A DNA stretch of 64,000 bases from Candidatus Egaibacter danicus. Its GTDB lineage: Bacteria > Pseudomonadota > Gammaproteobacteria > Burkholderiales > Burkholderiaceae_C. The stretch spans positions 261,082-325,081 of the forward strand of contig JADJII010000002.1 of assembly GCA_016707075.1 (NCBI GenBank). Reading direction: 5' to 3'. Numbering within the stretch: position 1 is the stretch's first letter; each line of letters opens with the position of its first letter. The notes beneath the pieces were generated by a model, which worked only from the letters and a program-made list of their open reading frames with translations, was not told where the DNA came from and made no database searches. The position numbers and the translations under genes are program-made. Below, piece by piece: positions 1 to 64,000 of this stretch.

Positions 1-462
1 GAGCTTACCTGGATCAATGATTTGTTTGGCACACCTGAGCCACTTGCCTGCATCAGGTCCAAACTGTCGGACATGCCAGCTGATATTGATGACATTTATC
101 ACTGTTTGCTGAAATATACCAGCGGCTCATTGCTCAATATGACTGTCGAAGTCATTTCCCGTCCGTCTGCGACTCGCGAGATGCGAATTCTGGGCAGCGA
201 GGGACAGATAGTTTTCAGCGCTGACACGAACAGTGTGCGCTACATCAATACTTCCATGAATGACTGGACGGAGTACAAGTTACAGGTGGGAACGGTTGAG
301 AGCCAATACATTAATCCGGAAGAGCCCTATATCGCGGAAATGAAGGATTTCATCGCAGCAGTAGAGATGAAGGATTCCTCCTTGTTCCCCAACTCGCTTT
401 TGGACGATTGCGCGATACTTGATACTCTGTGCGCACTTGAAGATTTGAGCAAAACCATATGA
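1..462 (+). CDS. Gfo/Idh/MocA-like sugar oxidoreductase, C-terminal part (5' end lies upstream of the window)
   Basis: Frame-1 ORF is open to the window edge. The sequence looks like a C-terminal domain (..EVISRPSATREMRILGSEGQIVF..YIAEMKDFIAAV..). Its stop overlaps the next start (ATGA at 459-462). Confidence 0.5.
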   Translation, partial: ELTWINDLFGTPEPLACIRSKLSDMPADIDDIYHCLLKYTSGSLLNMTVEVISRPSATREMRILGSEGQIVFSADTNSVRYINTSMNDWTEYKLQVGTVESQYINPEEPYIAEMKDFIAAVEMKDSSLFPNSLLDDCAILDTLCALEDLSKTI

Positions 463-1814
463 ACTATCAAGAACGACTCAACCGGGCTATTCCGGGTGGT
501 GCTCATACTTACTCTCGCGGTGCGGACCAATACCCTTCCAATGCACCACAAATTCTGGATCGTGGTCTGGGCGCTTATGTGTGGGCCCCTGATGGAACTC
601 GTTATTTGGACTATGGAATGGCGCTGCGGGCAGTGACTCTTGGCTACGCCGATCCTCGCGTCAATGCGGCTGCATTTCGAGAAATTGAAAAAGGCAACAA
701 TCTAACGCGTGCTTCGGAAACAGAATTGCTCGCCGCTGAGTTACTCATTGATTTGATACCAAGCGCAGAAATGGTCAAATTTGCCAAGAACGGATCCAAT
801 GTAACAACCGCGGCGGTAAAGATTGCACGTGCCTTCACCGGTCGTCGTTATGTGTGCATACCTCGACAGCAACCATTCTTTTCCTTTGACGATTGGTTCA
901 TAGGCACGACGTCCATACAACGTGGCATTCCTACAGATCATGCAGCAACTACCCTTGTGTTTGATTACAACGACTTGCCATCACTCCAAGCGTTGTTTGA
1001 TGCGTACCCTGATGAAATCGCCGCGGTCATGCTGGAGCCGGCTACGACTCTAGTTCCCTGTGATGCGGGATGCACCGCCGAGCTGAGCCATGACACTAAT
1101 TGCGCAAGCTGCCCGAACCATGACAAGAATTTTCTACAACGAGTCCAGAAGCTGTGCCGTCAGAACGGCTCTTTGTTCATTCTTGATGAAATGATTACGG
1201 GCTTCAGATGGAACCTTGCGGGTGCGCAGAACTATTTTGGCGTGCAACCAGACTTGTCAACCTTTGGCAAGGGTATGGCCAATGGATTTTCTGTGGCCGC
1301 TGTCACGGGGCGCCGCGAGGTAATGGAGGTCGGCAGTATTGACAAACCAGGAGCGGAACGGACCTTTTTGCTGTCTACCACCCATGGTGGGGAGATGTGT
1401 GGTTTGGGGGCCTTTATAGAAACGGTCTCCATTTATCGTGAGAAAGACGTCTGCCAACACATGTGGAAATACGGGCAGCGTCTGAAAGATGGCCTGACTG
1501 AGGTGGCTCGTGAGTGTGGGGTTGATAAGCACTTTGTCATGGACGGACCTGCTATCAGCCTGAACTATCTGACCAAAGATGCAACGGGCGCAATGTCCAC
1601 AAAGTTCAGAACTTTATTTTCGCAAGAAATGATCCGGTGCGGAGTCCTGATGCCCTGGATTGCTGTGAGTTATTCGCATGGAGACAATGAGTTGGATCAG
1701 ACGCTTACGGCCGCACGTAAGGCGCTGACGGTTTATGCACAGGCGCTGACGGATGGGGTCGAGAAATACCTCATTGGTCCGGAAATCCGTCCGGTATTTA
1801 GAAAATTCAATTGA
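459..1814 (+). CDS. Class III PLP aminotransferase (glutamate-1-semialdehyde aminomutase-like) in a sugar-modification context
   Basis: 451-aa ORF with IPGGAHTYSRG near the N-terminus, plus DEMITGFR and FGKGMANGF (PLP-lysine region), typical of HemL-like class III enzymes. Confidence 0.8.
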   Translation: MNYQERLNRAIPGGAHTYSRGADQYPSNAPQILDRGLGAYVWAPDGTRYLDYGMALRAVTLGYADPRVNAAAFREIEKGNNLTRASETELLAAELLIDLIPSAEMVKFAKNGSNVTTAAVKIARAFTGRRYVCIPRQQPFFSFDDWFIGTTSIQRGIPTDHAATTLVFDYNDLPSLQALFDAYPDEIAAVMLEPATTLVPCDAGCTAELSHDTNCASCPNHDKNFLQRVQKLCRQNGSLFILDEMITGFRWNLAGAQNYFGVQPDLSTFGKGMANGFSVAAVTGRREVMEVGSIDKPGAERTFLLSTTHGGEMCGLGAFIETVSIYREKDVCQHMWKYGQRLKDGLTEVARECGVDKHFVMDGPAISLNYLTKDATGAMSTKFRTLFSQEMIRCGVLMPWIAVSYSHGDNELDQTLTAARKALTVYAQALTDGVEKYLIGPEIRPVFRKFN

Positions 1815-1835
1815 GGCCAGGCAACAAGTGTCAAC

Positions 1836-2639
1836 ATGACTACGATCACTAAACTAATGGATCTCAAAGGGCGGACGGCGTTGATTACTGGTGCGGCCGG
1901 TGGGTTAGGTCGCATAGTCGCGGAGACGCTAGCCGAGCTGGGGGCAGATTTGATATTGGTCGATCGCCCGGGATCAAATCTTCAGCAGTGTACAGAGCAG
2001 CTTGGGCTGCGTTGGGGGGTGCATGTTCGGGATATCTTCTGTGATCTCGAGCAGTCCAACCAGCGACAGCAGTTGATTGAGCAAGTCAAGGCCATGAAGT
2101 CGGGCCTGAATATCTTAGTCAACAATGCTGCCTTCGTTGGCACTTCAGAACTTAAGGGTTGGTCTGTACCCTTTGAACAGCAGAGCGTGGATACATGGCG
2201 TAGAGCGGTCGAGGTGAACCTGACAGCAGTGTTTGAATTGACCCAAGGGTTCTCCTCTGATCTGAGCGTTGCAAGGGGAGGGTGCATCATCAATATCGCT
2301 TCCATCTATGGCGAATTCGGACCTGACTGGCGGCTTTATGAAGGAACCCAGATGGGCAATCCAGCTGCTTATGGTGCTTCCAAAGGAGGGCTAATTCAGT
2401 TCACACGCTGGCTGTCTACGACGTTGGCCCCCGCAGTGCGCGCAAATTGTATTTCTCCGGGTGGGATCAGTCGTGGACAAAGTGAGGCATTTGTCGCGCG
2501 CTATGTAGAGCGTACGCCTCTTGGGCGTATGGCGACAGAAGAGGATTTCCGCGGCGCAGTTGCATATCTGGCAAGCGATCTTTCAAGCTACGTAACTGGA
2601 CATAACCTGTCTGTGGACGGGGGCTGGGGAATTTGGTGA
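1836..2639 (+). CDS. Short-chain dehydrogenase/reductase (SDR)
   Basis: TGAAGGLG Rossmann motif, NNAA, and Y-x3-K (AAYGASKGG). Confidence 0.85.
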   Translation: MTTITKLMDLKGRTALITGAAGGLGRIVAETLAELGADLILVDRPGSNLQQCTEQLGLRWGVHVRDIFCDLEQSNQRQQLIEQVKAMKSGLNILVNNAAFVGTSELKGWSVPFEQQSVDTWRRAVEVNLTAVFELTQGFSSDLSVARGGCIINIASIYGEFGPDWRLYEGTQMGNPAAYGASKGGLIQFTRWLSTTLAPAVRANCISPGGISRGQSEAFVARYVERTPLGRMATEEDFRGAVAYLASDLSSYVTGHNLSVDGGWGIW

Positions 2640-2841
2640 TTGTCACCCCACACTTTATTAGTGAATCATAAGGTGGCTAGACGGAATTGGGAACCTTACT
2701 TAGTTGATCCAGCATTGAACTCGTGGACGGGTAAATTTCTTAAATAAGCTGCGTGTGGTTGTGGTGAGCTTCCAGCACCACTTTTTGAAGATTATTCAGA
2801 TAGTGCCGCAAACAAAGCTTCCCCTACAAGTGAGAATACTT

Positions 2842-3608
2842 ATGAATAATGACGAGCCGCAAGAAATTCGCCGACAACGCATCGATGAATGGGAAAATCT
2901 AGACGAAAATGGGTATAGGTATCACAAATCGCAATGGGACACGCCAAAGCAAAGCACTATTGCATTTGAAAATTTCGTCTCTAAGAACATATCAAAATCG
3001 ACTCAAATAATTGATATGGGTGCTGGCGCTGGCGCGTCTACAGCTTATCTCGCGAGTAAACATAGATCTGTTCACTTTACCTGTTTTGATTACTCAAATG
3101 AATTGACTGCACTAGGCAGAAAAATTGCTCAAGATAAGAGAATCACAAATCTAACCTTTAACCAAGGTGACTGGTTCAATTTAAATCAAACAAACCAATT
3201 TGACGGTTGTATAAGTCTCCAAACCTTGAGCTGGCTACCCGACTATGAAGCTGCACTCCTTGAGATATTCAAGAAAATCAATCCAACGTGGATTGGTCTA
3301 ACAAGTCTCTTCTACGAAGGGACATTACTTGCCGCATCGAAGTTGAGGAGCATGAAAAACAAAAAAGCTTTTACAACGTCTATTCTCTACCAGCTATCAG
3401 CAGACTTTGCGAAAGAGAAGGATACGTTTTGGTAAAAAGCTCACCTTTTGTAATTGATATCGACTTAGCTAAACCAAAAAATTTGAATGTGATGGGGACA
3501 TACACGAGGGAAGTCGTGACGAACAATGCCGACACGGTTGAGCGAATTCAAATAAGCGGCCCACTGCTAATGAACTGGTATATGCTTTTGATTGAAAAGA
3601 TTAGTTGA
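2842..3608 (+). pseudogene. Class I SAM-dependent methyltransferase with the reading frame broken once near 3319-3321
   Basis: The N-terminal part (frame of ORF 2755..3435, ATG at 2842) carries motif I DMGAGAGAS. The C-terminal part continues in ORF 3288..3608 (..FYNVYSLPAISRLCEREGYVLV..). One extra G in the GGG run at 3319-3321 would join ..LFYEG to DITCRIEVEE... Confidence 0.6.
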
Positions 3609-3651
3609 GTGCGATAAATTACTAAACGCGTGAATACTCAAAAGTGACGCT

Positions 3652-4659
3652 ATGCGGCAATTCTTAAAATCAATTCTTACCACTCTTTCATCTCACTCGT
3701 TGTTGCGGCGGCTGGTGCCCTTCCTCGCTGACTGGCATGCGGGGTTCGTGCTCGGTGATTCGACAAAACAGGCAGTTGTAGCGTCCTCATATCTCAGACT
3801 CAAGCGTGCTTTTTCTTTTTGGCGCTGGGCTCCACCTAAGTACACAGGAGGAGCCGTACTCAACTTATTGGGAATACAGATAGTTCGGTATATCATTTAC
3901 AACTTGCGATATTTGGTTCGACCAAATCGGGGCGTGCTCGGTGCTGACTGCGGGCGGACCGGCATCGTTCAAGTGGCAAATCTTTTCAATTCGTCCATTG
4001 TTGATGAGGTGAGAGAATTCTACTTATCCAACCTGGCGGACGCTCAACGCCATTTTAATGACTTCTCAGAGTTGGTAATATGCAATACCAATGGGCCGGT
4101 GAAATCTGATGTTGCTTACAAGGCCGTTGTCGACCGGTTGTTGATTCAGTGCGGGCTTTCGGCCAAAGGGCGTGAACTTACTGGGGTAGATCTTCGTATA
4201 TATCCGTTTATCGCGATTCTCCACTACAAATCGTTTGTAGATTGCTCAAGCCAGAGCGATGGCCAGAATACGCCACATACCGACGTTTTTTACCCCTCTT
4301 TCAAGCTATTTGTCTATCTAAACGAGGTAGATGAACAGAATGGCGCCTTTCACTATCTTCTGGGTAGTCACAAATTTTCGCTTCGCAATGCGATAAATGC
4401 CTACAAAAATTCCCTTCAATATTATTTCCAAGGCGGCAAGCGCCAGCTTTATCCAGTGGATGCTTCTGCTGGCATGCAAGGCGGGGGTCTTCGATGGTTC
4501 CCTGTCTGCGGTCATCCGGGGGATGGAGTTTTTTTCAATGTGCAAGGTGTGCATAAGCGGGGCGATTTCCTGAAAGACCAATACCGCGAACGCCTAGTGC
4601 TTCTGGTGGATTTCCGGCAGGCGGAGGTTCCCATCCAGGAGCTTGCAGCCAATGTGTAG
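3652..4659 (+). CDS. Fe(II)/2-oxoglutarate dioxygenase-like protein (PhyH-like)
   Basis: PHTDVFYPSFKLFVYLNEVDEQNGAFHYLLGSHKF contains an H-x-D facial triad followed by a ..NG..GSH.. signature, with a distal His in GVHKRGD. Lies in the AT-rich segment. Confidence 0.5.
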   Translation: MRQFLKSILTTLSSHSLLRRLVPFLADWHAGFVLGDSTKQAVVASSYLRLKRAFSFWRWAPPKYTGGAVLNLLGIQIVRYIIYNLRYLVRPNRGVLGADCGRTGIVQVANLFNSSIVDEVREFYLSNLADAQRHFNDFSELVICNTNGPVKSDVAYKAVVDRLLIQCGLSAKGRELTGVDLRIYPFIAILHYKSFVDCSSQSDGQNTPHTDVFYPSFKLFVYLNEVDEQNGAFHYLLGSHKFSLRNAINAYKNSLQYYFQGGKRQLYPVDASAGMQGGGLRWFPVCGHPGDGVFFNVQGVHKRGDFLKDQYRERLVLLVDFRQAEVPIQELAANV

Positions 4660-5177
4660 TTCTTAGAGCTCGTGGAGAACGTCTATCGTGCGATATGCAT
4701 TGGTTTCTGTTGTCAATTGATTCGCATTACTTCTGGTCGTCCTGTTGATTGCTCGTGGCAAGGTTGCAAGCCGAAAAAAAGGGCGCGCCGCTATGTGAAC
4801 AATTCCCTCCGCTTTTCCCTTCGATCAGGACGGTTTTATGCTGTTTTACAAACGCCTGGCTCAATACTCAAGCTTGAGTGCGCGTGCATAGGTCCTACCC
4901 ATTTACATCTGCATAGGTGATATGAAGGTTCCAGAATATAGGCTTGTGGGTCGCGATGGTATTATTGGCATTACGGTGTCCTATGTGTTTGTAAGCTAGC
5001 GATATGCGAATTACACGTGGATGTTTTTGGCGGTGCTGCTTCGATATCCAGGATATTCCCGAAGGCCAGATCTCTCGAGGGAGGGGGCTTGCATCGGAAC
5101 ACCATTGTGAGTCATCACGACGGTGGTCAGTTATTGCGTCCTTGTCCATTTATAGAATTTGATCGACCCCTGCCTAA

Positions 5178-6807
5178 ATGAAATCCGTTCTCGTTCCGAT
5201 TTTCCGGGAAATGGCTTTTTTGCTTGGGCTGTGGCGGCCACGGGTTGAGCTTTTGCTCGATGAAGCGGTGAATCGGTTTGTTGCGATCAACTCCAAATTC
5301 TGGAATCCGATTGGCCAAGGTGCCCATAGCATTTTGGTTGAAGGGCACCTGTCCGAGTATGGTCCTAACTACCTCTTTAGAACCGCGCTGGCTGCAAAAT
5401 CCGTCCAATGCACGCTTGGCGGAGCGGAGGTGGACGTTGTTGTGAATGGATTCTCGTACCATTGGCAGCAAGCACGTAAGGGATACGGTTCATTTGGAAT
5501 CACGAAGTGGGTATTCCTTGACAGAAAATTCTTGCTGCTGAGTCCTTTGATATGGATACTTGCATTGTCGGGTAGTTGCTGGCGGTTCATCAAGTTGCGC
5601 TCGCCGGAGCAGATTCTTGAGCTTCATCTAGATGGAATCAAAGTCGCAGACCTCATCTATGACGAGGTCATGAGGACTACGAAGCAGCCGACGATTTCTG
5701 TCCTCATTTCAGCCGTGCTGAAAGTCATGGTCCGTTGTTGGCGCTACTACATTCAGTATCATTTGCTGTTAAGTCTGAAAACGTATAGCTATTACATTGC
5801 GACCCATACCGTTTATCCCGAATACGGGCTTCTGTGCAGGGTTGCATTGCAGCGGAAGGTAACTGTGATTGAGACTACCGAAATTCAGATGTCTGTATTT
5901 CGCTCCATTGGGCAAGAAAATCTGCCCACTTATCATCAAGGAGTTAAATTAGCGATTCGCGCCGAGTTAGCTCTAAACGAGGTGTCAGATGTCGAACGGG
6001 AGGAGAGGGCGCGGGCGAGCTTGCTTCGCCGCTTTAACTCCGAATTGGATCAAACCGATACGATCAAAGCTTATTCTGGGAAAGTCTATACGCGATCTGA
6101 TTTGACTACAGCGCTTAGTATCCGCTCCGACGCCAAAATCGGCTTTGTGGTCGCTCATGTTTTCGTGGATTCTCCCCATCTAAGTCCCTCAATGTTACAT
6201 GCGGACTACTATCGCTGGCTGGAGACAACGATTGATTGTTGTGCCAAGGCACACGAGATGGTCTGGGTGGTAAAGCCACATCCATCTAGCGCACTCTATG
6301 GGGAGGGTGGGTATGGTGGATGAGTTGGTGCAAAAAACGCGCCGCCAACGTCCGTATCTGTCCGCCAGACTTGAATACCAGATCTCTTGCCAATTGTGCC
6401 GATCTTATACTTACTGTGAATGGCACAGTGGGGCTTGAGTATGCCTGCGTTGGTGTGCCCGGTAGTCCTAGCGGGCACCTTTTTATTCCGGCTTTGGCTT
6501 CACTCATGAGCCGCAGACAGCCAATGAGTACTCTCAAATTGTCATGCATGCGGCATCATTGCCGCGATTGTCGCAGAGACAAGTAAGTGCCGCACTTCGT
6601 GTCTTCGACGCTTGGGAACGTCAGTTCGATTGGAGCAACAATATTATTACCTCGGAGTTGCTCTGCCGTGTGGGGAGTGGTGTGAAACGTGATCTTCCGC
6701 GGGCATATGATTTATTGACTGACAAACTTGCTACAGCGAACCCCCGCAGTCTAAAGCTCTGGAGCTTTGCTGGCGCGGCGGTAAGCGAAGATGCAGCGCG
6801 GGCATAA
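5178..6807 (+). pseudogene. Capsule-polysaccharide biosynthesis (KpsC/KpsS/LpsZ-type, Capsule_synth-like) gene, multiply frameshifted
   Basis: Three consecutive ORFs (5178..6323, 6320..6586, 6544..6807) lie in frames 0, 2 and 1. The conserved motif is split across frames: ..ADLILTVNGTVGLEYACVGVP | VVLAGT | FYSGFGFTHEP... At least four +1 shifts are needed: about 6310, the A6 run at 6332-6337, 6461, and the T5 run at 6480-6484. Confidence 0.55.
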
Positions 6808-7729
6808 TTCCTCGAGCGCATCTCTGGCGACACGGATTTGGCGTCGCATGCGACGCGAGGTGGTTGGCTCGCTGGAGCGAGTTTATCTGTACCTGTTTGT
6901 ATTGCCCAGACTTTGGCGCAAGGGCATGCTTTCGCTGCCGTTCAAAACCCTCCGTGGTTGTGGCGCATTTGTTCTGGTGTCTCAGGACGCGGCGATAAAG
7001 GTTGCTCTGACTACCCGGTCAACGCTGCGTTTGGAGTATGAAAATTTCTATCGGCTGAGCCAGTGCGGCTCGGATGTGGCCGCCCTGATGCCGGCCTACA
7101 GCTTTGTGCATGGTTGGCAGTTGGTTGCGTTGCAGTGCGAGCGGCTGACTCCGGTGCCTTTAGAACAGGTGCTGCCACTCGCGGTGCTTGCCCGTCGGAC
7201 GCTCGATGCTGCTGTCTGCGCCGGTGGGCGGCTCATGCCAGAGCAGTGCCCCCAGTTGCTTGCTGGGTTGTGCCAAGTCGAGGCAGCGTTTGGCCCAGCT
7301 ACTGCGGCAAATATGCGGAAGGTGGCGTGGAGTTTTCTTGCTGATGGCGCCTACCATACGGGACTCGCTCATGGCGATTTTCACTCCCGCAATGTAATGC
7401 TCGACCGGGTTGGGAGTTGTAAGCTAATCGACTTGGACTGCGTGCGGTTTAACGGGGTAACTGAATTTGATGCTCTGTACTTCGCGCTGGAGTTGGAGTG
7501 GTCCGCATCGGGTATCCTGTGGACGGAAACCCTCGCTCGTTGCTTCGGACCCAGGGGGCAGGCCATTCTCAACTCACTGGGGGCATTCGGGGTGTCTTGG
7601 ACCGATGGCTTGGGTTGCGCCTTTTTCCTGGACCGCATAGGTCAGGACGATGTTAATTTTGGTTTGCGCTATACGCCAGCGCAGATGGAGCCGGTGGTCC
7701 AAGCCATGTGGCCACCAGCTTCGACCTGA
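6791..7729 (+). CDS. Protein-kinase-fold phosphotransferase (APH/choline-kinase/LPS-kinase-like)
   Basis: AIKV lysine, catalytic loop GLAHGDFHSRNVML, and metal-binding KLIDLD. The start is uncertain; several in-frame Met codons follow 6791. Confidence 0.6.
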   Translation: MQRGHNSSSASLATRIWRRMRREVVGSLERVYLYLFVLPRLWRKGMLSLPFKTLRGCGAFVLVSQDAAIKVALTTRSTLRLEYENFYRLSQCGSDVAALMPAYSFVHGWQLVALQCERLTPVPLEQVLPLAVLARRTLDAAVCAGGRLMPEQCPQLLAGLCQVEAAFGPATAANMRKVAWSFLADGAYHTGLAHGDFHSRNVMLDRVGSCKLIDLDCVRFNGVTEFDALYFALELEWSASGILWTETLARCFGPRGQAILNSLGAFGVSWTDGLGCAFFLDRIGQDDVNFGLRYTPAQMEPVVQAMWPPAST

Positions 7730-7773
7730 GCGAGCGGGGCATTTCACCGGATAATGAGAAAAGCGAGATAGCG

Positions 7774-8247
7774 ATGGGAGTTGCAGATATGGCCAATGGA
7801 AACGGTGGTGGGCACGTGGAGTCGGTCATCGACGGCGGGCGATTGCTCGCGGTTATCGTCCGCGCTTCATTCCAATGTGACGGCATTGAGTTCTTTACCC
7901 CCAATGATTTCTCCCAGCAGCTGGGCTATATGAATCGACCCGAGGGATATGTCATCGCGCCTCACGTGCACAATCCGGTGATCCGTGAAGTCAGTTTTAC
8001 AAAAGAAGTGCTGTTCATTCGCAGTGGTCGGGTCCGCGTTGATTTCTACGACGACGCACAAACCTATCTTGAAAGCCGTGTGCTTCATGGCGGCGATGTC
8101 ATTCTGTTGGCGTTCGGTGGCCATGGCTTCGAAATGCTTGAGCGCAGCGAAATCATCGAGGTCAAGCAAGGTCCGTATGCAGGTGAGGCGGATAAGACGC
8201 GGTTTTCCCCAGTGGAACAGAGTTATTTGAAAGTGTTTGGTAAATGA
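7774..8247 (+). CDS. Cupin-fold sugar-nucleotide modifying protein (WxcM/FdtA/WbuC-like)
   Basis: The beta-rich sequence with ..YVIAPHVHNP..EVLFIRSGRVRVDFYD..GGDVILL..GGHGFEML.. is typical of small cupins encoded next to DegT aminotransferases. Its stop overlaps the next start (ATGA at 8244-8247). Start chosen at the Met at 7774. Confidence 0.55.
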   Translation: MGVADMANGNGGGHVESVIDGGRLLAVIVRASFQCDGIEFFTPNDFSQQLGYMNRPEGYVIAPHVHNPVIREVSFTKEVLFIRSGRVRVDFYDDAQTYLESRVLHGGDVILLAFGGHGFEMLERSEIIEVKQGPYAGEADKTRFSPVEQSYLKVFGK

Positions 8248-9371
8248 GCAGTTCCTTGCAACTTGTTCCAGTTAATGAACCGTTGCTGAATGGCAATGAA
8301 GAAAAATATTTGTCCGAATGCATTCGGACTGGATGGATTTCGTCAGAGGGGCCGTTCGTCAAGCGATTCGAGGAGGAGATGGCGTCTCGGGTTGGCCGTC
8401 GGTATGGTATTGCTGTTTCTAATGGAACGGCTGCACTGGACGCGGCGGTTGATGCCTTGGGGATTGGGAGTGGTGACGAAGTCATCGTGCCAACTTTCAC
8501 GATCATTTCATGCATCGCCCAAATCGTGCGCGCAGGAGCCAAGCCAGTTCTAGTTGATAGTGACCCCAGCACCTGGAACATGGACGTCAGTCAGATCGAG
8601 TCCAAGATCACAGCAAGAACCAAGGCGATCATGATTGTTCACATCTATGGCTTGCCTGTGGATGTGGATCCAGTATTGGAACTGGCGCGGCGCTACGGGC
8701 TCAAGGTGATTGAAGATGCAGCTGAAATGCATGGGCAGACCTATAAAAAGCGGCCCTGTGGCAGTTTTGGCGACATCAGCATCTTCAGCTTCTACCCCAA
8801 CAAGCACGTCACGACTGGCGAGGGGGGCATGCTGGTTACTGATGATCCTGTACTCGCAGAAGTGTCGCAAGGTTTGCGTAATCTGTGTTTCCAGCCTGCC
8901 AAGCGTTTTGTGCATGAACGGCTGGGCTGGAATTTGAGGATGACCAACCTTCAGGCGGCGATCGGGGTGGCCCAGTTGGAGCGCCTGGATGAGTTTGTTA
9001 TTCGAAAACGGCGCATGGGGAAACGATACACCGAACTACTGTCGGGGCTGCCTGGTGTGCAATTGCCCTTGGAATGTACGGACGCGGCGGAGAATATTTA
9101 TTGGGTATACGGATTGGTGCTGGATGAATCCAAAGGTATCGACGCTGAGAGAGTGATGAAACTTCTGGCTGCAAAGGGAATAGGCTGCCGGCCATTCTTC
9201 TGTCCTATGCACCAGCAACCGGTCTTGCGTTCCATGGGCCTGTTCGAAGGTGAGTCATATCCTGTCGCCGACCACCTTTACAAGCAAGGGTTTTACATCC
9301 CCAGTGGAATGGCCCTGTCAGAAAAGCAGATGACTGTTGTGGCCGAGGCCGTATGGGAAGTGCTCGGATGA
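8244..9371 (+). CDS. DegT/DnrJ/EryC1/StrS-family PLP sugar aminotransferase (perosamine-synthase-like)
   Basis: 375 aa. N-terminus ..NEPLLNGNEEKYLSECIRTGWISSEGPFVKRFEEEMA.., plus ..FSFYPNKHVTTGEGGM.. containing the PLP-lysine. Confidence 0.9.
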   Translation: MSSSLQLVPVNEPLLNGNEEKYLSECIRTGWISSEGPFVKRFEEEMASRVGRRYGIAVSNGTAALDAAVDALGIGSGDEVIVPTFTIISCIAQIVRAGAKPVLVDSDPSTWNMDVSQIESKITARTKAIMIVHIYGLPVDVDPVLELARRYGLKVIEDAAEMHGQTYKKRPCGSFGDISIFSFYPNKHVTTGEGGMLVTDDPVLAEVSQGLRNLCFQPAKRFVHERLGWNLRMTNLQAAIGVAQLERLDEFVIRKRRMGKRYTELLSGLPGVQLPLECTDAAENIYWVYGLVLDESKGIDAERVMKLLAAKGIGCRPFFCPMHQQPVLRSMGLFEGESYPVADHLYKQGFYIPSGMALSEKQMTVVAEAVWEVLG

Positions 9372-10137
9372 CCGCTGTCTTTGACTCCTATGCTGCCTAT
9401 TACGACCTGCTGTACAGGGACAAGAATTACAGCGCAGAGGCGAATTTTGTCGATGAATTGCTGGCAAAACATGGGGTGCCAGATCGAGGCACTCTGCTCG
9501 AACTGGGCTGCGGTACAGGAAAGCACGCGGCTGAGTTGGCCAGAAGGGATATGGCATACATGGGCTGGATGTGAGCGTATCTATGGTGCAGGCAGCGAAT
9601 GACCAGAAACCGTCGGAGTTCGCGCAGCTACTGCAGTTCGAATTGGGAGATGTGCGTACAGCTCGAATAGGCCGGCAATTCGATGCGGTTATCTCATTGT
9701 TCCACGTAGCGAGTTATCAAGTCACCAATGCCGACCTGACAGCCATGTTCCAGACGGCAGCAATGCATTTGAAGGCTGGCGGTGTGTTTTTATTCGACTG
9801 CTGGTATGGCCCCGGAGTGCTTACCGATCTGCCTGTCACAAGAGTGAAGCGCATGAGTGGTGCTACAGCGAATGTGCTCAGAATTGCAGAGCCTGTCATG
9901 CACCCCAATGAAAACATTGTGGATGTGAATTACACGGTGCAGGTCCAGCAGCGTGGCGAGGATCACGTCAGTGAGATTTACGAAACGCATCGCATGCGCT
10001 ATCTATTCACCCCAGAGCTGGAGTGGATTCTGGGACGCGCAGGATTGCAGATGGTTGAGAGTGTGGATTGGCTGACAGGTACACCAATTGGATTGAAAAG
10101 CTGGACTGCAACTTTTGTGGCAGTCAAACTGGCGTGA
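9368..10137 (+). pseudogene. Class I SAM-dependent methyltransferase, frameshifted near 9544-9548
   Basis: ATG 9368 overlaps the DegT stop. Motif I LELGCGTGKHAAELA runs in frame 2 to a stop at 9572-9574. The rest (GYGIHGLDVSVSMVQAA..ISLFHV..GGVFLFD) is in frame 1 (ORF 9571..10137). A single missing A or G in agaaggga restores one 255-aa protein. Confidence 0.7.
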
Positions 10138-11384
10138 TGATGAACTTACGACCGGTGAGACTGGCTGTATTTTTAGCCGAAAAATTACATACAGGTGGCG
10201 GCTATCAGCAGTCGCTAAATGCCGCCGTGCTGGCCCAAAAGCTACCGAGAAGTGTCGCCGAGCCCGTTTTCTTTACGTTGCACAAGGAAAATGTTCCAAC
10301 GCTTCACTCACTGGGTATTGACGCAATATATATTTCATTACCACCTATTTGCCAAGTCTGGCTGAAAATGCGCGCGCTTGTTCCCAGTAATCGCATTTTG
10401 ATGCTCGTGCGGCGATTGGTCGGAGCAAGTGTTTTTGAGCGAATCTTTCTGAAGCATTCCATTGATTTGATCTACTTTCTATCACCAACTAGTTTGGCAA
10501 CCAGTCTGGATGAACTCAACTATATAACTACTGTATGGGATCTTTGCCACCGGGATCATGTTGAGTTTCCGGAAGTCCGGTTTGGTAGGGAGTTTGAGGC
10601 GCGGGAGAACCTGTACAGAAGATTATTGCCCAAAGCTGTGGGGGTTTTCGTTGATTCCCCGCTGGGAAAATCTAATGTTGTTCGACGGTATACAGTAGAC
10701 GACGAGCGTGTCCATATCATGCCATTTATGCCATCCATTAGCACGGCGCTGGCAGGCCATGCGTACCAAGCGGGTTATGTTGACATCGCTGAGAAATACC
10801 AATTGGATATACCCTACGTCTTTTACCCGGCCCAGTTCTGGGCTCACAAGAACCATGTGTATCTTTTGGAGGGATTGACGGCATTGGAGCAGCAGTTTGG
10901 ACGAAACGTTGGAGCCATATTTTCTGGCAAAGACGAAGGTAATATGGCCCACGTCAAAAAAGTGGTTAGTGATTTGGGACTCCAGGATAGAGTGCGGTTT
11001 GCAGGTTTTGTTCCAGCAGCGGAAATTCCGTATCTCTACAGACAGTCACTTGCTCTGGTTATGCCAACCTACTTTGGCCCGACGAACTTGCCCCCGTTAG
11101 AAGCATTTTCTCTCGGTGTTCCAGTGCTTTATTCCGATATGGCTGGTTTGAGAGACCAAGTCGGCGAGGCAGCGCTGTTGATGGATCTTAGTGATCCGGC
11201 GTCCATGGCGAGGCATCTTGATGCGTTGTTGACGAATCCGCAGTTGCGTGAGCAGCTTGTGCAAAGAGGACGTGAGGTTTTATCACGCAACGACGATCGT
11301 AGCCGTCTGAGTGTATTGACATCTGTGGTTGTGGAATTTCAGCGCAAGCGCGCTTGTTGGGGGCTAACAGCTCCGGCAGAATAA
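10137..11384 (+). CDS. Family-1 (GT4-type) glycosyltransferase
   Basis: C-terminal GT-B signature ..RVRFAGFVPAAEIPYLYRQSLALVMPTYFGPTNLPPLEAFSLGVPVLYSD... The ATG at 10137 overlaps the preceding TGA. Confidence 0.8.
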   Translation: MMNLRPVRLAVFLAEKLHTGGGYQQSLNAAVLAQKLPRSVAEPVFFTLHKENVPTLHSLGIDAIYISLPPICQVWLKMRALVPSNRILMLVRRLVGASVFERIFLKHSIDLIYFLSPTSLATSLDELNYITTVWDLCHRDHVEFPEVRFGREFEARENLYRRLLPKAVGVFVDSPLGKSNVVRRYTVDDERVHIMPFMPSISTALAGHAYQAGYVDIAEKYQLDIPYVFYPAQFWAHKNHVYLLEGLTALEQQFGRNVGAIFSGKDEGNMAHVKKVVSDLGLQDRVRFAGFVPAAEIPYLYRQSLALVMPTYFGPTNLPPLEAFSLGVPVLYSDMAGLRDQVGEAALLMDLSDPASMARHLDALLTNPQLREQLVQRGREVLSRNDDRSRLSVLTSVVVEFQRKRACWGLTAPAE

Positions 11385-11619
11385 TTCGATTGTCATACAG
11401 ATAGCTATGCTGCGCCGGAATCTGCAGATTAACGCTTGCATGATTTATAGGTAGGTATTTGTTTGATATTGTGATACCTGCACTAAAAAATTTCTGACTC
11501 CTAGAGGTCTGCGAACGGATATTTTGGGATATAAAAATGAGTTTCGAATGATTCCAGAATACGAACAAATTGCAGCTTTACCACACAACCCTGCACGCTT
11601 TGCAGAAGGCGGGATAAGA

Positions 11620-12410
11620 ATGTCTCCCGAGTGTGATCCTTCAAGGGGGCAGCGCCTGGCGGCAGACGACTATAGTGTGACAATAATTACAGCTGTGTTT
11701 AACGGAATAAAAACCGTCGAAAAATCCATTGCCAGCGTGCTTGAAAATCGTCATGAGAATATTGAATATCTAGTGATTGATGGCGGATCAACGGATGGAA
11801 CTGTTGACATATTACGAAAATATTCCTATTGCATAGACTATTGGGTGAGCGAGCCAGATGACGGGATTTATGAGGCATGGAACAAGGCCATTCGGTTGGC
11901 AAGCGGCAATTGGATTGCATTTGTTGGTGCCGACGACGTGATCCGCTCGGGTGCAATTCACCAATATCTTGAATACATCAAGCAGAATAAGAAAAGGCGG
12001 CTTGATTTTGTCTCTTCAAAAATCAACCTCGTCGCCAATGGACTCTCCAGGCGGGTGGTTGGGCGGCCATGGGAATGGCATATTTTTAAAAAATATATGG
12101 GGTCGCGCATGTTGGCGCATTGCATCATAGATCTCTGTTCATGAAATTTGGGCTATACGATATCAGCTACAAGATTTGCGGAGACTATGAATTACTGCTT
12201 CGCGCTCGCAAAGCGCTGAGAGCTGATTTTCTGGATGTTGTTACAGTCGACATGGAGGTTGGTGGTGCCAGTTCGTCCCAAAAGAGTACTTTTGACGAGG
12301 TGATGCGGGCGAAAATCACAACTGCCGGGCGCTCCATGGTGGTCTGCAAAATTGAGCGACTATTGGCTCTGTCACGGTGGTATTTGCGAAAGCTGGTCAG
12401 GGGGTACTAG
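11620..12410 (+). pseudogene. Family-2 glycosyltransferase, frameshifted at the G4 run 12099-12102
   Basis: VTIITAVFNG..YLVIDGGSTDGT..GADD (GT-A, DxD) in ORF 11524..12144. The continuation VAHVGALHHRSLF..GDYELLLR is in ORF 12120..12410. One extra G in atggggtcg joins ..KKYMG to VAHVG... Confidence 0.7.
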
Positions 12411-12473
12411 GGCACGACCCATGCGGCATATGTTTGGTGTTGGCCCGTTGCTCTTTCGTTGGGTGCAAGGCAG

Positions 12474-13616
12474 ATGAAAGTTCTCAACGTTACTAACTCG
12501 CTGGATCTTAGAACGGGCGGTGGTACAGCCGAGCGTACCTATCAGATGAGCCGTGCGCTTGCGATCGCGGGACACGCGTGTACTGTGCTAACTCTCGATA
12601 CCGGGCTGGATCGTGAGCGGATTGAATCTGCGCTGCCAGCCAAAGTGTATGTGCTACCGTGTCTGTGGGATCGCTTCTATTTGCCTCGTGGTGACTGGAA
12701 GGCGATCCGCGAGTTGGTCAAAGATGCCGATATCGTGCATTTGATTGGGCACTGGAGTGTGCTCAATGCCATGGTGTATGCCGCCGTACGTCTAGCCGGT
12801 AAGCCTTTTGTGGTTTGTCCGGCTGGTGCGCTGCCCATATTTGGTCGTTCAGCTTGGATTAAGCGTGCCTATAACTTCATAGTTGGCGCGGCACTGGTCC
12901 GCAATGCCTCTGCGTGGATTGCCGTTACCGATGCAGAACTCCCGCATTTTGCAGCCTACGGGGTGCCCCGGTCACAGGTTACCGTGATTCCGAATGGTGT
13001 TAACAAGCACGATTTCGATGATTTCGACCTGAATGCACTCCATGCCATGGGTGTAAGTGATGCCCCAGCAATACTTTTCATGGGGCGACTCAACCCTATC
13101 AAGGGGCCTGATTTGCTGCTGCGGGCCTTTGCGTTGGTACGGCAACAATTGTCTGGTTTCCAACTGGTTTTTGCTGGCCCTGACGGTGGAATGCTGGCGC
13201 AGTTGCAGGTAGCAGTCCCCGATTTGGGGTTGACTGGTCGCGTCCATTTTCTGGGGCATGTCGATGGTCGCGTCAAGGCGGCCGCCTACCGGTATGCTCG
13301 GTTACTCGTGGTGCCTTCACGGCAAGAGGCCATGTCCATAGTTGCGTTGGAGGCGGGCATCTGCGGAACGCCGGTGCTGCTGACTGATCAATGTGGCTTT
13401 CCGGCCGTCAAGACGATTGATCCTCATCTGGAGGTAGCAGTCTCTGCCGAGGCATTGGCAGATGGACTGATAAGCGTGTTGAAGGATGCGGATCTGTTGT
13501 CTACTATTTCGACCAAATGGCAAAACTATGTTGAGCGCCAGTATGGCTGGGCGGCGTTGATACCAGACTACGTCAATCTTTATCGCCGCGTCATTGCTGC
13601 GGAGTCTTCACGATGA
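12474..13616 (+). CDS. Family-1 (GT4-type) glycosyltransferase
   Basis: MKVLNVTNSLDLRTGGG.. N-terminus and the ..LLVVPSRQEAMSIVALEAGICGTPVLLTD.. E-x7-E region. Confidence 0.85.
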   Translation: MKVLNVTNSLDLRTGGGTAERTYQMSRALAIAGHACTVLTLDTGLDRERIESALPAKVYVLPCLWDRFYLPRGDWKAIRELVKDADIVHLIGHWSVLNAMVYAAVRLAGKPFVVCPAGALPIFGRSAWIKRAYNFIVGAALVRNASAWIAVTDAELPHFAAYGVPRSQVTVIPNGVNKHDFDDFDLNALHAMGVSDAPAILFMGRLNPIKGPDLLLRAFALVRQQLSGFQLVFAGPDGGMLAQLQVAVPDLGLTGRVHFLGHVDGRVKAAAYRYARLLVVPSRQEAMSIVALEAGICGTPVLLTDQCGFPAVKTIDPHLEVAVSAEALADGLISVLKDADLLSTISTKWQNYVERQYGWAALIPDYVNLYRRVIAAESSR

Positions 13617-14852
13617 GGATTTTGGTCGTCTCCTCAATACTTTTGGCCAGAAGACTTTCGCATCAATGAGTTGACTCAGAGTCTGGTTGAGAAAGGTGCC
13701 CGGGTAGACGTTCTGACTGGCAAGCCCAACTACCCGGAGGGCGTGGTCCGACCTGGCTATCGAGCTTGGGGAACCCAGCGTGAAGAGCGTCAAGGTGTCT
13801 CGGTGTTCCGCGTACCCCTTAGTCCGCGAGGGCGAGGAAGTGCTCTGGGCTTGCTGTTTAACTACCTGTCTTTTATCTTTTCAGGGCTCATTTTCGGTCC
13901 CGGCTTGCTGCGGGCGCGGGCTTACGATGCGGTTTTCGTCTATGCACCATCTCCACTGCTGCAGGCTTTGCCGGCCCTCTGGCTGGCGCACCGCAAGAAT
14001 GTGCCCTGCGTTTTATGGGTTCAGGATCTTTGGCCCGAGAGCCTTTCGGCTACTGGTTTCATCCGCAACCGATATGCTTTGGCTCTTGTGGAGCGGGTAG
14101 TCCGTTTCATCTACCGGCATGTGGATCGGGTGCTAGTGCCTTCGGAAGCGTTTCGAGCGCCAATTGAGCGTCTCGGTGTGCCGTCGGAGCGGATCAACTA
14201 TTATCCAAACGCTTACGTAGAAGAGCATGCCTTCACCCCCTCTTCTCAGGACGAGGTGGCGCTTGCCAGGGAAATAGCTGCAGGCTTTTCGGTGGTTTTC
14301 GCAGGTAATCTCGGCACGGCTCAGGCCTTGGAGACGGTGGTGGAGGCGGCGAAGCTACTGCAGGAGCAAGGTTCGCCGATTCGGTTTTTCCTCATCGGCA
14401 GCGGTAGCCGGGCGGCATGGGTCCAGGAAGAGGTTGTCCGGTGCGGTCTGCGCAATATGCGGCTGCCTGGGCGTTTCCCCAACCAAGCCATGCCCATTTT
14501 TTATGCCGCCGCTGGCGCCTTGTTGGTGTCTCTGAGGGATGAGCCTATATTTGCCTATACAGTTCCGAGCAAGGTTCAAGGCTACTTGGCTGCAGGCCGA
14601 CCAGTAATCGCTTCTCTCAACGGCGAGGGCGCTCGCATCATCAGCGAAGCGGGTGCTGGTTTGGTCTGTCGAGCGGGAGACGCTGAAGGGCTGGCGCAGG
14701 CGGTGCTACAACTACAGGCGAATTCCGCTGAAGAGCGTGTTGCGATGGGAGCGGCTGGTCGCACATATTATTTGGAGTATTTTGAATCTGGGAAGCTGGC
14801 AAAGCAGTTGCTCGGGCTTTTAGAGTCGATCAAAAAGCAGGAGGGAAGTTGA
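13613..14852 (+). pseudogene. WbuB-like glycosyltransferase (L-FucNAc/L-QuiNAc-type transferase family), N-terminus frameshifted at about 13634
   Basis: ATG 13613 overlaps the preceding TGA (ATGA) and reads MRILVVS, then runs into a stop. Frame 0 continues QYFWPEDFRINELTQSLVEKGARVDVLTGKPNYPEG, the canonical WbuB N-terminus. Removing T13634 fuses the two parts. Confidence 0.7.
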
Positions 14853-15724
14853 TGAGAATCCTCATATTGGGGGCTTCGGGAATGCTGGGCAACGCCATGT
14901 ACCGGTTGTTGTCGCAAAGAGACTGGTTGGAGGTGTTTGCCACTGCCCGCTCGGAATCGGTGCGGCACTTCTTTCCCAAATCTCTTTCGGCAAATCTAAT
15001 GCCGGGCGTTGACGTTGAGAACCACGACTCTCTTGAGCGTGTGCTCGCCAAGGCCAAGCCGCAGGTAGTGGTGAACTGCGTCGGCTTGGTCAAGCAAATG
15101 GCTGACGCCGAGGATCCACTTCAGGCGCTACCCATCAACGCCATGCTGCCGCATCGTCTGGCGCGGCTATGTGAGTTGACCGAAGCGCGCCTTGTACACA
15201 TCAGCACGGACTGCGTTTTTTCCGGCAGCAAGGGCAATTACCGGGAGAGTGATCAATCTGACGCTACCGATCTTTATGGCAAGTCAAAGTTTATTGGGGA
15301 AGTTGATCGCCCACATGCAATCACGTTGCGCACGTCCATCATTGGACACGAACTTGCTGGCAACCATAGTCTCGTAGGCTGGTTTTTGGCGCAAAAGGCC
15401 AAGACAAAAGGCTACACGAGAGCAATTTTTTCTGGGCTGCCGACTGTGGAATTGTCGCGCGTGGTGTGTGATGTCGTGCTGACCCGGCCGGCGCTGTCCG
15501 GTCTGTACCATGTGGCGGCCGAACCAATCGCTAAATTTGATCTGTTGAAGATCATTGCTGCCGCCTACAGGAAAGACATTTCTATCGAAGCGGATGACAG
15601 TGTGGTCATTGACCGCTCGCTCACTGCCGACCGATTCCGTGATGCTACCGGCTATGTCGCACCCGCCTGGCATGAACTCATCGAGCGCATGCGTGACTTT
15701 CAATTAGAGAAAAATTATGTTTGA
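14852..15724 (+). CDS. RmlD-type NAD(P)H sugar 4-reductase (WbvR-like rather than the longer FnlB/CapF type)
   Basis: MRILILGASGMLG Rossmann motif and YGKSK (Y-x3-K). About 290 aa. The ATG overlaps the preceding TGA, with GGAGGGA as a ribosome-binding site. Confidence 0.75.
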   Translation: MRILILGASGMLGNAMYRLLSQRDWLEVFATARSESVRHFFPKSLSANLMPGVDVENHDSLERVLAKAKPQVVVNCVGLVKQMADAEDPLQALPINAMLPHRLARLCELTEARLVHISTDCVFSGSKGNYRESDQSDATDLYGKSKFIGEVDRPHAITLRTSIIGHELAGNHSLVGWFLAQKAKTKGYTRAIFSGLPTVELSRVVCDVVLTRPALSGLYHVAAEPIAKFDLLKIIAAAYRKDISIEADDSVVIDRSLTADRFRDATGYVAPAWHELIERMRDFQLEKNYV

Positions 15725-16726
15725 AGAAAAAATCCTCTTGATCACGGGGGGGACTGGCTCGTTCGGTAACGCAGTACTAAACCGCTTTTTAGAAACCGAT
15801 GTAAGAGAAATCCGCATTTTTAGTCGGGACGAAAAAAAGCAGGAGGATATGCGCATCGCGTTTAAAAACTCCAAGCTCAAGTTCTACATCGGTGACGTAC
15901 GCAACTACGACAGTGTTTTCGAGGCAATGCGTGGTGTTGACTATGTTTTTCATGCTGCTGCACTGAAGCAGGTGCCATCTTGTGAGTTTTATCCGATGGA
16001 GGCTGTTCGTACCAATGTATTGGGAACCGAAAATGTTTTGAATGCGGCAACCACATGCGCCGCCAAACGCGTGGTGGTTCTAAGTACGGACAAAGCAGTC
16101 TACCCCATCAACGCCATGGGAATTTCTAAAGCCATGGCTGAAAAGGTTATGGTGGCGAAGGCGCGCATGCAGGCACCCGGAGAAACCGTTTTCTGCGCCA
16201 CCCGGTATGGTAATGTAATGGCATCGCGTGGATCGGTCATTCCATTGTTTGTTGGGCAGATCCGGTCCGGTAAACAGCTGACCATCACGGACCCGAAGAT
16301 GACGCGATTCCTGATGTCGCTGGAGGACTCGGTTGATCTGGTGCTGTATGCGTATGAACATGGTCAGCAGGGCGACATATTTGTTCAAAGGCCCCAGCCT
16401 CAACGGTGGGTGATTTGGCCCAGGCGCTGAAAGAGTTGTTCGGTGATGCCAGCGCAACCCGCATCATTGGAACACGGCATGGTGAGAAATTATTTGAGTC
16501 ACTGATATCGCGGGAGGAAATGGCGCATGCCGAGGATCTGGGTGGTTATTTCCGGGTACCTGCCGACAACCGTGATCTCAATTACGCAAAATACTTCAGT
16601 GAAGGGGAGGAGAAAATTTCGCGTCTCGATGACTACACCTCACATAATACTCAGCGACTCAATGTGGAGGGAGTCAAGGCTTTGCTATTAAAACTCGATT
16701 ACATCCAGGAAGAGTTGAATGCTTAA
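15717..16726 (+). pseudogene. UDP-GlcNAc 4,6-dehydratase/5-epimerase (FnlA/CapE/WbvB family), frameshifted at the A3 run 16387-16389
   Basis: ILLITGGTGSFGNAVLNRFL..IRIFSRDEKKQ..STDKAVYPINAMGISKA in ORF 15717..16430. The continuation APASTVGDLAQALKELF..IIGTRHGEKLFE..RDLNY is in ORF 16406..16726. One extra A in caaagg restores ..FVQKAPAS... Confidence 0.8.
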
Positions 16727-17849
16727 AGTCATGACCATCGTTGGCACCCGCCCTGAGCTAATAAAGATGAGTCGGGTTATCGCGGAGTTTGATAAGTATC
16801 TACACCACGTCCTCGTCCATACTGGTCAGAACTATGACTATGAACTCAATCAGTTGTTCTTTGAGGATCTTGGCATACGCCGGCCTGACTATTTCTTGGA
16901 GGCCGTTGGTAGCAATGCTGCACAAACCATTGCGAAGGTCATAGAAAAGTCCGATGCCATCATGGAGAAAGAACGTCCCGATGCCATCATGCTGTATGGA
17001 GATACCAATTCCTGTTTGGCCGTAATCTCCGCCAAAAGGCGCAAGATTCCTGTATTTCACATGGAGGCTGGGAACCGTTGTTTTGACCAGCGTGTACCAG
17101 AAGAATTGAATCGTAAGGTACTAGATCACTTGAGCGATATCAACCTGGTATTGACGGAACATGCCCGCAGGTACCTGATTGCCGAGGGGATCAGGCCTGA
17201 AACCATTATCAAAACCGGTTCGCACATGCGAGAAGTACTGGAGTACTACGCTTCTAAAATAGAGCAATCGGATATCTTGAAGCGATTGGGGTTGGAGGCG
17301 GGCCGATATTTTGTTGTCAGTGCCCACCGTGAGGAAAATGTAGATTCACATGAGAATTTGCGGGATATGGTATCTACGCTGAATGCTTTGGCACGGGAGT
17401 ATGAATTCCCAATCATTGTCTCGACGCATCCACGCACTCAAAAGCAGCTTGATGGCTTGAACTTGGACAAGCTGGATCGGCATATCCGGTTTCTGAAGCC
17501 ATTTGGATTTTGCGACTACATTAAACTGCAAATAGAGTCTTTTTGTATTGTCTCTGACAGCGGCACCATCACGGAAGAAGCGTCATTGCTGAATCTTCCG
17601 GCAATCACTTTGCGCAATACACACGAAAGGCCGGAAGGAATGGATGCGGGCACACTTATTATGAGTGGTGTGAAAATGACGCATGTTCTGGATTCCGTCA
17701 AGGTGATTGTCTCTCAGCACGATAAGCACAAACGGGTCATGGCGTCGGTGCCAGACTATCAGCCCACTGCTGTTTCGAAACAATTACTGCGCATCGTGAT
17801 GAGCTATGTCGATTACGTGAATCGCACGGTGTGGAAGAAGGTCGATTGA
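16719..17849 (+). CDS. Non-hydrolysing UDP-GlcNAc(-derivative) 2-epimerase (FnlC/CapG/WbvD-like)
   Basis: 376 aa. MKVMTIVGTRPELIKMS.., ..HTGQNYD.., ..HMEAGNRCFD..PEE.NR.., ..VSDSGTITEEA... Confidence 0.85.
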   Translation: MLKVMTIVGTRPELIKMSRVIAEFDKYLHHVLVHTGQNYDYELNQLFFEDLGIRRPDYFLEAVGSNAAQTIAKVIEKSDAIMEKERPDAIMLYGDTNSCLAVISAKRRKIPVFHMEAGNRCFDQRVPEELNRKVLDHLSDINLVLTEHARRYLIAEGIRPETIIKTGSHMREVLEYYASKIEQSDILKRLGLEAGRYFVVSAHREENVDSHENLRDMVSTLNALAREYEFPIIVSTHPRTQKQLDGLNLDKLDRHIRFLKPFGFCDYIKLQIESFCIVSDSGTITEEASLLNLPAITLRNTHERPEGMDAGTLIMSGVKMTHVLDSVKVIVSQHDKHKRVMASVPDYQPTAVSKQLLRIVMSYVDYVNRTVWKKVD

Positions 17850-18814
17850 GCCAAGTCAAGAAAGCGATACTGGTAACAGGAGCCAATGGATTCGTTGGTC
17901 GCGCCGTTTGCATGCAGGCGGTTTCGTTGGGTATGGAGGTAAGAGGTGTACAGCGTGGCGGCACCGTGTCAACCTGTCCTGTACAGGTGGTGCAAATTGA
18001 TGAACTCGATGGAGCGACCCAGTATGCACAGGCTCTTGCGGGGTGCGATGCCATTGTGCATTGTGCCGCGCGCGTTCACGTAATGACGGACCGGGGAATC
18101 GATTCTCTGGCGGAGTATCGGCGAGTGAATGTAGAGGGCACTCTAAATCTGGCGAATCAAGCGGTTGCGGCCCATGTGCGGCGATTCATATTTATCAGCT
18201 CCATCAAGGTCAATGGTGAGTCGACGCCGAGGGGCCAGCCATTTTCGATATCCGATGTACCAGCTCCGCAGGACGCGTATGGTAAGTCGAAATTCGAGGC
18301 CGAACAGGCGCTGCTCGTGCTTGCAAAGCAAACGGGGCTGGAAGTTGTCATCATCCGGCCTCCTCTGGTGTATGGTCCTGGCGTCAAGGCCAACTTTGCG
18401 TCCATGGTGCGCTGGTTGCAGAGCGGATTGCCTCTACCGTTGGGGGCCATCAACAATCAGCGCAGTTTAGTGGCGCTGGGTAATTTAACAGACCTGATCA
18501 TGACTTGCCTTGACCATCCAGCAGCTAAAAATAGAACATTCTTGGTAAGCGACGGGCAAGATGTATCCACAACCGAACTATTGCGGCTTATGGCCCATGC
18601 CATGCACAGGCCGGCCCGTTTGCTACCGGTTCCACAGTCTATGCTGCTGCTGACGCTACGCCTCATAGGTCTGTCAGGGTTCGCGCAGCGCTTATGTGCC
18701 TCTTTACAGGTGGATATTGCTAGTCCTCGGCAACTTCTGGATTGGGCGCCGCCTCTCCCCTTAGAGCAAGGCCTGAGACAAGTGGTCGCCGGTGGGCGGG
18801 AGGCAGAATGTTAA
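17831..18814 (+). CDS. NAD-dependent sugar epimerase/dehydratase (WbpK-like)
   Basis: ILVTGANGFVGRAV Rossmann motif and YGKSKFEAE. The start is ambiguous (GTG 17831 or TTG 17846). Confidence 0.8.
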   Translation: MEEGRLSQVKKAILVTGANGFVGRAVCMQAVSLGMEVRGVQRGGTVSTCPVQVVQIDELDGATQYAQALAGCDAIVHCAARVHVMTDRGIDSLAEYRRVNVEGTLNLANQAVAAHVRRFIFISSIKVNGESTPRGQPFSISDVPAPQDAYGKSKFEAEQALLVLAKQTGLEVVIIRPPLVYGPGVKANFASMVRWLQSGLPLPLGAINNQRSLVALGNLTDLIMTCLDHPAAKNRTFLVSDGQDVSTTELLRLMAHAMHRPARLLPVPQSMLLLTLRLIGLSGFAQRLCASLQVDIASPRQLLDWAPPLPLEQGLRQVVAGGREAEC

Positions 18815-19374
18815 TTAAACGCATGGTGGATATGTTTCTAGCAGCCTTGGCTTCGCTGGTACTAGCAATTCCCATCTTCGTCGTTGCGCTAATGGTGCGG
18901 TTGACATCTGAGGGGCCCATTTTGTATTGGTCTAGTCGGGTCGGACGTCATAACAGGACTTTTATGATGCCCAAGTTTCGCAGTATGCTGACAGGGACTC
19001 CGGCGGTGGCAACGCACCTGCTGGTTAATCCAAATATCTATCTGACTCCCATTGGGGATTTTCTGCGAAAAACTAGCCTGGATGAATTGCCTCAACTGTG
19101 GAGCATTGTCAGGGGTGATATGAGCTTTGTTGGTCCTCGCCCCGCTTTATTCAATCAGCAGGATTTAGTTGAGATGCGTACTCGTGCCGGGGTTGATGGA
19201 TTATTACCGGGTCTGACCGGTTGGGCGCAGGTAAATGGACGTGATGAATTACCCATTGCTCAGAAGGTTGCGTTTGATGTGGAATATATGAATCGTCAAA
19301 GTCTATTATTTGATTTAAAAATCATGATGATGACTTTTGTAGCTGTCATCAAGCGAGATGGAATTTCCCATTAG
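18808..19374 (+). CDS. Small initiating undecaprenyl-phosphate sugar-phosphotransferase (PglC/WbaP C-terminal type)
   Basis: One N-terminal TM helix, then ..GPILYWSSRVG..PKFRSM.., ..DELPQLWSIVRGDMSFVGPRP... ATG 18808 overlaps the upstream stop. Confidence 0.85.
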   Translation: MLIKRMVDMFLAALASLVLAIPIFVVALMVRLTSEGPILYWSSRVGRHNRTFMMPKFRSMLTGTPAVATHLLVNPNIYLTPIGDFLRKTSLDELPQLWSIVRGDMSFVGPRPALFNQQDLVEMRTRAGVDGLLPGLTGWAQVNGRDELPIAQKVAFDVEYMNRQSLLFDLKIMMMTFVAVIKRDGISH

Positions 19375-19424
19375 TTATTTATATAAAATAATAAGATGAT
19401 TTATTTTTAACTGAAAGAAGAAAT

Positions 19425-19790
19425 ATGGACAGTCTGATTGATATTCAAGCCCAAATCGACAAGCTGCAAAGACAAGCACAAGAAATTCGTTCTAAGGAGT
19501 TCACAGGTACGGTACAGGACATCCTTGCAAAGATGCAAGTCTTCGGTATTACTTTGAGAGACCTGCAAAACGCCAAGCTTGGAAAACCTGCAAAAGCTGG
19601 GCGTGGCAAGAGTAAGGCAACTGCTTTGGCAAAGGCAGCCAAAGGTTCCAAAAGAACTGGTGTTGCTGTAGCTCCGAAGTTTCGAGGCCCCAATGGTGAG
19701 ACATGGAGTGGCCGCGGATTGACGCCCAAATGGCTGTCTATTTTGATCGCGCAGGGGCGTAGGAAAGACGAGTTCGCCATTGTGGTTTGA
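19425..19790 (+). CDS. H-NS-family nucleoid-associated protein
   Basis: 121 aa: N-terminal coiled-coil (IQAQIDKLQRQAQEIR), a basic linker, and the C-terminal ..KFRGPNGETWSGRGLTPKW.. DNA-binding motif. Preceded by a very AT-rich 50-nt leader. Confidence 0.8.
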   Translation: MDSLIDIQAQIDKLQRQAQEIRSKEFTGTVQDILAKMQVFGITLRDLQNAKLGKPAKAGRGKSKATALAKAAKGSKRTGVAVAPKFRGPNGETWSGRGLTPKWLSILIAQGRRKDEFAIVV

Positions 19791-19809
19791 TTAGCCACTA
19801 GAGAACCGA

Positions 19810-21687
19810 ATGCAAAGTGCTGTACTGGCTTGGTCGCGTCAGGCCAAGCGATTGGTTGTGGTTGGTTTGGACGTGTGCTTGGCGTTGCTCGCAACTTGGG
19901 TAGCTTTTACTTTGCGATTGGATACCCCGCATAAGCCGATGGACGCGCAGTGGTGGGTTTACGGACTAACGGCTGTGTTGTTTATTCCCGTATTTATTCG
20001 ATTCGGGTTGTATCGCGCAATATTTCGCTATACAGGGCAAGCGGCCTTACTGGCTACGGCGCAGGCTGTGGGTGTGTATGGGATTTTGTTAACTACGATT
20101 TTGGTTTGGCAGAAATGGCCGGGTGTGCCGCGAAGTTTAGGCGCGCTACAACCAATTATTTTTGTATTACTGGTTGGATCGAGTCGTGCATTCGCACGAT
20201 TTTGGCTAGCAGGACTTACTAGTATTGGTGGGAGTGCGAGAGACAAATTCCTTATATACGGTGCCGGAACAGCTGGCGCTCAAACAGCATCTGCGCTGAG
20301 TATCGCAGGTCAGTTTGAGTTGGTCGGTTTTGTTGATGACGATGTAGCCAAGGTTGGACGCAGTGTTAACGGGGTTGTGGTTTTCGGCCCATCCAGCGTG
20401 GCCCGGCTGATTGCTGAACGTGGTGTGACGGATATTCTGCTCGCGTTGCCTAGCTCTGCCCGAACTCGCCGTAAAGCCATCATCGAAAGTCTGCGTTCCC
20501 TACCAGTTCATATTCGCACTCTTCCCGATTGGGGCGATCTTGCCAGCGGTCGCGTTACCGTACAAGACTTCAAGGAACTCGAAATCGAAGATTTGCTTGG
20601 TCGCGACCCGGTGATACCCAACGCAGAGTTATTGGCCCGCAATCTGGCGGGCAAGGTGGTTCTGGTGACTGGGGCAGGCGGTAGCATTGGGGGCGAACTG
20701 TGCCGGCAAATTGTGGGGGAGCAGCCGCTTCGACTCCTTTTGCTGGACCATAGTGAATTTGGCTTATACAGCATCCATCAAGAGTTGCAGAGTTTGGTAG
20801 ATCACAAGGGACTTGCGGTGGAAGTTATCCCGCTTCTGGGCAGCGTTGCGCAACTTGATCGCTTGCGTGACATCTGCAGAACCTATCAGCCACATACGGT
20901 GTACCACGCTGCTGCCTACAAGCACGTTCCGCTGGTAGAGTCCAATCCATCGCAGGGCATTATCAACAACGTATTTGGTACGTTGCATATGGCACAGGCG
21001 GCCGTTGAGTATGGTGTCTCCAGCTTTGTGCTGATCTCTACCGACAAGGCGGTTCGACCCACCAATGTGATGGGTGCAAGTAAGCGTGTGGCCGAATTGG
21101 TGTTGCAAGCAATGGCAGCCAGTACAACGAAAGATGTGGCCACCTGCTTTAGCATGGTGCGCTTTGGCAATGTCTTGGGGTCAAGCGGAAGCGTGGTCCC
21201 CCTGTTTAGGCAGCAACTGGCAGTAGGTGGCCCCCTGACGGTTACTCACACCGAGGTTACCCGCTATTTCATGACGATTCCCGAGGCTGCGCAGCTGGTG
21301 CTTCAAGCCGGTGCTATGGCCTCAGGAGGTGAAGTTTTTGTGTTGAACATGGGCGAGCCAGTCAGGATCATGGATTTGGCACGCCGCATGGTGGAATTGT
21401 CGGGCATGAAGGTACGGGATTCAGAGCGTCCTGACGGGGACATCGAAATCCAGATTACAGGCTTGCGTCCGGGAGAGAAACTTTATGAGGAGCTTTTGAT
21501 TGGCGACAATCCGACACCGACCGTACACCCGCGTATTATGAAAGCGCATGAGGACTATCTCGAATGGACTGCATTGCAGGTGCAATTGAGCATTCTTGAG
21601 CATGCGGCACAAACGGAAGACATCGCTGCCATGAAAGCGGTTTTGCTCACGTGCGTTCATGGCTATGGCCTGGAGGTGTCGGCATAA
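19810..21687 (+). CDS. Membrane-anchored UDP-GlcNAc 4,6-dehydratase (WbpM/PglF/CapD family)
   Basis: 625 aa: N-terminal TM helices, two Rossmann regions (IYGAGTAG.. and VTGAGGSIGGEL), STDKAV..MGASKR. Confidence 0.9.
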   Translation: MQSAVLAWSRQAKRLVVVGLDVCLALLATWVAFTLRLDTPHKPMDAQWWVYGLTAVLFIPVFIRFGLYRAIFRYTGQAALLATAQAVGVYGILLTTILVWQKWPGVPRSLGALQPIIFVLLVGSSRAFARFWLAGLTSIGGSARDKFLIYGAGTAGAQTASALSIAGQFELVGFVDDDVAKVGRSVNGVVVFGPSSVARLIAERGVTDILLALPSSARTRRKAIIESLRSLPVHIRTLPDWGDLASGRVTVQDFKELEIEDLLGRDPVIPNAELLARNLAGKVVLVTGAGGSIGGELCRQIVGEQPLRLLLLDHSEFGLYSIHQELQSLVDHKGLAVEVIPLLGSVAQLDRLRDICRTYQPHTVYHAAAYKHVPLVESNPSQGIINNVFGTLHMAQAAVEYGVSSFVLISTDKAVRPTNVMGASKRVAELVLQAMAASTTKDVATCFSMVRFGNVLGSSGSVVPLFRQQLAVGGPLTVTHTEVTRYFMTIPEAAQLVLQAGAMASGGEVFVLNMGEPVRIMDLARRMVELSGMKVRDSERPDGDIEIQITGLRPGEKLYEELLIGDNPTPTVHPRIMKAHEDYLEWTALQVQLSILEHAAQTEDIAAMKAVLLTCVHGYGLEVSA

Positions 21688-21749
21688 TTCCGATGCTAGA
21701 TGTTTGCAGCTTGCTGCACAATCCAGATCAAATAGCTGCGTAGATAACC

Positions 21750-22639
<890 letters not shown>

Positions 22640-22695
22640 CCGTCTGTCAGCTAAACGCAAGCAATTCGCCGGGCGCGCTGGCGCAAAATGGCTCC

Positions 22696-23439
22696 ATGCG
22701 ACTCTTGTTGGTTGAGGACGATGTGATGGTGGCCAGCGGCATCAAGCTGGGCCTCACCGACGCGGGCTACGCGGTGGATTGGGTTGGCAGCGCCGAGCGG
22801 GCGATGGAAGCTACCCGAACTGAGGCATTTGATGTGGCCGTGGTCGATATCGGGCTGCCCCTGATGGATGGGCTGGCCCTCACGCAGCGGTTACGCAAAT
22901 CCGGCTTTGCCATGCCCGTGCTGATTCTCACCGCGCGCGATGCCTTGCAGGACCGGGTTCAGGGGCTGGACATGGGTGCAGATGACTATATGACCAAGCC
23001 TTTTGAGTTGCCCGAATTGTTAGCCCGGCTGCGGGCCTTGCTTCGGCGCTCGCAGGCGGCTACCTCTGCCGTGTTGAGCTTTGGGCCGTTGGAAATGGAT
23101 ACCGCCAAACGTCAGGCGTTTATTCGTTCCGGGCCAGTTGCCGGTCAGACAGCCGGTTACACACCTTCGGTCCAACTGATCGAGTTTGGTCCCCGCGAGT
23201 GGACTGTCATGGAGTATTTGCTTTTGCAGGTCCCCAAGCCTGCCAACAAAGACAAGCTGTTGCTGGCGCTTACCGGCTGGGACAAGGAAATCACTCCCAA
23301 CGCCGTGGAGGTCTACATCTCGCGCCTGCGCGGCAAGCTTGAACCCTTTGGCATAGCGCTGAGATCGATTCGCGGGTTTGGCTATCGCCTTGAACTGACC
23401 GAAGACGAGCCAGCCCCAATGCCCGACACCGGCCGTTGA
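22696..23439 (+). CDS. OmpR/QseB-family response regulator
   Basis: Receiver domain (LLVEDD..DIGLP..TARD..GADDYMTKPF) and winged-helix output (..NAVEVYISRLRGKL..GFGYRL). Confidence 0.9.
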   Translation: MRLLLVEDDVMVASGIKLGLTDAGYAVDWVGSAERAMEATRTEAFDVAVVDIGLPLMDGLALTQRLRKSGFAMPVLILTARDALQDRVQGLDMGADDYMTKPFELPELLARLRALLRRSQAATSAVLSFGPLEMDTAKRQAFIRSGPVAGQTAGYTPSVQLIEFGPREWTVMEYLLLQVPKPANKDKLLLALTGWDKEITPNAVEVYISRLRGKLEPFGIALRSIRGFGYRLELTEDEPAPMPDTGR

Positions 23440-23442
23440 CGC

Positions 23443-24921
23443 ATGCACACGTCTGCGGTCATTGGTACCGGACTGCGGCAGCGTTTGCTGCTGCTGCTGC
23501 TGATGCCGTTGATCCTTCTTGCGGGCGTCAGCACCTGGTTCGACTACAGGCAAGCCGGTGATACTGCGTTGCAGCAGGATCGCCAGCTCCTGGGCCTGGT
23601 TCCCCTGCTGGCTGACTCGGTGATTGCCCGCGGTCAGACAGCCATTGACGCGCCGGTGCTACTCATGGCGCCCCCGGTGGAAGAGTTCCTCAAGCAGCGC
23701 TCCGGCGTTGCCGCATTTGGTATCGCCAGCCCGGATGGACAGATGTTGATTGGTGAGCCCTGGCTGGGCGGGGCTTTGCCGTCAACCCGGGAGCCCGAAT
23801 TTTCGAGTGAAGTGGAAGATGGCGTGACCTACCGCATTGTCACGCAGCGTGTGCATACGGTGGCAGGCGACCTGGTGATGTACCTGGCCGACGGCTCCGA
23901 CTCGCGGCAACAGTGGCTGCGTCTGGTGCTCCTCAAAGTGGTGTTACCCAATCTGGTGCTGGCCGTTGTCGCCTTGTTCGCCATCAATTGGGCTGTGCGC
24001 CGCGCACTGCGCCCGCTGATCGAACTGAAAGAGGCTGTGGAACGCCGCTCGCCCCGCGATTTGAGTGCGCTGGATACGATGGCCTCGCCCGAGGAAGTGC
24101 GCCCGCTGGTGTCGTCGATCAACCGGTTGCTGGACCTTGTGAACGCCCAGACCGAAAGCCAGCGACGCTTCGTGGCTGACGCTGCGCACCAGTTGCGTAC
24201 ACCGCTGGCCGGCTTGCAGGCGCAGGTCGAAGCGTGGGCCCAGGCGGCCAACACAGCATCACAAGACGGCAAAAATACTCCAAATATGGAGTCAAATAGG
24301 CCTCTAGCCCTCGTGGAATATGCGCAACCAGCTATCATTTTAGGAGTGAATGAGGTTAGCCAGTTGCGGGACGCCGTTCGCCGCACCTCGCAGCTGGCTA
24401 ACCAGCTACTGGCCTTGTCACGCGCTGACGCGCTGGCGCTGGATACGCAACCCATGCAACCCCTTGACTTGAAGGACCTGTGCGAAAGCTTGCTGGAGGT
24501 TCATCTCAACACGGCTACCGCCAAGCACATCGACCTGGGTCTCGACGCCAGATCCATTCATGTCACAGGCCACGAATGGCTGTTGCGCGAAATGGTAGGG
24601 AACCTGCTGGACAATGCGGTGAAGTACACGTCCGAAGGTGGCACGGTGACGTTGCGTTGTGGCTACAGGACGCCATCCGGGATGGCAGAACGTCCCACCC
24701 GGGCGTTCATCGAAGTGGAGGATGACGGCCCGGGTGTGCCAGTGGACGAGCGTGACAAGGTGCTGGAGCGTTTTTACCGTGTGCCTGGCGTGGCGGGCCA
24801 GGGCAACGGGCTGGGGTTGGCGATAGCGCAGGAGATCGCTCACGTGCATGGCAGCGCTTTGGAGGTGGGCGCAGGACCCCATGGACGCGGATTGCGCGTC
24901 ACCATGGTGTTTCCGCCCTAG
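23443..24921 (+). CDS. QseC-type sensor histidine kinase carrying an in-frame AT-rich insertion in the DHp region
   Basis: Two TM segments, H-box FVADAAHQLRTPL, N-box LLDNAVKY, G-boxes DDGPGV and GNGLGLAI. Confidence 0.9.
   Translation: MHTSAVIGTGLRQRLLLLLLMPLILLAGVSTWFDYRQAGDTALQQDRQLLGLVPLLADSVIARGQTAIDAPVLLMAPPVEEFLKQRSGVAAFGIASPDGQMLIGEPWLGGALPSTREPEFSSEVEDGVTYRIVTQRVHTVAGDLVMYLADGSDSRQQWLRLVLLKVVLPNLVLAVVALFAINWAVRRALRPLIELKEAVERRSPRDLSALDTMASPEEVRPLVSSINRLLDLVNAQTESQRRFVADAAHQLRTPLAGLQAQVEAWAQAANTASQDGKNTPNMESNRPLALVEYAQPAIILGVNEVSQLRDAVRRTSQLANQLLALSRADALALDTQPMQPLDLKDLCESLLEVHLNTATAKHIDLGLDARSIHVTGHEWLLREMVGNLLDNAVKYTSEGGTVTLRCGYRTPSGMAERPTRAFIEVEDDGPGVPVDERDKVLERFYRVPGVAGQGNGLGLAIAQEIAHVHGSALEVGAGPHGRGLRVTMVFPP
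24268..24356 (+). repeat. Dispersed AT-rich repeat, copy A, in-frame inside the sensor kinase
   Basis: ccaaatatgg..ctctagccctcgtggaatatgcgcaaccagctatcatttt is colinear with the copies at 35.5 kb, 40.2 kb (reverse) and 62.4 kb. Translated as DGKNTPNMESNRPLALVEYAQPAIILGVNEV. Confidence 0.7.
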
Positions 24922-24975
24922 GCAAAACCCTTGGGTGCGCTGTGCGAGAATTGTTTCAACCTATTCCCAGAAGCC

Positions 24976-25641
24976 ATGTCCGACGCCGAAACCTCCCCTC
25001 TACCCGTTGCAGCTGGCAGTGAACCGGCTACTCCGGTGCGCAAACGGCCCAAACCGGGCGAACGCCGTGTCCAGATTCTGCAGGCGCTGGCATCCATGCT
25101 GGAGCAGCCCGGCGCGGAGCGTATCACCACGGCAGCACTCGCGGCCCGGCTGGATGTCAGTGAGGCCGCGCTTTACCGGCATTTCGCCAGCAAAGCGCAG
25201 ATGTTTGAGGGCCTGATCGAGTTTATTGAGCAGACCGTTTTTTCGCTGGTCAACCAGATAGCCGAGCGCGAGAGTGCGCTTGCCTCTGTTGAATCTGGCG
25301 CCGGCAGCCGTCATGCCATCAAAGTGATCTCCATGCTGATTCAGTTTGCCGAGAAGAACCCCGGCATGACGCGTGTGATGGTGGGCGACGCCCTGGTGTT
25401 TGAAAATGATCGACTGCAGCAGCGCATGAACCAGTTTTTCGACAAGATTGAGTCCACACTCAAGCAGAGCCTGCGAGTCGCGTCGGACGCTTCCGGCTCG
25501 GCAACTCCCAGTGTTGATGCACAGATTCAGGCGTCAGTGTTAACGGCGTTTGTCATGGGACGTTTGCAACGTTTTGCCCGGTCCGGGTTCAAGCGTCTGC
25601 CATCCGAACATCTGGAAGCCAGCCTCGCGTTGATGCTGTAA
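24976..25641 (+). CDS. slmA: Nucleoid occlusion factor SlmA (TetR fold)
   Basis: ..RRVQILQALASMLEQPGAERITTAALAARLDVSEAALYRHFASKAQMFEGLIEFIE.. closely parallels E. coli SlmA. Start chosen at the Met at 24976. Confidence 0.8.
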   Translation: MSDAETSPLPVAAGSEPATPVRKRPKPGERRVQILQALASMLEQPGAERITTAALAARLDVSEAALYRHFASKAQMFEGLIEFIEQTVFSLVNQIAERESALASVESGAGSRHAIKVISMLIQFAEKNPGMTRVMVGDALVFENDRLQQRMNQFFDKIESTLKQSLRVASDASGSATPSVDAQIQASVLTAFVMGRLQRFARSGFKRLPSEHLEASLALML

Positions 25642-25740
25642 CAGGCACCCAATAGAGCAATCCAAGGGTTTACCCTTAAATTTCCTAGAAGGCATCGTCT
25701 AGAAGCTTTCTTTCGGGGATCGCATGCCGCAATTTGCTGC

Positions 25741-25764
25741 AAAATAGAACGGTCGTTCTTTTTT
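25741..25764. promoter_or_regulatory. Candidate TetR operator (inverted repeat AAAATAGAAC-ggtc-GTTCTTTTTT)
   Basis: 10-bp arms with one mismatch, 10 nt upstream of the TetR start at 25774. Confidence 0.3.
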
Positions 25765-25773
25765 GTGAAATTG

Positions 25774-26511
25774 ATGTCAGCCACTCCGCCATCGACCAAA
25801 ACCAGTCTTGCCAACCTGGCCGGCCACAGCCGGTTGACTGGGGCGCACGGGCGAGCTGTCCAGAAAGGCCAGCAGACCAAGGCCGCTATCGTGGACGCCG
25901 CGCTGGGACTGGCGACCCAGATTGGGCTGGAGGGTTTGAGCATTGGTGCACTGGCTGAGGTCATGCACATGAGCAAATCCGGCGTATTTGCCCATTTTGG
26001 CTCACGCGAGGAACTTCAGATTTCCGTGATCCGTGAGTACCACGACCGCTTCGAGCACGAGGTGTTTTATCCCGCCCTTGAGGAGGAGCGTGGTCTGCCC
26101 CGTGTGCGCGCCCTGTTTGCCAACTGGATGAAGCGCACCTCGGTAGAAATTGACTCCGGGTGCATCTACATCAGTGGTGCGGTGGAATTTGATGACCGGC
26201 CCGGTCCGGTGCGGGATGCGCTGGCCAATTCGGTCAAGACATGGCTCGCGGCCGTGCATCGTGCCGTTGTGCAGGCACAGGAAATGGGTCAGTTGCATGC
26301 TGACGCGGATGCGCACCAGATGGCCTTTGAAATCCACGGCCTCATCCTCGCCCTGCATTACGAAGCCCGTTTCCTGAAATACCCTGGCTCCATCGCACGT
26401 GCCAACACGGGGTTCGCCAACATCCTTTCCCGCTTCGGGCATGACGCGTCAGCCTCCGCCCGGCGCAAATCAGTCAAACCAGTTCAGTCCATTCGCAATC
26501 CAAAGGAGTAA
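25774..26511 (+). CDS. TetR-family regulator of the adjacent beta-oxidation operon
   Basis: HTH ..GLEGLSIGALAEVMHMSKSGVFAHFGSREELQ... Confidence 0.8.
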   Translation: MSATPPSTKTSLANLAGHSRLTGAHGRAVQKGQQTKAAIVDAALGLATQIGLEGLSIGALAEVMHMSKSGVFAHFGSREELQISVIREYHDRFEHEVFYPALEEERGLPRVRALFANWMKRTSVEIDSGCIYISGAVEFDDRPGPVRDALANSVKTWLAAVHRAVVQAQEMGQLHADADAHQMAFEIHGLILALHYEARFLKYPGSIARANTGFANILSRFGHDASASARRKSVKPVQSIRNPKE

Positions 26512-26517
26512 TCAACC

Positions 26518-28314
26518 ATGCCAACCTATACGCCCCCATTGCGTGACATGCAGTTTGTGATGCACGAAGTGCTCAAGGTTACCGATGAGTTCAAGACCAT
26601 GCCCAAACACGCCGATGCCGACGCCGATACCATCAACGCGGTGCTGGAAGAGGCTGGCAAGTTCGCCAGTGAGGTGATATTCCCGCTTAATATCAGCGGT
26701 GATGCCGAGGGTTGCAAGCTCGACAAGACCTCCCACGAAGTCAAAACCCCCACCGGTTTCAAGGAGGCTTACAAGACCTACGTGGAAGGCGGTTGGGCCG
26801 CACTCAGCTGTGATCCCGCTTATGGCGGCCAGGGGCTGCCGCTGGTGGTGAACCAGTGCCTGTACGAAATGATGAACTCGGCCAACCAGGCCTGGACCAT
26901 GTACCCGGGCCTTACCCACGGGGCCTACGCTGCACTGCACACCCACGGTACCGAGGAGCAGAAGCAGACTTATCTGCCCAAGATGACCAGTGGCGAGTGG
27001 ACCGGCACCATGTGCCTGACCGAGCCACACTGCGGCACCGACCTGGGCCTGATGCGGACCAGGGCCGAACCCCATCCTGACGGTACCTACAAGATCACTG
27101 GCAATAAGATTTTCATCAGTGCCGGTGAACACGACATGGCGCCCAACATCATCCACCTGGTGCTGGCCCGCCTGCCCGATGCGCCCCCCGGCATCAAGGG
27201 CGTGAGCCTGTTCATCGTGCCCAAGTTCCTGGTCAATGCCGACGGCTCGCTGGGCGCGCGCAATGGCATTTACTGCGGTGGCCTGGAGCACAAGATGGGT
27301 ATCCACGCCAATGCGACTGCACAGATCGTGATCGATGGTGCCTATGGCACGATGGTTGGCCAACCCAACAAGGGCATGCAGGCCATGTTCGTCATGATGA
27401 ACGCCGCCCGGCTCGGTGTGGGCAATCAGTCATTGGGTCTGACCGAGGTGGCGTACCAAAATGCACTGGCTTACGCCAAGGACCGCATCCAGATGCGTTC
27501 GCTCTCGGGCATCAAGGCGAAAGACAAACCGGCCGATCCCATCATCGTTCATCCGGACGTGCGAAAAATGCTGTTGACCGCCAAGGCGTATGCCGAAGGC
27601 GGTCGCGCGCTGGCCATCTATTGCTCCGTGCTGCTGGAGAAGGCGCACTATCACCCGGACGGGAAAGTACGCAAGGACAGCGATGAGATGCTGTCGCTGC
27701 TCACCCCGATTACCAAGGCCTTCCTGACCGACAACGGCTTTCAGTCGGCCGTGATGTGCCAGCAGGTGTATGGTGGCCATGGCTACATCAAGGAATGGGG
27801 CATGGAACAGTTTGTGCGCGATGCCCGCATCAACATGATTTACGAGGGTACCAACACCATCCAGAGTCTGGACCTGCTGGGCCGCAAGATCCTGGGCAAC
27901 AACGGCGCAACGCTGAAAAAGTTCGGCAAGCTGGTAGCGGCGCTGGTTGAAGAAGAAGGCGTCAACGAGAAGATGGCCGAGTTCATCAACCCCATTGCCT
28001 TCCTGGGCGACAAGATGACCAAGTTCACGACCGAGCTGGGCTTCAAGGGTTTTCAGAATCCGGATGAAGTGGGTGCTGCAGCGGTGGATTACCTGCGCGT
28101 CGCGGGCCACCTGGTGTTCGGCTACTTCTGGGCACGCATGGCACAAGTTGCGCTGCGCGAAATTGCCGCTGGCAATACCGATCCTTTCTACCAGGCCAAA
28201 CTGCAGACCGCGCGCTTCTATTTCGCCAAGCTGTTCCCCGAAACGGCGTCTCTGATGCTGACGGCGCGCGCTGGCAGCAAGGTCCTGACGGATACCGATC
28301 TGGCCCTGGCCTGA
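26518..28314 (+). CDS. Large acyl-CoA dehydrogenase (AcylCoA_DH_N plus ACAD plus C-terminal extension)
   Basis: 598 aa: MPTYTPPLRDMQFVMHEVL N-terminal domain, ..GEWTGTMCLTEPHCGTDL.., ..QVYGGHGYIKE... Confidence 0.9.
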   Translation: MPTYTPPLRDMQFVMHEVLKVTDEFKTMPKHADADADTINAVLEEAGKFASEVIFPLNISGDAEGCKLDKTSHEVKTPTGFKEAYKTYVEGGWAALSCDPAYGGQGLPLVVNQCLYEMMNSANQAWTMYPGLTHGAYAALHTHGTEEQKQTYLPKMTSGEWTGTMCLTEPHCGTDLGLMRTRAEPHPDGTYKITGNKIFISAGEHDMAPNIIHLVLARLPDAPPGIKGVSLFIVPKFLVNADGSLGARNGIYCGGLEHKMGIHANATAQIVIDGAYGTMVGQPNKGMQAMFVMMNAARLGVGNQSLGLTEVAYQNALAYAKDRIQMRSLSGIKAKDKPADPIIVHPDVRKMLLTAKAYAEGGRALAIYCSVLLEKAHYHPDGKVRKDSDEMLSLLTPITKAFLTDNGFQSAVMCQQVYGGHGYIKEWGMEQFVRDARINMIYEGTNTIQSLDLLGRKILGNNGATLKKFGKLVAALVEEEGVNEKMAEFINPIAFLGDKMTKFTTELGFKGFQNPDEVGAAAVDYLRVAGHLVFGYFWARMAQVALREIAAGNTDPFYQAKLQTARFYFAKLFPETASLMLTARAGSKVLTDTDLALA

Positions 28315-28318
28315 TGCC

Positions 28319-28756
28319 ATGAAACGGATGTCTATTACCGCTTTGCTTGCATTGGCTTCCTTTGCCGCATTGGCGCAGATGTCCCCCTCCGGCCTTTGGA
28401 AGACCATCGACGACGACAGCAAACAGGAAAAGTCGCTGGTGCGCATCAAGGAAATCGGGGGCATGTTTATCGGCACGATCGAGAAGGTACTGGACCTCAC
28501 AGTCAAACCGGATGCCATATGTGACAAATGCAGCGACGAGCGCAAGGACAAGCCACTGATCGGACTGACCATCCTGCGCAACGTTCGTCAAAGCGCTGAT
28601 GACAAAGCCGTCTGGGATGGCGGCGATATCGTGGACCCGGACAATGGCAAGGTGTACCGCACCCGTTTGAAGCCTGTTGACGGTGGAAGAAAACTGGAAA
28701 TGCGTGGCTATATCGGCCCGTTCTATCGCACCCAGGTCTGGATCCGTGTCGAATGA
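28319..28756 (+). CDS. Secreted DUF2147-family protein
   Basis: Signal peptide, then GLWKTIDD..PLIGLTILRN..WDGGDIVDPDNGKVYRTRLKPVDGG.KLEMRGYIG. Confidence 0.7.
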   Translation: MKRMSITALLALASFAALAQMSPSGLWKTIDDDSKQEKSLVRIKEIGGMFIGTIEKVLDLTVKPDAICDKCSDERKDKPLIGLTILRNVRQSADDKAVWDGGDIVDPDNGKVYRTRLKPVDGGRKLEMRGYIGPFYRTQVWIRVE

Positions 28757-28788
28757 CACGGTCAGATCATTCTCCGATTGGAAAACTC

Positions 28789-31212
28789 ATGAATAGATTT
28801 CAGGTTCGCAAAGTAGCCGTGCTGGGCGCAGGTGTGATGGGCGCGCAGATTGCAGCACATCTGGTCAACGTCAAGGTTTCGGTGGTGCTGTTTGACCTCC
28901 CGGCCAAAGAGGGGCCAAAAAACGGTATCGTCACCAGGGCGATTGAAGGGCTGAAGAAACTCAAGCCTGCGCCGTTGGGTATCCCCGAAGACGCAGCACT
29001 GATTAGCCAGGCCAATTACGAAGAGCATCTGGAACAGCTTCGTGGTTGTGACCTCATCATCGAGGCCATCGCTGAACGCATGGACTGGAAGCTTGATCTC
29101 TACAAAAAGATCGCGCCTTTTGTTGCGCCACATGCCATTGTGGCGTCCAACACTTCAGGCTTGTCCATCACGAAACTCAGCGAGGCATTGCCTGAGGAAA
29201 TCAAGCCTCGTTTCTGCGGCATCCATTTCTTCAACCCCCCACGCTACATGTATCTGGTGGAGTTGATCAATACACCCACGACGTTGCCACACGTACTGGA
29301 TGATCTGGAGGCCTTTGTCACCAGCGGACTTGGCAAAGGTGTCGTGCGTGCGCACGACACGCCCAACTTCATAGCCAACCGGATTGGCATTGCCGGCATG
29401 CTGGCCACGATGAAGCAGGTGGAAAACTTCGGGCTGACCTACGACGTGGTGGATGACCTCACCGGCAAGAAACTGGGTCGCGCCAGCTCCGGCACCTTCC
29501 GCACGGCGGACGTGGTGGGGCTGGACACCATGGCACACGTCATCAAGACCCTGCAGGACAATCTCACACTGGAAACGGACCCGTTCTATGGCAACTTCGC
29601 CACACCGGCTGCACTATCGAAGCTGATGGCTGCGGGCAGCCTGGGCCAAAAGTCGGGCGCCGGTTTTTACAAAAAGGTCGGACGCGATATCCTGCGCTTT
29701 GACCCTTCGGCCAATGACGGCGAGGGCGACTACGTACCCAGTGGTACCAAAGCCAATGAGGTGGTGGGCCGGATGCTGAAGAAGCCTGCAGGTGAGCGGC
29801 TGAATCTGTTGCGTAACGCCGAAGGTGCTGAACCCCGTTTCCTGTGGGCCATTTTGCGCGACCAATTTCACTACGCGGCTGTCCATCTGCACACGGTTGC
29901 CGAGACGGCCAGGGACGTGGATTTTGCGATGCGTTGGGGGTTTGGTTTGAAGCAGGGCCCTTTTGAGTTATGGCAGGAGGCGGGCTGGTTACAGGTAGCC
30001 CAGTGGATTCAGGAAGACATTGATGCCGGCAAGGCACTGTGTAAGGAGCCGCTGCCGCAATGGGTATTCAAGGGGCCGGTGGCGCAAGCCAATGGCGGCG
30101 CAGGCGGTGTGCATACCGAGCAGGGTTCCTGGAGCGCATCGGCCAACCAGTTCATTCCCCGCCGCTTGCTGCCCGTGTATGACCGGCAGCATTTCCCGGA
30201 GAGTGTTCGGGGTGCAAACGCGCCGCAGGCTCAGACCACGGGCAAAACACTGCATGAGGACGATGCCATCCGGCTGTGGACACTGGACGACGAAGTGGTG
30301 ATTGCCAGCATCAAGACCAAGATGCATGCCATCAGCCCGGATGTGGTCGAAGGCTTGATCATGGCGGTGGACATGGCCGAGAAAGATTACAAGGGCCTGG
30401 TGATCTGGTCCCCTGACGACATGTTCTCTGCAGGCGCTGATTTGCAGGCCATGCTGCCAGCCTTCATGATGGTCGGCGTGAGTGCCATTGATGGTGCCGA
30501 GCAGGAAATGCAAAGCAGCATGCTCAGGCTGCGCTACGCGAGTGTGCCCACGGTCTCAGCCATTCGCGGCCTGGCGCTGGGTGGTGGCTGCGAGATGGCG
30601 GTGTACTCAAGCAAACGCGTCGCAGCCATGGAGAGTTACATCGGTCTCGTGGAGGTGGGGGTGGGCCTGGTGCCCGGCTCAGGTGGTTTGACTTACATCG
30701 CCCGGCGCGCGGCGGAGAATGCCGCTACCAGCACCAACAAGGACATTCTGCCCTTCCTCACGGAGGGTTTCACGGCTGCGGCCATGGCCAAGGTGGGTAC
30801 CAGTGCCATCGAGAGCCGCAAGCTGGGTTATCTGCTGGACACGGACGTGATCGTGCCCAACAAGGACGAGTTGCTGTTCGTGGCCATCAATGAAGCCAAG
30901 GCGCTGTTCAATTCGGGCTACCGCGCACCCCACAAGCGCACCTTCGCTGTGGCTGGCCGTAATGGCTGCGCCACCATCAAGGGCTCATTGGTCAATATGC
31001 GCGACGGCGGTTTTATCAGCGAACACGATTTCCATATTGCCAGCCTGATCGCCAACGTGGTGTGTGGCGGCGACGTGGATGCCGGCACGCTGGTGACTGA
31101 GGAGTATGTGATGGCACTGGAGCGCAAGGCGTTTTGCTCGCTGCTGACGCACCCCAAGACCCAGGAACGCATCATGGGAATGATGTCCACCGGCAAGCCC
31201 CTTCGCAACTGA
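28789..31212 (+). CDS. Bifunctional 3-hydroxyacyl-CoA dehydrogenase / enoyl-CoA hydratase (FadB'-type: dehydrogenase N-terminal, crotonase C-terminal)
   Basis: VAVLGAGVMGAQIAAH NAD site, HFFNPPRYM, and a C-terminal crotonase fold (..FSAGADL..ALGGGCEM..). Confidence 0.9.
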   Translation: MNRFQVRKVAVLGAGVMGAQIAAHLVNVKVSVVLFDLPAKEGPKNGIVTRAIEGLKKLKPAPLGIPEDAALISQANYEEHLEQLRGCDLIIEAIAERMDWKLDLYKKIAPFVAPHAIVASNTSGLSITKLSEALPEEIKPRFCGIHFFNPPRYMYLVELINTPTTLPHVLDDLEAFVTSGLGKGVVRAHDTPNFIANRIGIAGMLATMKQVENFGLTYDVVDDLTGKKLGRASSGTFRTADVVGLDTMAHVIKTLQDNLTLETDPFYGNFATPAALSKLMAAGSLGQKSGAGFYKKVGRDILRFDPSANDGEGDYVPSGTKANEVVGRMLKKPAGERLNLLRNAEGAEPRFLWAILRDQFHYAAVHLHTVAETARDVDFAMRWGFGLKQGPFELWQEAGWLQVAQWIQEDIDAGKALCKEPLPQWVFKGPVAQANGGAGGVHTEQGSWSASANQFIPRRLLPVYDRQHFPESVRGANAPQAQTTGKTLHEDDAIRLWTLDDEVVIASIKTKMHAISPDVVEGLIMAVDMAEKDYKGLVIWSPDDMFSAGADLQAMLPAFMMVGVSAIDGAEQEMQSSMLRLRYASVPTVSAIRGLALGGGCEMAVYSSKRVAAMESYIGLVEVGVGLVPGSGGLTYIARRAAENAATSTNKDILPFLTEGFTAAAMAKVGTSAIESRKLGYLLDTDVIVPNKDELLFVAINEAKALFNSGYRAPHKRTFAVAGRNGCATIKGSLVNMRDGGFISEHDFHIASLIANVVCGGDVDAGTLVTEEYVMALERKAFCSLLTHPKTQERIMGMMSTGKPLRN

Positions 31213-31242
31213 ATGCAACTGAACTGACCAGGACAAATCACC

Positions 31243-32439
31243 ATGAAACAAGTTCAAGAAGCCTACATCGTCGCTGCCACGCGTACCCCTATTGGCCGCT
31301 CGCACCGCGGGTTTTTCCGCAACATGCGCCCGGATGATCTGCTGGTCAAAACCCTGCAGGCTGCGCTGGCGCAGGTACCCAGTCTGGACCCGGCAACCAT
31401 CGAAGACCTGATCTGCGGCTGTGCCATTCCCGAGGGGCCGCAGGGTCTGAACGTCGCCCGTATTGGCGCTGTGCTCGCAGGCCTGCCTACCAGCGTAGGT
31501 GGTATTACCGTCAATCGCTTTTGTGCGTCTGGCATCAGTGCCATCCAGATGGCGGCTGACCGGATTCGCGTGGGTGAAGCTGATGTGATGATGGCCGCTG
31601 GCGTGGAGAGCATGAGCATGGTGCCCATGATGGGCAACACGCCGTCGCTGTCGCCAGCCATGTTCAATAACGATGAAAACATTGGTATTGCCTATGGCAT
31701 GGGCCTGACCGCCGAGAAAGTCGCGAACCAGTGGAAAGTCAGCCGTGCCGCACAGGATGAGTTTGCCTACCAGTCGCACATGAAAGCCATCGCCGCCATG
31801 AAGACTGGTGACTTTACTGCCGAGATCACACCGATTGAAGTGACTGAGCGCACGCCAGATATGGAAACCGGCGACGTTTCCACCACCACGCGCACAGTCA
31901 GTCTGGATGAAGGTGCCCGCCCAGACACCACCGTGGAGGGGCTGTCCAAACTCAAAACTGTCTTTGCAGTACGCGGCTCTGTCACAGCGGGTAACAGTTC
32001 GCAAACGTCGGACGGCGCAGGCGCTTTGATTCTGGCCAGCGAAAAAGCGGTGAAGCAATTTGGCCTGAAGCCACTGGCCCGGTTCGTCAGCTTTGCCAGC
32101 AAAGGTGTGCCGCCGCACATCATGGGCATTGGCCCCATTGAAGCCATTCCCGCGGCTCTGCGCTATGCAGGTCTGAAGCAGCAGGATATCGACTGGTTTG
32201 AATTGAACGAAGCCTTTGCGGCTCAGTCGCTGGCGGTCATCAATACTTTGGGGCTGGACCCGACCAAGGTCAATCCCATGGGTGGCGCCATCGCGTTGGG
32301 TCACCCGCTGGGCGCCACCGGTGCTATCCGGTCAGCGACAGTGATTCACGCCTTGCAACGCAAAAATCTGCGGTATGGCATGGTCACGATGTGCGTGGGC
32401 ATGGGGCAAGGCGCAGCAGGTATTTTCGAACGCGTCTGA
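31243..32439 (+). CDS. Acetyl-CoA C-acyltransferase (3-ketoacyl-CoA thiolase)
   Basis: ..VNRFCASGISAI.. (Cys nucleophile), ..NEAFAAQ.., ..GHPLGATG.., ..CVGMGQG... Confidence 0.9.
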   Translation: MKQVQEAYIVAATRTPIGRSHRGFFRNMRPDDLLVKTLQAALAQVPSLDPATIEDLICGCAIPEGPQGLNVARIGAVLAGLPTSVGGITVNRFCASGISAIQMAADRIRVGEADVMMAAGVESMSMVPMMGNTPSLSPAMFNNDENIGIAYGMGLTAEKVANQWKVSRAAQDEFAYQSHMKAIAAMKTGDFTAEITPIEVTERTPDMETGDVSTTTRTVSLDEGARPDTTVEGLSKLKTVFAVRGSVTAGNSSQTSDGAGALILASEKAVKQFGLKPLARFVSFASKGVPPHIMGIGPIEAIPAALRYAGLKQQDIDWFELNEAFAAQSLAVINTLGLDPTKVNPMGGAIALGHPLGATGAIRSATVIHALQRKNLRYGMVTMCVGMGQGAAGIFERV

Positions 32440-32497
32440 TCCCTCTGGCAACGAAGGCCACCGCAGAGTGGTCATTTGTTCTATTCAGGAGATGAGC

Positions 32498-33373
32498 ATG
32501 ATGGCTTTGACAATTCAGGCATCCGGAGGTGTATCCATCGCAATGCGGGTTTATGAGCCGGACAGCCCTGACCGGGGCAGTGTGGTCATTGGTGGCGCCA
32601 TGGGTGTGCGCCAGGATTTTTATGCACCGTTTGCGCAGTGGCTGAGCAGGCAGGGCTGGCGTGTCGCCACGTTTGACTACCGGGGCTCCGGTGACTCCGC
32701 TCCCAACACTCACAACGGCAGCCTGCGCGGCTTCAAGGCTGACCTGTTCGACTGGACGCGTGATTACGAGGCTGTGATCGATCACGCACACGCCTTGCTG
32801 CCGCAGCCGCCTCTCTATTTGCTGGGCCACAGTCTGGGCGCGCAGCTGCCTGGGCTGATCAATAACCAGCACAAGGTCAGTGGCCTGCTCAGCGTCGCCG
32901 CTGGCAGCGGCTACTGGCGCGAGAACGCGCCCCAGCTCAAGCGCATCGTTCCGTATTTCTGGTTCTTCCTGGTGCCGCTGGCGACCCGTCTTTGCGGGTA
33001 CTTCCCGGGTCGCAGACTGAAGAAAGTGGGGGACCTGCCAGCGGGTGTCATCATGCAGTGGCGCAAGTGGTGCCTCAACCCGCGCTATAGCGTAGGTGCT
33101 GAGGGTGAAACCGTTCGCCTGCGATATGCCAATGTGACGTTCCCGGTGCTGGCACTGTCAATCACCGACGACGAACTCATGACCCTGCGCGGCACGCACA
33201 GCCTGATCAATCTTTACGAAAATGCACCGCGGGAAGTTCAGTGCATTGCCCCGGCAGACCTCGCTGTGCGACGCATCGGCCATTTCGGACCGTTCCGGCG
33301 TGAACACGAAGCCCTGCTGTGGCCCCGCATCGGCCAGTGGCTCACGAGCCTGGTCCGTCCGGTGACCGCATGA
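32498..33373 (+). CDS. Alpha/beta-fold hydrolase
   Basis: Nucleophile elbow GHSLGA. Start chosen at ATG 32498, after AGGAG. Confidence 0.65.
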   Translation: MMALTIQASGGVSIAMRVYEPDSPDRGSVVIGGAMGVRQDFYAPFAQWLSRQGWRVATFDYRGSGDSAPNTHNGSLRGFKADLFDWTRDYEAVIDHAHALLPQPPLYLLGHSLGAQLPGLINNQHKVSGLLSVAAGSGYWRENAPQLKRIVPYFWFFLVPLATRLCGYFPGRRLKKVGDLPAGVIMQWRKWCLNPRYSVGAEGETVRLRYANVTFPVLALSITDDELMTLRGTHSLINLYENAPREVQCIAPADLAVRRIGHFGPFRREHEALLWPRIGQWLTSLVRPVTA

Positions 33374-33407
33374 AGTTGCATCAGGTCGTGGAATACAAGT
33401 AGTGAAC

Positions 33408-34142
33408 ATGAACAAGGTTGCATTGGTTATCGGCGCGGGTGATGCCACGGGCGGCGCCATTGCACGGCGTTTCGCACGTGGGGGCTACACCGCCTGCGCG
33501 ACACGCCGCAGCCTGGACAAGCTGCAGCCTCTGCTGGAACAAATCAGGACCGATGGCGGCACGGCATACGGCTTTGCGTCGGACGCCCGCAAGGAAGAGG
33601 AAGTGGTGGCCTTGATTGAGCAGATTGAAGCCACCATCGGCCCCATCGAAGTGCTGGTGTTCAACATTGGCGCCAACGCGCCCAGCAGCATTCTGGAAGA
33701 GACTGCGCGCAAGTACTTCAAAATCTGGGAGATGGCCTGCTTCAGCGGCTTTCTCAACGGGCGTGAAGTGGGCAGGCGCATGGTCACGCGCGCCGCGCCA
33801 AATCGTCCGCAAACCATCATCTTTACCGGGGCAACTGCGTCGTTGCGGGGAGGCGCCAATTTTGGGGCCTTTGCAGGTGCCAAACACGCACTGCGGGCTC
33901 TTGCGCAAAGCATGGCACGGGAACTTGGGCCAAGGGGCATCCATGTGGCACACAGCATCATCGATGGGGCCATTGATACGGAATTCATCCGCGACAATTT
34001 TCCCGAGCGATACGCGCTGAAGGCGCAGGACGGCATCCTTAACCCGGATCACATTGCTGACCAATACTGGATGCTGCACACCCAACCGCGTGACGCCTGG
34101 ACGCATGAGCTGGATCTGCGCCCCTATATGGAGAAGTTCTGA
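33408..34142 (+). CDS. SDR-family oxidoreductase
   Basis: VIGAGDATGGAIARRFA and a Y/K region ..FAGAKHALRAL... Confidence 0.8.
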   Translation: MNKVALVIGAGDATGGAIARRFARGGYTACATRRSLDKLQPLLEQIRTDGGTAYGFASDARKEEEVVALIEQIEATIGPIEVLVFNIGANAPSSILEETARKYFKIWEMACFSGFLNGREVGRRMVTRAAPNRPQTIIFTGATASLRGGANFGAFAGAKHALRALAQSMARELGPRGIHVAHSIIDGAIDTEFIRDNFPERYALKAQDGILNPDHIADQYWMLHTQPRDAWTHELDLRPYMEKF

Positions 34143-34735
34143 TGACCAAATCTGTGGATTTCTATTTCGACTTTGGCAGCCCCGCGGCTTACTTGGCCTA
34201 TACCCAGCTTTCCCGATTGACCAGCGATACCGGTGCGACGGTGGTCATGAAACCCATTTTGCTGGGTGGCATCTTTCAGGCGTCGGGCAACCGCCCGCCG
34301 GCCAGCGTGCCACTCAAGGGAAGTTATCTGTTCAAAGACATGAGTCGCTTTGCCCGGCGCTATGGCGTGCCGCTAAACATGAACCCGTTTTTCCCCATCA
34401 TCACCACTACGCTGATGCGCATGGACCTGGGTCTTCACCTGCGCAATGATCAATCCTTGAAGCATTTCCGCGATACCGTGTTTCAGGCCATCTGGGTTGA
34501 CGAACGCAACCTGAACGATCCCGTCACTGCGGGCGCTGTTTTGACAGAGGCCGGGTTCGACCCGACGGCTCTGCTGGCATTGGCTTCCGAACAGACTATC
34601 AAGGACGAACTGAAAACTGTCACGCTGGCCGCTGTGGAGCGCGGTGTGTTTGGCGCGCCCACTTTTTTTGTAGGCAACGAGATGTTTTGGGGCCAGGACC
34701 GGCTCGATTTTGTGCGTGACGCACTGACCAACTGA
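34142..34735 (+). CDS. DsbA-fold 2-hydroxychromene-2-carboxylate isomerase family protein
   Basis: DFYFDFGSPAAYLA.., ..GVFGAPTFFVGNEMFWGQDRL... Confidence 0.8.
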   Translation: MTKSVDFYFDFGSPAAYLAYTQLSRLTSDTGATVVMKPILLGGIFQASGNRPPASVPLKGSYLFKDMSRFARRYGVPLNMNPFFPIITTTLMRMDLGLHLRNDQSLKHFRDTVFQAIWVDERNLNDPVTAGAVLTEAGFDPTALLALASEQTIKDELKTVTLAAVERGVFGAPTFFVGNEMFWGQDRLDFVRDALTN

Positions 34736-34746
34736 AGACAACAACC

Positions 34747-35511
34747 ATGACCGATATCCTGATCGACACCACCAACGGCGTCATGACCATCACGCTGAAC
34801 CGGGTGGACAAAAAGAACTCCATCACCGCCGACATGTACGCCAGCATGGCAGACGGGCTGGCCGCTGCCGAGGCTGACGCCGCCGTGCGCGTTGTCGTGT
34901 TCCAGGGCCACGAAACCATCTTCAGTGCTGGTAACGACATTGGCGACTTTCTGAATGCCAAGCCTTCTGCCGGCGACGCGCCGGTGTTCCGCTTTCTGCG
35001 CGGTATTGCTACGTTTCCCAAACCGCTGGTGGCAGCAGTCTGCGGCCCGGCTGTCGGTGTCGGCACGACGATGCTGTTTCATTGCGATCTGGTGTATGCG
35101 GGCGACAACGCGGCGTTCTCCATGCCGTTTGTGAACCTGGGTCTGTGCCCGGAAGCTGGCTCCAGCCTGCTGGTGCCGCAAATGATGGGTTATCACCGCG
35201 CAGCCGAGGCGTTGCTGCTGGGCGAACCCTTCCTGGCCGAAGCGGCGCTGGAAGTAGGCCTGGTGAACCGCGTGGTGCCACCGACCGAGGCCAACGCCGT
35301 GGCGCAGGCGCAGGCACGCAAGCTGGCTGCCAAGCCCCTGAGTTCGTTGATCGAAACCAAGCGCTTGATGAAAAAAGGTCAGTCAGCGCAGGTGCTGGCG
35401 CAAATCGGGGAAGAGGCCGTCAGTTTCGGGCGCATGCTGCGCGAGCCTGCGGCGCGTGAGGCTTTCACTGCGTTCATGGAAAAACGGCGACCGGATTTCT
35501 CCGGTGTTTGA
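34747..35511 (+). CDS. Enoyl-CoA hydratase/isomerase
   Basis: Crotonase signature ..FSAGNDI.., ..AAVCGPAVGVGTT.., ..PEAGSS... Confidence 0.85.
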   Translation: MTDILIDTTNGVMTITLNRVDKKNSITADMYASMADGLAAAEADAAVRVVVFQGHETIFSAGNDIGDFLNAKPSAGDAPVFRFLRGIATFPKPLVAAVCGPAVGVGTTMLFHCDLVYAGDNAAFSMPFVNLGLCPEAGSSLLVPQMMGYHRAAEALLLGEPFLAEAALEVGLVNRVVPPTEANAVAQAQARKLAAKPLSSLIETKRLMKKGQSAQVLAQIGEEAVSFGRMLREPAAREAFTAFMEKRRPDFSGV

Positions 35512-35585
35512 TGCCTTTTTCTGCCTTTAGCCCTTGCTGGATATGCGCAAGTAGCTATTAAAACAGTAGCTACTTACTACGCAAT
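35511..35585 (+). repeat. Dispersed AT-rich repeat, copy B (intergenic)
   Basis: cctttagcccttgctggatatgcgcaagtagctattaaaacagtagctac, with an internal GTAGCTA/TAGCTAC stem. Starts at the stop codon of the hydratase gene. Confidence 0.7.
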
Positions 35586-35586
35586 T

Positions 35587-36177
35587 CTATTTGCGTAACT
35601 CAGGTGACTCACCCAGTACGGTGACCAGTCGGGACAACGCATCGTTGGATGCACGCACGGCGGCCAGCGAGAAGTTGCTCTTGAATTCGTCAAATTCGGC
35701 CTTGCCATTGCCAGTCACGCTGAAGCTGCGCACCGGCTTGCCTGCGGCGTCGGTGACTGTGCAGGCCAACGTCACGGAAAACTGGGTTGGAGGCCAGGTG
35801 AAGGGGCTGGGTGAAGCCGACGTGGTGGTGATTTCAGGCACGATCAAAAGAGAGATACCGCTTGTGCGCAAGCTCTCCAGATCTTTCGGGTCCTTGACCT
35901 TGGAGACGCTACGGAACACCTCGGTCAACGCCTTGTAAATGCCGGGCTCCAGATCGCGGTAGGGAAAGTAACGAACCTTGTCGCCGCCGCCACCTGGCGT
36001 GGTGACCTCCTGGGCTTTGCTGGCGTCGGAGATGTGAAACCCCACCTGTTTGTCGATCAGCGGACTGCCTTTGGCTTGAATGGTTGCCAGGTCGGGGTTC
36101 AAGGTAATCGGGTGTGCACATCCGAACAGGGCGATACAGGCCAGGCTGGCCAGCAGGAGTTTGGCTACTTGTTTCAT
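35587..36177 (-). CDS. Lipoprotein of unknown function
   Basis: Signal peptide with lipobox LFG-C (MKQVAKLLLASLACIALFGCAHP). Confidence 0.6.
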   Translation of the reverse strand: MKQVAKLLLASLACIALFGCAHPITLNPDLATIQAKGSPLIDKQVGFHISDASKAQEVTTPGGGGDKVRYFPYRDLEPGIYKALTEVFRSVSKVKDPKDLESLRTSGISLLIVPEITTTSASPSPFTWPPTQFSVTLACTVTDAAGKPVRSFSVTGNGKAEFDEFKSNFSLAAVRASNDALSRLVTVLGESPELRK

Positions 36178-36196
36178 GGTGATCGTGGTGTTGAAA

Positions 36197-36775
36197 TCAG
36201 TTGCGCAATGACTGGATAAATTCCGGATCAGCGAGCAGTGAACCGATCAGCTTTTGCACCATCACCGGATAGTTGTTGGCAGCCAATGGAATCGCCACGG
36301 CGCCAGCAAAAGAGCTCTCCCATTTGTGTTCGATGCGTTTGACCTTGTCGAAACGAACCTGCCCACCACGTTTCACAACAAAGCGTGCTTCAATTTGCCC
36401 TTCGTTGGAAGAGATGCCGCCTGCATCAATGTTGTTGCGCAGCAATGCGCCCGAAATCTCAAGACCTGATTGCGCATCGAACAGCTTGGCCAGTTCCAGT
36501 TCCTGGCGCAACGCCATTGCAATGTAGTCTCCAAAGTTTGCACCCACCGGTGACACCATCGCATTGGCGCGCAGGCTGAGAATTTTGCCGCCCGGCAAGT
36601 CCGCCGCTACGGTGACGGTGCCGATGTTTGATGGCGCGATGCCTGACTTCTTGAATGCTTCAACGTTGTCGATGGAGGGTGCGTAGTTGGGCGCAGGGCC
36701 AGCGCAACCCGCAATAAACAGGGAGGCCAAAAGCATGAACACTAGCCGGGTAGCGCGGGAAATCGGGAGCATCAC
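36197..36775 (-). CDS. Lipoprotein of unknown function
   Basis: Lipobox IAG-C (..MLLASLFIAGCAGP). In tandem with the previous lipoprotein gene. Confidence 0.6.
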   Translation of the reverse strand: MMLPISRATRLVFMLLASLFIAGCAGPAPNYAPSIDNVEAFKKSGIAPSNIGTVTVAADLPGGKILSLRANAMVSPVGANFGDYIAMALRQELELAKLFDAQSGLEISGALLRNNIDAGGISSNEGQIEARFVVKRGGQVRFDKVKRIEHKWESSFAGAVAIPLAANNYPVMVQKLIGSLLADPEFIQSLRN

Positions 36776-37006
36776 AGGGAAGTTCCTTGAAAAGAATGAT
36801 TGGCAGGGGCCGTAAAAACGACTTAGTGTACATAGGCAGCCGATGGCCGGGCTCTCTGTATGGGCGTGGTTTGCGTTAAGTCAATCATTGGCCTCAGGCT
36901 ATGTGAATTCCTGGAATCCGGCGGTTGGCCGGCAGCATATGCAGCACTGGCTTTTCACCAAGCAGCCGCTTGCTAAAAATACCTGAATTTGTTATGGTCA
37001 GACGCC

Positions 37007-37663
37007 ATGACAATCGCCGCCGAACCTGTTACCCAGGATAAACGCCCTCGTGGCAGACCACGCAAAACGATGGGCGAACGTGACGACGGCAACCGTCGTC
37101 ACCAGTTGCTGCAATGCGCCGCCAGACTGTTTCGCCGCAAGGGCTTTGACGCGACCACCACGCGTGACATTGCGGCAGCGGTAGGCATGCACAGTGGCTC
37201 ACCGTTTTACCATTTCAAGAGCAAAAGCGACCTGCTTTATGCCGTGATGGAAGAGGGCATGCGATCAGCGCTGGAGCGGCAGAAAAAGGCGATGCTGGCC
37301 ATTGCTGCCGACCATGCCACAGAACCGCTGGCGAGAATGCGTTTGCTGGTGCGCGCACATTTCGACGTGCTGCTGGGCCCCGGCAATGATTTCATCCCTG
37401 TCATGCTGTACGAGTCGCGCGCGCTCAATGCCCGTCAGCGCAGCGCGTTGGCCAAACTTCAGAGCGCCTACGAATCAGCCTGGATCCCGGTTCTGGATGA
37501 GCTGCATGTCAGCAGACGGCTTAAAGCGCCCGTGGGGCTGGCCCGGCTGTTGATTCTGGGGGCGCTTAACTGGTCAGTGCAGTGGTTCGACAGAAAGAAG
37601 GCAGCGTCGCTGGATGATCTGACTGATGCCGCCATGGTCTTGTTTTTTCCGGAGGCAGGATGA
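37007..37663 (+). CDS. TetR-family regulator
   Basis: HTH ..GFDATTTRDIAAAVGMHSGSPFYHFKSKSDLL... Its stop overlaps the next start (ATGA). Confidence 0.8.
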   Translation: MTIAAEPVTQDKRPRGRPRKTMGERDDGNRRHQLLQCAARLFRRKGFDATTTRDIAAAVGMHSGSPFYHFKSKSDLLYAVMEEGMRSALERQKKAMLAIAADHATEPLARMRLLVRAHFDVLLGPGNDFIPVMLYESRALNARQRSALAKLQSAYESAWIPVLDELHVSRRLKAPVGLARLLILGALNWSVQWFDRKKAASLDDLTDAAMVLFFPEAG

Positions 37664-38547
37664 CGACGTATGGTTCTGTTTTTACGCCAGGGTTGATGGC
37701 TGGCAAGGTGATGGTGGTTACCGGTGGCGGCTCGGGCATTGGCCGCTGCGTGGCGCACGAACTGAGCGCACTGGGTGCTCAGGTGGTGCTGGTGGGGCGC
37801 AATGTTGAGAAGCTGAAAACCGTTCGGGAAGAGATCACGCAAGACGGTGGCACAGCCAGTTTTCAGGTGTGTGACATACGGCAGGAAGACGTTGTGAAAC
37901 AGACAGTGGCTGCCATCGTGGCCGCGCAAGGTCGTGTGGACGGGTTGGTGAACAACGCGGGCGGCCAGTACATCACGCCGCTGGAATCCATCAGCGCCAA
38001 AGGCTGGCAAGCGGTCATTGATACCAATCTGACCGGTGGTTTCCTGATGGCCCGCGAGTGTTACTTGCAATCCATGCAGCAGAGCGGGGGCAGCATCGTC
38101 AACATCGTGGCCGACATGTGGGGCTCCATGCCTGGCATGGGACACAGTGGGGCCGCGCGGGCCGGTATGGTGAGTTTCACGGAGACGGCCGCCGTGGAAT
38201 GGGCACACAGCGGCGTGCGCGTGAACGCCGTGGCACCAGGCTACATCGCGTCCAGCGGCATGGATCATTACCCGCCCGAGATGGGCCCGATGTTTCGCGA
38301 GATGGCCAAGACCGTGCCACTGGGCCGCTTTGGCACCGAGGCTGAAACGTCTGCTGGCATCGTGTTCCTGCTCAGCCCGGCGGCGACCTTCATCACCGGC
38401 AGCACGTTGCGGATTGATGGTGCGCGGCCACAGGTACGCATGGGCTGGCCCATGAAGATCGCCCAACTGGATGCGCAGCAGCGCGAGGCTATCCAGCCTT
38501 TCAACGGGTTCCACCGCGCTGTCGTCCCCAAGGTCTTGTCTGTTTGA
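37660..38547 (+). CDS. SDR-family oxidoreductase
   Basis: VTGGGSGIGRCVA, NNAGG, and ..GHSGAARAG... Confidence 0.85.
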   Translation: MTTYGSVFTPGLMAGKVMVVTGGGSGIGRCVAHELSALGAQVVLVGRNVEKLKTVREEITQDGGTASFQVCDIRQEDVVKQTVAAIVAAQGRVDGLVNNAGGQYITPLESISAKGWQAVIDTNLTGGFLMARECYLQSMQQSGGSIVNIVADMWGSMPGMGHSGAARAGMVSFTETAAVEWAHSGVRVNAVAPGYIASSGMDHYPPEMGPMFREMAKTVPLGRFGTEAETSAGIVFLLSPAATFITGSTLRIDGARPQVRMGWPMKIAQLDAQQREAIQPFNGFHRAVVPKVLSV

Positions 38548-38563
38548 AGGTCAACAGTTCACC

Positions 38564-39724
38564 ATGAATTACACCCACGAACATCTGGAAATCCAGAAAA
38601 CACTGAAGCGGTTTATTGACGCCGAGATCAACCCGCATGTCGATGAATGGGAAGCGGCCGAAATTTTTCCTGCGCATGAGGTATTCAAGAAGCTGGGCAA
38701 TCTGGGTTTGCTGGGGCTGACCAAACCCGAGGCTTACGGCGGAGCAGGTCTGGACTATTCGTATGGACTGGCCATGGCCGAAGCACTGGGGCACATTGAA
38801 TGTGGCGGCGTGCCCATGGCCATTGGCGTGCAGACCGACATGTGCACCCCCGCGCTGGCACGCTTTGGCAGTGAAGAGCTCAAGCGCGAGTTTCTGGCAC
38901 CTGCGATTGCGGGCGACATGGTGGGGTGTATTGGTGTCAGTGAGCCGGGCGCTGGCAGTGATGTGGCATGCATCAAAAGCCACGCGCGCAAGGATGGAGA
39001 CGACTATGTGATCACTGGCCAAAAGATGTGGATCACCAACAGCCTGCAGGCCGACTGGATGTGCATGCTGGTGAACACGGGCGATGGGCCCCAGCACAAA
39101 AACAAGAGCCTGGTGATGGTGCCGATGGATACGCCGGGTATCGAGAAAGCCCGCAAGATCAGGAAGATCGGCATGAACGCCAGCGACACGGGGTTGATCT
39201 ATTTTGATGAAGTTCGCGTGCCGCAGCGCTACCGCATTGGGGCGGAGGGGCAAGGGTTCATCTACCAGATGATGCAGTTTCAGGAGGAGCGCCTGTGGGC
39301 GGCGGCGAGCTGCATCCAGTCATTGAGCAACTGCATTCAATGGACGGTGGAATGGGCGCAGGAGCGCAAGCTGTTCAGTGCCACGCTGGCGGACCAGCAA
39401 TGGGTGCAATTCAAGCTGGCCGAGATGAAAACTGAAGTGGAGAGCCTGCGTGCACTGACCTACCGTGCCTGTGAGCTGTATGTGCAGGGGCAGGACGTGA
39501 CGGAACTGGCGTCCATGGCCAAGCTCAAGGCGGGCCGGCTGAATCGCATCATTCCTGATGGGTGTCTGCAGTTCTGGGGTGGCATGGGCTACACGTGGGA
39601 AAACAAGGTTTCCCGCATGTACCGAGACGGGCGACTGGCGTCCATCGGCGGCGGGGCCGACGAGGTCATGCTGGGCATCCTTGCGAAAATCATGGGCATT
39701 GCCAAGAAACCACTCAAATCATGA
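38564..39724 (+). CDS. Acyl-CoA dehydrogenase (medium/short-chain type)
   Basis: 386 aa from ATG 38564: ..GCIGVSEPGAGSD.., ..QFWGGMGYTWE.., ..IGGGADEVM... Confidence 0.9.
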   Translation: MNYTHEHLEIQKTLKRFIDAEINPHVDEWEAAEIFPAHEVFKKLGNLGLLGLTKPEAYGGAGLDYSYGLAMAEALGHIECGGVPMAIGVQTDMCTPALARFGSEELKREFLAPAIAGDMVGCIGVSEPGAGSDVACIKSHARKDGDDYVITGQKMWITNSLQADWMCMLVNTGDGPQHKNKSLVMVPMDTPGIEKARKIRKIGMNASDTGLIYFDEVRVPQRYRIGAEGQGFIYQMMQFQEERLWAAASCIQSLSNCIQWTVEWAQERKLFSATLADQQWVQFKLAEMKTEVESLRALTYRACELYVQGQDVTELASMAKLKAGRLNRIIPDGCLQFWGGMGYTWENKVSRMYRDGRLASIGGGADEVMLGILAKIMGIAKKPLKS

Positions 39725-40209
39725 CCCGACACACCGAAGTTGCGTCCGATGTTGAATTTGAACCCGAGTTCATGGAGGGTTTGAAAAAGATATTCGAAGA
39801 ACTGATTGTTTTCAACCAGGTGCTGGGGCTGCGGATCACGTCGATCAAGGCAGACCGGGTGACGGCACGGATGGATATGCGTCGCGAGCTGGTTGGCCAC
39901 TACGCCCACAACCGTGTGCACGGCGGCGTGATCAGCGCCGGGCTGGACACCATGGGTGGGCTGGCGGTCATGGCTGCGATTGGCGCGCGGCATATGGATG
40001 AACCACCAGCGGAACGGCTTCTGCGTTTTGGCAAACTCGGGACGATCGATCTGCGTGTGGACTACCTGCGCCCGGGCATTGCGGACCATTTCGAACTGAG
40101 GGCCGAGGTTATGCGCCTGGGCTCGCGCGTGGCGTCTACACGCATGGAGTTTTGCGGGCCAGACGGCAAGCTGTTTTCCACTGGGTCTGCTGCCTACATC
40201 GTGTCCTGA
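39721..40209 (+). CDS. PaaI/YigI-type hotdog-fold thioesterase
   Basis: ..HNRVHGGVISAGLDTMGG... ATG 39721 overlaps the ACAD stop (ATGA). Confidence 0.7.
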   Translation: MTRHTEVASDVEFEPEFMEGLKKIFEELIVFNQVLGLRITSIKADRVTARMDMRRELVGHYAHNRVHGGVISAGLDTMGGLAVMAAIGARHMDEPPAERLLRFGKLGTIDLRVDYLRPGIADHFELRAEVMRLGSRVASTRMEFCGPDGKLFSTGSAAYIVS

Positions 40210-40275
40210 GTTGCTATTGAAATAATAGCTGGTTGCGCATATTCCACAGACGCTAGCCCCATATTTGGCATAAAA
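40209..40275 (-). repeat. Dispersed AT-rich repeat, copy C (intergenic, reverse orientation)
   Basis: The reverse complement reads ccaaatatggggctagcgtctgtggaatatgcgcaaccagctattatttcaatagc. It has a 23-nt exact match to copy A (gtggaatatgcgcaaccagctat). Confidence 0.75.
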
Positions 40276-40298
40276 AAGCCGCCTTTCGGCGGCTTTTT
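40272..40298. terminator. Bidirectional rho-independent terminator
   Basis: aaaaaaGCCGCCtttcGGCGGCttttt lies between convergent genes. Confidence 0.7.
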
Positions 40299-40316
40299 CA
40301 AGGTGCGCTGGAGAAA

Positions 40317-41504
40317 TCAGGGTTTGGACGCAAAGTATTCTGAAACCGGTTTCCACTTGCCATCGGTGATTTGCGACAGACGCGACGCATCGTTGCCGAG
40401 GCGTTTGGTTCCGGTGAAGGTCTGTGCAGGGCCTCCAAACATGTCAGGTGGGACAGTCATCGAGTCCATGACCTTGATGAAGCTCTCTGTGGTCAGGTTC
40501 TTGCCAGCCCTTCCTGCCGCGACAGCAAAAGTGTCGATGATGCTGTAGCCATAGACTGAGAAAACTGTCGGGTCTTCATTGAACTTGGTCTTGTACTTGT
40601 TTGCCCAGAAAGCGATGTCCTTGGATGGGTCATCGGTGTACGGGTTTTGCACGGTGTTGGTGGCGTACAAGCCATTCATGGCGGGACCCCCCAGCTTGTG
40701 AATCAGGTCGGTGTAGGCCGCACTGGAGCCCAGAAAGATCGGGTTGTAGCCGAGTTTTCGGGCCGTGCCGATGGCACCGATGGTTTCGCGGATGATGGTG
40801 CCCAGCACAATCATGTCGCAACCACTGGCCTGCATTTTCTGAACCTGCGAAGAGAAGTCGGTTGCGCCACGCTTGTAGGACGTTTTTTCCGCAAACTCCA
40901 TGTTCACCGTCTTCAGACCGGCTTCTCCACCTTTCAGCACTTCCTGGCCAAAGTCATCGTCCTGGTACATCGTGCAAACCTTCTTGGCGCCTTTCTCCTT
41001 CACCAGCTTGGGCACGGCATTGCGCATCTGGTCGTAGTAGGTGGCTGCGTAGGAGTACTTGAGTTTGTGGAAGGGCTCATACATTTCGCGTGCGGCCGTG
41101 ATCGGGAAGAAATTGATCACGTTCTTTTCAAACTGCACAGGCATGGCCGCCAGGTTCTGCGCGGTGCCAATGTGGCCGACCATCATGAAAATCTTGTCCT
41201 GATTGACCAGCTTTTGCGCAGCAAGAACGGCCTTCTTGGGATCGTAGGCCGAGTCTTCCACGATGATCTTGATCTTGCGGCCATTGATTCCGCCTTGCTC
41301 ATTGATTTCGTCAACCCGCAACAACATGCCCAAGCGGGCTTGCTTTCCAAAACCGGCGATAGGGCCGGACAAGTCCTGGATGGAGCCCAGTGTGATTTCC
41401 GTCGCACTCACGCCCTGTGGAGGCGCAGCTTTCTGGGCTTGCGCCAGGGTTGCGCCCAGAGCCATGGTGGCCAGAACAGTTGCAGTTCTCGTCGTCAGTT
41501 TCAT
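40317..41504 (-). CDS. Liv-type (family 4) ABC substrate-binding protein
   Basis: Signal peptide MKLTTRTATVLATMALGATLAQA. Periplasmic_binding_protein-6-like sequence. AGGAG ribosome-binding site before ATG 41504. Confidence 0.85.
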   Translation of the reverse strand: MKLTTRTATVLATMALGATLAQAQKAAPPQGVSATEITLGSIQDLSGPIAGFGKQARLGMLLRVDEINEQGGINGRKIKIIVEDSAYDPKKAVLAAQKLVNQDKIFMMVGHIGTAQNLAAMPVQFEKNVINFFPITAAREMYEPFHKLKYSYAATYYDQMRNAVPKLVKEKGAKKVCTMYQDDDFGQEVLKGGEAGLKTVNMEFAEKTSYKRGATDFSSQVQKMQASGCDMIVLGTIIRETIGAIGTARKLGYNPIFLGSSAAYTDLIHKLGGPAMNGLYATNTVQNPYTDDPSKDIAFWANKYKTKFNEDPTVFSVYGYSIIDTFAVAAGRAGKNLTTESFIKVMDSMTVPPDMFGGPAQTFTGTKRLGNDASRLSQITDGKWKPVSEYFASKP

Positions 41505-41543
41505 CGTCGTCTCCTTAGAAAATAAAGCCTTCAATCCAGTTAC

Positions 41544-43400
41544 TTACTTGTACATGGCCTCAATCTGGGGCGCATATTTTTTTTCCACCAATTTGCGTTT
41601 GAGCTTCATGGTGGGAGTGAGTTCCTCATCTTCCGCGCTAAGCTGGGTTTCCAGCAGGAAGAACTTCTTGATCTGCTCCACCCGGGCAAACTTCTTGTTT
41701 ACCCGGTCGATCTCGGCCTGAATCAGTTCCTGCACTTGTGGTGCACGCGTCAGGCTGCTGTAGTTGCTGAAGGGTACGTCATGGTCTTGCGCAAATTTCT
41801 CCACATTTTCCTGATCAATCATGATGATCACCGTCAGATAAGGCCGCTTGTCCCCAATCACCACTGCATCCGTCACATAAGGTGAAAACTTCAAGTCGTT
41901 TTCCAGCTCGCTCGGCGTTACATTCTTGCCGCCAGCCGTGATGATGATGTCTTTCATGCGGTCTGTAATCCGGAAATACCCGTCCGCGTCCACTACGCCC
42001 ACATCACCCGTATGGAGCCAGCCATCCTTGTCGATGGTTTCTGCAGTCTTCTCTGGCAGGTTCAGGTAGCCTGCAAATACGTTTTTCCCTCGTACCAGAA
42101 TCTCGCCAGTGGCCGGATCTAGCCGCACTTCATTGAACCCGGCTGCCGGGCCAATGGAGCCTGGGCGCATCATCGTGGCAGGGACGCCGGTGGAAGCACC
42201 GCAGGTCTCCGTCATGCCCCACACTTCCAGCATGGGCACGCCCAGCGCCAGGTACCACCTCACCAGATCGGGTGAGATGGGTGCCGCGCCGGTCACCAGA
42301 AAGCGCGCCCGGTGAATGCCGATGAGCTTGCGAACGTTGTTCATCGCCAGCCAGCCAGCGACACGGAATTTGAGCTTGAGCCACCCATCAACGGGTTGGC
42401 CTGCCAGCACCTTGTCGGCGATGGCTGTTCCCACACCGATTCCCCAGGCGTAGGCAGCCTGCTGAATGGTTCCGGCTTCTTTCAGTGAAATCATCACGCC
42501 AGAATAGAACTTTTCCCACACCCGCGGCACACCCGTGAACACCGTGGGGGCGATCTCGCGCACGTTCTCGGGGATGGTCTCCGGATTTTCCACAAAATTG
42601 AGTTTGGAGCCGGTGTACAGCGAAAAGTACTCACCACCCATGCGCTCGGCAATGTGGCATAGCGGCAGGAAACACATGCGCTCGTCCCGGTCGTCTTGAC
42701 CGATCAACGTGTTGAAGCCCCGTACGGTGTACACCAGCCCCTGATGCAGGTGCATGGCACCTTTGGGCTTGCCCGTCGTGCCCGAGGTATAGACCAGAAT
42801 AGCCAGATCTTCAGGCTTGCAGGCATCGGATCTGGATTTGAGTTCGGTCGGGTGGGCTTTCAGATAGTCGCGCCCCAACGCACGCAGGGCATCCAGGCTG
42901 ATGACATCCGGCTCATCCAGGCTGCTGAGGCCCTCCATGTCAAACACCACGATCTTGCGCAACCCGGGCAACTGGGCGCGCACTTCCAGCGCCTTGTCCA
43001 GCTGCTCATCGTCCTCCACAAACAGGATAGTGGTGCGTGAGTCTTCGCACAGGTAATGCACCTGGCTGGCGGCATCGGTCGGGTAGATGCCGTTGGACAC
43101 GCCGCCACAGGACAGCACCGCCAGGTCGGCCCAGACCCACTCCACCACGGTATTGGCGAGGATGGAGGCGCATTCGCCTTGGGCAAAACCCAGGCTCATC
43201 AGTCCGCCCGCTATCTCGCTGACTGCTGTGGCCGTCTGGTTCCAGGTCCAGCTGCGCCAGATGCCCAAATGCTTCTGGCGCATCCAGACGTTGGCGCCGC
43301 GTTTCTCCACTGCATTCCAGAAGATGGCAGGAATGGTCTCACCCGGCATCACGATGTCGTGATTGGGTTGAATATTGGAAAGATCCCAGAGTTGGCTCAC
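41544..43400 (-). CDS. Long-chain-fatty-acid--CoA ligase (AMP-binding)
   Basis: 618 aa with the AMP-binding motif YTSGTTGKPKGA, plus ..GWLHTGD.. and ..GGKNV... Confidence 0.9.
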   Translation of the reverse strand: MSQLWDLSNIQPNHDIVMPGETIPAIFWNAVEKRGANVWMRQKHLGIWRSWTWNQTATAVSEIAGGLMSLGFAQGECASILANTVVEWVWADLAVLSCGGVSNGIYPTDAASQVHYLCEDSRTTILFVEDDEQLDKALEVRAQLPGLRKIVVFDMEGLSSLDEPDVISLDALRALGRDYLKAHPTELKSRSDACKPEDLAILVYTSGTTGKPKGAMHLHQGLVYTVRGFNTLIGQDDRDERMCFLPLCHIAERMGGEYFSLYTGSKLNFVENPETIPENVREIAPTVFTGVPRVWEKFYSGVMISLKEAGTIQQAAYAWGIGVGTAIADKVLAGQPVDGWLKLKFRVAGWLAMNNVRKLIGIHRARFLVTGAAPISPDLVRWYLALGVPMLEVWGMTETCGASTGVPATMMRPGSIGPAAGFNEVRLDPATGEILVRGKNVFAGYLNLPEKTAETIDKDGWLHTGDVGVVDADGYFRITDRMKDIIITAGGKNVTPSELENDLKFSPYVTDAVVIGDKRPYLTVIIMIDQENVEKFAQDHDVPFSNYSSLTRAPQVQELIQAEIDRVNKKFARVEQIKKFFLLETQLSAEDEELTPTMKLKRKLVEKKYAPQIEAMYK

Positions 43401-43404
43401 TTCA

Positions 43405-44202
43405 TCATCTCCAGGTCTTCTTTTTCTTCCAGCGGCGTTCGCTGCGCATGCCTTCTTCCTTCATGCCCAGATAGAACTCCTTGATGTCATCTTTCTCGCG
43501 CAGCCGTGCACAGGTGTCTTCCATCACAATGCGGCCGTTTTCGAGCACGTAGCCGTAGTCAGAAGCATTCAGTGCCATATTTGCGTTTTGCTCCACCAGC
43601 AAGATGGTGGTGCCACGCTCCCGGTTGATACGCACCACGATTTCAAAAATTTCTTTCGTCAGCTTCGGGCTCAAGCCCAGGCTGGGCTCGTCCAGCAGGA
43701 CCAGGTCGGGGTTGGCCATCAGCGCTCTGGAAATGGACAGCATTTGCTGCTGTCCACCTGACAGCAGGCCAGCGTCCTGCGTTGCACGCTCGCGCAGGAT
43801 CGGGAAGTAGCCATAGACTGCCTCAATATCGCGCCACACGTCATCCCGGTCCTTGCGTGTGTACGCGCCCATGAGCAGGTTGTCACGAACACTCAGCAAC
43901 GGAAATACTTCGCGCCCTTCCGGCACATGGCTCAAGCCTTGCTGAACGATGAAGGCCGGGTCACGTGCGGTGATGTCGCTTCCCTTGAATTCAATCGAGC
44001 CTTTGCGCGGGTCAATGATGCCTGAAATGGTTTTGAGAATGGTGGTTTTACCCGCACCGTTTGAGCCAAGTACGGTGGCAATTTCGCCGCGGCGCACTTG
44101 CAGACTCACCCCCCTGATGGCCTTAATGGGACCATAAGCGCTTTCCACATTGAGCAGCTTCAGTACGGCCTGATCGCTCACAGGTGGCGGTGTGGTGCTC
44201 AT
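43405..44202 (-). CDS. Liv-type ABC ATPase (LivF-like)
   Basis: Walker A GSNGAGKTT, signature LSGGQQQML, Walker B LVLLDEPS. Start at ATG 44202 (4-nt overlap with the upstream gene), not the 362-aa ORF. Confidence 0.85.
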   Translation of the reverse strand: MSTTPPPVSDQAVLKLLNVESAYGPIKAIRGVSLQVRRGEIATVLGSNGAGKTTILKTISGIIDPRKGSIEFKGSDITARDPAFIVQQGLSHVPEGREVFPLLSVRDNLLMGAYTRKDRDDVWRDIEAVYGYFPILRERATQDAGLLSGGQQQMLSISRALMANPDLVLLDEPSLGLSPKLTKEIFEIVVRINRERGTTILLVEQNANMALNASDYGYVLENGRIVMEDTCARLREKDDIKEFYLGMKEEGMRSERRWKKKKTWR

Positions 44203-44999
44203 GCCTGCCTCCGCAGCGAGGACACGTCGTCGATGGAGCCCAGATAGGCTTCGATGACTGCAGGGTCTGTCTGCACTTCTCGGGGTGTACCCATAGCCAG
44301 CACAGCGCCCTGATTCATGGCAACTACACGGTCGGAGACCTTGGAGACAAGCGTCATGTCGTGCTCTACCATCAGCACGGTGATGCCCAGCTCGTTTTTG
44401 ATGTCCTGAATCCAGAAGGCCATGTCGTCGGTTTCTTCCACGTTCAATCCGCTGGAGGGCTCGTCCAGCAAGAGCAGTTTGGGCTCGGTGCACAGTGCGC
44501 GCCCCAGCTCCACGACCTTGCGTACACCATAGGGCAGGCCTGCCACCATGGAGTCGCGATGGTGCTGAAGATCCAGAAATTCAATGATCTTTTCGGCTTT
44601 TTCGCGGGCATCAATCTCGGCGGCCATGGTTTTCGTAGTAAAGAACACCTCGCTCCAGAAGCCGGTTTTTCGCTGCGTGTGGCCACCGATCAGCAGGTTG
44701 TGCAGCACGGTGGCATGTTCAAACAACTCGATGTTCTGGAAGGTACGGGCAATGCCCAGCGCAGCAATGTTGTGCGGCGCCTGGTCGGTCAGCTTCTTGC
44801 CCAGGTAGTCGATCTCGCCCGAGGTAGGCGTGTAAATGCGGCTGATCAAATTGAATACGGTTGTTTTGCCGGCACCGTTTGGGCCGATGAGTGTGAACAC
44901 CTCGCCACGCTTCACGTCAAAGCTGACCTTGTTAACCGCCAGTACCCCTCCGAAGCGCACGCTCAGATCCCGGGCTGAAAGAAGAATGTCGTCCATCAT
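44199..44999 (-). CDS. Liv-type ABC ATPase (LivG-like)
   Basis: Walker A GPNGAGKTT, ..LPYGVRKVVEL.., LLLLDEPSSG. Confidence 0.85.
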   Translation of the reverse strand: MMDDILLSARDLSVRFGGVLAVNKVSFDVKRGEVFTLIGPNGAGKTTVFNLISRIYTPTSGEIDYLGKKLTDQAPHNIAALGIARTFQNIELFEHATVLHNLLIGGHTQRKTGFWSEVFFTTKTMAAEIDAREKAEKIIEFLDLQHHRDSMVAGLPYGVRKVVELGRALCTEPKLLLLDEPSSGLNVEETDDMAFWIQDIKNELGITVLMVEHDMTLVSKVSDRVVAMNQGAVLAMGTPREVQTDPAVIEAYLGSIDDVSSLRRQA

Positions 45000-46072
45000 T
45001 TCAACCGGTCCGATTTCTGGAAGGTCTTCTGCCGCTTGAACATGCCCTTGCGGTAGAACGGGAAAGTCTGCAAATAGGTGCGAATCTTGAACCAGCGGCC
45101 GTACAGCCCCAGCGGCTCGCCCAGCACAAACCCTATCAGGACCGCGCCATAGACCAGTGACTGCAGGCCTGGCGCCTGTCCGATCACAGCGGGCAGGTAG
45201 TCCTTGGTCATGGCAATCAGCTGCGGCATGGCAATCAGGAAGATCGCACCCAGAAACGCGCCGTGAACCGAGCCGAGCCCGCCAATCACCACCATCAGCA
45301 GCAGGTCAATGGACTGGATGATGTTGAACTGGTCTGGTGATATGAACTGGAGTTTGTGTGCGTACAGGGCGCCTGCGATGCCGGCCAGCGCTGCCGAGAT
45401 GGCAAACGACAGTGTCTTGTAGCGCGCCAAGTGGATGCCCATGCTTTGTGCAGAGATTTCCGAGTCACGAATCGCCACAAAAGCCCGGCCGGTGGATGAG
45501 CGTAGCAGGTTCAATATGCCCAGCGTCACCGTGACGGTGATCACCAGACAAAGAAAATAAAACTCTTCACCCGAGCTGAGTTCCCAGCCAAACAGATTGG
45601 GTGCCTTGATATGAATGCCCGAGTTGCCCCCGGTTACCGATTCCCACCGTGCAAACACCTCTTCCACAATGAACGCAAAGGCGATGGTCGCAATACCCAG
45701 ATAGATGCCTTTCACCCGCAAGGCCGGCAGACCCACCACCACGCCTACCGCTGCCGACAGCATGCCAGCCATCGCCAACGCAAAAGGAAAGGGGAGCCCC
45801 ATGTTGGTGAAAACTGCCTGCGTATACGCACCAACACCCAGAAACGCTGCATGCCCGATGGAGAACTGCCCCGTAAAACCGGCCAGCAGCATCAGGCCCA
45901 GGCCGGCAATGGCGTAGATCAGGATGAAGGTCAACTGGGCCAGCCAGTACTCGGCAATGAGCCAGGGTGCCGCCAGCAGGAACACCATCAACAAGCTGTA
46001 CCAAAACACATGCCCGCCATGTTTGGCCAGCCGGATGTCCTGCGCGTAGTCGGTCTTGAAGACGAATCTCAT
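44996..46072 (-). CDS. Liv-type ABC permease (LivM-like)
   Basis: Polytopic membrane protein, 358 aa, in an operon with the ATPases. Confidence 0.85.
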   Translation of the reverse strand: MRFVFKTDYAQDIRLAKHGGHVFWYSLLMVFLLAAPWLIAEYWLAQLTFILIYAIAGLGLMLLAGFTGQFSIGHAAFLGVGAYTQAVFTNMGLPFPFALAMAGMLSAAVGVVVGLPALRVKGIYLGIATIAFAFIVEEVFARWESVTGGNSGIHIKAPNLFGWELSSGEEFYFLCLVITVTVTLGILNLLRSSTGRAFVAIRDSEISAQSMGIHLARYKTLSFAISAALAGIAGALYAHKLQFISPDQFNIIQSIDLLLMVVIGGLGSVHGAFLGAIFLIAMPQLIAMTKDYLPAVIGQAPGLQSLVYGAVLIGFVLGEPLGLYGRWFKIRTYLQTFPFYRKGMFKRQKTFQKSDRLK

Positions 46073-46084
46073 GTTTGTCTGCCC

Positions 46085-46960
46085 TCAGACTTTCTTGCGA
46101 AGTTTTTCGCCAAACAGTCCGTTGGGTTTGACCATCAGCATGATGAGCACCACCACATAGGCCGCAATATCCTTGATGCCATCAGGCGCATAAAACCCGG
46201 CCAGGGATTCAACGATGCCTATGATCAACCCGCCCACAATGGCACCAGGCAAGCTGCCAAAGCCACCCACGACGGCAGCAGGGAAGGCCTTGAGGCCGAT
46301 GAAACCCATGTTGGCGTGCACAAAGGTAATGGGTGCGAGCAACAGCCCTGCGATGGCCGCTACCGCGGAAGCCAGGCCCCACACCAAACCATTGATGCGC
46401 TTGACAGGGATTCCCATGTAATAGGCGGCCAGCTGGTTTTGAGAACTGGCCTGCATGGCAATGCCCATCTTGCTGTACTTGAACATCGCAAACAGCAAGC
46501 CGCATAACACCGAGGTTGCAGCAATGACCACCATCTGCTCGACATTCAGAACCAGCGTGCCCACTTTCCAGATTTCGTCCTTATACGGAACGGGCAAGGT
46601 GTGGGTCTCGGTGCCAATGCCCGGAATCATGGTGATCAGTCCGCGTGCCACGTACCCGATGCCGATGGTCAGCATGACGATGGAAAACGCAGGTTGCCCC
46701 AAAATGGGGCGGATGATCAGGCGTTCGAGCAACACGCCAAACACCGCCATCGCAGAGATGGCGCAAATCACCGACAGCCAGAAAGGAAAGTTGAGCATGG
46801 TCATGCATGCCAACCCGCCAAAAGCGCCCAGCATCATGAGTTCGCCCTGAACGAAGCTCACGGTCTCGGTCGCTTTGTAAATCAGCACGAAGCCAAGTGC
46901 GATCAGCCCGTAGATGCATCCTTGTGCGATGCCGCTGATCACCAGTTGAAGAAATTGCAC
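46085..46960 (-). CDS. Liv-type ABC permease (LivH-like)
   Basis: Polytopic membrane protein, 291 aa. GTG start preceded by AGGAG. Confidence 0.85.
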   Translation of the reverse strand: MQFLQLVISGIAQGCIYGLIALGFVLIYKATETVSFVQGELMMLGAFGGLACMTMLNFPFWLSVICAISAMAVFGVLLERLIIRPILGQPAFSIVMLTIGIGYVARGLITMIPGIGTETHTLPVPYKDEIWKVGTLVLNVEQMVVIAATSVLCGLLFAMFKYSKMGIAMQASSQNQLAAYYMGIPVKRINGLVWGLASAVAAIAGLLLAPITFVHANMGFIGLKAFPAAVVGGFGSLPGAIVGGLIIGIVESLAGFYAPDGIKDIAAYVVVLIMLMVKPNGLFGEKLRKKV

Positions 46961-47040
46961 ACTGTCTCCTGAATTCTTGCCTCAGGTTATAGCGGCTTTA
47001 CCTCAAAAGACCGTCAGGGTTGACCCCGATAGCCCGTCAC

Positions 47041-47463
47041 TCAGGTGACTGATGGCGGTTTGGGCACTTCACGGGGTTTGCCATTGTCATCAATCGCCAC
47101 ATAGGTTAGCGATGCCTCGGTGACCTTGATATATTGCCCCTGCGCGTGGTATCGCTCGGCATACACCTCGACCTTCACGGTGATGGAGGTGCGGCCAATG
47201 CGGGTCAGCGACGAGAAGAACGACAAAATGTCACCAATGCGCACTGGCTGCTTGAAGATGAATTCATTGACCGCCACCGTCGCCATACGTCCCTGGGTGT
47301 AACGCGCAGGGATAACCGACCCTGCCAGGTCCACCTGCGCCATCACCCAGCCGCCGAAGATATCGCCGTTGGCGTTGCAGTCCGCTGGCATCGGTATGAC
47401 TTTGAGAACCAGCTCCTTGTCAGTGGGCAACTGGACGTTGGGCGCGCTTGAATTGTCAGACAT
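47041..47463 (-). CDS. YciA-like acyl-CoA thioesterase (hotdog fold)
   Basis: ..MPADCNANGDIFGGWVMAQVDLAG... Start taken at Met 47463. Confidence 0.75.
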   Translation of the reverse strand: MSDNSSAPNVQLPTDKELVLKVIPMPADCNANGDIFGGWVMAQVDLAGSVIPARYTQGRMATVAVNEFIFKQPVRIGDILSFFSSLTRIGRTSITVKVEVYAERYHAQGQYIKVTEASLTYVAIDDNGKPREVPKPPSVT

Positions 47464-47503
47464 GGGCACAATGTGAGATTGATTACGTCCCGGATTGTCC
47501 TCC

Positions 47504-49330
47504 ATGCGTCGAAGCGGCGAACTAGCCTCCCCCTCTCCAGCCCATCCCCACTCTACCGCGCCCGCTCCGGCCCGATCGGACTGGGCCACGTTGCAGCGGC
47601 TGTTTCCCTACCTGTGGCGTTACAAATGGCGGGTGATGGCCGCGCTGGCTTTCATGGTGGGCGCCAAGCTGGCCAACGTCGGTGTGCCCCTGCTGCTGAA
47701 GAATCTGGTCGATGCCATGAGCATCAAGCCGAATGACCCTCAAGCCATGCTGGTGGTGCCCATTGCGCTGCTGATTGGCTATGGCCTGCTGCGTTTGTCC
47801 ACGTCGCTGTTTACGGAACTGCGTGAATTGGTTTTTGCCAAGGCGACTGAAGGTGCGGCACGGAGTATTTCACTGGAGGTGTTTCGACATCTGCATGCCC
47901 TGAGCCTGCGCTTTCACCTGGAGCGGCAGACCGGTGGCATGACGCGCGATATTGAACGCGGCACCCGTGGTGTTCACTCGCTCATCAGTTATTCGCTATA
48001 CAGCATCATTCCCACGTTGATTGAAGTCACGCTGGTGCTGACGTTGCTCGCCGTCAAGTTTGACATGTGGTTCGCCTGGATCACCATCATTGCCTTGGTG
48101 TTTTATGTGAGTTTCACCGTGACCGTGACCGAGTGGCGCACGCAGTTTCGCAAGAAGATGAACGAGATGGATTCGACAGCTCATAGCCGCGCCATCGACT
48201 CATTGCTCAACTACGAAACGGTCAAGTACTTCAACAACGAAGAATTCGAAGCCAAACGTTACGATGAAAACCTGGAGCGCTACCGCCGTGCGGCGGTCAA
48301 GAGCCAGACCACGCTGAGTCTGCTCAATACCGGACAGCAACTCATCATTGCGGTTGCGCTGGTCATCATGCTCTATCGCGCGACTCAAGGCGTGGTGGAC
48401 GGGCACATGACGTTGGGCGACCTGGTGATGGTGAATGCCTTCATGATTCAGCTCTACATTCCACTGGGTTTTCTGGGCGTTTTGTACCGCGAGATCAAGC
48501 AGAGCCTGACGGATCTGGACAAGATGTTCCGGCTGATGGAGAGGGAGCGGGAGATAGCCGACAGTCCCAACGCGCATGCCCTGCAGTTAAACGGTTCGCC
48601 AACCATCAGGTTTGAGCATGTCAACTTTGCTTACGATCCAAAGGGTCGGCCCATTCTGCACGACGTCAGTTTTGAAATTCCTGCCGGCAAAACCGTTGCC
48701 GTGGTGGGGCCGTCCGGTGCAGGCAAGTCCACGTTGTCGCGCTTGTTGTTTCGTTTTTATGATGTGCAGCAGGGGCGAATCACCATTGATGGGCAGGACT
48801 TGAAAGATGTGACGCAGACCAGTCTGCGGCGAGCCATCGGTATCGTTCCGCAGGACACGGTGCTTTTCAACGACACGATCGAATACAACATTGCTTACGG
48901 TAACCCTGGCGCCACCCCCGAGCAGGTGCAGGAGGCTGCCAGGTCCGCCCGCATTCATGATTTCATCGTGAGCACACCGGCGGGCTATCAGGCCATGGTG
49001 GGCGAGCGTGGCCTCAAGCTCTCGGGCGGAGAAAAGCAGCGCGTGGCCATCGCCCGCACGCTGCTGAAAGACCCGCCGATCATGATTTTTGACGAGGCCA
49101 CCAGCGCGCTGGACTCTGCCAACGAGCGGGCCATACAGGCCGAGCTGCAAAGCGTGGCGCAGAACAAGACGACTTTGGTCATTGCCCACAGGCTGTCCAC
49201 CGTGGTCGATGCGCATGAAATCCTGGTGATGGATGGCGGGTACATCATTGAGCGCGGCGCTCATGCCGATTTGCTCGCCTTGAACGGGCGCTATGCGTCC
49301 ATGTGGGCCCTGCAACAGTCGGGCGAATAA
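47504..49330 (+). CDS. Atm1/ABCB7-type half-transporter (fused TMD-NBD ABC exporter)
   Basis: ..AIDSLLNYETVKYFNNEEFEAKRYDENL.. is the family hallmark. Walker A GPSGAGKST, signature LSGGEKQR, Walker B IMIFDEATSALD. Confidence 0.85.
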   Translation: MRRSGELASPSPAHPHSTAPAPARSDWATLQRLFPYLWRYKWRVMAALAFMVGAKLANVGVPLLLKNLVDAMSIKPNDPQAMLVVPIALLIGYGLLRLSTSLFTELRELVFAKATEGAARSISLEVFRHLHALSLRFHLERQTGGMTRDIERGTRGVHSLISYSLYSIIPTLIEVTLVLTLLAVKFDMWFAWITIIALVFYVSFTVTVTEWRTQFRKKMNEMDSTAHSRAIDSLLNYETVKYFNNEEFEAKRYDENLERYRRAAVKSQTTLSLLNTGQQLIIAVALVIMLYRATQGVVDGHMTLGDLVMVNAFMIQLYIPLGFLGVLYREIKQSLTDLDKMFRLMEREREIADSPNAHALQLNGSPTIRFEHVNFAYDPKGRPILHDVSFEIPAGKTVAVVGPSGAGKSTLSRLLFRFYDVQQGRITIDGQDLKDVTQTSLRRAIGIVPQDTVLFNDTIEYNIAYGNPGATPEQVQEAARSARIHDFIVSTPAGYQAMVGERGLKLSGGEKQRVAIARTLLKDPPIMIFDEATSALDSANERAIQAELQSVAQNKTTLVIAHRLSTVVDAHEILVMDGGYIIERGAHADLLALNGRYASMWALQQSGE

Positions 49331-49345
49331 CGGCGCATCTTGGGT

Positions 49346-49376
49346 GGCGCATTATGCATTTCGTGCATAATGCGCC
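49346..49376. promoter_or_regulatory. Perfect 13-bp inverted repeat GGCGCATTATGCA-tttcg-TGCATAATGCGCC
   Basis: Lies between the ABC exporter stop (49330) and the LysR start (49379). A GGCGCAT half-site is also repeated at 49332-49338. Confidence 0.4.
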
Positions 49377-49378
49377 CA

Positions 49379-50377
49379 ATGGAAACCAAATGGCTCGAAG
49401 ATTTCGTCTCCCTCGCTGAAACCCGTAGTTTCAGCCGTTCGGCGCAATTGCGCCACGTCACCCAGCCGGCCTTCTCGCGGCGCATTCAGTCGCTGGAGGC
49501 ATGGGCGGGCACGGATCTGGTGGACCGCAGCAGTTATCCCACCCGGCTCACACCTGCTGGCGAGACGCTATACGACCAGTCGCTGGAAATGTTGCAGGCG
49601 TTGCAGAGCACACGTGCCATGCTTCGCGGCCATACATCCGCCGCGCAGGATGTGATTGAATTTGCGGTGCCCCACACGCTGGCGTTCACGTTTTTTCCGG
49701 CGTGGGTATCCAGCCTGCGCGAGAAATTCGGACCCATCAAGAGCCGCCTGATTGCACTCAACGTGCATGACGCCGTGTTGCGTCTGGTAGAGGGCAGTTG
49801 TGACCTGCTCATTGCCTACCACCACAGCTCACAGCCCTTCCAGCTGGATCCCGAACGGTATGAAATGGTGAGCCTGGGCGAGGAGGTTATAGCCCCGTAC
49901 GTGAAGCCTGATGCCGATGGCACGCCAATGTTCATCCTGCCCGGACGCCCTGGCAATCTGTTGCCTTACCTGGGCTATGCGCCAGGAGCCTATCTGGGCC
50001 AGATGGTGGACCTGATCCTCAAGGAATCTGCCACGGCCATTCATTTTGACCGCGTGTATGAAACCGATATGGCCGAGGGCCTGAAAGCCATGGCGCTGGA
50101 AGGGCATGGCATTGCGTTCCTGCCCTTCAGCGCGGTCAAGAAGGAGTTGCGCGCACGAAAACTGGTCAGTGCATTGCCCCCTGACATGAGTGGTCTGCAG
50201 ATCACCATGGATGTGCGGGCCTACCGTGAACGACCTGTCAGCAGTGACAGCAGTCGAAGCTCGGCTCGTGGACAACGGGTGGCCGTGCAGTCCCCCAAAA
50301 GCAAGACACAGGCTGCCAAAGGTACGGCCCAGGCCCTGTGGGATTACCTGCTGACCCAGTCAGTCGAAAAAACCTGA
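49379..50377 (+). CDS. LysR-family transcriptional regulator
   Basis: [43 protein letters not shown], with a long low-complexity C-terminal tail. Confidence 0.85.
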
Positions 50378-50418
50378 TCTGTCCGTATTTGGAGCCTGCG
50401 CTTTTGGGACAATGTCGC

Positions 50419-51474
50419 ATGACCGCAACCCGAAATTCCCAGGCTTCACAACAGCTCACCATCACCCGCCCGGACGACTGGCACCTGCATGTGCGCGATG
50501 GTGACGCGCTCAAAACTGTCGTGCCCCACACGGCAGCGCAGTTTGGCCGAGCCATCATCATGCCCAACCTGAAGCCGCCGGTGACCACGGCGGCGCAGGC
50601 GCTCGCCTATGCCGACCGCATCCGTGCGGCAGTGCCAGAAGGCGTGAAGTTCGATCCTTTGATGACGCTGTACCTTACCGACAACCTGCCGGCGGACGAA
50701 ATCCGTCGGGCCAAAGATGCCGGTGTTGTTGCCGTCAAGCTGTATCCGGCAGGCGCCACCACCAACAGCGATGCGGGTGTGACCGACCTGCGCAAGACCT
50801 ATAAAACACTGGAGGCCATGCAGCGCGAAGGCTTGCCGCTCCTGGTGCATGGTGAAGTGACCTCACCCGACATTGACCTGTTTGACCGGGAGGCCGTATT
50901 CATCGACACCCAATTGATTCCCCTGCGGCGTGATTTCCCGGAACTGAAAATTGTTTTTGAACACATCACCACGCGTGAAGCGGCGCACTATGTTCAGGCG
51001 GCAGACCGCTTCACCGCAGCCACCATCACGGCGCACCACCTGCTGTACAACCGCAACGCCATTTTCACCGGCGGCATCCGGCCGCATTACTACTGTCTAC
51101 CGGTTCTGAAGCGGGAAACCCACCGTCTGGCGCTGGTGGAGGCTGCGACCAGTGGCAGCGTGAACTTCTTCCTCGGCACCGACAGCGCACCGCATCCCGC
51201 CCACCTGAAAGAACATGCCACGGGTTGTGCCGGGTGTTACACCGCACATGCTGCAATGGAAATGTATGCTGAAGTTTTTGATGCAGCAGGTGCTCTGGAT
51301 AAATTGGAGGGATTTGCGAGTTTTTATGGCGCTGATTTTTATGGCTTGCCGCGCAATACCGGTCGCATCACTTTGAAGCGTGAATCGTGGACACCACCTG
51401 AGAGTTTTTCATTTGGAGATGCTGCGTTGAAACCCCTGCGCTCGGGCGAAGCATTGCTGTGGCGCCTGGCCTAG
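50419..51474 (+). CDS. pyrC: Dihydroorotase, homodimeric type
   Basis: ..[11 protein letters not shown].., ..IMPNL.PP.., ..[11 protein letters not shown].., ..FEHITT.., ..FLGTDSAPH... Confidence 0.9.
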
Positions 51475-52211
51475 AAGGTATCAACTGGCTGGCCCCCTGG
51501 CTGGCTCCCTACCAGGAGTTGGGCCAGCGCATTGCCCATTTGACAGACGCAGGCCAGACGTGCGCGCAATCGCTGAACGCACAGAACGCTTGTCCCGTGG
51601 CATTTGTTCCGCAATCGGATTTGCCGGCAGGCGTGGCCTACGAAGAGTTCATCTTCAATACGGGCAAGGTTCCGACACGCGATGGTCTGCACGACTTCTT
51701 CAATGGTTTGTGCTGGATGCATTTTCCGCAAACCAAGCAGCGCCTGAACCAGTTGCAGGCAGCTCAAATTGCCCTGACCGGCATCCAGCCCGTGCGTGGA
51801 CCTGCGCGCGACGCACTCACGGTATTTGACGAAAACGCCGCTTTCTTGCAGGCACCTGATGCATTGTGGGAGGCGTTGGTGGCCAAAGACTGGCACGCCC
51901 TGTTTGTCACACTGCGTCCGCTTTGGGGCCAGGCTCACCTGGTGTTATTTGGACACGCGCTGCTGGAGAAGCTGGTTTCCCCCCGAAAAGCGATCACAGC
52001 CCACGTGTATCGTGCGCAGTCAGCTACCAATTCAATAGCAAATCTGGATGATTGGGTAGCGGCTGACTTGAGCGCCGAAAGGCTCTCCGGCAAACCTTTT
52101 GCGCATTTGCCGGTATTGGGGGTGCCACTCTGGTGTTCAGAGAACGAAGATCCGGCGTTCTACGAAGACACCACGGTATTTCGCGCCAATAACCGTAAAT
52201 CTCATGTGTAA
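51459..52211 (+). CDS. DUF3025-family protein
   Basis: 250-aa conserved-looking ORF immediately after pyrC (GTG start overlapping it). Motif ..[18 protein letters not shown]... Confidence 0.55.
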
Positions 52212-52298
52212 ACCGCCATGCTGCCTTGATTTTTGGCCTGTTGGCCCTACCATTTGCGCCTGTGGCCCCTCTAGCCGGGGCTGTTTTAGAAGGAAACC

Positions 52299-53174
52299 AT
52301 GAAACGTATTGTTCTGTTTGTCATGACCAACCTCGCTGTCGTGGTGGTCTTGGGCATCGTTGCCAACCTCCTTGGCGTCAACCGATATCTGACTGCAAAC
52401 GGCCTTGATTTGGGTGCCCTGCTCGGTTTCGCGCTGGTCATGGGTTTTGGTGGTGCGATCATTTCTCTGCTGATCAGCAAGCCGGTTGCCAAGTGGAGCT
52501 CAGGCGTTCGCGTCATCAATGACGCACAAAACGCCGACGAAGCCTGGATCGTGGAAACTGTGCGCAAGTTCGCTGACAAGGCGGGCATTGGCATGCCGGA
52601 AGTGGGCATCTTCGAAGGCGCACCCAATGCGTTTGCCACGGGTGCATTCAAGAACTCGGCGCTGGTGGCGGTGTCCACCGGTTTGCTGCAGGGAATGACG
52701 CGTGAAGAAGTCGAGGCCGTCATCGGGCACGAGATTGCACACGTCTCCAATGGTGACATGGTCACCATGACGCTGATCCAGGGTGTGATGAACACGTTTG
52801 TGGTGTTTCTGAGCCGCGTGATCGGTTACGCGGTGGATAGCTTCCTGCGACGTGGCAATGATCGTGACACGGGCCCCGGCATTGGCTACATGATCACCAC
52901 CATCGTGCTGGATATCGTGTTGGGTTTTGTCGCCGCCATCATCGTGGCCTGGTTCTCGCGTCAGCGTGAGTTCCGTGCCGATGCCGGGGCTGCCGGATTG
53001 ATGGGGCGCAAGCAGCCCATGATCAACGCCCTGGCCCGTTTGGGTGGCATGACACCGGCCGAATTGCCCAAGAGCATGGCGGCAATGGGTATTGCCGGCG
53101 GTATCGGCAAGCTGTTTTCCACTCATCCGCCCATTGAAGAACGCATCGCTGCGCTTCAGACTGCACAAAGCTGA
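52299..53174 (+). CDS. htpX: Membrane zinc protease HtpX
   Basis: HEIAHV zinc motif, four TM segments, ..[10 protein letters not shown]... Confidence 0.9.
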
Positions 53175-53182
53175 ATCTGATG

Positions 53183-54994
53183 TCAAGCCAGATTCTGGCT
53201 TAGCAAACTGCGCGTCACGGCCTCAGCCACCTTGATGCCGTCTACACCTGCGGACAGGATGCCACCGGCATAACTTGCGCCCTCTCCCGCAGGGTACAGG
53301 CCCGTTACATTGGTGCTCTGCAAATCCTCGCCCCGCGGAATTTTGAGCGGTGAAGAGGTGCGCGTCTCAACGCCGGTCAGCACGGCATCGGCCATGTCAA
53401 ACCCCTTGATCTTGCGTCCGAAGGCGGGCAGTGCTTCGCGTATGGCTTCAATCACATAGGACGGGAGGCTGGTCGCCAGGTCTCCCAGTTTGACGCCGGG
53501 CTTGTAGGACGGCAGCACAGAGCCAAAGCGGGTGGATGGTCGCGCGGCCAGAAAATCACCTACCAGTTGGCCGGGGGCCTCATAACTGCTGCCACCCAAC
53601 GAGTAGGCGCCAGACTCCAGGCGGCGTTGCAAGGCGATGCCGGCCAGTGGATGTGCGCTGTTCTTGTCTTTGGCTTTCATCGCAGCGGCCTGCTGCGCGT
53701 AGCGCACGCCGGCTTCCGGGCCAAAGGCTTCCACGAACGTCGCGTTGTCATAGGGGTAGTCCTGAGGGTCAATACCCACCACGATACCTGCGTTGGCGTT
53801 GCGTTCGTTGCGTGAATACTGGCTCATGCCGTTGGTCACGACGCGACCTGGCTCTGAGGTGGCGGCCACCACCGTGCCTCCCGGGCACATGCAAAAGCTG
53901 TACACGGCACGTCCATTGGCTGCATGGTGAACCAGCTTGTAGTCCGCCGCACCCAGCAGCGGGTGCCCGGCATGACGGCCCCATCTGGCCCGATCAATCA
54001 CGCTTTGCGGATGCTCGATGCGAAAGCCGACAGAGAAGGGTTTGGCCTGCATCGCCACACCCCGCTCGTACAGCATGGCAAAGGTGTCTCGCGCACTGTG
54101 CCCCAGCGCCATGACGACGTGGTCGGCTGGCAACTCTTGCGTTTGGCCTGTGGCCACGTCCAGCACCACAAGCCCGCGCAATTGCTTTTTGCCATTTGAC
54201 TCGTCAATCAGCACGTCTGTCACACGTTGTTCAAAGCGCACTTCACCGCCTAGCGCGATGATCTGCTCGCGCATGTTTTCCACCACCTTCACCAGCTTGA
54301 AAGTGCCGATATGGGGATGTGCCTCGGTCAGAATCTCTGCCGGTGCCCCGGCTTTGACGAATTCGCCCATGACCTTGCGGCCCAGATAACGAGGGTCCTT
54401 GATCTGGCTCCACAACTTGCCGTCAGAAAAGGTACCCGCGCCGCCTTCACCAAACTGCACATTGCTCTCGGGGTTCAATGTCTTCTTGCGCCACAGTCCC
54501 CAGGTGTCTTTGGTTCGCTCGCGTACGGTTTTGCCACGTTCCAGCACGATCGGCCGAAACCCCGTTTGCGCCAGCACCAGCGCTGCAAACATGCCGCAGG
54601 GCCCGAAACCCACCACCACAGGGCGAGCCGCCAAATCAGGCGGAGCCTTACCAACCGGCTGGTAGGTCATGTCAGGAGTCGCTGTGATGTGCGGGTTGCT
54701 GGTGTGGCGTGCGAGCAAAGCAGGCGTGCTGTCAGCGTCCGCCAGGCGCACATCAACGATGTACACCACCATCAACTCGGCCTTGCGTGCGTCAAAGCTG
54801 CGTTTGAAGACTTGCAGTTCTGCAATATCTGCCTCCGCAACGCCCAGCGCCTGCGCGGCTAGGCGTGTCAGTGCTGCTACCGGGTGGGGCACCGGGATAC
54901 GGTCTTCGTCCGTTTCGGCTGGTGCGTCGGATGCCCGGCGCGTGTCCACCGGAACGGCCGACAGGGGAAGTTTCAGTTCAGAGATTCGAATCAT
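53183..54994 (-). CDS. FAD-dependent oxidoreductase (COG2509-like NAD(FAD)-utilising dehydrogenase)
   Basis: VVVGFGPCGMFAALVLA dinucleotide motif; ..FCMCPGG..; C-terminal ..LYPAGEGASYAGGI... Confidence 0.7.
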   Translation of the reverse strand: MIRISELKLPLSAVPVDTRRASDAPAETDEDRIPVPHPVAALTRLAAQALGVAEADIAELQVFKRSFDARKAELMVVYIVDVRLADADSTPALLARHTSNPHITATPDMTYQPVGKAPPDLAARPVVVGFGPCGMFAALVLAQTGFRPIVLERGKTVRERTKDTWGLWRKKTLNPESNVQFGEGGAGTFSDGKLWSQIKDPRYLGRKVMGEFVKAGAPAEILTEAHPHIGTFKLVKVVENMREQIIALGGEVRFEQRVTDVLIDESNGKKQLRGLVVLDVATGQTQELPADHVVMALGHSARDTFAMLYERGVAMQAKPFSVGFRIEHPQSVIDRARWGRHAGHPLLGAADYKLVHHAANGRAVYSFCMCPGGTVVAATSEPGRVVTNGMSQYSRNERNANAGIVVGIDPQDYPYDNATFVEAFGPEAGVRYAQQAAAMKAKDKNSAHPLAGIALQRRLESGAYSLGGSSYEAPGQLVGDFLAARPSTRFGSVLPSYKPGVKLGDLATSLPSYVIEAIREALPAFGRKIKGFDMADAVLTGVETRTSSPLKIPRGEDLQSTNVTGLYPAGEGASYAGGILSAGVDGIKVAEAVTRSLLSQNLA

Positions 54995-55035
54995 GGCGGG
55001 CTCGTGGTGATCAAGCAGCCGCCAATGATACGTTC

Positions 55036-55953
55036 TCAGGTGGGCAGGAAACCTTCGATCGACAGGTAGCGCTCACCCGTGTCGTAGTTGAACCCCAGAA
55101 TGGTGGAACCTGCCGGTAACTCGGGCAGTTTTTGTGCAATGGCAGCCAGCGTGGCGCCGCTGGAAATGCCCACCAGAATGCCTTCTTCAGCCGCGCTGCG
55201 GCGTGCGTATTCGCGCGCGGGTTCTGCGTCCACCTGAATCACGCCGTCCAGCAACTCGGTCTTGAGATTTTTCGGAATGAAACCGGCACCAATGCCCTGA
55301 ATCGGGTGAGGTGAGGGCGCTCCACCGTAAATCACCGGCGACGCTGCAGGCTCTACGGCAAACACCTTGAGTTGGGGCCATTTGGCTTTGAGAACCTGCG
55401 CCACGCCACTCAGGTGACCACCCGTGCCCACGCCGGTGATGAGGGCGTCAATGCCACCAGGGAAGTCCGCCAGAATTTCCAGCGCGGTGGTGCGCACATG
55501 CGCTTCGATATTGGCCGGGTTTTCAAACTGCTGTGGAATCCATGCACCTGGCGCGGCTGCGGCCAGTTCCTGCGCACGGGCGATGGCGCCTTTCATGCCT
55601 TTTTCGCGTGGGGTCAGGTCAAAGGTGGCGCCATAAGCGAGCATCAAACGCCGTCGTTCAATGGACATGCTGTCGGGCATGACCAGAATGAGCTTGTAGC
55701 CCTTGACCGCGGCTACCATGGCCAGGCCCACGCCCGTGTTGCCCGAGGTCGGCTCAATGATGGTGGCGCCAGGTTTGAGTTCGCCGCTTTTCTCCGCTGC
55801 CTCCACCATGGCCAGTGCGATTCGGTCCTTGATGGAGCCGCCGGGGTTGCTGCGTTCGGACTTGATATACACCGTATGCGTGTTGCCAAACAGGCGATTG
55901 ATGCGGATGTGGGGCGTATTGCCAATGGTCTGCAGGATGTTGTCGGCTCTCAT
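55036..55953 (-). CDS. cysK: Cysteine synthase (O-acetylserine sulfhydrylase)
   Basis: ..[13 protein letters not shown].. (PLP-lysine), ..TSGNTG.., ..GVGTGG.., ..QGIGAGFIP.., ..GISSGA... Start at ATG 55953, preceded by GGAG. Confidence 0.85.
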
Positions 55954-56047
55954 GTCTGGCTCCGGTGTGAATAAAGACATTCGCATTTTGAGCTACTTCA
56001 TCAATGCGTTTTGATATATGGTTATCAATAGCCGCGATAATGATGGC

Positions 56048-56393
56048 GTGAAGCCCGCCAGACTGCCGCTGGTGCAATCCTGGAAACAGGGCACTGGAGG
56101 AACGTCCGGACTGCATAGGGCAGCGTAGCAGCTAACGGCTGTCCACTGAAAGCCTTTCGTGAAAGCGATGGGTATAAGGTGAGGATCAGAGCAACAGAGA
56201 CGAGCCGCTTGAGTGCGGGTGAAACGGGCAATCTCTACGCGCAGCAATACCAAGTAGGCACACGTTGACGGGGCCCCCGGAGTGTGCGGGTAGGTAGCAC
56301 CGAGCCACTGAGCGATCAGTGGCCCAGATTAATGGCAGTCACGTTGGAGGCAACTTCAACGCACAGAATCCGGCTTATCGGTGGGCTTCACAC
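56048..56393 (+). ncRNA. rnpB: RNase P RNA, bacterial type A
   Basis: P1 pairing GUGAAGCCCGCC / GGUGGGCUUCAC. Universal blocks GGAGGAACGUCCGGAC, CAUAGGGCAG, GCAACAGAGA, GGGUGAAACGG, ACAGAAUCCGGCUUAUCGG, colinear with E. coli M1 RNA. Followed by a T6 tract. Confidence 0.9.
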
Positions 56394-56426
56394 TTTTTTG
56401 TCTCCGGGCCGCGCTGGAGAAAACGC

Positions 56427-56504
56427 GGCAAGGCACACCCGCACGCCGGAGCCTCATACGCTTCGCTTTTTGAAATCGGCTCCAGCATGCGGGTGTGCCT
56501 TGCC
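56427..56504 (-). repeat. Long hairpin element, copy 1 (27-bp stem, 24-nt conserved loop; orientation defined by the loop sequence)
   Basis: ggcaaggcacacccgcacgccggagcc / tcatacgcttcgctttttgaaatc / ggctccagcatgcgggtgtgccttgcc: 25 Watson-Crick pairs plus two positions that are G-T only on the minus strand. Confidence 0.8.
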
Positions 56505-56611
56505 ACTTGCCTCTTCAGTGTCAAGCTATAGTGCGGGCAACGAAACTTGAGGCAATTGATCCAGCAGCCGGGTTGACTTCAAAACCTGCATGCTGCTTTT
56601 CCGGGGTTGTT

Positions 56612-56740
56612 ATGACTGTTCATTTGTCCGGCATGGCGACTGAAAGCCTTGTTATAAGCGGGTTTGCGCTGATATCGGTTGCCTGTGTCAGGGCGATAGT
56701 GGCGATGTTGCGGACACAGAAAGCTGTGTCTCTATATTGA
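56612..56740 (+). CDS. Hypothetical 42-aa single-pass membrane peptide
   Basis: MTVHLSGMATESLVISGFALISVACVRAIVAMLRTQKAVSLY. It ends 13 nt before the HEPN-like ORF. There is no strong ribosome-binding site, so coding status is unproven. Confidence 0.3.
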   Translation: MTVHLSGMATESLVISGFALISVACVRAIVAMLRTQKAVSLY

Positions 56741-56752
56741 GTTGGGCTTCTC

Positions 56753-57424
56753 GTGAGCGCGCGCGTTGACCATGAAGACCTTGCCGTTGGTGCGTGCTAC
56801 GCGATGGCGCACGCTGTCAACGTTCTCGAGGATGCCGCGATCCTGTACTCACAGAAGCGCGCCTCAAGCAGCTTCCACCTTGCTGTCATGGCTCGCGAGG
56901 AACTTGGACGCTTCAATCTTCTCGCGGAGCTGCATTACGGATTGCCCGCCAACGAGTGCGTTGACGCCACCGAGCTCGCGCGACACTTGGAACCTCACAA
57001 GATTAAGCTTCTGGCAGGCCAATCGGTTGTGCCCGTGCCTATGACGCCCGAGCAACTAAAGGCGTGGCAAGCCGCCATCGAGCGAAATGATGAAACGGCG
57101 AGTTCAGCCATCTCACAACAGATTCGCACGAGCGCCGCAAAGCTGAAGCCTCACCAAGCGGCGGCGTTGCACCAACGTCGACTCAAGGCTCAATATGTTG
57201 ACCTTGACCCACAAACGGGTCAATGGTCCCGCCCCTCCGAAGTGTCGATGGCTGACGCGTCCACGCTCATCCGCATCGTCATGGCTGAGATTGCAAATGC
57301 ACTTATTGCCGCTCAGGGTGCTGCGTGGCTTCACGCCGCATTCGCTAGCATCGGAGAACGCAGAACTGAAATGGGCCCGTTCATGCATCGCATCTTTGCG
57401 CGTCTGGGCGAAGGCGATGCCTAA
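56753..57424 (+). CDS. HEPN-domain protein resembling the AbiV abortive-infection family
   Basis: 223 aa, helical-looking. ..AVNVLEDAAILYSQ..FHLAVMAREELGRFNLL.. is followed by ARHLEPHKIKL (an R-x4-H motif). GTG start. The call rests on remembered family features only. Confidence 0.45.
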   Translation: MSARVDHEDLAVGACYAMAHAVNVLEDAAILYSQKRASSSFHLAVMAREELGRFNLLAELHYGLPANECVDATELARHLEPHKIKLLAGQSVVPVPMTPEQLKAWQAAIERNDETASSAISQQIRTSAAKLKPHQAAALHQRRLKAQYVDLDPQTGQWSRPSEVSMADASTLIRIVMAEIANALIAAQGAAWLHAAFASIGERRTEMGPFMHRIFARLGEGDA

Positions 57425-57474
57425 ACGTTCTTTCTGAATGTCCCTTTAAGGCCCCTCAAACCTCAACCACTGCA

Positions 57475-57560
57475 GTGCGGCGAGTCAGGCGCGAATGTTG
57501 GGGGCGATTTCAAAAAGCGAAGCGTATGAGCCCCCGGCATTCGCGGCTGACTCGCCGCAC
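57475..57560 (+). repeat. Long hairpin element, copy 2 (31-bp stem, identical 24-nt loop)
   Basis: gtgcggcgagtcaggcgcgaatgttgggggc / gatttcaaaaagcgaagcgtatga / gcccccggcattcgcggctgactcgccgcac: 28 Watson-Crick pairs, 2 G-T, 1 mismatch. The loop is the exact reverse complement of the copy 1 loop. Confidence 0.8.
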
Positions 57561-57595
57561 GGGTACGGGTTACCCGAGACCGTGCAATGTATAGG

Positions 57596-58126
57596 TCAAC
57601 TTTTGGCCAGCAGCGACTGGCCAAACGCGAACACGGAATTGGGCGCCGTGGTCCGCACCGGCTCCAGCCGGGGTTTCTTGAACACGCCCCGCTTGGCCGG
57701 CTGCTTTTCCTCGGCCTTGAAGCCCTTGGCAAGTTGCTGTAATACCAGGCTTCGCAAGGTGATGGATTGCATGTACTCCTCTACCTTCGAGTTCAACGCG
57801 TCCCACAGGGCCTGGGTCATATCTTGCGCAGAGTCATGCGTTGCCATGGATGCCGTCTCACTGGGCGCTTCGCCCTCGACGGCGCCAATGATGTCTGCCA
57901 CCGTGATGCTGTCCGCACGATGCCCCAGTGCGTATCCGCCACCAGGTCCGCGTGTGCTCTCCACCAGGCCGTGCTGGCGCAGCTTGCTGAACATCTGCTC
58001 CAGGTACGACAGCGAAATCTGGTGACGCACCGCAATTTCAGACAGCGGTACAGGACCGGATTTCTCGCGCAGCGCGACGTCGATCATCGCGGTAACGGCA
58101 AATCGACCTTTGGTACTTAAACGCAT
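57596..58126 (-). CDS. Rrf2-family regulator, IscR-like but lacking all cluster-ligand residues
   Basis: MRLSTKGRFAVTAMIDVALREKSGPVPLSEIAVRHQISLSYLEQMFSKLRQHGLVESTRGPGGGYALG is near-colinear with E. coli IscR. The Cys92/98/104-His107 region reads EGEAPSETASMATHDSAQDMTQALW. AGGAG ribosome-binding site before ATG 58126. Confidence 0.85.
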   Translation of the reverse strand: MRLSTKGRFAVTAMIDVALREKSGPVPLSEIAVRHQISLSYLEQMFSKLRQHGLVESTRGPGGGYALGHRADSITVADIIGAVEGEAPSETASMATHDSAQDMTQALWDALNSKVEEYMQSITLRSLVLQQLAKGFKAEEKQPAKRGVFKKPRLEPVRTTAPNSVFAFGQSLLAKS

Positions 58127-58200
58127 ATCGGTATCTCCTGACAACGTCACTGGATGTGTGACAACTTGAACTATAGGAAGTTCATTACTTCGCGTAAATT

Positions 58201-58233
58201 CGTATTTTTGACAATTTAACTTCGAAAAATACG
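58201..58233. promoter_or_regulatory. Inverted repeat CGTATTTTT-N15-AAAAATACG in a divergent promoter region
   Basis: Perfect 9-bp arms in the 139-bp spacer between the Rrf2 gene and the NhaR-like LysR gene. Confidence 0.35.
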
Positions 58234-58265
58234 CATAATAAGAACCTGCTTTCAGGAGAAACCCG

Positions 58266-59162
58266 ATGAATTTCAAGCACTTGCATTACTTTTGGGTCAC
58301 CGCCAAAGCCGGCGGCGTCATGCGTGCAGGCGAGCAGTTGCACACCACCCCCCAAACTCTGTCTGGCCAGATCAAGCTGCTGGAAGACTGGCTGGGCCGC
58401 AAACTCTTCCGCAAAAGTGGCCGTCAACTGGAGCTGACTGAAGACGGCCGGCTGGCACTCGGCTACGCTGACCAGATCTTCACGTTGGGTGCCGAGATGG
58501 AAACTGCATTGCGTGAGGCTCGCGGTGGCCAGCGGGTGCTGGACTTCCGGGTGGGCGTGGCCGACTCGGTGGCCAAATCAGTCGCCTACCGCCTGCTGGA
58601 GCCTGCCCTGAATCTGGCAGAGCCGGTCCGGCTGATCTGCAGCGAAGGCAAGTTTCCTGATCTGCTGGCCCAGCTGGCGCTGCACCGTCTCGACCTGGTG
58701 ATTGCGGATGAGCCCATGTCCCGGCGTATCAGTGTCAAGGCGTTCAACCATCCACTGGGGAGCACGGCAATGAGCTTCTTTTGCGCGCCTCAGCTCAAAC
58801 CGCGGCTCAAAGGCAAGTTCCCCGCGTGCCTGAACGACATGCCCATGCTGATTCAGGGCGCGTCAGCCTCGGTGCGGCAACAACTGGAGGGGTGGCTCAC
58901 CCGCTATCAGATTCATCCTCGCGTGATTGGCGAGTTTGACGACGGCGCGCTGATGACGGCTTTTGGACGCGAAGGGCGGGGCGTGTTCATGGCGCCCAGC
59001 GTGCTGGAAGCCGAAACGGTCGCCCAGTTTGGCGTGGAGGTCATCGGGCGCACCGATGAGCTGGTGGAGGAATTCTTTGCGGTGTCGGTGGAGCGGCGCA
59101 TCTCACATCCCTGCGTGCTGGCCATCACCGACGCGGCGCGCGGCCAGCTGTTCAGCGCCTGA
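58266..59162 (+). CDS. LysR-family regulator (NhaR-like)
   Basis: MNFKHLHYFWVTAKAGGVMRAGEQLHTTPQTLSGQIKLLE HTH. Confidence 0.85.
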   Translation: MNFKHLHYFWVTAKAGGVMRAGEQLHTTPQTLSGQIKLLEDWLGRKLFRKSGRQLELTEDGRLALGYADQIFTLGAEMETALREARGGQRVLDFRVGVADSVAKSVAYRLLEPALNLAEPVRLICSEGKFPDLLAQLALHRLDLVIADEPMSRRISVKAFNHPLGSTAMSFFCAPQLKPRLKGKFPACLNDMPMLIQGASASVRQQLEGWLTRYQIHPRVIGEFDDGALMTAFGREGRGVFMAPSVLEAETVAQFGVEVIGRTDELVEEFFAVSVERRISHPCVLAITDAARGQLFSA

Positions 59163-59173
59163 AATCTGAACTT

Positions 59174-60037
59174 CTAAAACCGCTCGTGCGCCTGCAGATA
59201 GCGCCACTGCCCGATCGGCAGCTGCGTCATCGACACCCGCCCGATGCGCAGGCGCTTCATGCTGAGAATCTCCAGCCCCACGCGCTCACACAGGTAGGCA
59301 ATCAGACCCAGGTGCACACCCTTCAGCGCAAAGCGCAGCTTGCTGGATTTCTCGCCCGTGCTGTTGAGACTGACCTTGACCGGCGGTAGCGGCCTGCCAT
59401 CAGCAGACTGCATGTGGTTAATGCGCTGCAGGCTCTCGGGCGGCACCTCGCCTGCCACTTCGACAATGATTTCCTGCTCCATCTCACCGGCGTCTTCAGT
59501 TAGCTTGCGTGCCACGCGCCAGTCTTGTGTGTAGACCACCAGACCACCCGCGCCTGTTTCCAGTGGCACGGTGGCGGTGAGTTTGGCAAAGTGCCGTTTC
59601 AGCAGGCGGGTGCCGGAGGCGTCGTCTGTTGCGTGGTTGGCTACTTGCAGCAACTGCTGCGCGGGTTTGACCTGTCGATTGGCTTCACCCGGTGCAGCCA
59701 GCGCGTCATAACCCGGCGGCTTGTGTAGCAGCAGTGTCACCGGCAACAGCTCCAGCAAGCTCGCATCGGGATCAACTGCAACTTTCTGGGTGGATACCCG
59801 AAACATGGGCTCTTCCACCACCTTGCCATCCACGCTCACCCAGCCTCCCTCAATGTATTGCTCGGCCTCGCGGCGCGAACACGGCACCAGCTCGGCCACA
59901 CGTTTGGACAAGCGCTCAGCTGGCGGCTGCGCCGCAGCCTGCCTTGCGTCTGACATGCGGGGCCTGGGAGTCAGCTTGAGTTTGGGTTTGGGTTCTGCCA
60001 TCATTGAAGCCATGTTAACTGCCTCCACTCCCCCCAT
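59174..60037 (-). CDS. S4-domain protein with an RsuA/RluF-like pseudouridine-synthase fold but degenerate catalytic motifs
   Basis: S4 region ..RLSKRVAEL..SRREAEQYIEGGWVSVDGKVV... The position of the GRLD motif reads VPLETGAGGLVVYTQD. The start is uncertain (60037 to 60001). Confidence 0.6.
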   Translation of the reverse strand: MGGVEAVNMASMMAEPKPKLKLTPRPRMSDARQAAAQPPAERLSKRVAELVPCSRREAEQYIEGGWVSVDGKVVEEPMFRVSTQKVAVDPDASLLELLPVTLLLHKPPGYDALAAPGEANRQVKPAQQLLQVANHATDDASGTRLLKRHFAKLTATVPLETGAGGLVVYTQDWRVARKLTEDAGEMEQEIIVEVAGEVPPESLQRINHMQSADGRPLPPVKVSLNSTGEKSSKLRFALKGVHLGLIAYLCERVGLEILSMKRLRIGRVSMTQLPIGQWRYLQAHERF

Positions 60038-60380
60038 CCACGGCTTTCACGCCCATGTGTACTTCGATGGGCAAACCGTGGCGCAGGCCCGTGCGCTATG
60101 TGAGGCCGCCGCCCAGACCTTCCCGTTGAAGATGGGCCGTGTACATGAGAAACCCGTGGGTCCGCACCCGGACTGGAGCTGCCAGCTGGCTTTCAAGCCC
60201 GCGCTGTTTGGTGAGGTGATTCCCTGGCTGGCCATGAACCGCAAGGGGCTCGTTGTGTTTATTCACCCCATCAGCGACAACGACCTGGTGGACCACCGTG
60301 ATCGTGCCATGTGGATGGGTGCCGTGCGCCCGCTGGACCTGAGCGTGCTGGGCGAAGGGCCGGGGGAATACGACCTTTAG
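60012..60380 (+). CDS. DOPA 4,5-dioxygenase-family (DOPA_dioxygen) small protein
   Basis: ..HGFHAHVYFD.., ..GPHP.WS.., ..VFIHP... 122 aa from ATG 60012. Confidence 0.65.
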   Translation: MLTASTPPIHGFHAHVYFDGQTVAQARALCEAAAQTFPLKMGRVHEKPVGPHPDWSCQLAFKPALFGEVIPWLAMNRKGLVVFIHPISDNDLVDHRDRAMWMGAVRPLDLSVLGEGPGEYDL

Positions 60381-60402
60381 CCTGCCCAACTGTTAGGTAC
60401 TG

Positions 60403-61590
60403 CTAGGATTTTGCGTGTGTGCCCCGCTGGCGCGCCGCCCACCAACTCATCGCCATCGACGCCAACAACCCGGCCAGTGCAAACCAGTGCAGCGAGTCCA
60501 TGCCGTCATGCGCAATCAACCAACCACCACTGCCCGCGCCTAACGCCTGGCCCGCATACATCGCTGAGGTGTTCAGCGCAATCGAGCCTGACGCCAGTGC
60601 CGGGGCAATGCCCACCAACCGCGCCTGCTGAGCCGAATTGGAAGAAAAACAGCCCAGCGCCCAAGGGATGATGATCAGCCCGGCCAGCAGCAGACTGGTG
60701 CCCAGCGGCCACAGCAGCAGACTCAGCGCCATGCTGCACACACCCAGCATCACCGATCTGGATGCGCCCAGCCGGTCAATGTTGCGGGACATCAGCACAT
60801 TGCCGACAAAACCAAACAGGCCAAACCACGCAAACAGCAAACTCAATTGCACCGGCGTGAACTGCAGCTGCACCTTGAAATACGGTGCAAAGTAGGAAAA
60901 CAGCACAAACTGGCCAGTCGAATACAGCAGCGTCACGGCTACGCACAACATCAGCGCTTTGGACTGCAGTGCTTCACCCCAGGCCGCCCGCGAGAGTGCA
61001 GGCGGCTTGATGCCATTGGGCATGGCTCGCCACACCCACACAGCGCTGATCAGGCTCAGCAGCGCCACAAATGCAAATGCACTGCGCCAGCCCAGCGTGC
61101 CGCCAATCCAGGCCCCCAGCGGCATGCCCAGCACCGACGCCACCGACCAGCCCAGAAAAACAAATGTGATGGCACGCCCCCGCTGCTCCGGTGCCACCAG
61201 CAAACCCACACACGCGGCCGCCTGCGGCGTGAAGATGGCCGGCGACACCACCGACAGCACCCGCACCACCATCAGTGAACCAAAGTCCGGCATCAGCGCG
61301 CTCAAACCCAGAAACACGGCGTACCACAGCATGGACAACGCCAGCAGACGCCGCCGGTCCCATCCCGCCACCACGCTGGCAAACAGCGGCGCACCCACGC
61401 ACATCACTGCCGCGGCAGCGGTGATGAGCTGTCCGGCCACCGGCACCGAGATGGCCAGCGAGCTGCTGATGTCATTCAGCGTGCCGGGCACGACCATCAC
61501 GCCGGTACCGATGACGAAGTTGCCAAAAAGCAAAGGCCATAGGACTTTAGGCAGCGGTGTGGCCGCCGGGGTTGCCGGAGCATTGGACAT
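60403..61590 (-). CDS. MFS transporter
   Basis: About 12 predicted hydrophobic helices. Start taken at MSNAPATPA (61590) rather than the longer ORF. Confidence 0.85.
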   Translation of the reverse strand: MSNAPATPAATPLPKVLWPLLFGNFVIGTGVMVVPGTLNDISSSLAISVPVAGQLITAAAAVMCVGAPLFASVVAGWDRRRLLALSMLWYAVFLGLSALMPDFGSLMVVRVLSVVSPAIFTPQAAACVGLLVAPEQRGRAITFVFLGWSVASVLGMPLGAWIGGTLGWRSAFAFVALLSLISAVWVWRAMPNGIKPPALSRAAWGEALQSKALMLCVAVTLLYSTGQFVLFSYFAPYFKVQLQFTPVQLSLLFAWFGLFGFVGNVLMSRNIDRLGASRSVMLGVCSMALSLLLWPLGTSLLLAGLIIIPWALGCFSSNSAQQARLVGIAPALASGSIALNTSAMYAGQALGAGSGGWLIAHDGMDSLHWFALAGLLASMAMSWWAARQRGTHAKS

Positions 61591-61753
61591 AAGGTACGGG
61601 AGGAATTGGGAGCCGGACAGACGCGGCAGAATGGTGACATTCTCGCAGTGTGGTGATTTGGCGGGTGTCCTGGGTTTGACAGCCACCGTTGTTCTGGTGG
61701 CGCATGCAAAAATTACCGCTCCCCAAACCACGCCATCATTGCGGGCACTACCC

Positions 61754-61954
61754 ATGGAAACACCAAGACTCCGGGTCGGGAAACCGATCTCACCCGAGCA
61801 GTTCGATGAATTGACCGACGAGCAACTGGCCCGTCTGGTGCCCCGCGCCTACCGCGAGTTTTTCCCTGGCAAGGACTTCTGTGCCGACGGCTATTTCTAC
61901 CTGCACGACGGCAATGCGTGGAGCTTCTACAAGGGCGGGTTTGTGGACGACTGA
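61754..61954 (+). CDS. Hypothetical 66-aa protein
   Basis: METPRLRVGKPISPEQFDELTDEQLARLVPRAYREFFPGKDFCADGYFYLHDGNAWSFYKGGFVDD is non-repetitive and looks protein-like. It is the only part of shadow ORF 60959..61954 not antisense to the MFS gene. Confidence 0.4.
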   Translation: METPRLRVGKPISPEQFDELTDEQLARLVPRAYREFFPGKDFCADGYFYLHDGNAWSFYKGGFVDD

Positions 61955-63591
61955 ATCCGCTGCACATGCGCCAGCAGCGAGCGTTTGGCGACCGGCCACA
62001 TGCGCGGTGGTACGTCGTCATAGGCTTTTGAAACCCAGTCGTCCATGGTGCCGTCCGGCAGGGCCTGCATCACCCGCAGAATCTTGGCTTCGCGCTTCAG
62101 GCGGTGGGCTTTGAGGTGGGCGATAGCGTCGCTAGCTCGGGCCAGCGCGTAGCCGTGGGCGGGCAGGATGAAATCGATGTGGTGTGCTTCGCAGGCCGCG
62201 GTCAGGATATCCAGCGACGTCAGGTAATCGGTCATGTCGCCATCGGGTGGGTCGATCACGGTGGTGCTGCCGTTCAGGATGTGGTCGCCGCTGAACAGCA
62301 GGCCATCTTCCAGCAACACCAGGCACAGGTGGTTGGCGGCATGGCCCGGGGTGTAAATAACCTTTAAAGTATGAGCCAAATCGGCATCTAGCCCTCGTCC
62401 ATTATGCGTTAGTAGCTCCTGATTTTGTAGCGTTCTGTCGGGCGTGAACTCACTGGCCGCACGGGATGTGGGAGCGCTGGGCAGGCCCAAGATGGGCGGC
62501 TGGGGGTGGCCGTTTTTCACGCACAGCGCCTGCAGCGGCCGCGCGCCGGGCGAGTGGTCCGGATGCGAATGGGTGCAGACAATCTGGTGGATGTCGCCAC
62601 CCGCTGCGCGCCACAGCTTTTCAATGTGCTCGGGGTCGGCTGGGCCGGGGTCGATCACGGTGTAGCCAGTGTTGGGGTCACCCACCAGGTAGCTGTTGGT
62701 GCCGGGGCCGGTCATCGCGCCGGGGTTGGGCGCGGTCAGCCGCATCACGTTGCGCAGCAGTTGCACGGGCTGTTCGGTCTGCCAGTCCAGGTGGTGCACG
62801 ATCTGCCCGTCGGGCGACACCAGCTCCAGCTCGCCATACGGATGCTCGTGCTCCATGTAGCGCGCCTCCCTGCCCGCCAGAAACCCGGCGCGCGGGCAGC
62901 TGGTCCACAGTGGCTGCTCGGTGGCCGCACAGGCCTGCAGCACGGCGTCCACGGTGGCAAAGGATTGCAGGCGCTCCAGCGTGCGGATGGTGGGAAAAAT
63001 GATGAAGAAGTTGCCTGCCTCGTGCCGGGCCAGCGCATCTGCCGGGCGCACCCACACGGGCTCGAACTGCTCGGACTCGTCGGCCACCGGCGTCTGCCCT
63101 TCGGGCATGCGCGCCACCAGAAACGGCACGTCAAAACGGCGCGACAGGTCGCGGTCGGTGATCCAGTGCGCCAGCACAAACACCTCGTCAGCGCACAGCG
63201 TCAGGCCACGCGCCTTGCATTGGGCGGCGAACGGCGCCTTGCGGTCCAGCGCAGCAATGTCGGCGGTGGTGGGCGATGTGCCGTCCGCGTGGCGGGCCAG
63301 CAGCACGCCCAGCTCTTCAAAACTCTCGCGGATGGCCGCGATGGCTTGTGTGAGGTGCAGGTCGCTTTGGGTGGCGCGTCTTGTCGATTGCGCATGACTG
63401 GTTGCGTCGGCTGCGTCCACACCGCCACCGGGGAAGACGTAGGCACCGGGCGCGAAGCTGGCTGTCGTCGAGCGACGGGTCATCAGGACCTCGATGCCTT
63501 GCGGACTGTCGCGCAGCAGGAGGACCGTTGCGGCTGGGCGGGTGGCAACCGGTTCGCGCTGGGTGTGGAGGAGTTGGGATATTCTGACCAT
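61927..63591 (-). CDS. Nudix hydrolase - metallo-beta-lactamase-fold fusion protein
   Basis: N-terminal Nudix box ..FPGGGVD(x18)..AIAAIRESFEELGVLL... C-terminal MBL motifs THSHPDHSPGA, TPGHAANH, FSGDH, LPAHG. Start at ATG 63591. Confidence 0.75.
   Translation of the reverse strand: MVRISQLLHTQREPVATRPAATVLLLRDSPQGIEVLMTRRSTTASFAPGAYVFPGGGVDAADATSHAQSTRRATQSDLHLTQAIAAIRESFEELGVLLARHADGTSPTTADIAALDRKAPFAAQCKARGLTLCADEVFVLAHWITDRDLSRRFDVPFLVARMPEGQTPVADESEQFEPVWVRPADALARHEAGNFFIIFPTIRTLERLQSFATVDAVLQACAATEQPLWTSCPRAGFLAGREARYMEHEHPYGELELVSPDGQIVHHLDWQTEQPVQLLRNVMRLTAPNPGAMTGPGTNSYLVGDPNTGYTVIDPGPADPEHIEKLWRAAGGDIHQIVCTHSHPDHSPGARPLQALCVKNGHPQPPILGLPSAPTSRAASEFTPDRTLQNQELLTHNGRGLDADLAHTLKVIYTPGHAANHLCLVLLEDGLLFSGDHILNGSTTVIDPPDGDMTDYLTSLDILTAACEAHHIDFILPAHGYALARASDAIAHLKAHRLKREAKILRVMQALPDGTMDDWVSKAYDDVPPRMWPVAKRSLLAHVQRIQSSTNPPL
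62353..62436 (+). repeat. Dispersed AT-rich repeat, copy D, embedded in-frame (antisense) in the MBL domain
   Basis: gagccaaatcggcatctagccctcgtccattatgcgttagtagctcctgattttgtagcg aligns colinearly with copies A and B (12-mer tctagccctcgt identical to A). Translated on the minus strand as TLQNQELLTHNGRGLDADLAHTLKVIY. Confidence 0.6.
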
Positions 63592-63626
63592 TTGGTGATT
63601 TTGCACTCCGTGCAGGGGTTTGTTTT

Positions 63627-63980
63627 CCCCACTCACTCCCCCAGCTCCTCTCCCGCCCCGCCGGGCGGAAGAGGGGAGCCTTATTTGGTTGTTGGTGTCT
63701 TGTTACGGAAATATTGGGGAAGATCCCCACTGTTTTTTTGAGTGGCAAGGCTTCAGGTGTTGAGTTCCGAGCGCCGGAGGCGCAACGGTTTGCGGCTGTT
63801 TCAACTCCCCTTCAACCCGGGCCGCCTCCGGCGCTCGGAACTAGTACCCGGAAACCTCAACACACCAAGAGCAGTGGTGACCTCTCCCGATATTTCCCCA
63901 TCCGGCGCGCAGAAGCAAAATCAAAGGCTCCCTCTTCCGCCCGGCGGGGCGGGAGAGGGCGGGGGGAGTGAGTGGGGGCT
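63627..63980. repeat. Composite palindrome of about 350 bp (possible MITE-like or structured element)
   Basis: Outer arms ccccactcactccccc..ctctcccgccccgccgggcggaagagg..gagcc (63627-63680) match their reverse complement at 63925-63980. The middle block ggaaatat.ggg..cc.cactg is mirrored. The inner perfect 19-bp stem is 63764-63782 / 63823-63841, around a 40-nt loop. Confidence 0.8.
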
Positions 63981-64000
63981 ACAAAAGCAAGTAAACAAGC

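Follow-up and report, generated by a model that had tools for sequence, protein, structure and literature searches.

An in-frame copy of a dispersed AT-rich repeat in the DHp connector of a QseC/PmrB/TctE-like sensor kinase

The kinase gene and its extended DHp connector

The window, that is, the whole stretch of 64,000 nucleotides analysed here from contig JADJII010000002.1 of Candidatus Egaibacter danicus, contains an operon for an OmpR-family response regulator and its partner sensor histidine kinase (Table 1). The regulator is PmrA/TctD/QseB-like and falls under every NCBIfam equivalog cut-off. The kinase is a QseC/PmrB/TctE-like protein of the HisKA type, in which a 2CSK_N sensor domain and a HAMP domain are present. 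It did not qualify as an equivalog of QseC, PmrB or TctE: the top NCBIfam match was QseC, which scored 183 bits where the cut-off is 475. (The name TctE attached to the kinase by JGI is a source label and nothing more.) The H, N, G1, F and G2 motifs are invariant in 121 homologues, with invariant columns at H249, N391, DxGxG and GxGLGL.

Table 1. Coordinates of the operon, the kinase connector and the repeat copies in the window.
Feature	Position	Strand	Evidence or context
OmpR-family response regulator gene, kinase partner	22696..23439	+	ORF; Pfam Response_reg and Trans_reg_C
Sensor histidine kinase gene, 492 aa	23443..24921	+	2CSK_N, HAMP, HisKA, HATPase_c (Pfam)
DHp helix 1, residues 217-275	24091..24267	+	AlphaFold2
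Phospho-acceptor His249 codon, CAC	24187-24189	+	H249 invariant
AT-rich in-frame segment (repeat copy A), residues 276-305	24268..24356	+	GC 0.42; low-pLDDT coil; 25 residues extra relative to QseC
Part aligning to repeat profile	24274..24355	+	nhmmer; strongest-supported core 24291-24349
Local palindrome ACTCCAAATATGGAGT	24277..24292	.	5' edge of insert; this lineage only
DHp helix 2, residues 302-328	24346..24426	+	AlphaFold2
Repeat copy B	35520..35570	+	Fills the 75-nt spacer of convergent genes 34747..35511 (+) and 35587..36177 (-)
Repeat copy D	40212..40269	-	Directly downstream of the intrinsic-terminator-like hairpin of gene 40317..41534 (-)
Repeat copy E, partial (profile positions 15-59)	51997..52041	+	Within DUF3025 gene 51459..52211 (+)
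Repeat copy C	62375..62432	+	Antisense within Nudix and MBL-fold gene 61927..63636 (-)

The Pfam HisKA match ends at residue 267, corresponding to position 29 of the 66 in the profile, and the AlphaFold2 monomer model consists of a helix (217-275), a coil (276-301) and a second helix (302-328), the pLDDT of the coil falling below 50 over residues 278-291. The segment thus lies between the H-box helix and the second DHp helix, where an earlier note on this DNA had placed it. The same note had put the connector at about 25 residues longer than that of E. coli QseC, and this agrees with a phmmer alignment to PDB 3jz3, in which 37 residues of the kinase face 12 of QseC and 25 are left over. Relative to HK853, the excess is 24 residues. 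The spacer between the H-box and helix 2 is 67 residues long in the kinase, compared to 39-40 in 97 of 125 representatives of the wider family and at least 62 in five of them. Against the nearest short-loop orthologues, the net gain is smaller, about 20 codons (roughly 24274-24333), and the final eight or so AT-rich codons (AIILGVNEV) stand where the start of a native helix 2 would be. The in-frame gain stands, with this correction to the boundary first drawn around it. AlphaFold2 predicts a low-confidence coil for the tip of the hairpin, and in the four-helix bundle the added stretch would be a flexible loop, exposed to solvent at the end far from the membrane.

A dispersed repeat in the coding sequence

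Codons 276-305 (24268-24357) translate as GKNTPNMESNRPLALVEYAQPAIILGVNEV. The peptide given in the earlier note begins one codon early, at D275. As had been claimed, the segment is in-frame and stop-free, the kinase ORF being open throughout with the repeat included, and it is AT-rich within a GC-rich gene: the GC content is 0.42 at 24270-24359 and 0.63-0.69 on either side.

A repeat search tied 24289-24355 to positions 35512, 62373 and 40205 (the last on the reverse strand). The membership of the segment in a repeat family, first proposed from nucleotide similarity, proved significant with two nhmmer profiles from which kinase copies were excluded. The leave-one-out profile, built from copies B, C, D and E without kinase copy A, matched 24274-24355 with E = 2.6e-13, and a second profile, built from 55 non-kinase copies from the window and 80 related loci, matched the kinase segment with E = 2.4e-17. 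The converged profile is 59 nt long, and the consensus of this AT-rich repeat of about 60 nt, which is dispersed across Comamonadaceae, is AAATAGGCCTCTAGCCCTCGTGGAAAATGCGCAAGCAGCTATTAATTTAATAGCAAA.

We considered the possibility that the connector is merely a long native loop of low complexity that resembles the repeat by chance or composition. Connector length does vary in the subfamily, and unrelated long loops exist in two wider-family proteins (P0243 and P0244, whose spacers measure 82-83 residues) and at one further locus (L048). However, chance resemblance does not account for E-values of 1e-13 to 1e-17 from profiles lacking kinase copies, for the short or GC-normal loops that give no match at all, or for the exact run of 23 nt common to copy A and copy D, its closest relative in the window. 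We regard this explanation as refuted by the leave-one-out and non-kinase profiles.

Only one sense frame is open in the repeat consensus (..PNRPLALVENAQAAINLIAN..), and copy A uses that frame. It would therefore be translated, lengthening the connector by about 20-27 residues. The palindrome at the 5' edge of the insert is part of a partial duplication of the 5' end of the repeat (CCAAATATGGAG / TCAAATAGGCC), and is missing from more distant orthologues.

The window contains five copies of the repeat. Copy E is read in the same frame as the kinase copy and has an orthologue in Rhodoferax sediminis (L086, 17920-17984), while copy C, translated as LQNQELLTHNGRGLDADLA, has orthologues in L088 and L086, and its peptide is conserved among homologues. 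When the related loci were included, copies were found inside the ORFs of DUF3025, Nudix-MBL, dapF and RlmI-like genes, and also at the N-termini of genes of the DctP-like and Ldh_2-like types. In dapF, the one non-kinase gene assessed for genuine added length, the gain is about 10 aa. The DUF3025 gene with copy E has no net extra length relative to its Pfam profile. At some gene starts, the repeat supplies the ribosome-binding site, the start codon and signal-peptide residues. A BLAST search with copy D against 72,556 plasmids gave no match. The family lies in-frame in several unrelated genes.

Age and origin of the insert

Among 81 species-level orthologues, loop length is bimodal: short loops of 16-24 aa have normal GC content, and long loops of 33-42 aa have a GC content of 0.41-0.62 between flanks of 0.61-0.74. 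The non-kinase profile matched 25 long-loop forms in a constant register and none of the short-loop orthologues. The insert is thus present in about 25 of the 81 orthologues, with site and frame unchanged, in Rhodoferax, Acidovorax and one further clade, which include orthologues at about 55-67% identity. All relatives at 79-99% identity carry it, and close relatives (79% identity or more) yielded no empty site. Three candidate empty sites (P0065, P0074 and P0089) were rejected, since they keep the 3' signature of the insert (VNIGA, AIQLEA) and have the appearance of partial deletions.

Since homologues without the segment exist, the segment is an insertion, and the comparison indicates that the long loop is the derived state and the short loop the ancestral one. 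The segment is missing from the short-loop orthologues and the wider family, an absence for which the earlier note had proposed to look. Distant orthologues bearing the same segment at normal GC content would have spoken against an inserted repeat; no short or GC-normal loop matched the repeat. The colonisation of a coding gene by an in-frame repeat is thereby upheld, but not its confinement to this genome: the insertion is old and common to related genera, neither recent nor private to this genome, and as such represents a genuine case of a known, uncommon route of protein sequence gain.

A recent disruptive insertion, a pseudogene or an assembly artefact might be suspected from the atypical composition alone. 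Against this, the frame is kept in 27 orthologues from independent assemblies, whose indels come in multiples of three, and a protein 99% identical to the kinase is present in an independent metagenome (P0001). Furthermore, amino-acid identity among relatives drops to 43-77% in the insert from 93-97% in the flanks, which indicates strong purifying selection on the latter. These three observations refute an artefact or a decayed gene. The position in a loop would tolerate added length without breaking the fold, leaving the kinase intact and under purifying selection.

The homology to the repeat, the frame, position, derived polarity and age of the insert, and the intactness of the gene are demonstrated. 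The best explanation, to which we assign a probability of roughly 0.8, is that a copy of the dispersed AT-rich repeat was fixed in-frame, long ago, in the connector DNA of a QseC/PmrB/TctE-like kinase. The kinase phylogeny bears on how often this happened. In a neighbor-joining tree calculated with the loop removed, the carrier clades were grouped in 0 of 100 bootstraps and were separated by short-loop clades, and two carriers (L008 and L010) fell with a short-loop Ramlibacter group in 84 of 100. A single origin consequently requires several losses or lateral spread. It is less likely that the site was instead hit repeatedly and independently by lineage-specific repeats, or that extragenic copies kept replacing the in-kinase one through gene conversion (concerted evolution). 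Shared variants point in this direction: TGCTCAAGC occurs in both in-kinase copies and all six extragenic copies of L008 and L010, compared to 0 of 21 and 0 of 49 elsewhere; the Acidovorax copies share AGCGC and GCTATTGTTTT; and copies A and D of the window share AACCAGC. Each of these variants alone has, by a rough estimate, a chance of about 0.1 of being a coincidence, however, and there is no significant within-genome matching between the kinase copy and its nearest copy. All 25 matches share site and frame, and the insert ends in TTTAGGAG in all clades, unlike the extragenic TTTAATAGC. The 5' part of the loop, beyond the repeat core, is also common to the clades (AWREKYERN, AWPEKNKPN, ADWRDR), including a gene of the Rhodoferax clade and one of the Acidovorax clade, which argues against independent events.

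Rare codons and the relation to known repeats

We infer that the peptide of the anciently fixed insert is largely a tolerated passenger. A pure passenger, however, leaves the codon usage unaccounted for, as the 3' part of the insert keeps rare AT-rich codons in 27 lineages. Counting these related lineages as if they were independent, alanine is encoded by GCT in 25 of 25 cases (background 8%), leucine by TTA in 18 of 24 (background 0.9%) and glycine by GGA in 19 of 19 (background 5%). A third-position T is invariant while the amino acid varies (T, V, N or I), and the synonymous sites of flanking invariant codons are scrambled across the same lineages.

Such a pattern could arise if selection on the nucleic acid itself kept the copy in the gene, through a putative protein-binding site or RNA-level signal that the extragenic copies would also contain; in that case the kinase loop would simply offer room for such a site within an ORF. 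We consider this unlikely, and the corresponding extension, that the kinase loop, the MBL-fold gene, dapF, DUF3025 and several N-termini are dual-coded, with rare codons held by a nucleic-acid motif, is equally doubtful. Besides the codons in the kinase, it would fit the conservation of the extragenic consensus across genera, the retention of the codons CTA CAA by the copy in the MBL-fold gene in four genera, and a second, inverted copy adjoining the regulator start codon in many Rhodoferax-clade operons, the reverse complement of which places GGAGG about 7-8 nt ahead of the ATG.

Several results speak against this reading. The repeat appears weakly palindromic at most, with one hairpin of 5-6 bp; the earlier description of it as palindromic probably overstates this feature. 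In a model with two short hairpins, 72% of cells pair, but column shuffles pair equally well and there is no covariation. RNAalifold gave no consensus structure for 55 extragenic copies, and single-sequence folds were no more stable than shuffled ones (z-scores of -2.0 to +0.45). Rfam 15, searched both at the gathering threshold and with E relaxed to 1, matched RNase P alone in the window and left the repeat unmatched. A scan for sigma-70-like promoters over 23900-24700 found none, and the minus-strand terminator-like match in that scan is merely the local palindrome at 24277-24292. An internal start after the conserved AGGAG was rejected because a start is not conserved: 8 nt further on, 13 genes have ATC as the in-frame codon, six have GTG, four have GTC and four have others. 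Nor does the kinase copy co-vary within genomes with the inverted one that precedes the regulator gene (0.577 versus 0.565, p = 0.24), as pairing or gene conversion between them would lead one to expect, and upstream of the regulator in this window there is only a degenerate remnant of the repeat. The codon counts also suffer from the relatedness of the lineages. If this explanation were true, the repeat would have altered many proteins in GC-rich bacteria of free-living habit, much as RPEs did in Rickettsia. Kept rare codons in GC-rich genes could pass for recent horizontal transfer or assembly error.

The element is RPE-like or intragenic-REP-like, where RPE-like denotes a functional class and not a sequence family. 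Of the features of that class, the following are present: a dispersed multi-copy family with extragenic members, an intact stop-free ORF, homologues without the segment and several unrelated host genes. The earlier note called in-frame colonisation rare outside Rickettsia, but it is documented too for REPs, ERIC and other MITEs (PMC3733652, PMC10969869). Like the present repeat, the RPEs of Rickettsia are small dispersed elements found both extragenically and inside unrelated conserved genes in a stop-free frame, are inherited by orthologues of related species, and place their peptide where the fold tolerates it (PMC10969869). However, RPEs are about 100-150 nt long and reside in reduced intracellular genomes, whereas the repeat described here is about 60 nt long, weakly palindromic and AT-rich against the GC-rich background of a free-living betaproteobacterial family, and has no sequence relation to RPEs.

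Intragenic REPs with GTAG or CGTC tags (Di Nocera et al. 2013) are likewise mostly extragenic and near gene ends, with a minority wholly in ORFs and translated, and some supply stop or start signals (PMC3733652), a further likeness to the present repeat; Comamonadaceae were not covered by that survey. The repeat does not conform to the REP/REPIN definition of a 20-40 bp palindrome with a GTAG/CGTC tag: it is not a near-perfect palindrome of that size, and in place of a consistent terminal tag, ATAGC or GTAGC occurs only in an arm of the second hairpin. No RAYT gene was noticed in the 64 kb of the window or the 10-kb flanks of the related loci. ERIC and other MITEs with in-frame fusions are also small mobile repeats whose open frames add peptide (PMC10969869). 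The consensus ends here (AAATAGG.. and ..AATAGCAAA) are in direct orientation and not inverted like those of MITEs, and by inspection no target-site duplication could be recognised beside the copies. BRE (Hot et al. 2011) has been reported from Bordetella and from Comamonadaceae (Polaromonas, Rhodoferax, Acidovorax, Delftia), and some of its copies lie in coding sequence (PMC3110155). As described, BRE is about 90 bp long, 69% GC and often tandem, in contrast to the short, AT-rich and dispersed repeat found here, and we rejected an identity between the two on these differences in length, GC content and arrangement. In the literature searched, BRE was the only repeat found, and no such AT-rich repeat was described in free-living GC-rich Comamonadaceae; the repeat is thus apparently an undescribed RPE-like family. 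Protein growth by small repeats is thereby extended to bacteria other than obligate intracellular ones.

The insert sits in exactly the DHp connector whose length and handedness are reported to decide between cis and trans autophosphorylation (Ashenberg, Keating and Laub 2013, as cited in PMC5956149). As a lead only, the insert may tune the handedness of the bundle and its regulator-docking properties, because the connector sets handedness and adjoins the docking surface. Since both connector lengths exist in sister lineages, such an effect is directly testable: the same kinase with a connector of either 16-24 or 33-42 residues constitutes a natural experiment.

The kinase insert as a repeat copy

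The regulator–kinase gene pair (Table) is flanked by argB upstream and slmA downstream. The kinase is QseC/PmrB-like, falls below all NCBIfam equivalog cut-offs, and is labeled "TctE" by one source only. Its HisKA match (Pfam) breaks off at residue 267, corresponding to position 29 of 66 in the profile. The earlier note had described a conspicuously AT-rich repeat copy (copy A), translated within the kinase ORF without a stop. Both points were confirmed: codons 276–305 are open, and the GC content of the insert is 0.42, compared to 0.63–0.69 in both flanks.

A repeat search within the window found 24289–24355 again at 35512–35556 (copy B) and 62373–62417 (copy C), inverted at 40205–40267 (copy D), and partially at 52013–52048 (copy E). 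Copies A and D have an exact 23-mer, GTGGAATATGCGCAACCAGCTAT, in common. An nhmmer profile made from the four other window copies only recovered 24274–24355 at E = 2.6e-13 and also matched loci of other Comamonadaceae. Upon iteration, the profile converged on a 59-nt core, and a profile from only the 55 copies outside kinase genes matched the window kinase copy at E = 2.4e-17. The consensus, AAATAGGCCTCTAGCCCTCGTGGAAAATGCGCAAGCAGCTATTAATTTAATAGCAAA, has one open sense frame (PNRPLALVENAQAAINLIAN) and one open antisense frame (QFAIKLIAACAFSTRARGLFG), and no others; the kinase copy is read in the sense frame. By these sequence matches, the insert is a genuine copy of a dispersed repeat.

The insert had been placed between the H-box helix and the second helix of the dimerisation/phosphotransfer (DHp) hairpin, making the connector about 25 residues longer than in E. 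coli QseC. The alignment to QseC (PDB 3jz3) splits, with 37 kinase residues facing 12 QseC residues, in agreement with this estimate; in the alignment to HK853, 45 residues face 21. Of the best 150 matches from 1.84 billion representatives, 125 had both anchor motifs identifiable; between the H-box and helix 2 (LLxLSR motif), the spacer measured 39–40 residues in 97 of these and at least 62 in only five. Since the corresponding spacer in the window kinase is 67 residues, the long connector is derived. An AlphaFold2 monomer model (121-sequence alignment, mean pLDDT 78) predicted a helix at 217–275, coil at 276–301 and a helix at 302–328, with pLDDT < 50 at 278–291. The model thus places the insert, as a loop predicted with low confidence, at the membrane-distal tip of the DHp hairpin, consistent with the location and the extra tip loop proposed previously. 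The position may be functionally interesting: according to Ashenberg et al. (2013, as cited in PMC5956149), whether autophosphorylation occurs in cis or in trans is set by the DHp connector.

Unrelated, still longer connector inserts occur in the kinase subfamily (homologous proteins P0243 and P0244, spacers of 82–83 residues), and a Polaromonas MAG has a 49-aa connector loop of unrelated sequence (locus L048, 10664–10906). Extra sequence thus seems to accumulate readily in the DHp connector, as in a general hot spot.

Age, origin and constraint

The insert is present in all close relatives (99, 90, 88 and 79–81% identity). Among 81 orthologues (the window gene and 80 species-representative loci), connector length is bimodal. 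Ramlibacter, most Polaromonas, Variovorax and Caenimonas have short connectors of 16–24 aa, equal in GC content to their flanks, whereas Rhodoferax, Acidovorax, Simplicispira and the clade of loci L008/L010 have long connectors of 33–42 aa, with a GC content of 0.41–0.62 versus 0.61–0.74 in the flanks. Of the 81 genes, 25 have a connector whose sense strand matched the non-kinase profile, and none of these is a short form. All of these matches end 33–50 nt (mostly 37–42) before the RRTSQL anchor, and therefore have the same site and frame. The 39-aa "ADWRDR" loops at normal GC, the 29–30-aa Paracidovorax loops and the proteins P0065, P0074 and P0089, in which VNIGA or AIQLEA is kept, look like drifted or partly deleted descendants of the insert. 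Genomes with short-loop kinases still hold repeat copies elsewhere (e.g., L019, L030, L079, L071), so the pattern that the earlier note had set against its own reading, the segment at normal GC in distant relatives lacking the repeat family, was not found. This distribution is the main correction to the original finding: the insertion is old and common to several genera.

The most likely history is one old insertion event, with later losses or lateral spread. Site and frame are identical in all connector matches, the in-kinase copies end in TTTAGGAG and the extragenic copies in TTTAATAGC, and the 5' part beyond the repeat core is shared (AWREKYERN in L007, AWPEKNKPN in L080, and the ADWRDR forms). 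The kinase tree (neighbor-joining, loop removed, 100 bootstraps), however, speaks against a simple vertical history: the carrier clades were united in 0 of 100 bootstraps, Acidovorax and Paracidovorax grouped with Polaromonas in 65, and L008/L010 with the Ramlibacter group in 84. So do repeat variants that are specific to a lineage and found in both its in-kinase and its extragenic copies (TGCTCAAGC, confined to L008/L010; AGCGC and GCTATTGTTTT, which mark Acidovorax). A matched-genome test of in-kinase against regulator-upstream copies was not significant (0.577 versus 0.565, p = 0.24). Repeated reinsertion at the connector, or concerted evolution, is the less likely reading.

In the closest relatives, amino-acid identity is 43–77% in the insert, compared to 93–97% in the flanking DHp; constraint on the peptide is weak. 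Rare codons are kept in the 3' part of the insert across 27 lineages: Ala is GCT in 25/25 (background 8%), Leu is TTA in 18/24 (0.9%) and, at the second Leu position, CTA in 10/14 (1.8%), and Gly is GGA in 19/19 (5%). At codon −9 the amino acid varies, yet 26 of 27 genes have T as its third base, whereas synonymous positions of flanking invariant codons are scrambled across the same lineages. This contrast is real, while the binomial values for the counts ignore shared ancestry. Checks for a reason behind this codon retention were negative: the repeat hairpins showed no covariation and no unusual folding stability, there was no Rfam family for the repeat, no promoter was predicted at the insert, and an internal start codon in it is not conserved. 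Of the "palindromic repeat" described previously, the repeat stands, but the palindrome appears only weak.

Repeat copies in other genes and comparison with known repeats

Coordinates of the kinase gene pair and of repeat copies in or next to genes. L numbers are related Comamonadaceae loci; other positions are those of the window.
Feature	Position	Strand	Remarks
OmpR-type response regulator gene	22696..23439		directly before kinase gene
Sensor histidine kinase gene	23443..24921	+	492 aa; 2CSK_N, HAMP, HisKA, HATPase_c (ORF + Pfam)
Kinase insert (copy A)	24268-24357	+	codons 276-305, no stop: GKNTPNMESNRPLALVEYAQPAIILGVNEV
Copy E, partial	51997-52041	+	in DUF3025 gene 51459..52211 (+); kinase-copy frame
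Copy C	62375-62432		antisense in Nudix + MBL-fold gene 61927..63636 (-); read as LQNQELLTHNGRGLDADLA
dapF copy, full-length	L088 9449-9514; L086 9442-9522		kinase-copy sense frame; read as WPLALVEPEQAAIVYVAVV
RlmI-like methyltransferase copy	L088 6629-6696		open antisense frame; read as DASFLIAACASAVRARARF; GC 0.39 vs 0.63 in gene
Gene-start copies	L019 17911-17962; L030 17843; L079 19467; L071 18027; L064; L061; L055		
Further gene-start copies	Acidovorax L056 15070, L070, L073, L075, L076, L078; also L071 13171		
Regulator-upstream copies (examples)	L014 9231-9289; L002 9141-9196; L005; L013; L021; L024; L037; L040; L063; others	-	

Repeat insertion is not unique to the kinase gene. Both copy E and copy C have detectable counterparts at the orthologous site in other genera. 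For copy E, this is Rhodoferax sediminis (L086 17920–17984); the DUF3025 gene has no net added length relative to the Pfam profile, so the copy may coincide with native sequence instead of extending it. In copy C, the consensus stops of the frame that is read have been mutated away. The segment is kept by ≈80%-identity homologues in Rhodoferax, Polaromonas and Variovorax, and the DNA-level match persists in L088 and L086. The dapF copy has a GC content of 0.48 versus 0.64–0.68 for the gene, and its region exceeds solved DapF structures by ≈10 residues, with native strands partly overlaid. In other cases, a repeat copy supplies the opening codons of a gene, as in those for a DctP-like periplasmic protein (signal peptide, MNQRFAIKLVAACAILAGATA), an Ldh_2-like dehydrogenase (N-terminal helix) and a small secreted protein of Acidovorax (MVKAVAAIVLVA), whose GGAG and ATG both fall within the repeat. 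The response-regulator ATG is directly preceded by an inverted copy in 13 Rhodoferax-clade loci, and the reverse complement of this copy gives a GGAGG Shine–Dalgarno ≈7–8 nt before the ATG; in the window, only a degenerate, GC-enriched remnant (..GCTGGCGCAAAATGGCTCCATG) lies upstream of the regulator, at 22640–22695.

Many homologues of the Nudix + MBL-fold protein (P0128, P0133, P0136 and others) carry the JGI label "recombination protein RecT". This name finds no support in their Pfam domains (NUDIX, Lactamase_B, BLACT_WH) and is probably a spread annotation error.

Small repeats lying in frame inside genes are well known among Rickettsia palindromic elements (RPEs), ERIC sequences and other MITEs (PMC10969869), and among REPs of the GTAG or CGTC type (PMC3733652). 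Such colonisation is thus on record outside Rickettsia, where the earlier note had called it rare. The Comamonadaceae repeat behaves as an RPE. Unlike REPs, it has no GTAG tag, and unlike MITEs, it has no terminal inverted repeats or target duplication. It also differs from BRE, by its published description a GC-rich 90-bp Betaproteobacterial element (PMC3110155). The repeat is outside all defined sequence families compared, and no description of it was found in the searchable literature, which is absence of evidence only; this coding-compatible family is apparently undescribed. The observation is confirmed, and its interpretation as an in-frame repeat insertion in the DHp connector is supported, with age, spread across genera, an apparently weak palindrome and occurrence in other genes as corrections.

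The window contains a second, unrelated repeat type, consisting of GC-rich inverted repeats with nested palindromes (56425–56504/57479–57558 and 63619–63985; e.g., CCTCTCCCGCCCCGCCGGGCGGAAGAGGG, arms 100% complementary), which might be BRE or REP-like elements. One set lies directly downstream of the class A bacterial RNase P RNA gene (56050–56393, 206 bits), the sole Rfam match in the window.

Follow-up and report, generated by a model that had tools for sequence, protein, structure and literature searches.

A predicted AbiV gene cassette in a probable integrase-less mini-integron between rnpB and an Rrf2-family regulator gene

A variable interval between two intact genes

In the window, by which we mean the whole 64-kb stretch of DNA that was analysed, an intact gene for the RNase P RNA (rnpB) is followed on the opposite strand by an equally intact gene for an Rrf2-family regulator that lacks the Cys cluster (Table 1). 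With the 3′ end of rnpB at 56393 and the Rrf2 stop codon at 57596-57598 on the minus strand, some 1.2 kb separates the two genes, and the coordinates that a first-pass annotation had given for this interval, its 223-aa ORF and its 42-aa ORF were borne out. The same holds for its description of the surroundings as housekeeping-type, given family matches for a PALP/cysK-like gene, the Rrf2 gene and a LysR gene, the Rrf2 gene being syntenic with LysR in relatives. rnpB is the left neighbour of the insert and lies outside it. Searches of the 64-kb window with tblastn returned neither an integron integrase nor a Y1 transposase.

Table 1. Features of the rnpB-Rrf2 interval and its two neighbours
Feature	Position	Strand	Basis
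rnpB (bacterial RNase P RNA, class A)	56050..56393	+	Rfam RF00010, 206 bits, model positions 1-367
Strain-variable insert: hairpin element A, relic integron platform, AbiV cassette, hairpin element B	56396..57595	.	presence/absence among relatives
Hairpin repeat element A (arms 56427-56453 / 56478-56504, invariant loop)	56418..56545	- (better-folding strand)	folding; copies L160, L127, L110, L115, L173
Putative remnant of integron integrase gene 5′ end (~60 nt)	56546..56605	-	GCAAyTGrTCCAG block conserved with class 1 intI1; translation; alignment significance
attI-like region of relic platform (~135 nt)	56606..56741	+	similarity to class 1 5′-CS
TTGTTATGACTGTT in attI-like region	56607-56620	+	
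42-aa ORF, ATG start, hydrophobic	56612..56740	+	ORF reading
Direct repeats GGCGATAGT/GGCGATGTT in attI-like region	56692-56709	+	second aligned with attI1 DR1
Sigma-70-like site in attI-like region	56711-56738	+	9/12 positions, not above shuffle expectation
Small hairpin GGACACAG-AAAG-CTGTGTCT just upstream of cassette	56712..56731	+	read from sequence
Crossover G of attI-like region	56741	+	
AbiV gene cassette, G|TTGGGC to ..GCCTAAAC-G|	56742..57427	+	limits of homology to cassette copies
abiV CDS, 223 aa, GTG start; predicted HEPN-superfamily RNase of the AbiV abortive-infection family	56753..57424	+	profiles, homologues, fold
Collapsed attC: R′′-like GCCTAAAC (overlaps TAA stop), then composite R′ GTTCTTT	57419..57433	+	comparison with homologues
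Short tail (27 nt) TTCTTTCTGAAtgTCCCtTTAAGGC, common to nucleotidyltransferase haplotype	57428..57454	+	window/L129 homology resumes at 57424-57428
Hairpin repeat element B (arms 57475-57505 / 57530-57560), inverted relative to A	57455..57575	+ (better-folding strand)	folding; copies L004, L173, L160, L121, L137
Rrf2-family regulator (no Cys cluster), right neighbour	57596..58126	-	Pfam PF02082, 116 bits

That the interval is accessory DNA, as had been proposed, is supported by comparison across relatives, in which it proved polymorphic both in presence and in cassette content. The insert is missing in its entirety from L014, where 0-13 nt lie between rnpB and the Rrf2 stop, and 15 other syntenic relatives have 16-167 nt between the two genes. 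By contrast, L118 and L084 carry the insert at 96-99% identity. A further allele, found in L129 and L198-L203 (6-7 contigs from several samples), has identical flanks and a nucleotidyltransferase cassette between the same two points as abiV, starting at the same G|TT. The encoded protein is of the small Pol-beta/MNT type (Pfam PF18765, 37.8 bits), and the cassette brings its own short attC-like repeat, a putative attC. The right-hand junction is untidy, as the attC-like R′ of L129 is separated by 10 nt from the shared GTTCTTT. Which cassette occupies the slot still varies among sister strains. Recombination at the slot is presumed, no integrase gene lying within 64 kb, and any integrase behind the change of cassette must act in trans. 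As a separate observation, the 3.3-kb rnpB-Rrf2 interval of L007 was rejected as a second 'hot-spot' insert: the proteins it encodes, one of 770 aa and one of the HDOD type, have no connection with defence or integrons.

The first-pass annotation had also pointed to the 3′ ends of small stable RNA genes as classic landing sites for accessory DNA. The borders do not support such a landing, showing neither a second copy of the rnpB end nor any direct repeat, and island integration into rnpB with att duplication was rejected for the same lack of direct repeats. The ACTTTT present on both sides of the insert is not a target duplication, because it corresponds to homologous Rrf2 codons.

The AbiV protein and its cassette

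The assignment of the 223-aa ORF to the AbiV/HEPN family, made earlier from the letters alone, is upheld by both profiles and fold. The protein matches Pfam PF18728 (HEPN_AbiV) with 60.1 bits against a cut-off of 27.1, NCBIfam TIGR04498 (AbiV) with 62.8 bits against a cut-off of 27, and the PADLOC AbiV model at 5.5e-5. Its AlphaFold model (pLDDT 91.9, pTM 0.86) retrieved with Foldseek the solved Lactococcus AbiV structures (PDB 9bj5/6/7) at ranks 1-24, all with a probability of 0.98-1.0, and everything after rank 24 fell below 0.35; the TM-scores of 0.45-0.62 (target) and 0.35-0.46 (query) indicate moderate similarity. A profile search starting from the protein reached 9bj5/9bj7 at only E ~0.5, over residues 18-56, and a single-sequence search gave no match. 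Most of the 52 homologues are exactly 223 aa long, and the exact window protein was absent from the contig index searched.

The protein contains the stretches VLEDAAILY, AREELGRFNLL and ARHLEPHKIKL, the last of which had been read as an R-x4-H motif. R77-x4-H82 is indeed present, but R77 varies among 27 homologues, whereas H82, K85, R53 and R143 are invariant across this clade; all 20 family-invariant residues are kept in the window protein. AbiV has been listed as a family without the canonical motif and with an alternative His (Anantharaman 2013, PMC3710099), and R91/H97 have been mapped in Lactococcus AbiV (Zhu 2024), a HEPN RNase that cuts rRNA (bioRxiv 10.1101/2024.05.05.592566). By analogy with Lactococcus AbiV, which has been solved and tested, the window protein would form a HEPN dimer that cleaves ribosomal RNA upon phage infection, which would halt translation and abort the infection.

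Several features suggest that abiV arrived as a gene cassette. Homology to the copies in L085, L086/87, L001 and L002 is confined to 56732/56741-57424/57430, extending beyond the ORF by only 11-21 nt upstream and 0-6 nt downstream. At 56741-56755, the boundary G|TTGGGC is followed by TTCTC and the GTG start, i.e. by the G|TTRRRY, short leader and single ORF of a cassette, and the same arrangement of TTRRRY, 5 nt and GTG/ATG recurs in L001, L002, L085, L086, L192 and L193. L002 is an array of 21 attC sites with AbiV among its cassettes, and attC sites flank AbiV in L001, L085, L086/87 and L195, with the same 5′ core. Its sequence identifies the abiV of the window as an integron gene cassette. 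Among the known defence systems carried by cassettes of chromosomal integrons, AbiV ranks third in frequency (bioRxiv 10.1101/2024.07.02.601686).

At the position of attC, the AbiV homologues show GCCTAAC, 55-80 nt and GTTAGGC. A pattern-plus-folding scan found no full attC (an R′′-L′′..L′-R′ hairpin of ~55-140 nt) in the window, so a defining feature of a cassette is missing here. For attC detection we relied on an explicit scan for boxes plus fold, as the alignment meant for a covariance model misplaced short attC types. Mini-sites like the collapsed attC of the window also occur in L193/194, L085 and L204, and at least three independent lineages show collapse to the outer boxes. That inserted cassettes should lose their attC, via replication slippage, has been predicted (bioRxiv 10.1101/2022.09.11.507474).

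The window, L084 and L118 all have a complete abiV ORF. Compared with cassette homologues, its dN/dS is 0.14-0.76; within the locus, 0-2 synonymous differences stand beside 5-8 nonsynonymous ones, a pattern consistent with selection that is relaxed or diversifying. When the window is compared with L118, abiV differs by 1.5% and the adjacent non-coding DNA by 6.5%. The cassette is promoterless, and transcription would come from the platform upstream, e.g. from the promoter-like site at 56711-56738, or by read-through from rnpB on the same strand.

The upstream platform, the 42-aa ORF and the flanking hairpins

The ~200 nt of insert upstream of abiV align to the intI1-start/attI1 region of class 1 integrons, for which we used a 5′-CS reference sequence with 100% identity to plasmids. 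The best local match (20/23) was reached by 0/2000 shuffles, and the global alignment scored 30 compared with 8.7 +/- 3.3 for 2116 real-sequence decoys (maximum 27); the similarity exceeds all 2000 (local) and 1000 shuffles and all 2116 decoys. From TTGTTATGACTG to the crossover G|TT, the distance is 136 nt in both the window and the class 1 5′-CS. Four blocks are conserved, including the DR1-like CGATGTTrCG and the LDQL-coding intI remnant, whose minus-strand translation ..KSTRLLDQL compares with ..RSVKVLDQL of IntI1. This remnant comprises ~13-20 codons, has lost its start codon and is cut at the junction with element A; it is all there is of intI, as no intI gene lies in the 64 kb. The similarity to attI1 is patchy, with blocks of 13-23 nt, and insufficient to name an integron class. 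Similarity, the 136-nt spacing and the DR1-like box nevertheless mark the site next to the cassette as a candidate attI.

Within this region lies the 42-aa ORF, whose TGA stop falls 12-13 nt before the abiV GTG and abuts the crossover point. The first-pass annotation had taken it for a membrane peptide forming a two-gene unit with the RNase, a claim that is not supported. Among 5.8 billion proteins, the ORF has no homologue, nor does it match any family. Across four haplotypes, in all of which the frame is open, its variable sites are spread 6/5/6 over the three codon positions; the comparisons of the window with L118 and L129 yield 8 nonsynonymous and 3-4 synonymous codon changes. The ATG has become ATC in L129, and L118 carries G17E inside the supposed helix. 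The AbiV homology starts 11-21 nt before the GTG, the same upstream DNA precedes an unrelated cassette in sister strains, and no 42-aa ORF accompanies the homologues of the 223-aa protein at eight other loci (L001, L002, L003, L085, L086, L192, L193, L195). By these sequence comparisons, the ORF most probably encodes no functional peptide. It would at best be a leader ORF inside attI that aids translation of the first cassette like ORF-11/17/18, rather than a conserved membrane partner; leader ORFs of attI1 tolerate amino-acid changes while aiding first-cassette translation (PMC8876359). The small hairpin near the end of the ORF pairs perfectly in the window and L084. In L118, a double change from C-G to G-C together with a G.T pair preserves it, and in L129, the haplotype with the nucleotidyltransferase, it has two mismatches; with so few haplotypes, selection cannot be called.

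The inverted hairpin pair said to bracket the unit is real: over 80 nt, elements A and B show 78% complementarity, and the 23-nt loop of one recurs unchanged, in opposite orientation, in the other. Folding gave z-scores of -4.4 for A (+ strand) and -10.9 (+ strand) or -7.4 (- strand) for B. With -49.8 kcal/mol on the plus strand compared with -43.1 on the minus strand, the better-folding strand of B is the plus strand, which places its hairpin in the 3′ region of any abiV transcript. The further claim that these structured elements belong to the system is not supported, since the hairpins are a dispersed repeat that is common without AbiV. The repeat occurs in at least 104 metagenome contigs (98 distinct copies) and, again without AbiV, in Rhodoferax sp. 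BLA1. As a family, it is characterised by a 26-nt loop that does not vary and includes a GCGAAGC mini-hairpin, by a 27-bp stem that co-varies and by U.G pairs that stay fixed. A/B doublets with 10-105 nt between them are present in unrelated loci (L173, L137, L121, L160, L127), nearly all two-copy loci share the same +/- orientation, and the other pairs enclose unrelated DNA and no cassettes.

Several known classes of element were rejected as explanations of the hairpins. As attC sites they lack the RYYYAAC/GTTRRRY boxes, and the pattern-plus-folding scan found no attC near abiV; as known RNAs they belong to no Rfam family, with chance matches to miRNA precursors far below thresholds; as phage DNA they have 0 matches in viral contigs. 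A REP/RAYT origin was rejected too, given that the conserved 5′ GTAG of REP elements is found only in some B-type copies and that no Y1 transposase lies in the window or the hairpin loci. A Y1 gene does sit beside the AbiV homologue of L003, apparently by coincidence. A and B stand as terminal inverted repeats that exist in many genomic copies, as in MITEs and IMUs, and no target-site duplication was found. The loop sequence did not occur in the literature searched.

Competing explanations and known systems

We consider it probable that the interval is a decayed, integrase-less mini-integron with one cassette, flanked on each side by a copy of the dispersed hairpin repeat, the two being inverted relative to each other. 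Its order would be element A, ~60 nt of intI remnant on the minus strand, an attI-like site of ~135 nt ending in G|TT, the AbiV cassette, the 27-nt tail and element B, and the attC hairpin of the cassette would have been lost except for its two outer boxes.

Three other readings turn on the DNA upstream of abiV. A new defence module of 42-aa membrane peptide and HEPN RNase, with the hairpins in the same unit, can point to an ORF that exists, is hydrophobic, ends 12 nt before the abiV start and stays open in four haplotypes; it is nonetheless highly improbable, given an ORF without homologue or family match, its 6/5/6 variation and nonsynonymous excess, the ATG lost in L129 and the G17E of L118, its absence beside AbiV at eight loci, its presence before a non-AbiV cassette and hairpins that are widespread without AbiV. 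Alternatively, the small-ORF region together with the hairpin at 56712-56731 might give rise to a non-coding RNA that restrains the RNase as abiV2 does, i.e. a type III toxin-antitoxin pair. In Lactococcus, an essential, untranslated 'small ORF' of 180 bp located 12 nt upstream of abiV1 is an RNA inhibitor that works via a small hairpin (bioRxiv 10.1101/2024.05.05.592566). In the window, the gap is likewise 12 nt, the upstream region evolves as non-coding DNA, and the small hairpin, fully paired there and in L084, is compensated in L118 and mismatched twice in a haplotype without AbiV. We still deem this pair improbable: the upstream DNA belongs to the slot, being retained with the nucleotidyltransferase cassette, and it is missing from every AbiV cassette in an array, where the attC of another cassette precedes instead. 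A dedicated upstream RNA does not appear to co-occur with the toxin gene at the eight other AbiV loci, and the hairpin comparison covers four haplotypes only. Decidedly improbable, in our view, is a lone cassette inserted at an ordinary genomic site (attC x attG, SALIN-like), with 200 nt of unrelated DNA upstream. Such a target is conceivable, as GAG|TTC fits the 5′-GWT-3′ consensus, no integrase lies nearby, and lone cassettes are common, with attC loss by slippage predicted (bioRxiv 10.1101/2022.09.11.507474). It would leave the significant similarity to intI1-start/attI1, the identical spacing and the intI-like coding remnant without a place, and the second, different cassette at the same point in sister strains fits a preferred attI better than a random GWT site.

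Two further readings are compatible with a decayed mini-integron. Elements A and B could be the inverted repeats at the ends of a non-autonomous transposable element, either a MITE or a mobile insertion cassette comparable to an integron mobilization unit, which carried an integron fragment to the rnpB-Rrf2 spacer, a tentative idea that we find somewhat doubtful. It draws on the inverted, complementary arrangement of A and B, the closely spaced doublets in five unrelated loci, the shared orientation of nearly all two-copy loci, the absence of the whole insert from L014 and the precedent of MITE/IMU-flanked defective class 1 integrons, one of which lacks target duplication (PMC3575428). It has to contend with borders that show neither a target-site duplication nor a direct repeat, with the failure to find a transposase, with stretches at the two ends of the insert, ~22 nt (left) and ~20-34 nt (right), that belong to no recognisable element, and with other hairpin pairs that enclose unrelated DNA, not cassettes. 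Moreover, the 0-13 nt spacer of L014 is below that of nearly all 15 other relatives (L020 has 16 nt), and being unusually short, it may reflect a deletion rather than an empty site. Unlikely, finally, is that abiV is a decaying passenger that has ceased to be expressed or of use. Three haplotypes have an intact abiV ORF, all 20 invariant residues are kept, the gene diverges less than the adjacent non-coding DNA, and it shares its strand with rnpB, which is highly transcribed; what speaks for decay is the lack of attC, integrase and convincing promoter, along with within-locus differences that are nearly all nonsynonymous.

Distinctly unlikely is the joint reading in which the hairpins are a new structured, strand-specific mobile or RNA element that makes a portable docking site for cassettes, and in which the attI-leader RNA is an abiV2-like inhibitor of AbiV. 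If true, an A/B doublet would have captured a piece of integron platform and moved it to the 3′ flank of rnpB, cassettes would be swapped by an integrase in trans, and a first-position cassette together with the platform would make up a type III toxin-antitoxin pair.

The analysis removes a false lead and documents an ordinary explanation in place of a new HEPN-plus-membrane-peptide system. Contrary to the first-pass annotation, which knew of no such described system, AbiV itself, AbiV cassettes in chromosomal integrons and integrase-less cassettes have all been described, the latter, including genome-inserted ones, in earlier work (bioRxiv 10.1101/2022.09.11.507474). Under the mini-integron reading, the locus offers natural examples of an AbiV phage-defence cassette outside any integron array, of a relic attI that differs in cassette content between close environmental strains with no integrase nearby, and of attC collapse to the outer boxes. 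As detection based on attC would overlook domesticated cassettes of this sort, integron-derived defence genes may be undercounted in genomes. The hairpin family, unannotated and with a strong covariation signal, merits separate study.

Among known systems, Lactococcus AbiV (abiV1/abiV2; PDB 9bj5, 9bj6, 9bj7) belongs to the same Pfam and NCBIfam families and provides the sole significant structural match; R77..H82 of the window protein lies between core helices, approximately where the tested 91-RNHKSKH-97 sits, and in both cases an untranslated-looking small ORF ends 12 nt upstream. However, the two proteins are only 12-16% identical, R77 is not conserved in the clade of the window protein, the upstream DNA of the window is an attI-like platform common to a non-AbiV cassette rather than a dedicated partner, and window-type abiV travels as an integron cassette in Proteobacteria. 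The platform resembles the class 1 5′-conserved segment (intI1 start, Pint/LexA/P2, attI1) in its conserved blocks and the identical 136-nt spacing to the crossover, as well as in a short ORF inside attI that ends at the crossover, cf. the leader ORF-11/17/18. Yet the similarity is patchy and the platform is not class 1 itself, intI is down to ~13-20 codons without a start, and the ORF has 42 codons instead of 11-18, its leader role being putative.

MITE-/IMU-flanked defective integrons and mobile insertion cassettes (PMC3575428) likewise consist of a truncated one-cassette integron between inverted small non-coding repeats; the repeat of the window differs in being a new hairpin family with an invariant loop, with no target duplication and no known transposase. 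With the AbiV cassettes of sedentary chromosomal integrons (Darracq et al., bioRxiv 10.1101/2024.07.02.601686), the window shares the single-gene AbiV cassette and the G|TTRRRY boundary, and close homologues of its protein sit in the attC arrays L002, L001, L086, L085 and L195. In contrast to these, it has no array, integrase or full attC, and presents a single cassette within a relic platform that has core genes on both sides. CALIN/SALIN elements and 'domesticated' cassettes (IntegronFinder, PMC4889954; Loot et al., bioRxiv 10.1101/2022.09.11.507474) are alike in that the cassette is far from an integrase, the crossover lies at GTT and the attC has been lost as predicted by Loot et al. Lacking an attC, the copy in the window would not be reported by attC-based finders; unlike CALIN/SALIN, it has no attC left and retains a recognisable attI-like site together with an intI remnant.

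An AbiV gene cassette between rnpB and Rrf2

The interval of about 1.2 kb between the 3' end of rnpB and the stop codon of the Rrf2 regulator gene (56396-57595) contains a cassette encoding AbiV in what is probably a relic integron platform that lacks an integrase, with a copy of an unannotated hairpin repeat on either side. The first-pass annotation had placed rnpB, the Rrf2 gene, a 223-aa ORF, a 42-aa ORF and two hairpins here among housekeeping genes, and both the features and the nature of the neighbours are as it described.

Features of the interval, its platform blocks and the flanking repeat family (window positions; L handles denote comparison loci)
Feature	Position	Strand	Remarks
rnpB	56050-56393	+	Rfam RF00010, 206 bits
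Hairpin A arms	56427-56453/56478-56504		Long hairpin; same 23-nt loop as B, opposite orientation
Platform block 1			GCAAyTGrTCCAG; minus strand encodes ..LLDQL (IntI1 ..VLDQL); frame breaks at the hairpin element A junction
Platform block 2			TTTTC..GG.TTGTTATGACTGTT; putative intI start and promoter/LexA area; ATG lost in the window
Platform block 3			CGATGTTrCG; putative counterpart of attI1 DR1
Platform block 4			AGTTrGGC; putative crossover
42-aa ORF	56612-56740	+	Between rnpB and abiV
abiV (223-aa ORF)	56753-57424	+	GTG start
Hairpin B arms	57475-57505/57530-57560		Long hairpin; same 23-nt loop as A, opposite orientation
Rrf2 regulator gene	57596-58126	-	Ends at 57596; gene call and profile match
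A/B doublets at unrelated loci	L173:3235-3438, L137:5652-5852, L121:763-963, L160:9443-9727, L127:3242-3508		10-105 nt between A and B
Microsatellite versions	L128:930-1080, L140:1540-1640, L155:1720-1800

The proposed AbiV/HEPN assignment of the 223-aa protein is borne out by profile searches, in which it exceeds the cut-offs of Pfam HEPN_AbiV (60.1 bits vs 27.1) and NCBIfam AbiV_defense (62.8 bits vs 27) and also matches the PADLOC AbiV model, as well as by its fold: for a confident AlphaFold model built from 27 homologues (pLDDT 91.9, pTM 0.86), the best 24 PDB matches are all Lactococcus AbiV crystal structures (probability 0.98-1.0; others at most 0.35). The suggested R-x4-H motif stands only by half. 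Among the 27 homologues H82 is invariant but R77 is not conserved, which agrees with the account of AbiV proteins as using an alternative His and departing from the canonical HEPN motif (PMC3710099); D27, R36, E49, E50, G52, R53, K85, H140, R143, Q147, Y148, W158 and E179 are invariant as well. The catalytic stretch tested in Lactococcus AbiV, 91-RNHKSKH-97, is part of a flexible segment that lies between core helices (bioRxiv 10.1101/2024.05.05.592566); judged by position, R77..H82 may be its equivalent. By homology, the protein would be an RNase that works as a dimer and independently of metal, cutting rRNA when a phage infects and aborting the infection.

The abiV gene is an integron gene cassette. 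Its 52 homologues are nearly all metagenomic and most are exactly 223 aa long. The one in L002 (76% identity) is one of a series of small ORFs on one strand, arrayed with 21 attC sites between them (GCCTAAC ... GTTAGGC, 81-87 nt), and attC sites flank AbiV on one or both sides in L001, L085, L086/87 and L195. These cassettes share a layout: an R' core that reads GTTAGGC or nearly so, five bases (ATCTC) and the start codon at the 5' end, and an R'' box GCCTAAC that encloses the TAA stop at the 3' end. The window cassette begins with GTTGGGC-TTCTC-GTG (56741-55) and ends with GCCTAAAC (57419-26). DNA similarity to homologous AbiV loci spans only 56732/56741 to 57424/57430, so the 42-aa ORF and both hairpins lie outside the conserved unit. 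AbiV has already been reported as a frequent cassette in chromosomal integrons (bioRxiv 10.1101/2024.07.02.601686).

The L002 stretch (1-11334) is a sedentary-integron array with near-identical attC sites, whose cargo includes several GNAT acetyltransferases, a DinB-like protein and a tautomerase-like protein; its AbiV cassette has the attC type of the host array, while L001 and L086 share another, 70-nt type. Of the distant homologues, those in L195-L197 (L195:6001-7685) adjoin a convergent tyrosine recombinase, with an attC upstream, and that in L003 (3747-5194) adjoins an IS200-like Y1 transposase and has no cassette signals.

The attC of the window cassette has collapsed: scanning for pairs of boxes that fold stably revealed no attC near abiV, and GTTCTTT stands directly 3' of the R'' box. 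Comparable mini-sites are GCCTAAT-ATCT-GTTAGGT in L193/194 (L193:6660-6690; 49% identity, defence-island-like context), GCCTAAC-GAATAAG-GTTAGAT in L085 (1240-1273) and GCTTAAC-GAATAAG-GATAGGT 3' of a nucleotidyltransferase cassette in L204 (3400-3430). Such a 'mini-attC' (R'' box, 0-7 nt, R' box; window copy 57419-57433) recurs after cassettes in at least three independent lineages. This recurrence points to a shared path to loss of the attC stem-loop in cassettes. One proposal is that slippage removes the folded attC and so fixes a cassette after insertion (bioRxiv 10.1101/2022.09.11.507474), and fused cassettes without their attC are known (PMC4670013).

The probable relic platform and the 42-aa ORF

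Upstream of abiV, 56607-56620 (TTGTTATGACTGTT) matches the 5'-conserved segment of class 1 integrons, for which L206 served as reference; the 145-nt class 1 query was itself checked and is 100% identical to thousands of plasmids. The local match covers 20/23 bases, a score reached by 0/2000 shuffles, and TTGTTATGACTG lies 136 nt from the crossover G|TT in the window and in class 1 alike. Over 229 nt, the alignment score of 30 compares with 9.1 +/- 3.2 for shuffles and 8.7 +/- 3.3 (maximum 27) for 2116 real windows of the same 64 kb; the local score of 35 compares with 17.4 +/- 2.3 for decoys of the latter kind. Four blocks are common to the window, L118, L129 and class 1 (see table), and the 64-kb window contains no integrase gene. 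Probably, 56546-56741 is the remnant of an intI 5' end together with an attI-like site, with AbiV as the cassette in first position. Class 1 integrons are proposed to have come from environmental Betaproteobacteria (PMC3575428), so that a related platform would be unsurprising in a genome like that of Rhodoferax.

The first-pass annotation had proposed a new system made up of a 42-aa membrane peptide and a HEPN RNase with structured flanks, which is not supported. The 42-aa ORF has no family match and no homologue in 5.8 billion proteins. Its variable sites fall on the three codon positions as 6/5/6 among four haplotypes, its codon changes relative to L118 and L129 are 8 nonsynonymous and 3-4 synonymous, its ATG is ATC in L129, and a Glu lies inside the supposed helix in L118. 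The ORF also lies outside the conserved cassette unit; its DNA stays with a non-AbiV cassette in sister strains and is absent from AbiV cassettes elsewhere. The whole ORF falls inside the attI-like region, with its TGA stop immediately 5' of the crossover G. In this it resembles the attI1 leader ORFs (ORF-11/17/18), and it may be of the same kind; in those, translation rather than the peptide helps first-cassette expression (PMC8876359).

Alternatively, the leader RNA could act as an RNA antitoxin, a reading that is retained because the RNA of an untranslated 'small ORF' 12 nt upstream is required by AbiV of Lactococcus. A small hairpin (56712-56731), whose pairing persists in AbiV haplotypes, unchanged or by compensation, and has mismatches in the nucleotidyltransferase allele, would fit such a role, yet the leader is kept beside that non-AbiV cassette and is missing from all AbiV cassettes elsewhere.

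The locus in relatives

Scanning genomes for the Rrf2 protein gave 80 loci. In relatives keeping the order LysR-Rrf2-rnpB(-cysK), the Rrf2-rnpB spacer measures 13-167 nt, usually with a short terminator hairpin inside, and none of the syntenic loci compared encodes AbiV. In the MAG with the most similar Rrf2 (L014; 98% amino-acid identity), rnpB and the Rrf2 stop almost touch, and hairpin, small ORF and AbiV are all absent from the spacer. The accessory nature of the interval is thus correct, as is the AbiV assignment. L014 itself may represent loss rather than an untouched site, because its spacer is among the shortest and cysK is mostly deleted there.

In sister strains another cassette fills the slot. 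On either side of it, from rnpB to 56747 and from 57424 into Rrf2, L129 is 92-93.5% identical to the window; between these points it has 491 nt vs 676 in the window. The replacement starts with GTTAGGC, seven bases and ATG, encodes a 118-aa Pol-beta/MNT-type nucleotidyltransferase (PF18765, 37.8 bits) and ends in a short attC-like repeat (GCCCAAC ... GTTGGCT); the right-hand junction is not fully clean, with ten bases between the L129 R' and the shared GTTCTTT. An identical allele occupies this locus in six to seven contigs, which come from several samples and include an NCBI assembly, and the AbiV allele is present in L084 (98.7% identity) and L118 (96%).

The abiV ORF is intact in three haplotypes. 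Its dN/dS relative to cassette homologues is 0.14-0.76; changes within the locus are few and mostly nonsynonymous (8/10 between the window and L118). Against L118 (733-1404), abiV differs by 1.5% and the adjacent non-coding leader by 6.5%, which may reflect recent cassette exchange or selection on the protein. The sole promoter-like site (56711-56738) is at chance level; rnpB lies upstream on the same strand.

Around the insert, the three-Cys cluster that IscR-type proteins have is missing from the Rrf2 regulator, whose C-terminal residues are strain-variable (AKS* vs PKGS*) exactly at the border. The far side of rnpB varies too (L014:5650-5900, L199:217-1303, window 55036-55986), which marks rnpB as a rearrangement-prone spot: cysK is only a C-terminal remnant in L014, and PagL and DUF2721 genes replace it in a nucleotidyltransferase-allele strain (L199). 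In one relative, Rrf2 and rnpB are 3.3 kb apart (L007:5546-8872); the genes there, for a 770-aa protein and an HDOD-domain protein, have no relation to the window insert.

The flanking hairpin repeat

At least 104 metagenome stretches contain the loop 20-mer of the hairpins, as does Rhodoferax sp. BLA1; no viral contig does. Across 98 distinct copies, the 26-nt loop GAUUUCAAAAAGCGAAGCGUAUGAG, which contains a GCGAAGC mini-hairpin, is invariant, and the 27-bp stem is 94% canonical and shows strong covariation, with three to six pair types at most positions and some U.G pairs fixed. Folding is better on the GAUUUCAAAAAGCGAAGCGUAUGAG-loop strand in 97/101 copies (-61.7 vs -50.0 kcal/mol). The family has no match in Rfam or in the literature and appears to be a structured element, of RNA or single-strand DNA, not yet described, from Comamonadaceae-like bacteria of freshwater and sludge. 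Copies are about 80 nt long (window 56425-56504 and 57475-57560; L004:480-530; L088-L191), some B copies start with GTAG, and the +/- orientation of the loops is nearly always the same in two-copy loci. A (GGTTCA/GGTACA)n hexanucleotide microsatellite of variable copy number lies inside a hairpin pair in three versions of one locus.

A and B types also form adjacent inverted doublets without cargo at other loci, and in the window they lie outside the conserved unit; the structured flanks are not supported as part of an AbiV system. That the hairpins mobilised the insert is a possibility we consider rather unlikely, because neither a target duplication at the insert borders nor a transposase was found in the window and hairpin loci. 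The integron fragment enclosed by A and B nevertheless recalls the defective integrons flanked by MITEs or IMUs (PMC3575428), and the interval as a whole belongs to known kinds.

Follow-up and report, generated by a model that had tools for sequence, protein, structure and literature searches.

Two long hairpins of opposite orientation bracket a gene of the AbiV family of HEPN proteins in the genome of Candidatus Egaibacter danicus. The locus raises the question of what these hairpins are, whether they belong to the gene between them, and what they might do on its two sides. We addressed it in the window, meaning the whole 64-kb stretch of DNA analysed, and in related loci of other genomes, designated below by L numbers.

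The two hairpins and the block between rnpB and iscR

The initial annotation described stems of 27 and 31 bp in opposite orientation, and a repeat finder recovered both: hairpin 1 has arms at 56427-56453 and 56478-56504 (27 nt, 93% complementary) and hairpin 2 at 57475-57505 and 57530-57560 (31 nt, 90% complementary), each with a spacing of 24 nt. They are inverted copies of one another (80 nt, 78% complementary) and the only two copies in the window. Their loops are, as had been noted, exact reverse complements: the 24-mer GATTTCAAAAAGCGAAGCGTATGA occurs exactly twice in the 64 kb, at 56454-56477 on the minus strand and at 57506-57529 on the plus strand, and was matched in 0 of 100 shuffled sequences with up to 3 mismatches permitted. 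Stem changes next to the loop are indeed compensatory (GGGGGC/GCCCCC in one copy against GGAGCC/GGCTCC in the other). The wobbles do place T in the 5' arm and G in the 3' arm, but hairpin 2 also contains a G-G mismatch, at pair 17 counted from the loop, which had been omitted. The reported strand asymmetry is recovered by both kinds of folding: RNA energies are -67.1 and -69.1 kcal/mol on the loop-defined strand and -55.2 and -58.8 on the opposite one (z-scores between -8 and -10.6), and DNA parameters give -37.8 and -42.7 versus -31.5 and -35.7. A covariance model of the family scores hairpin 1 at 98.1 bits on the minus strand and 35 bits on the plus strand, and hairpin 2 at 98.9 bits on the plus strand and 38 bits on the minus strand.

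Intrinsic (Rho-independent) terminators have a short GC-rich stem, a loop of 3-8 nt and a U-tract right after the stem. The hairpins had been considered a poor fit to this type, and we agree: the stems have 27 and 31 bp, the conserved loop has 24 nt, and a terminator scan finds only small sub-hairpins within the elements, so that an intrinsic terminator was rejected. Hairpin 2 has no U-tract, its stem being followed by GGGTACGGG; the only U-tract-like letters at hairpin 1 are GUUUUCUCC on its own (minus) strand, where GCGTTTTCTCC directly after the stem forms a partial U-run. The bases of the two stems are flanked by CACTGCA and GGGTACG and by AAACGC and ACTTGCC, respectively; GCAG stands at the head of hairpin 2, hairpin 1 has no such head, and GTAG is found at neither. 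In Rfam, no family reached its gathering threshold; what matched were microRNA precursor models, weakly and by chance (24 bits where 72 are required).

The hairpins lie in a block of ~1.2 kb between the convergent genes rnpB and iscR, in the order 33-nt flank, hairpin 1, leader, cassette, spacer, hairpin 2 and 35-nt flank:

56050..56393, plus strand: rnpB, RNase P RNA class A, left chromosomal flank (Rfam RF00010, 206 bits)
56394..57595, no strand assigned: whole inserted block, from the rnpB 3' end to the iscR stop codon, absent from sister lineages
56427..56504, minus strand: hairpin 1, a "type c" family member, 27-bp stem (29-30 bp including flanking pairs)
56505..56740, plus strand: non-coding leader, 236 bp, ~94% conserved between AbiV and MNT variants
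56711..56738, plus strand: promoter-like site CGGACA-16-TATATT just upstream of the cassette junction (consensus match only)
56741..56747, plus strand: GTTGGGC, integron-type R' core (G|TTRRRY) and left cassette junction, from variant comparison
56753..57424, plus strand: AbiV-family HEPN gene, 223 aa, the cargo here (Pfam PF18728, E = 3.7e-16)
57419..57430, plus strand: GCCTAAAC-G|TTC, R''-like core over the stop codon, fused to the AACG|TT junction (comparison with L002, L132 and L134)
57431..57474, plus strand: right spacer from cassette junction to hairpin 2, kept in both cargo variants
57475..57560, plus strand: hairpin 2, a "type d" family member, 31-bp stem with two T-G wobbles and one G-G mismatch
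57596..58126, minus strand: iscR-like Rrf2 regulator gene, right chromosomal flank (Pfam PF02082, E = 1.7e-33)

In two sister lineages, L138 and L142, the gap between the iscR stop codon and rnpB is only 5 nt and 3 nt, and the covariance model finds no hairpin at the rnpB-iscR site of either. Since rnpB abuts iscR without hairpins in these lineages, the whole 1.2-kb block, hairpins included, is an insertion, and at the empty sites both hairpins are missing together with the cargo. The hairpins are the two ends of this inserted block, whose defence cargo varies between strains.

Cargo exchange at integron-type cores

The exact IscR protein of the window is present on 23 contigs, and among strains whose IscR is identical the cargo enclosed by the same hairpins is of two kinds: AbiV in the window, L005, L006 and L010, and an MNT-type nucleotidyltransferase in L004, L007, L008, L009 and L011. 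The MNT variants have GTTAGGC at the position of the left junction, where homology between the variants stops; on the right side it starts again at AACGTTCTTTCTGAA. The limits of the swap are thus the G|TTRRRY core, which lies 236 bp inward of hairpin 1, and AACG|TT, ~47 nt ahead of hairpin 2. The hairpins had been proposed as cassette boundaries, and this stands insofar as they come and go with the block in the two sister lineages; it does not hold for the cargo swap, whose junctions are integron-type G|TT cores lying inward of the hairpins.

In its left junction the AbiV cargo resembles an integron cassette. A search gave 52 AbiV homologues, mostly of 223 aa. Homologues from cassette arrays (L002, L132 and L134) read GTTAGGC-atctc-ATG where the window reads GTTGGGC-ttctc-GTG; in L002, small ORFs follow one another on one strand with GCCTAAC...GTTAGGC attC sites between them. 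The window cassette does not have a complete 3' attC of its own: the ~60-nt attC interior of the homologues is missing and only GCCTAAAC-G|TT is left. A search for intI gave a best tblastn E of 0.36 in the 64-kb window, with an IntI1 query, and none was called in the 8.5-kb loci L004 and L005.

It was also possible that the hairpins travel with the AbiV gene, which was rejected because homologues at 66-87% identity (L001-L003, L132-L137) are not accompanied by hairpins of this kind. An RNA linked to the HEPN gene as antitoxin or processing element, one of the candidates of the initial annotation, is unlikely since the same hairpins surround unrelated cargo and family members lie antisense in MmeI-type genes. 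A small protein from a leader ORF was rejected on account of ATG -> ATC and 1-nt indels in the MNT variants. No homologue of the leader was found in the other fetched loci or in plasmids, and nothing homologous to leader or spacer accompanies the twin hairpins elsewhere. Scanning metagenomes for the right-spacer pattern gave no further cargo variants of the rnpB-iscR slot, and an exact look-up of the CysK protein for the same purpose found nothing. The possibility that hairpins and leader are relics of an MmeI-type gene was rejected, as the window has no matches beyond the hairpin-encoded peptide. At another locus, L100 does resemble such a relic.

A hairpin family in Rhodoferax-group Comamonadaceae

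The initial annotation proposed a search of other genomes for the loop with its inverted repeats, and this search showed the family to recur widely in Comamonadaceae. In a genome scan the loop 18-mer matched at least 119 stretches; among the matches listed, the full hairpin is present in more than 80, nearly all from Rhodoferax, Polaromonas or other Comamonadaceae. The family element is a palindrome of 85-100 nt with a nearly invariant 24-nt loop on a stem of 25-32 bp. A literature search for the loop sequence found no paper containing it, and plasmid, phage and viral collections hold no copy of the hairpin. The hairpins belong to a family for which no description was found, in Rhodoferax-group Comamonadaceae.

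Across an ungapped alignment of 106 copies, 93.1% of stem cells are paired, compared with 72.8% in shuffles and ~44% with slid partners. Double (compensatory) changes affect 28 of the 29 pairs (516 cells), and none of 500 shuffles reaches any of the covariation measures. Between orthologous sites, identity is 97-100% in the loop and 71-85% in the arms, with 93-97% pairing, while the flanking coding DNA falls to 63-86% identity; loop and pairing being kept despite such flanks, the elements appear to be under continuing constraint rather than decaying after insertion. Wobbles (395 G.T/T.G cells) are far more frequent than A.C/C.A mismatches (21), indicating that one defined strand is under selection. 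The family-wide covariation and this asymmetry together bear out the earlier view of a structure selected on one strand of a single-stranded nucleic acid. Stem variability is greatest at the outer end. The loop has a substructure of its own, in which a helix of 3 bp and one A-T pair are joined by the mini-hairpin GCGAAGC, and the DNA fold predicts the same pairs; G48 is found only together with C58 (3/3), a T.G pair results from C44T, and within GCGAAGC it is chiefly the N of the GNA triloop that varies. GCGNAGC is a known, very stable DNA mini-hairpin and a DNA-specific stability motif (PMC13037366).

The presence of only two copies in the 64-kb window would fit a recent local duplication-inversion, or a chance pair of palindromes without wider meaning, which the initial annotation had tied to the loop occurring nowhere else and the stems having no independent compensatory changes. 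Instead, the motif recurs in over 100 copies in many species with independent compensatory changes, and the window copies are of different subtypes (c and d), each with closer relatives elsewhere and with flanks that differ by subtype. This explanation is thereby refuted and keeps next to no probability.

REP/BIME and REPIN sequences resemble the family in that they are short chromosomal palindromic hairpin repeats, often in inverted pairs, whose inverted copies can flank a gene and which are believed to work in single-stranded form. In REPs, however, the stem is conserved and the loop is not, the opposite of what is seen here, and stems are ~10-15 bp rather than 25-32 bp; the present family has no general GTAG head, an apparently low copy number, and copies in frame inside genes, and no RAYT was identified in the 64-kb window and the 8-kb loci. 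The family does not match REPs in head or stem: GTAG precedes the stem in some type d copies only (L025, L031, L032, L087, L093 and L127) and the arms vary even at orthologous sites. A beta-proteobacterial repeat of ~90 bp, BRE, occurs in Bordetella, Polaromonas, Rhodoferax and related genera (Hot et al. 2011, PMC3110155); it is mostly intergenic, some copies lie wholly inside coding sequences, and tandem arrays occur (PMC3110155). BRE copies read ...GCCCCCTCGGGGGGCAGCAAGCGCGC...GCAGCGTGCGGGG without the 24-nt loop, and identity was rejected because the supplementary BRE sequences do not have the loop, a single incidental GCGAAGCG being found among them (PMC3110155).

Adjacent copies are mostly paired as in the window, with 18 of 23 pairs in (-,+) orientation; many of these 18 are orthologous, leaving ~4 independent contexts versus 1 for (+,-). 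In (-,+) pairs each strand has a well-folding hairpin on the 3' side of the module. One such pair, between dppC and dppD, encloses a CcdB-like toxin-antitoxin pair, and others, lying in frame, surround the variable MTase/TRD portion of MmeI-type restriction genes. In-frame copies are concentrated in MmeI-type genes (34 of 39 ORFs), and the same genes contain another in-frame palindrome that is unrelated to the family. Within genes, most copies run antisense, a sense copy in an MmeI-type gene lies ~150 codons before the stop, and only ~15 of 37 intergenic copies lie behind a co-oriented gene. The antisense majority and this intergenic count imply that the family is not oriented with respect to mRNA.

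The c/d twin is found again at an unrelated ppnP-adjacent locus in ~10 species, type c being followed there by GCGUUUUUGCC. Presence/absence polymorphism at homologous sites, as is typical of MITEs, was found for L080 versus L052, L053 versus L079, L088 versus MmeI 5HR4, and the window versus L138 and L142. At the compared junctions, whose flanks are 15-20% diverged, a target-site duplication could not be recognised. No transposase-like ORF recurs beside family members in the ~8-kb loci examined, and no near-identical copies were seen at different sites of one genome. The junction predicted for a loop-to-loop inversion of the cargo had no match in metagenomes, which is weak evidence, as an exact match was needed and consensus assemblies hide minority forms. 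In L027 there is a single hybrid hairpin with the outer flanks of both twin copies, which would fit a fusion of the twins, or a deletion between them, better than an inversion.

Possible roles of the hairpins

With a probability of roughly 0.4, we consider the hairpins to be module ends: mobile or recombinogenic elements that would act as single-stranded DNA, be recognised through the loop by a putative protein, and form the inverted ends of the 1.2-kb insertion. According to this model, type c on the minus strand at the left and type d on the plus strand at the right would be inverted end copies of an accessory insertion. Single copies would insert alone, including in frame in MmeI-type restriction genes, and two (-,+) copies would enclose an accessory module and be inherited, moved or refilled together with it. 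The window module would consist of a promoter-bearing leader ending in an integron-type GTT core, at which the integron-derived AbiV cassette would have been placed here and the MNT-type nucleotidyltransferase cassette in other strains. We infer that DNA rather than RNA is the acting form, that the pair is mobile as a unit and that a loop-binding enzyme exists. Several observations speak against module ends. There is no transposase or recombinase in the block or the 64-kb window (by tblastn for IntI only), and conservation is lowest at the outer ends of the element, where classical transposons differ from it. Copies lie at orthologous positions across many species, so that movement is rare at best; the cargo swap in the window is explained by integron-type cores without a role for the hairpins; and G-U pairs in RNA would give the same wobble asymmetry that we attribute to DNA.

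MITE-flanked integrons, or integron mobilisation units, are composite MITE structures. Like the block studied here, they consist of two inverted small non-autonomous repeats that enclose an integron-type cassette region without transposition genes of its own. However, their flanking repeats are MITEs of 250-440 bp, compared with our 80-nt conserved-loop hairpins, and neither intI, a recognisable TIR/TSD signature nor a cognate IS was found here.

The same hairpins could instead be transcribed on the loop-defined strand and serve as a REP-like 3' exonuclease barrier, terminator or insulator, so that transcripts leaving the foreign module either way would end before running antisense into rnpB or iscR. 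The position of the block between convergent genes suits such a role, as do the very stable RNA folds, a wobble asymmetry that fits G-U pairs, the strong hairpin always found at the module exit on each strand of (-,+) pairs, and the short U-run that often follows type c (GCGUUUUCUCC in the window, GCGUUUUUGCC at the ppnP locus). We nevertheless find this rather unlikely, as a U-tract is missing from hairpin 2 and from most of the family, an exonuclease block would need no invariant and internally structured 24-nt loop, copies in MmeI-type genes are mostly antisense to the mRNA (with the sense copy well upstream of the stop), intergenic copies show no preference for following a co-oriented gene, and GCGNAGC is a stability motif specific to DNA. 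A different possibility, which we hold to be similarly doubtful, is that of selfish or neutral palindromic repeats (MITE-, REP- or RPE-like) that insert singly in dispensable DNA, their place at block ends being incidental (a preference for gene ends or foreign DNA) and without part in the movement or exchange of cargo. Single-copy presence/absence polymorphisms and the swapping of cargo at GTT cores rather than hairpins agree with it, as does in-frame residence in the large, dispensable MmeI-type genes, where the second, unrelated palindrome also resides. Rickettsia palindromic elements (RPE) are translated as extra surface peptides. They too are ~100-nt palindromes inserted in frame in protein-coding genes, though of unrelated sequence and in another host clade, whereas here in-frame copies are mostly in MmeI-type genes and oriented pairs surround accessory modules. 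The loss of both hairpins with the cargo at empty sites, the recurrence of the c/d twin at another locus, the dominance of (-,+) pairs, and the retention of loop and pairing where flanking coding DNA is only 63-86% identical all argue against purely incidental repeats.

A known hairpin-recognising enzyme could also be involved, with the hairpins as long attC-like sites for an integron integrase or as sites of an HUH Y1 enzyme (RAYT, IS200/IS605 TnpA); we judge this highly improbable. The cargo is an integron-type cassette, and attC sites likewise work as DNA folded on one particular strand, their structure being conserved while the sequence varies. Yet the 106 copies align and pair without gaps or extrahelical bases and have no conserved R''/R' cores (RYYYAAC/GTTRRRY) at the stem base, the copies are inverted and not, like attC sites, directly repeated, the hairpins are 236 nt and ~47 nt away from the cassette junctions, and the window has no intI; attC identity was rejected. 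RAYT genes are flanked by inverted REPs, and some type d copies start with GTAG as REPs do. Against this, stems are not conserved as in REPs, and in the window GTAG is replaced by GCAG or absent. In IS200/IS605 elements the hairpins of the two ends share one folding strand, the top strand, and TnpA/TnpB lie between them unless the element is a PATE derivative; here the well-folding strands are opposite at the two ends and the cargo is AbiV or MNT, and ends of this type were rejected. The HUH/RAYT link of the initial annotation is not supported, given these opposite strands, the restriction of GTAG to some copies and the absence of a recurrent transposase beside family members. The hairpins might, finally, be ssi-type signals, strand-specific DNA hairpins that recruit primase or primosome from opposite strands like RSF1010 ssiA/ssiB, so that either module strand would be made duplex from its 3' side. 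The likeness is structural: the fold is strand-specific, a GNA mini-hairpin stands in the loop, as in G4-type origins and ssiA (PMC13037366), and inverted pairs place a strong hairpin 3' of the module on each strand, ssiA and ssiB themselves being two 40-nt inverted repeats (PMC8567376). We consider this role very unlikely, since contexts are chromosomal and neither replicons nor origins, no primase, Rep or relaxase gene is nearby, plasmid, phage and viral collections are devoid of the hairpin, stems are much longer, and there is no sequence similarity to known ssi sites.

Returning to module ends, one may speculate further on a single-stranded DNA system of module exchange, although we doubt this fuller version. 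A putative enzyme would read the invariant loop and its mini-hairpin on a stem of free sequence and, by way of (-,+) pairs, would insert, carry or replace small defence modules, among them integron-derived cassettes, toxin-antitoxin pairs and the MTase/TRD segment that sets specificity in MmeI-type restriction-modification genes, with the ends tolerated there as in-frame linkers. If pairs do delimit exchangeable modules, they would provide a compact means of defence diversification without a neighbouring recombinase, and would connect three subjects that are usually studied apart: cassettes of integrons, the insertion of toxin-antitoxin pairs, and the swapping of specificity in single-chain restriction enzymes. 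Even when read conservatively, the family offers a clean example from nature of a loop fixed in sequence on a long stem that covaries freely, with selection visible on one strand only and a nucleotide-level constraint inside protein-coding sequence. It offers a practical marker for accessory insertions in Rhodoferax-type genomes, and makes testable a cellular role for the GCGNAGC DNA mini-hairpin outside phage and plasmid origins.

Two hairpins as the ends of an inserted block

In the window, two hairpins form the two ends of an accessory block that has been inserted between rnpB and iscR.

Features of the rnpB-iscR locus (positions in the window)
56050-56393, + strand: rnpB, RNase P RNA (206 bits)
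56427-56504, - strand: hairpin 1, subtype c; arms 56427-56453 and 56478-56504 (27 nt, 93% complementary; repeat finder)
56711-56738: promoter-like site CGGACA-16-TATATT, immediately 5' of the cassette junction
56741-56747: GTTGGGC, left cassette junction
56753-57424: ORF of an AbiV-family HEPN protein, between the hairpins
57475-57560, + strand: hairpin 2, subtype d; arms 57475-57505 and 57530-57560 (31 nt, 90% complementary; repeat finder)
57596-58126, - strand: Rrf2/IscR-type regulator

With rnpB and the regulator gene on either side and on opposite strands, the hairpin-bounded block fills the gap between convergent housekeeping genes. Two sister lineages (L138 and L142) have the same gene order, cysK-rnpB-iscR-lysR, and their IscR proteins are 83% and 79% identical to that of the window. 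In these lineages rnpB starts 5 nt and 3 nt, respectively, past the iscR stop codon, and a search with a covariance model of the hairpin family found no hairpin at either rnpB-iscR junction. Hence the window's lineage carries an insertion that spans the entire segment 56394-57595: both hairpins, a leader, the cassette and short flanks. At 51-58%, this segment is slightly lower in G+C than the DNA on either side (60-63%). In Rhodoferax ferrireducens the junction is occupied by an unrelated peptidase M14 gene (L143:4048-4926) and has no hairpins, suggesting that the convergent rnpB-iscR junction is a recurrent insertion point. A 17-nt direct repeat (88% identical) between rnpB (56140-56156, TGTCCACTGAAAGCCTT) and the leader (56634-56650, TGGCGACTGAAAGCCTT) is probably due to chance.

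The coordinates of the hairpins and the 24 nt separating the arms in each, as described in the initial annotation, were reproduced by the repeat finder; the description was correct throughout, save for one G-G mismatch in hairpin 2 that had been missed. The hairpins, which match no Rfam family, are inverted copies of one another (80 nt each, 78% complementary). The window contains their 24-nt loop, GATTTCAAAAAGCGAAGCGTATGA, exactly twice, once per strand, and shuffled sequence had no match to it with up to three mismatches permitted. The proposed strand asymmetry of folding was borne out with both RNA parameters (-67.1 and -69.1 kcal/mol on the loop-defined strands versus -55.2 and -58.8 on their complements) and DNA parameters (-37.8 and -42.7 versus -31.5 and -35.7). 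In the window the model detected these two copies and no others; they scored 98 bits on the proper strand and 35-38 on the opposite one. A further long interrupted palindrome at 63745-63859 (GAGTTCCGAGCGCCGGAGGCG ... CGCCTCCGGCGCTCGGAACT, loop of ∼70 nt) is unrelated in sequence to the family and scored just 24 bits.

A conserved, strand-specific hairpin family

The hairpins belong to a real, conserved and strand-specific structured family. When genomes were scanned with the 18-nt core of the loop, at least 119 stretches matched. Among the matches listed, more than 80 carried the loop with its flanking inverted repeats as a complete hairpin, nearly all of them in Rhodoferax, Polaromonas and other Comamonadaceae, including the isolates R. 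antarcticus and R. ferrireducens; ∼30 were chance, stemless matches in unrelated phyla. In a gap-free alignment of 106 copies, from which the model was built, 93.1% of cells were paired (72.8% when shuffled, about 44% with partners slid) and the covariation score was 0.58 (0.21 and about 0.10-0.13, respectively), and none of 500 shuffles attained any of these measures. The compensatory stem changes first noticed in the two window copies hold family-wide, with both-sided changes in 28 of 29 pairs (516 cells). Wobbles numbered 395 on the loop-defined strand, against 21 pairs that would wobble on the other, and some wobble positions are conserved, the eighth pair from the loop being T-G in 70 of 106 copies. 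Between copies at orthologous sites, identity is 97-100% in the loop and only 71-85% in the arms, with pairing kept at 93-97%.

The loop itself is structured. It contains a 3-bp helix of TCA paired with TGA, an A-T pair that is replaced by G-C through a double change in three copies (the combination G48 with T58 was never seen), and a GCGAAGC unit that varies mainly at the central base of its GAA triloop. Folding with DNA parameters predicts exactly these pairs, and GCGNAGC is a known, very stable DNA mini-hairpin (PMC13037366).

Residence of the copies and exchange of cargo

About half of the copies (41/81) lie inside long ORFs whose frame they leave open, and 34 of 39 such ORFs encode one protein family, the MmeI-type single-chain restriction-modification enzymes. 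In one of these, L088, which matches crystallised MmeI (5HR4) with 1162 bits, the hairpin and a second, unrelated palindrome together form an ∼80-aa insert that falls between MmeI residues 528 and 531. This second palindrome (GGGGTCRG...CTGACCCC; L088:4040-4135, - strand) is in frame in MmeI-type genes and also occurs in L080 near the MTase motif, translating as ...GSDP.F..NSGSDP.... Antisense copies of the hairpin always translate as ...HTLRFLKS... (27 in the MmeI-type ORFs and one in the non-MmeI ORF L015), and sense copies as ...ISKSEAYE... (12 in the same ORFs and one in the non-MmeI ORF L039). In MmeI-type genes, copies near the N-terminal end are antisense and the one near the C-terminal end is sense, resulting in a (-,+) pair, with the left copy folding well on the - strand and the right one on the + strand. 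This pair surrounds the C-terminal half of the methyltransferase domain and the target-recognition domain; the enclosed segment is 63-73% identical between species, versus 72-86% and 70-82% for the flanking parts. At L100:3900-4400 a (-,+) pair only 376 bp apart, flanked by short MmeI-type protein matches, looks like a decayed gene of this type with little left beyond the two hairpins.

Elsewhere, a (-,+) pair brackets a CcdB-like toxin-antitoxin pair that has been inserted between dppC and dppD. At the orthologous locus L079 these toxin-antitoxin genes are present with the right hairpin only, and in L065 differing sequence follows the left hairpin. An intergenic c/d twin, of the two subtypes found in the window and with loops 106-194 bp apart, adjoins ppnP in about 10 species. 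Where relatives, such as L025 (3975-4270), have this twin, L027:3815-3900 has a single hybrid of type d outer arm, loop and type c outer arm, which looks like a fusion or deletion between the twin copies through the loop. Overall, 18 of 23 adjacent pairs within 3 kb are (-,+), and since many are orthologous this corresponds to about four independent contexts versus one (+,-). Inverted (-,+) pairs surround modules that are accessory or variable, and they do so in several unrelated locations. Individual copies are gained or lost, as with an extra copy in L080 that is missing from its close relative L052. No recurrent transposase or recombinase was found near the copies, and the hairpin was not found in viral, phage and plasmid collections.

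The initial annotation considered the hairpins as possible cassette boundaries. They do end the inserted block, but the cargo is swapped inside it. AbiV homologues with 74-87% identity are classic gene cassettes, with GTTAGGC-atctc-ATG upstream and an attC site (GCCTAAC...GTTAGGC) downstream. One lies in L002:1-8672, a metagenomic contig with a long integron array in which highly uniform attC sites (GCCTAACCCGTCGCTCAAC...GGTTAGCTTGTTTCGTTAGGC) separate small ORFs on the same strand; besides many such ORFs it has acetyltransferases and DinB_2. The window's cassette retains the left junction, and an R''-like GCCTAAAC overlaps its stop codon; the attC interior is missing, GCCTAA being directly joined to ACG|TTC. 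Next to a 100% identical IscR, each contig carries one of two cargos, either AbiV (L005, L006, L010) or an NTP_transf_2/Polbeta nucleotidyltransferase, MNT (L004, L007, L008, L009, L011), with both hairpins and exact loops wherever the contig extends far enough. Homology between the variants spans hairpin 1 and the 236-bp non-coding leader (94% identity), ends exactly at G|TT(G/A)GGC, and restarts at AACG|TTCTTTCTGAA, about 47 nt upstream of hairpin 2. These break points at GTT cores indicate that cargo swap follows integron logic, and cargo exchange in the window needs only integron-type recombination at these cores. No IntI-like gene was found within the 64-kb window; the integrase is probably encoded elsewhere. 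In L004:4700-4780 the final ∼22 nt of AbiV (CTGGGCGAAGGCGATGCC-GAACG) come after the MNT cassette; this is the remnant of a two-cassette array, with a deletion starting at the attC-like GGGGT of MNT. At L137:1895-4579 an AbiV homologue without a 3' attC lies beside an IS91-family Y2 transposase and a tyrosine integrase, so that AbiV genes move in several kinds of mobile context.

A possible role for the hairpin pairs

The family failed the defining tests for attC, REP/RAYT, IS200/IS605 ends, intrinsic terminators and BRE. This agrees with the earlier view that an ordinary terminator fits poorly, and speaks against the Y1/HUH recognition hairpins that had been suggested. In its behaviour the family resembles small palindromic repeats such as REP, MITE and RPE, and the arrangement in the window is similar to a MITE-flanked cassette. 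The ssiA/ssiB sites of RSF1010 are likewise an inverted pair (PMC8567376), but the hairpins have no replicon context. We found no paper containing the loop in the searchable literature.

DNA is a likelier acting form than RNA, because most copies within genes are antisense to the mRNA, those between genes show no preferred orientation with respect to their neighbours, and the loop has a DNA-type mini-hairpin. An RNA role of the REP type, with the hairpins serving as a 3' barrier or insulator, is one of two main rivals and the less likely reading, even though the (-,+) geometry places a well-folding hairpin 3' of the module on each strand. That these are purely selfish palindromes, only incidentally at block ends, is the other main rival, about as likely as the RNA role: single copies do come and go, and yet oriented pairs recur around modules in unrelated places.

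With DNA as the acting form, the invariant loop may be read by a protein, and a hairpin on the module's 3' side would be in the right position for a protective or priming structure at the 3' end of a single-stranded copy. The conservation pattern is unusual, combining a structured invariant loop with a free stem and selection on one strand, as are the in-frame residence in one restriction-gene family and the oriented pairs around defence modules. According to this model, the hairpin pairs may be the ends of a unit open to insertion or refilling.
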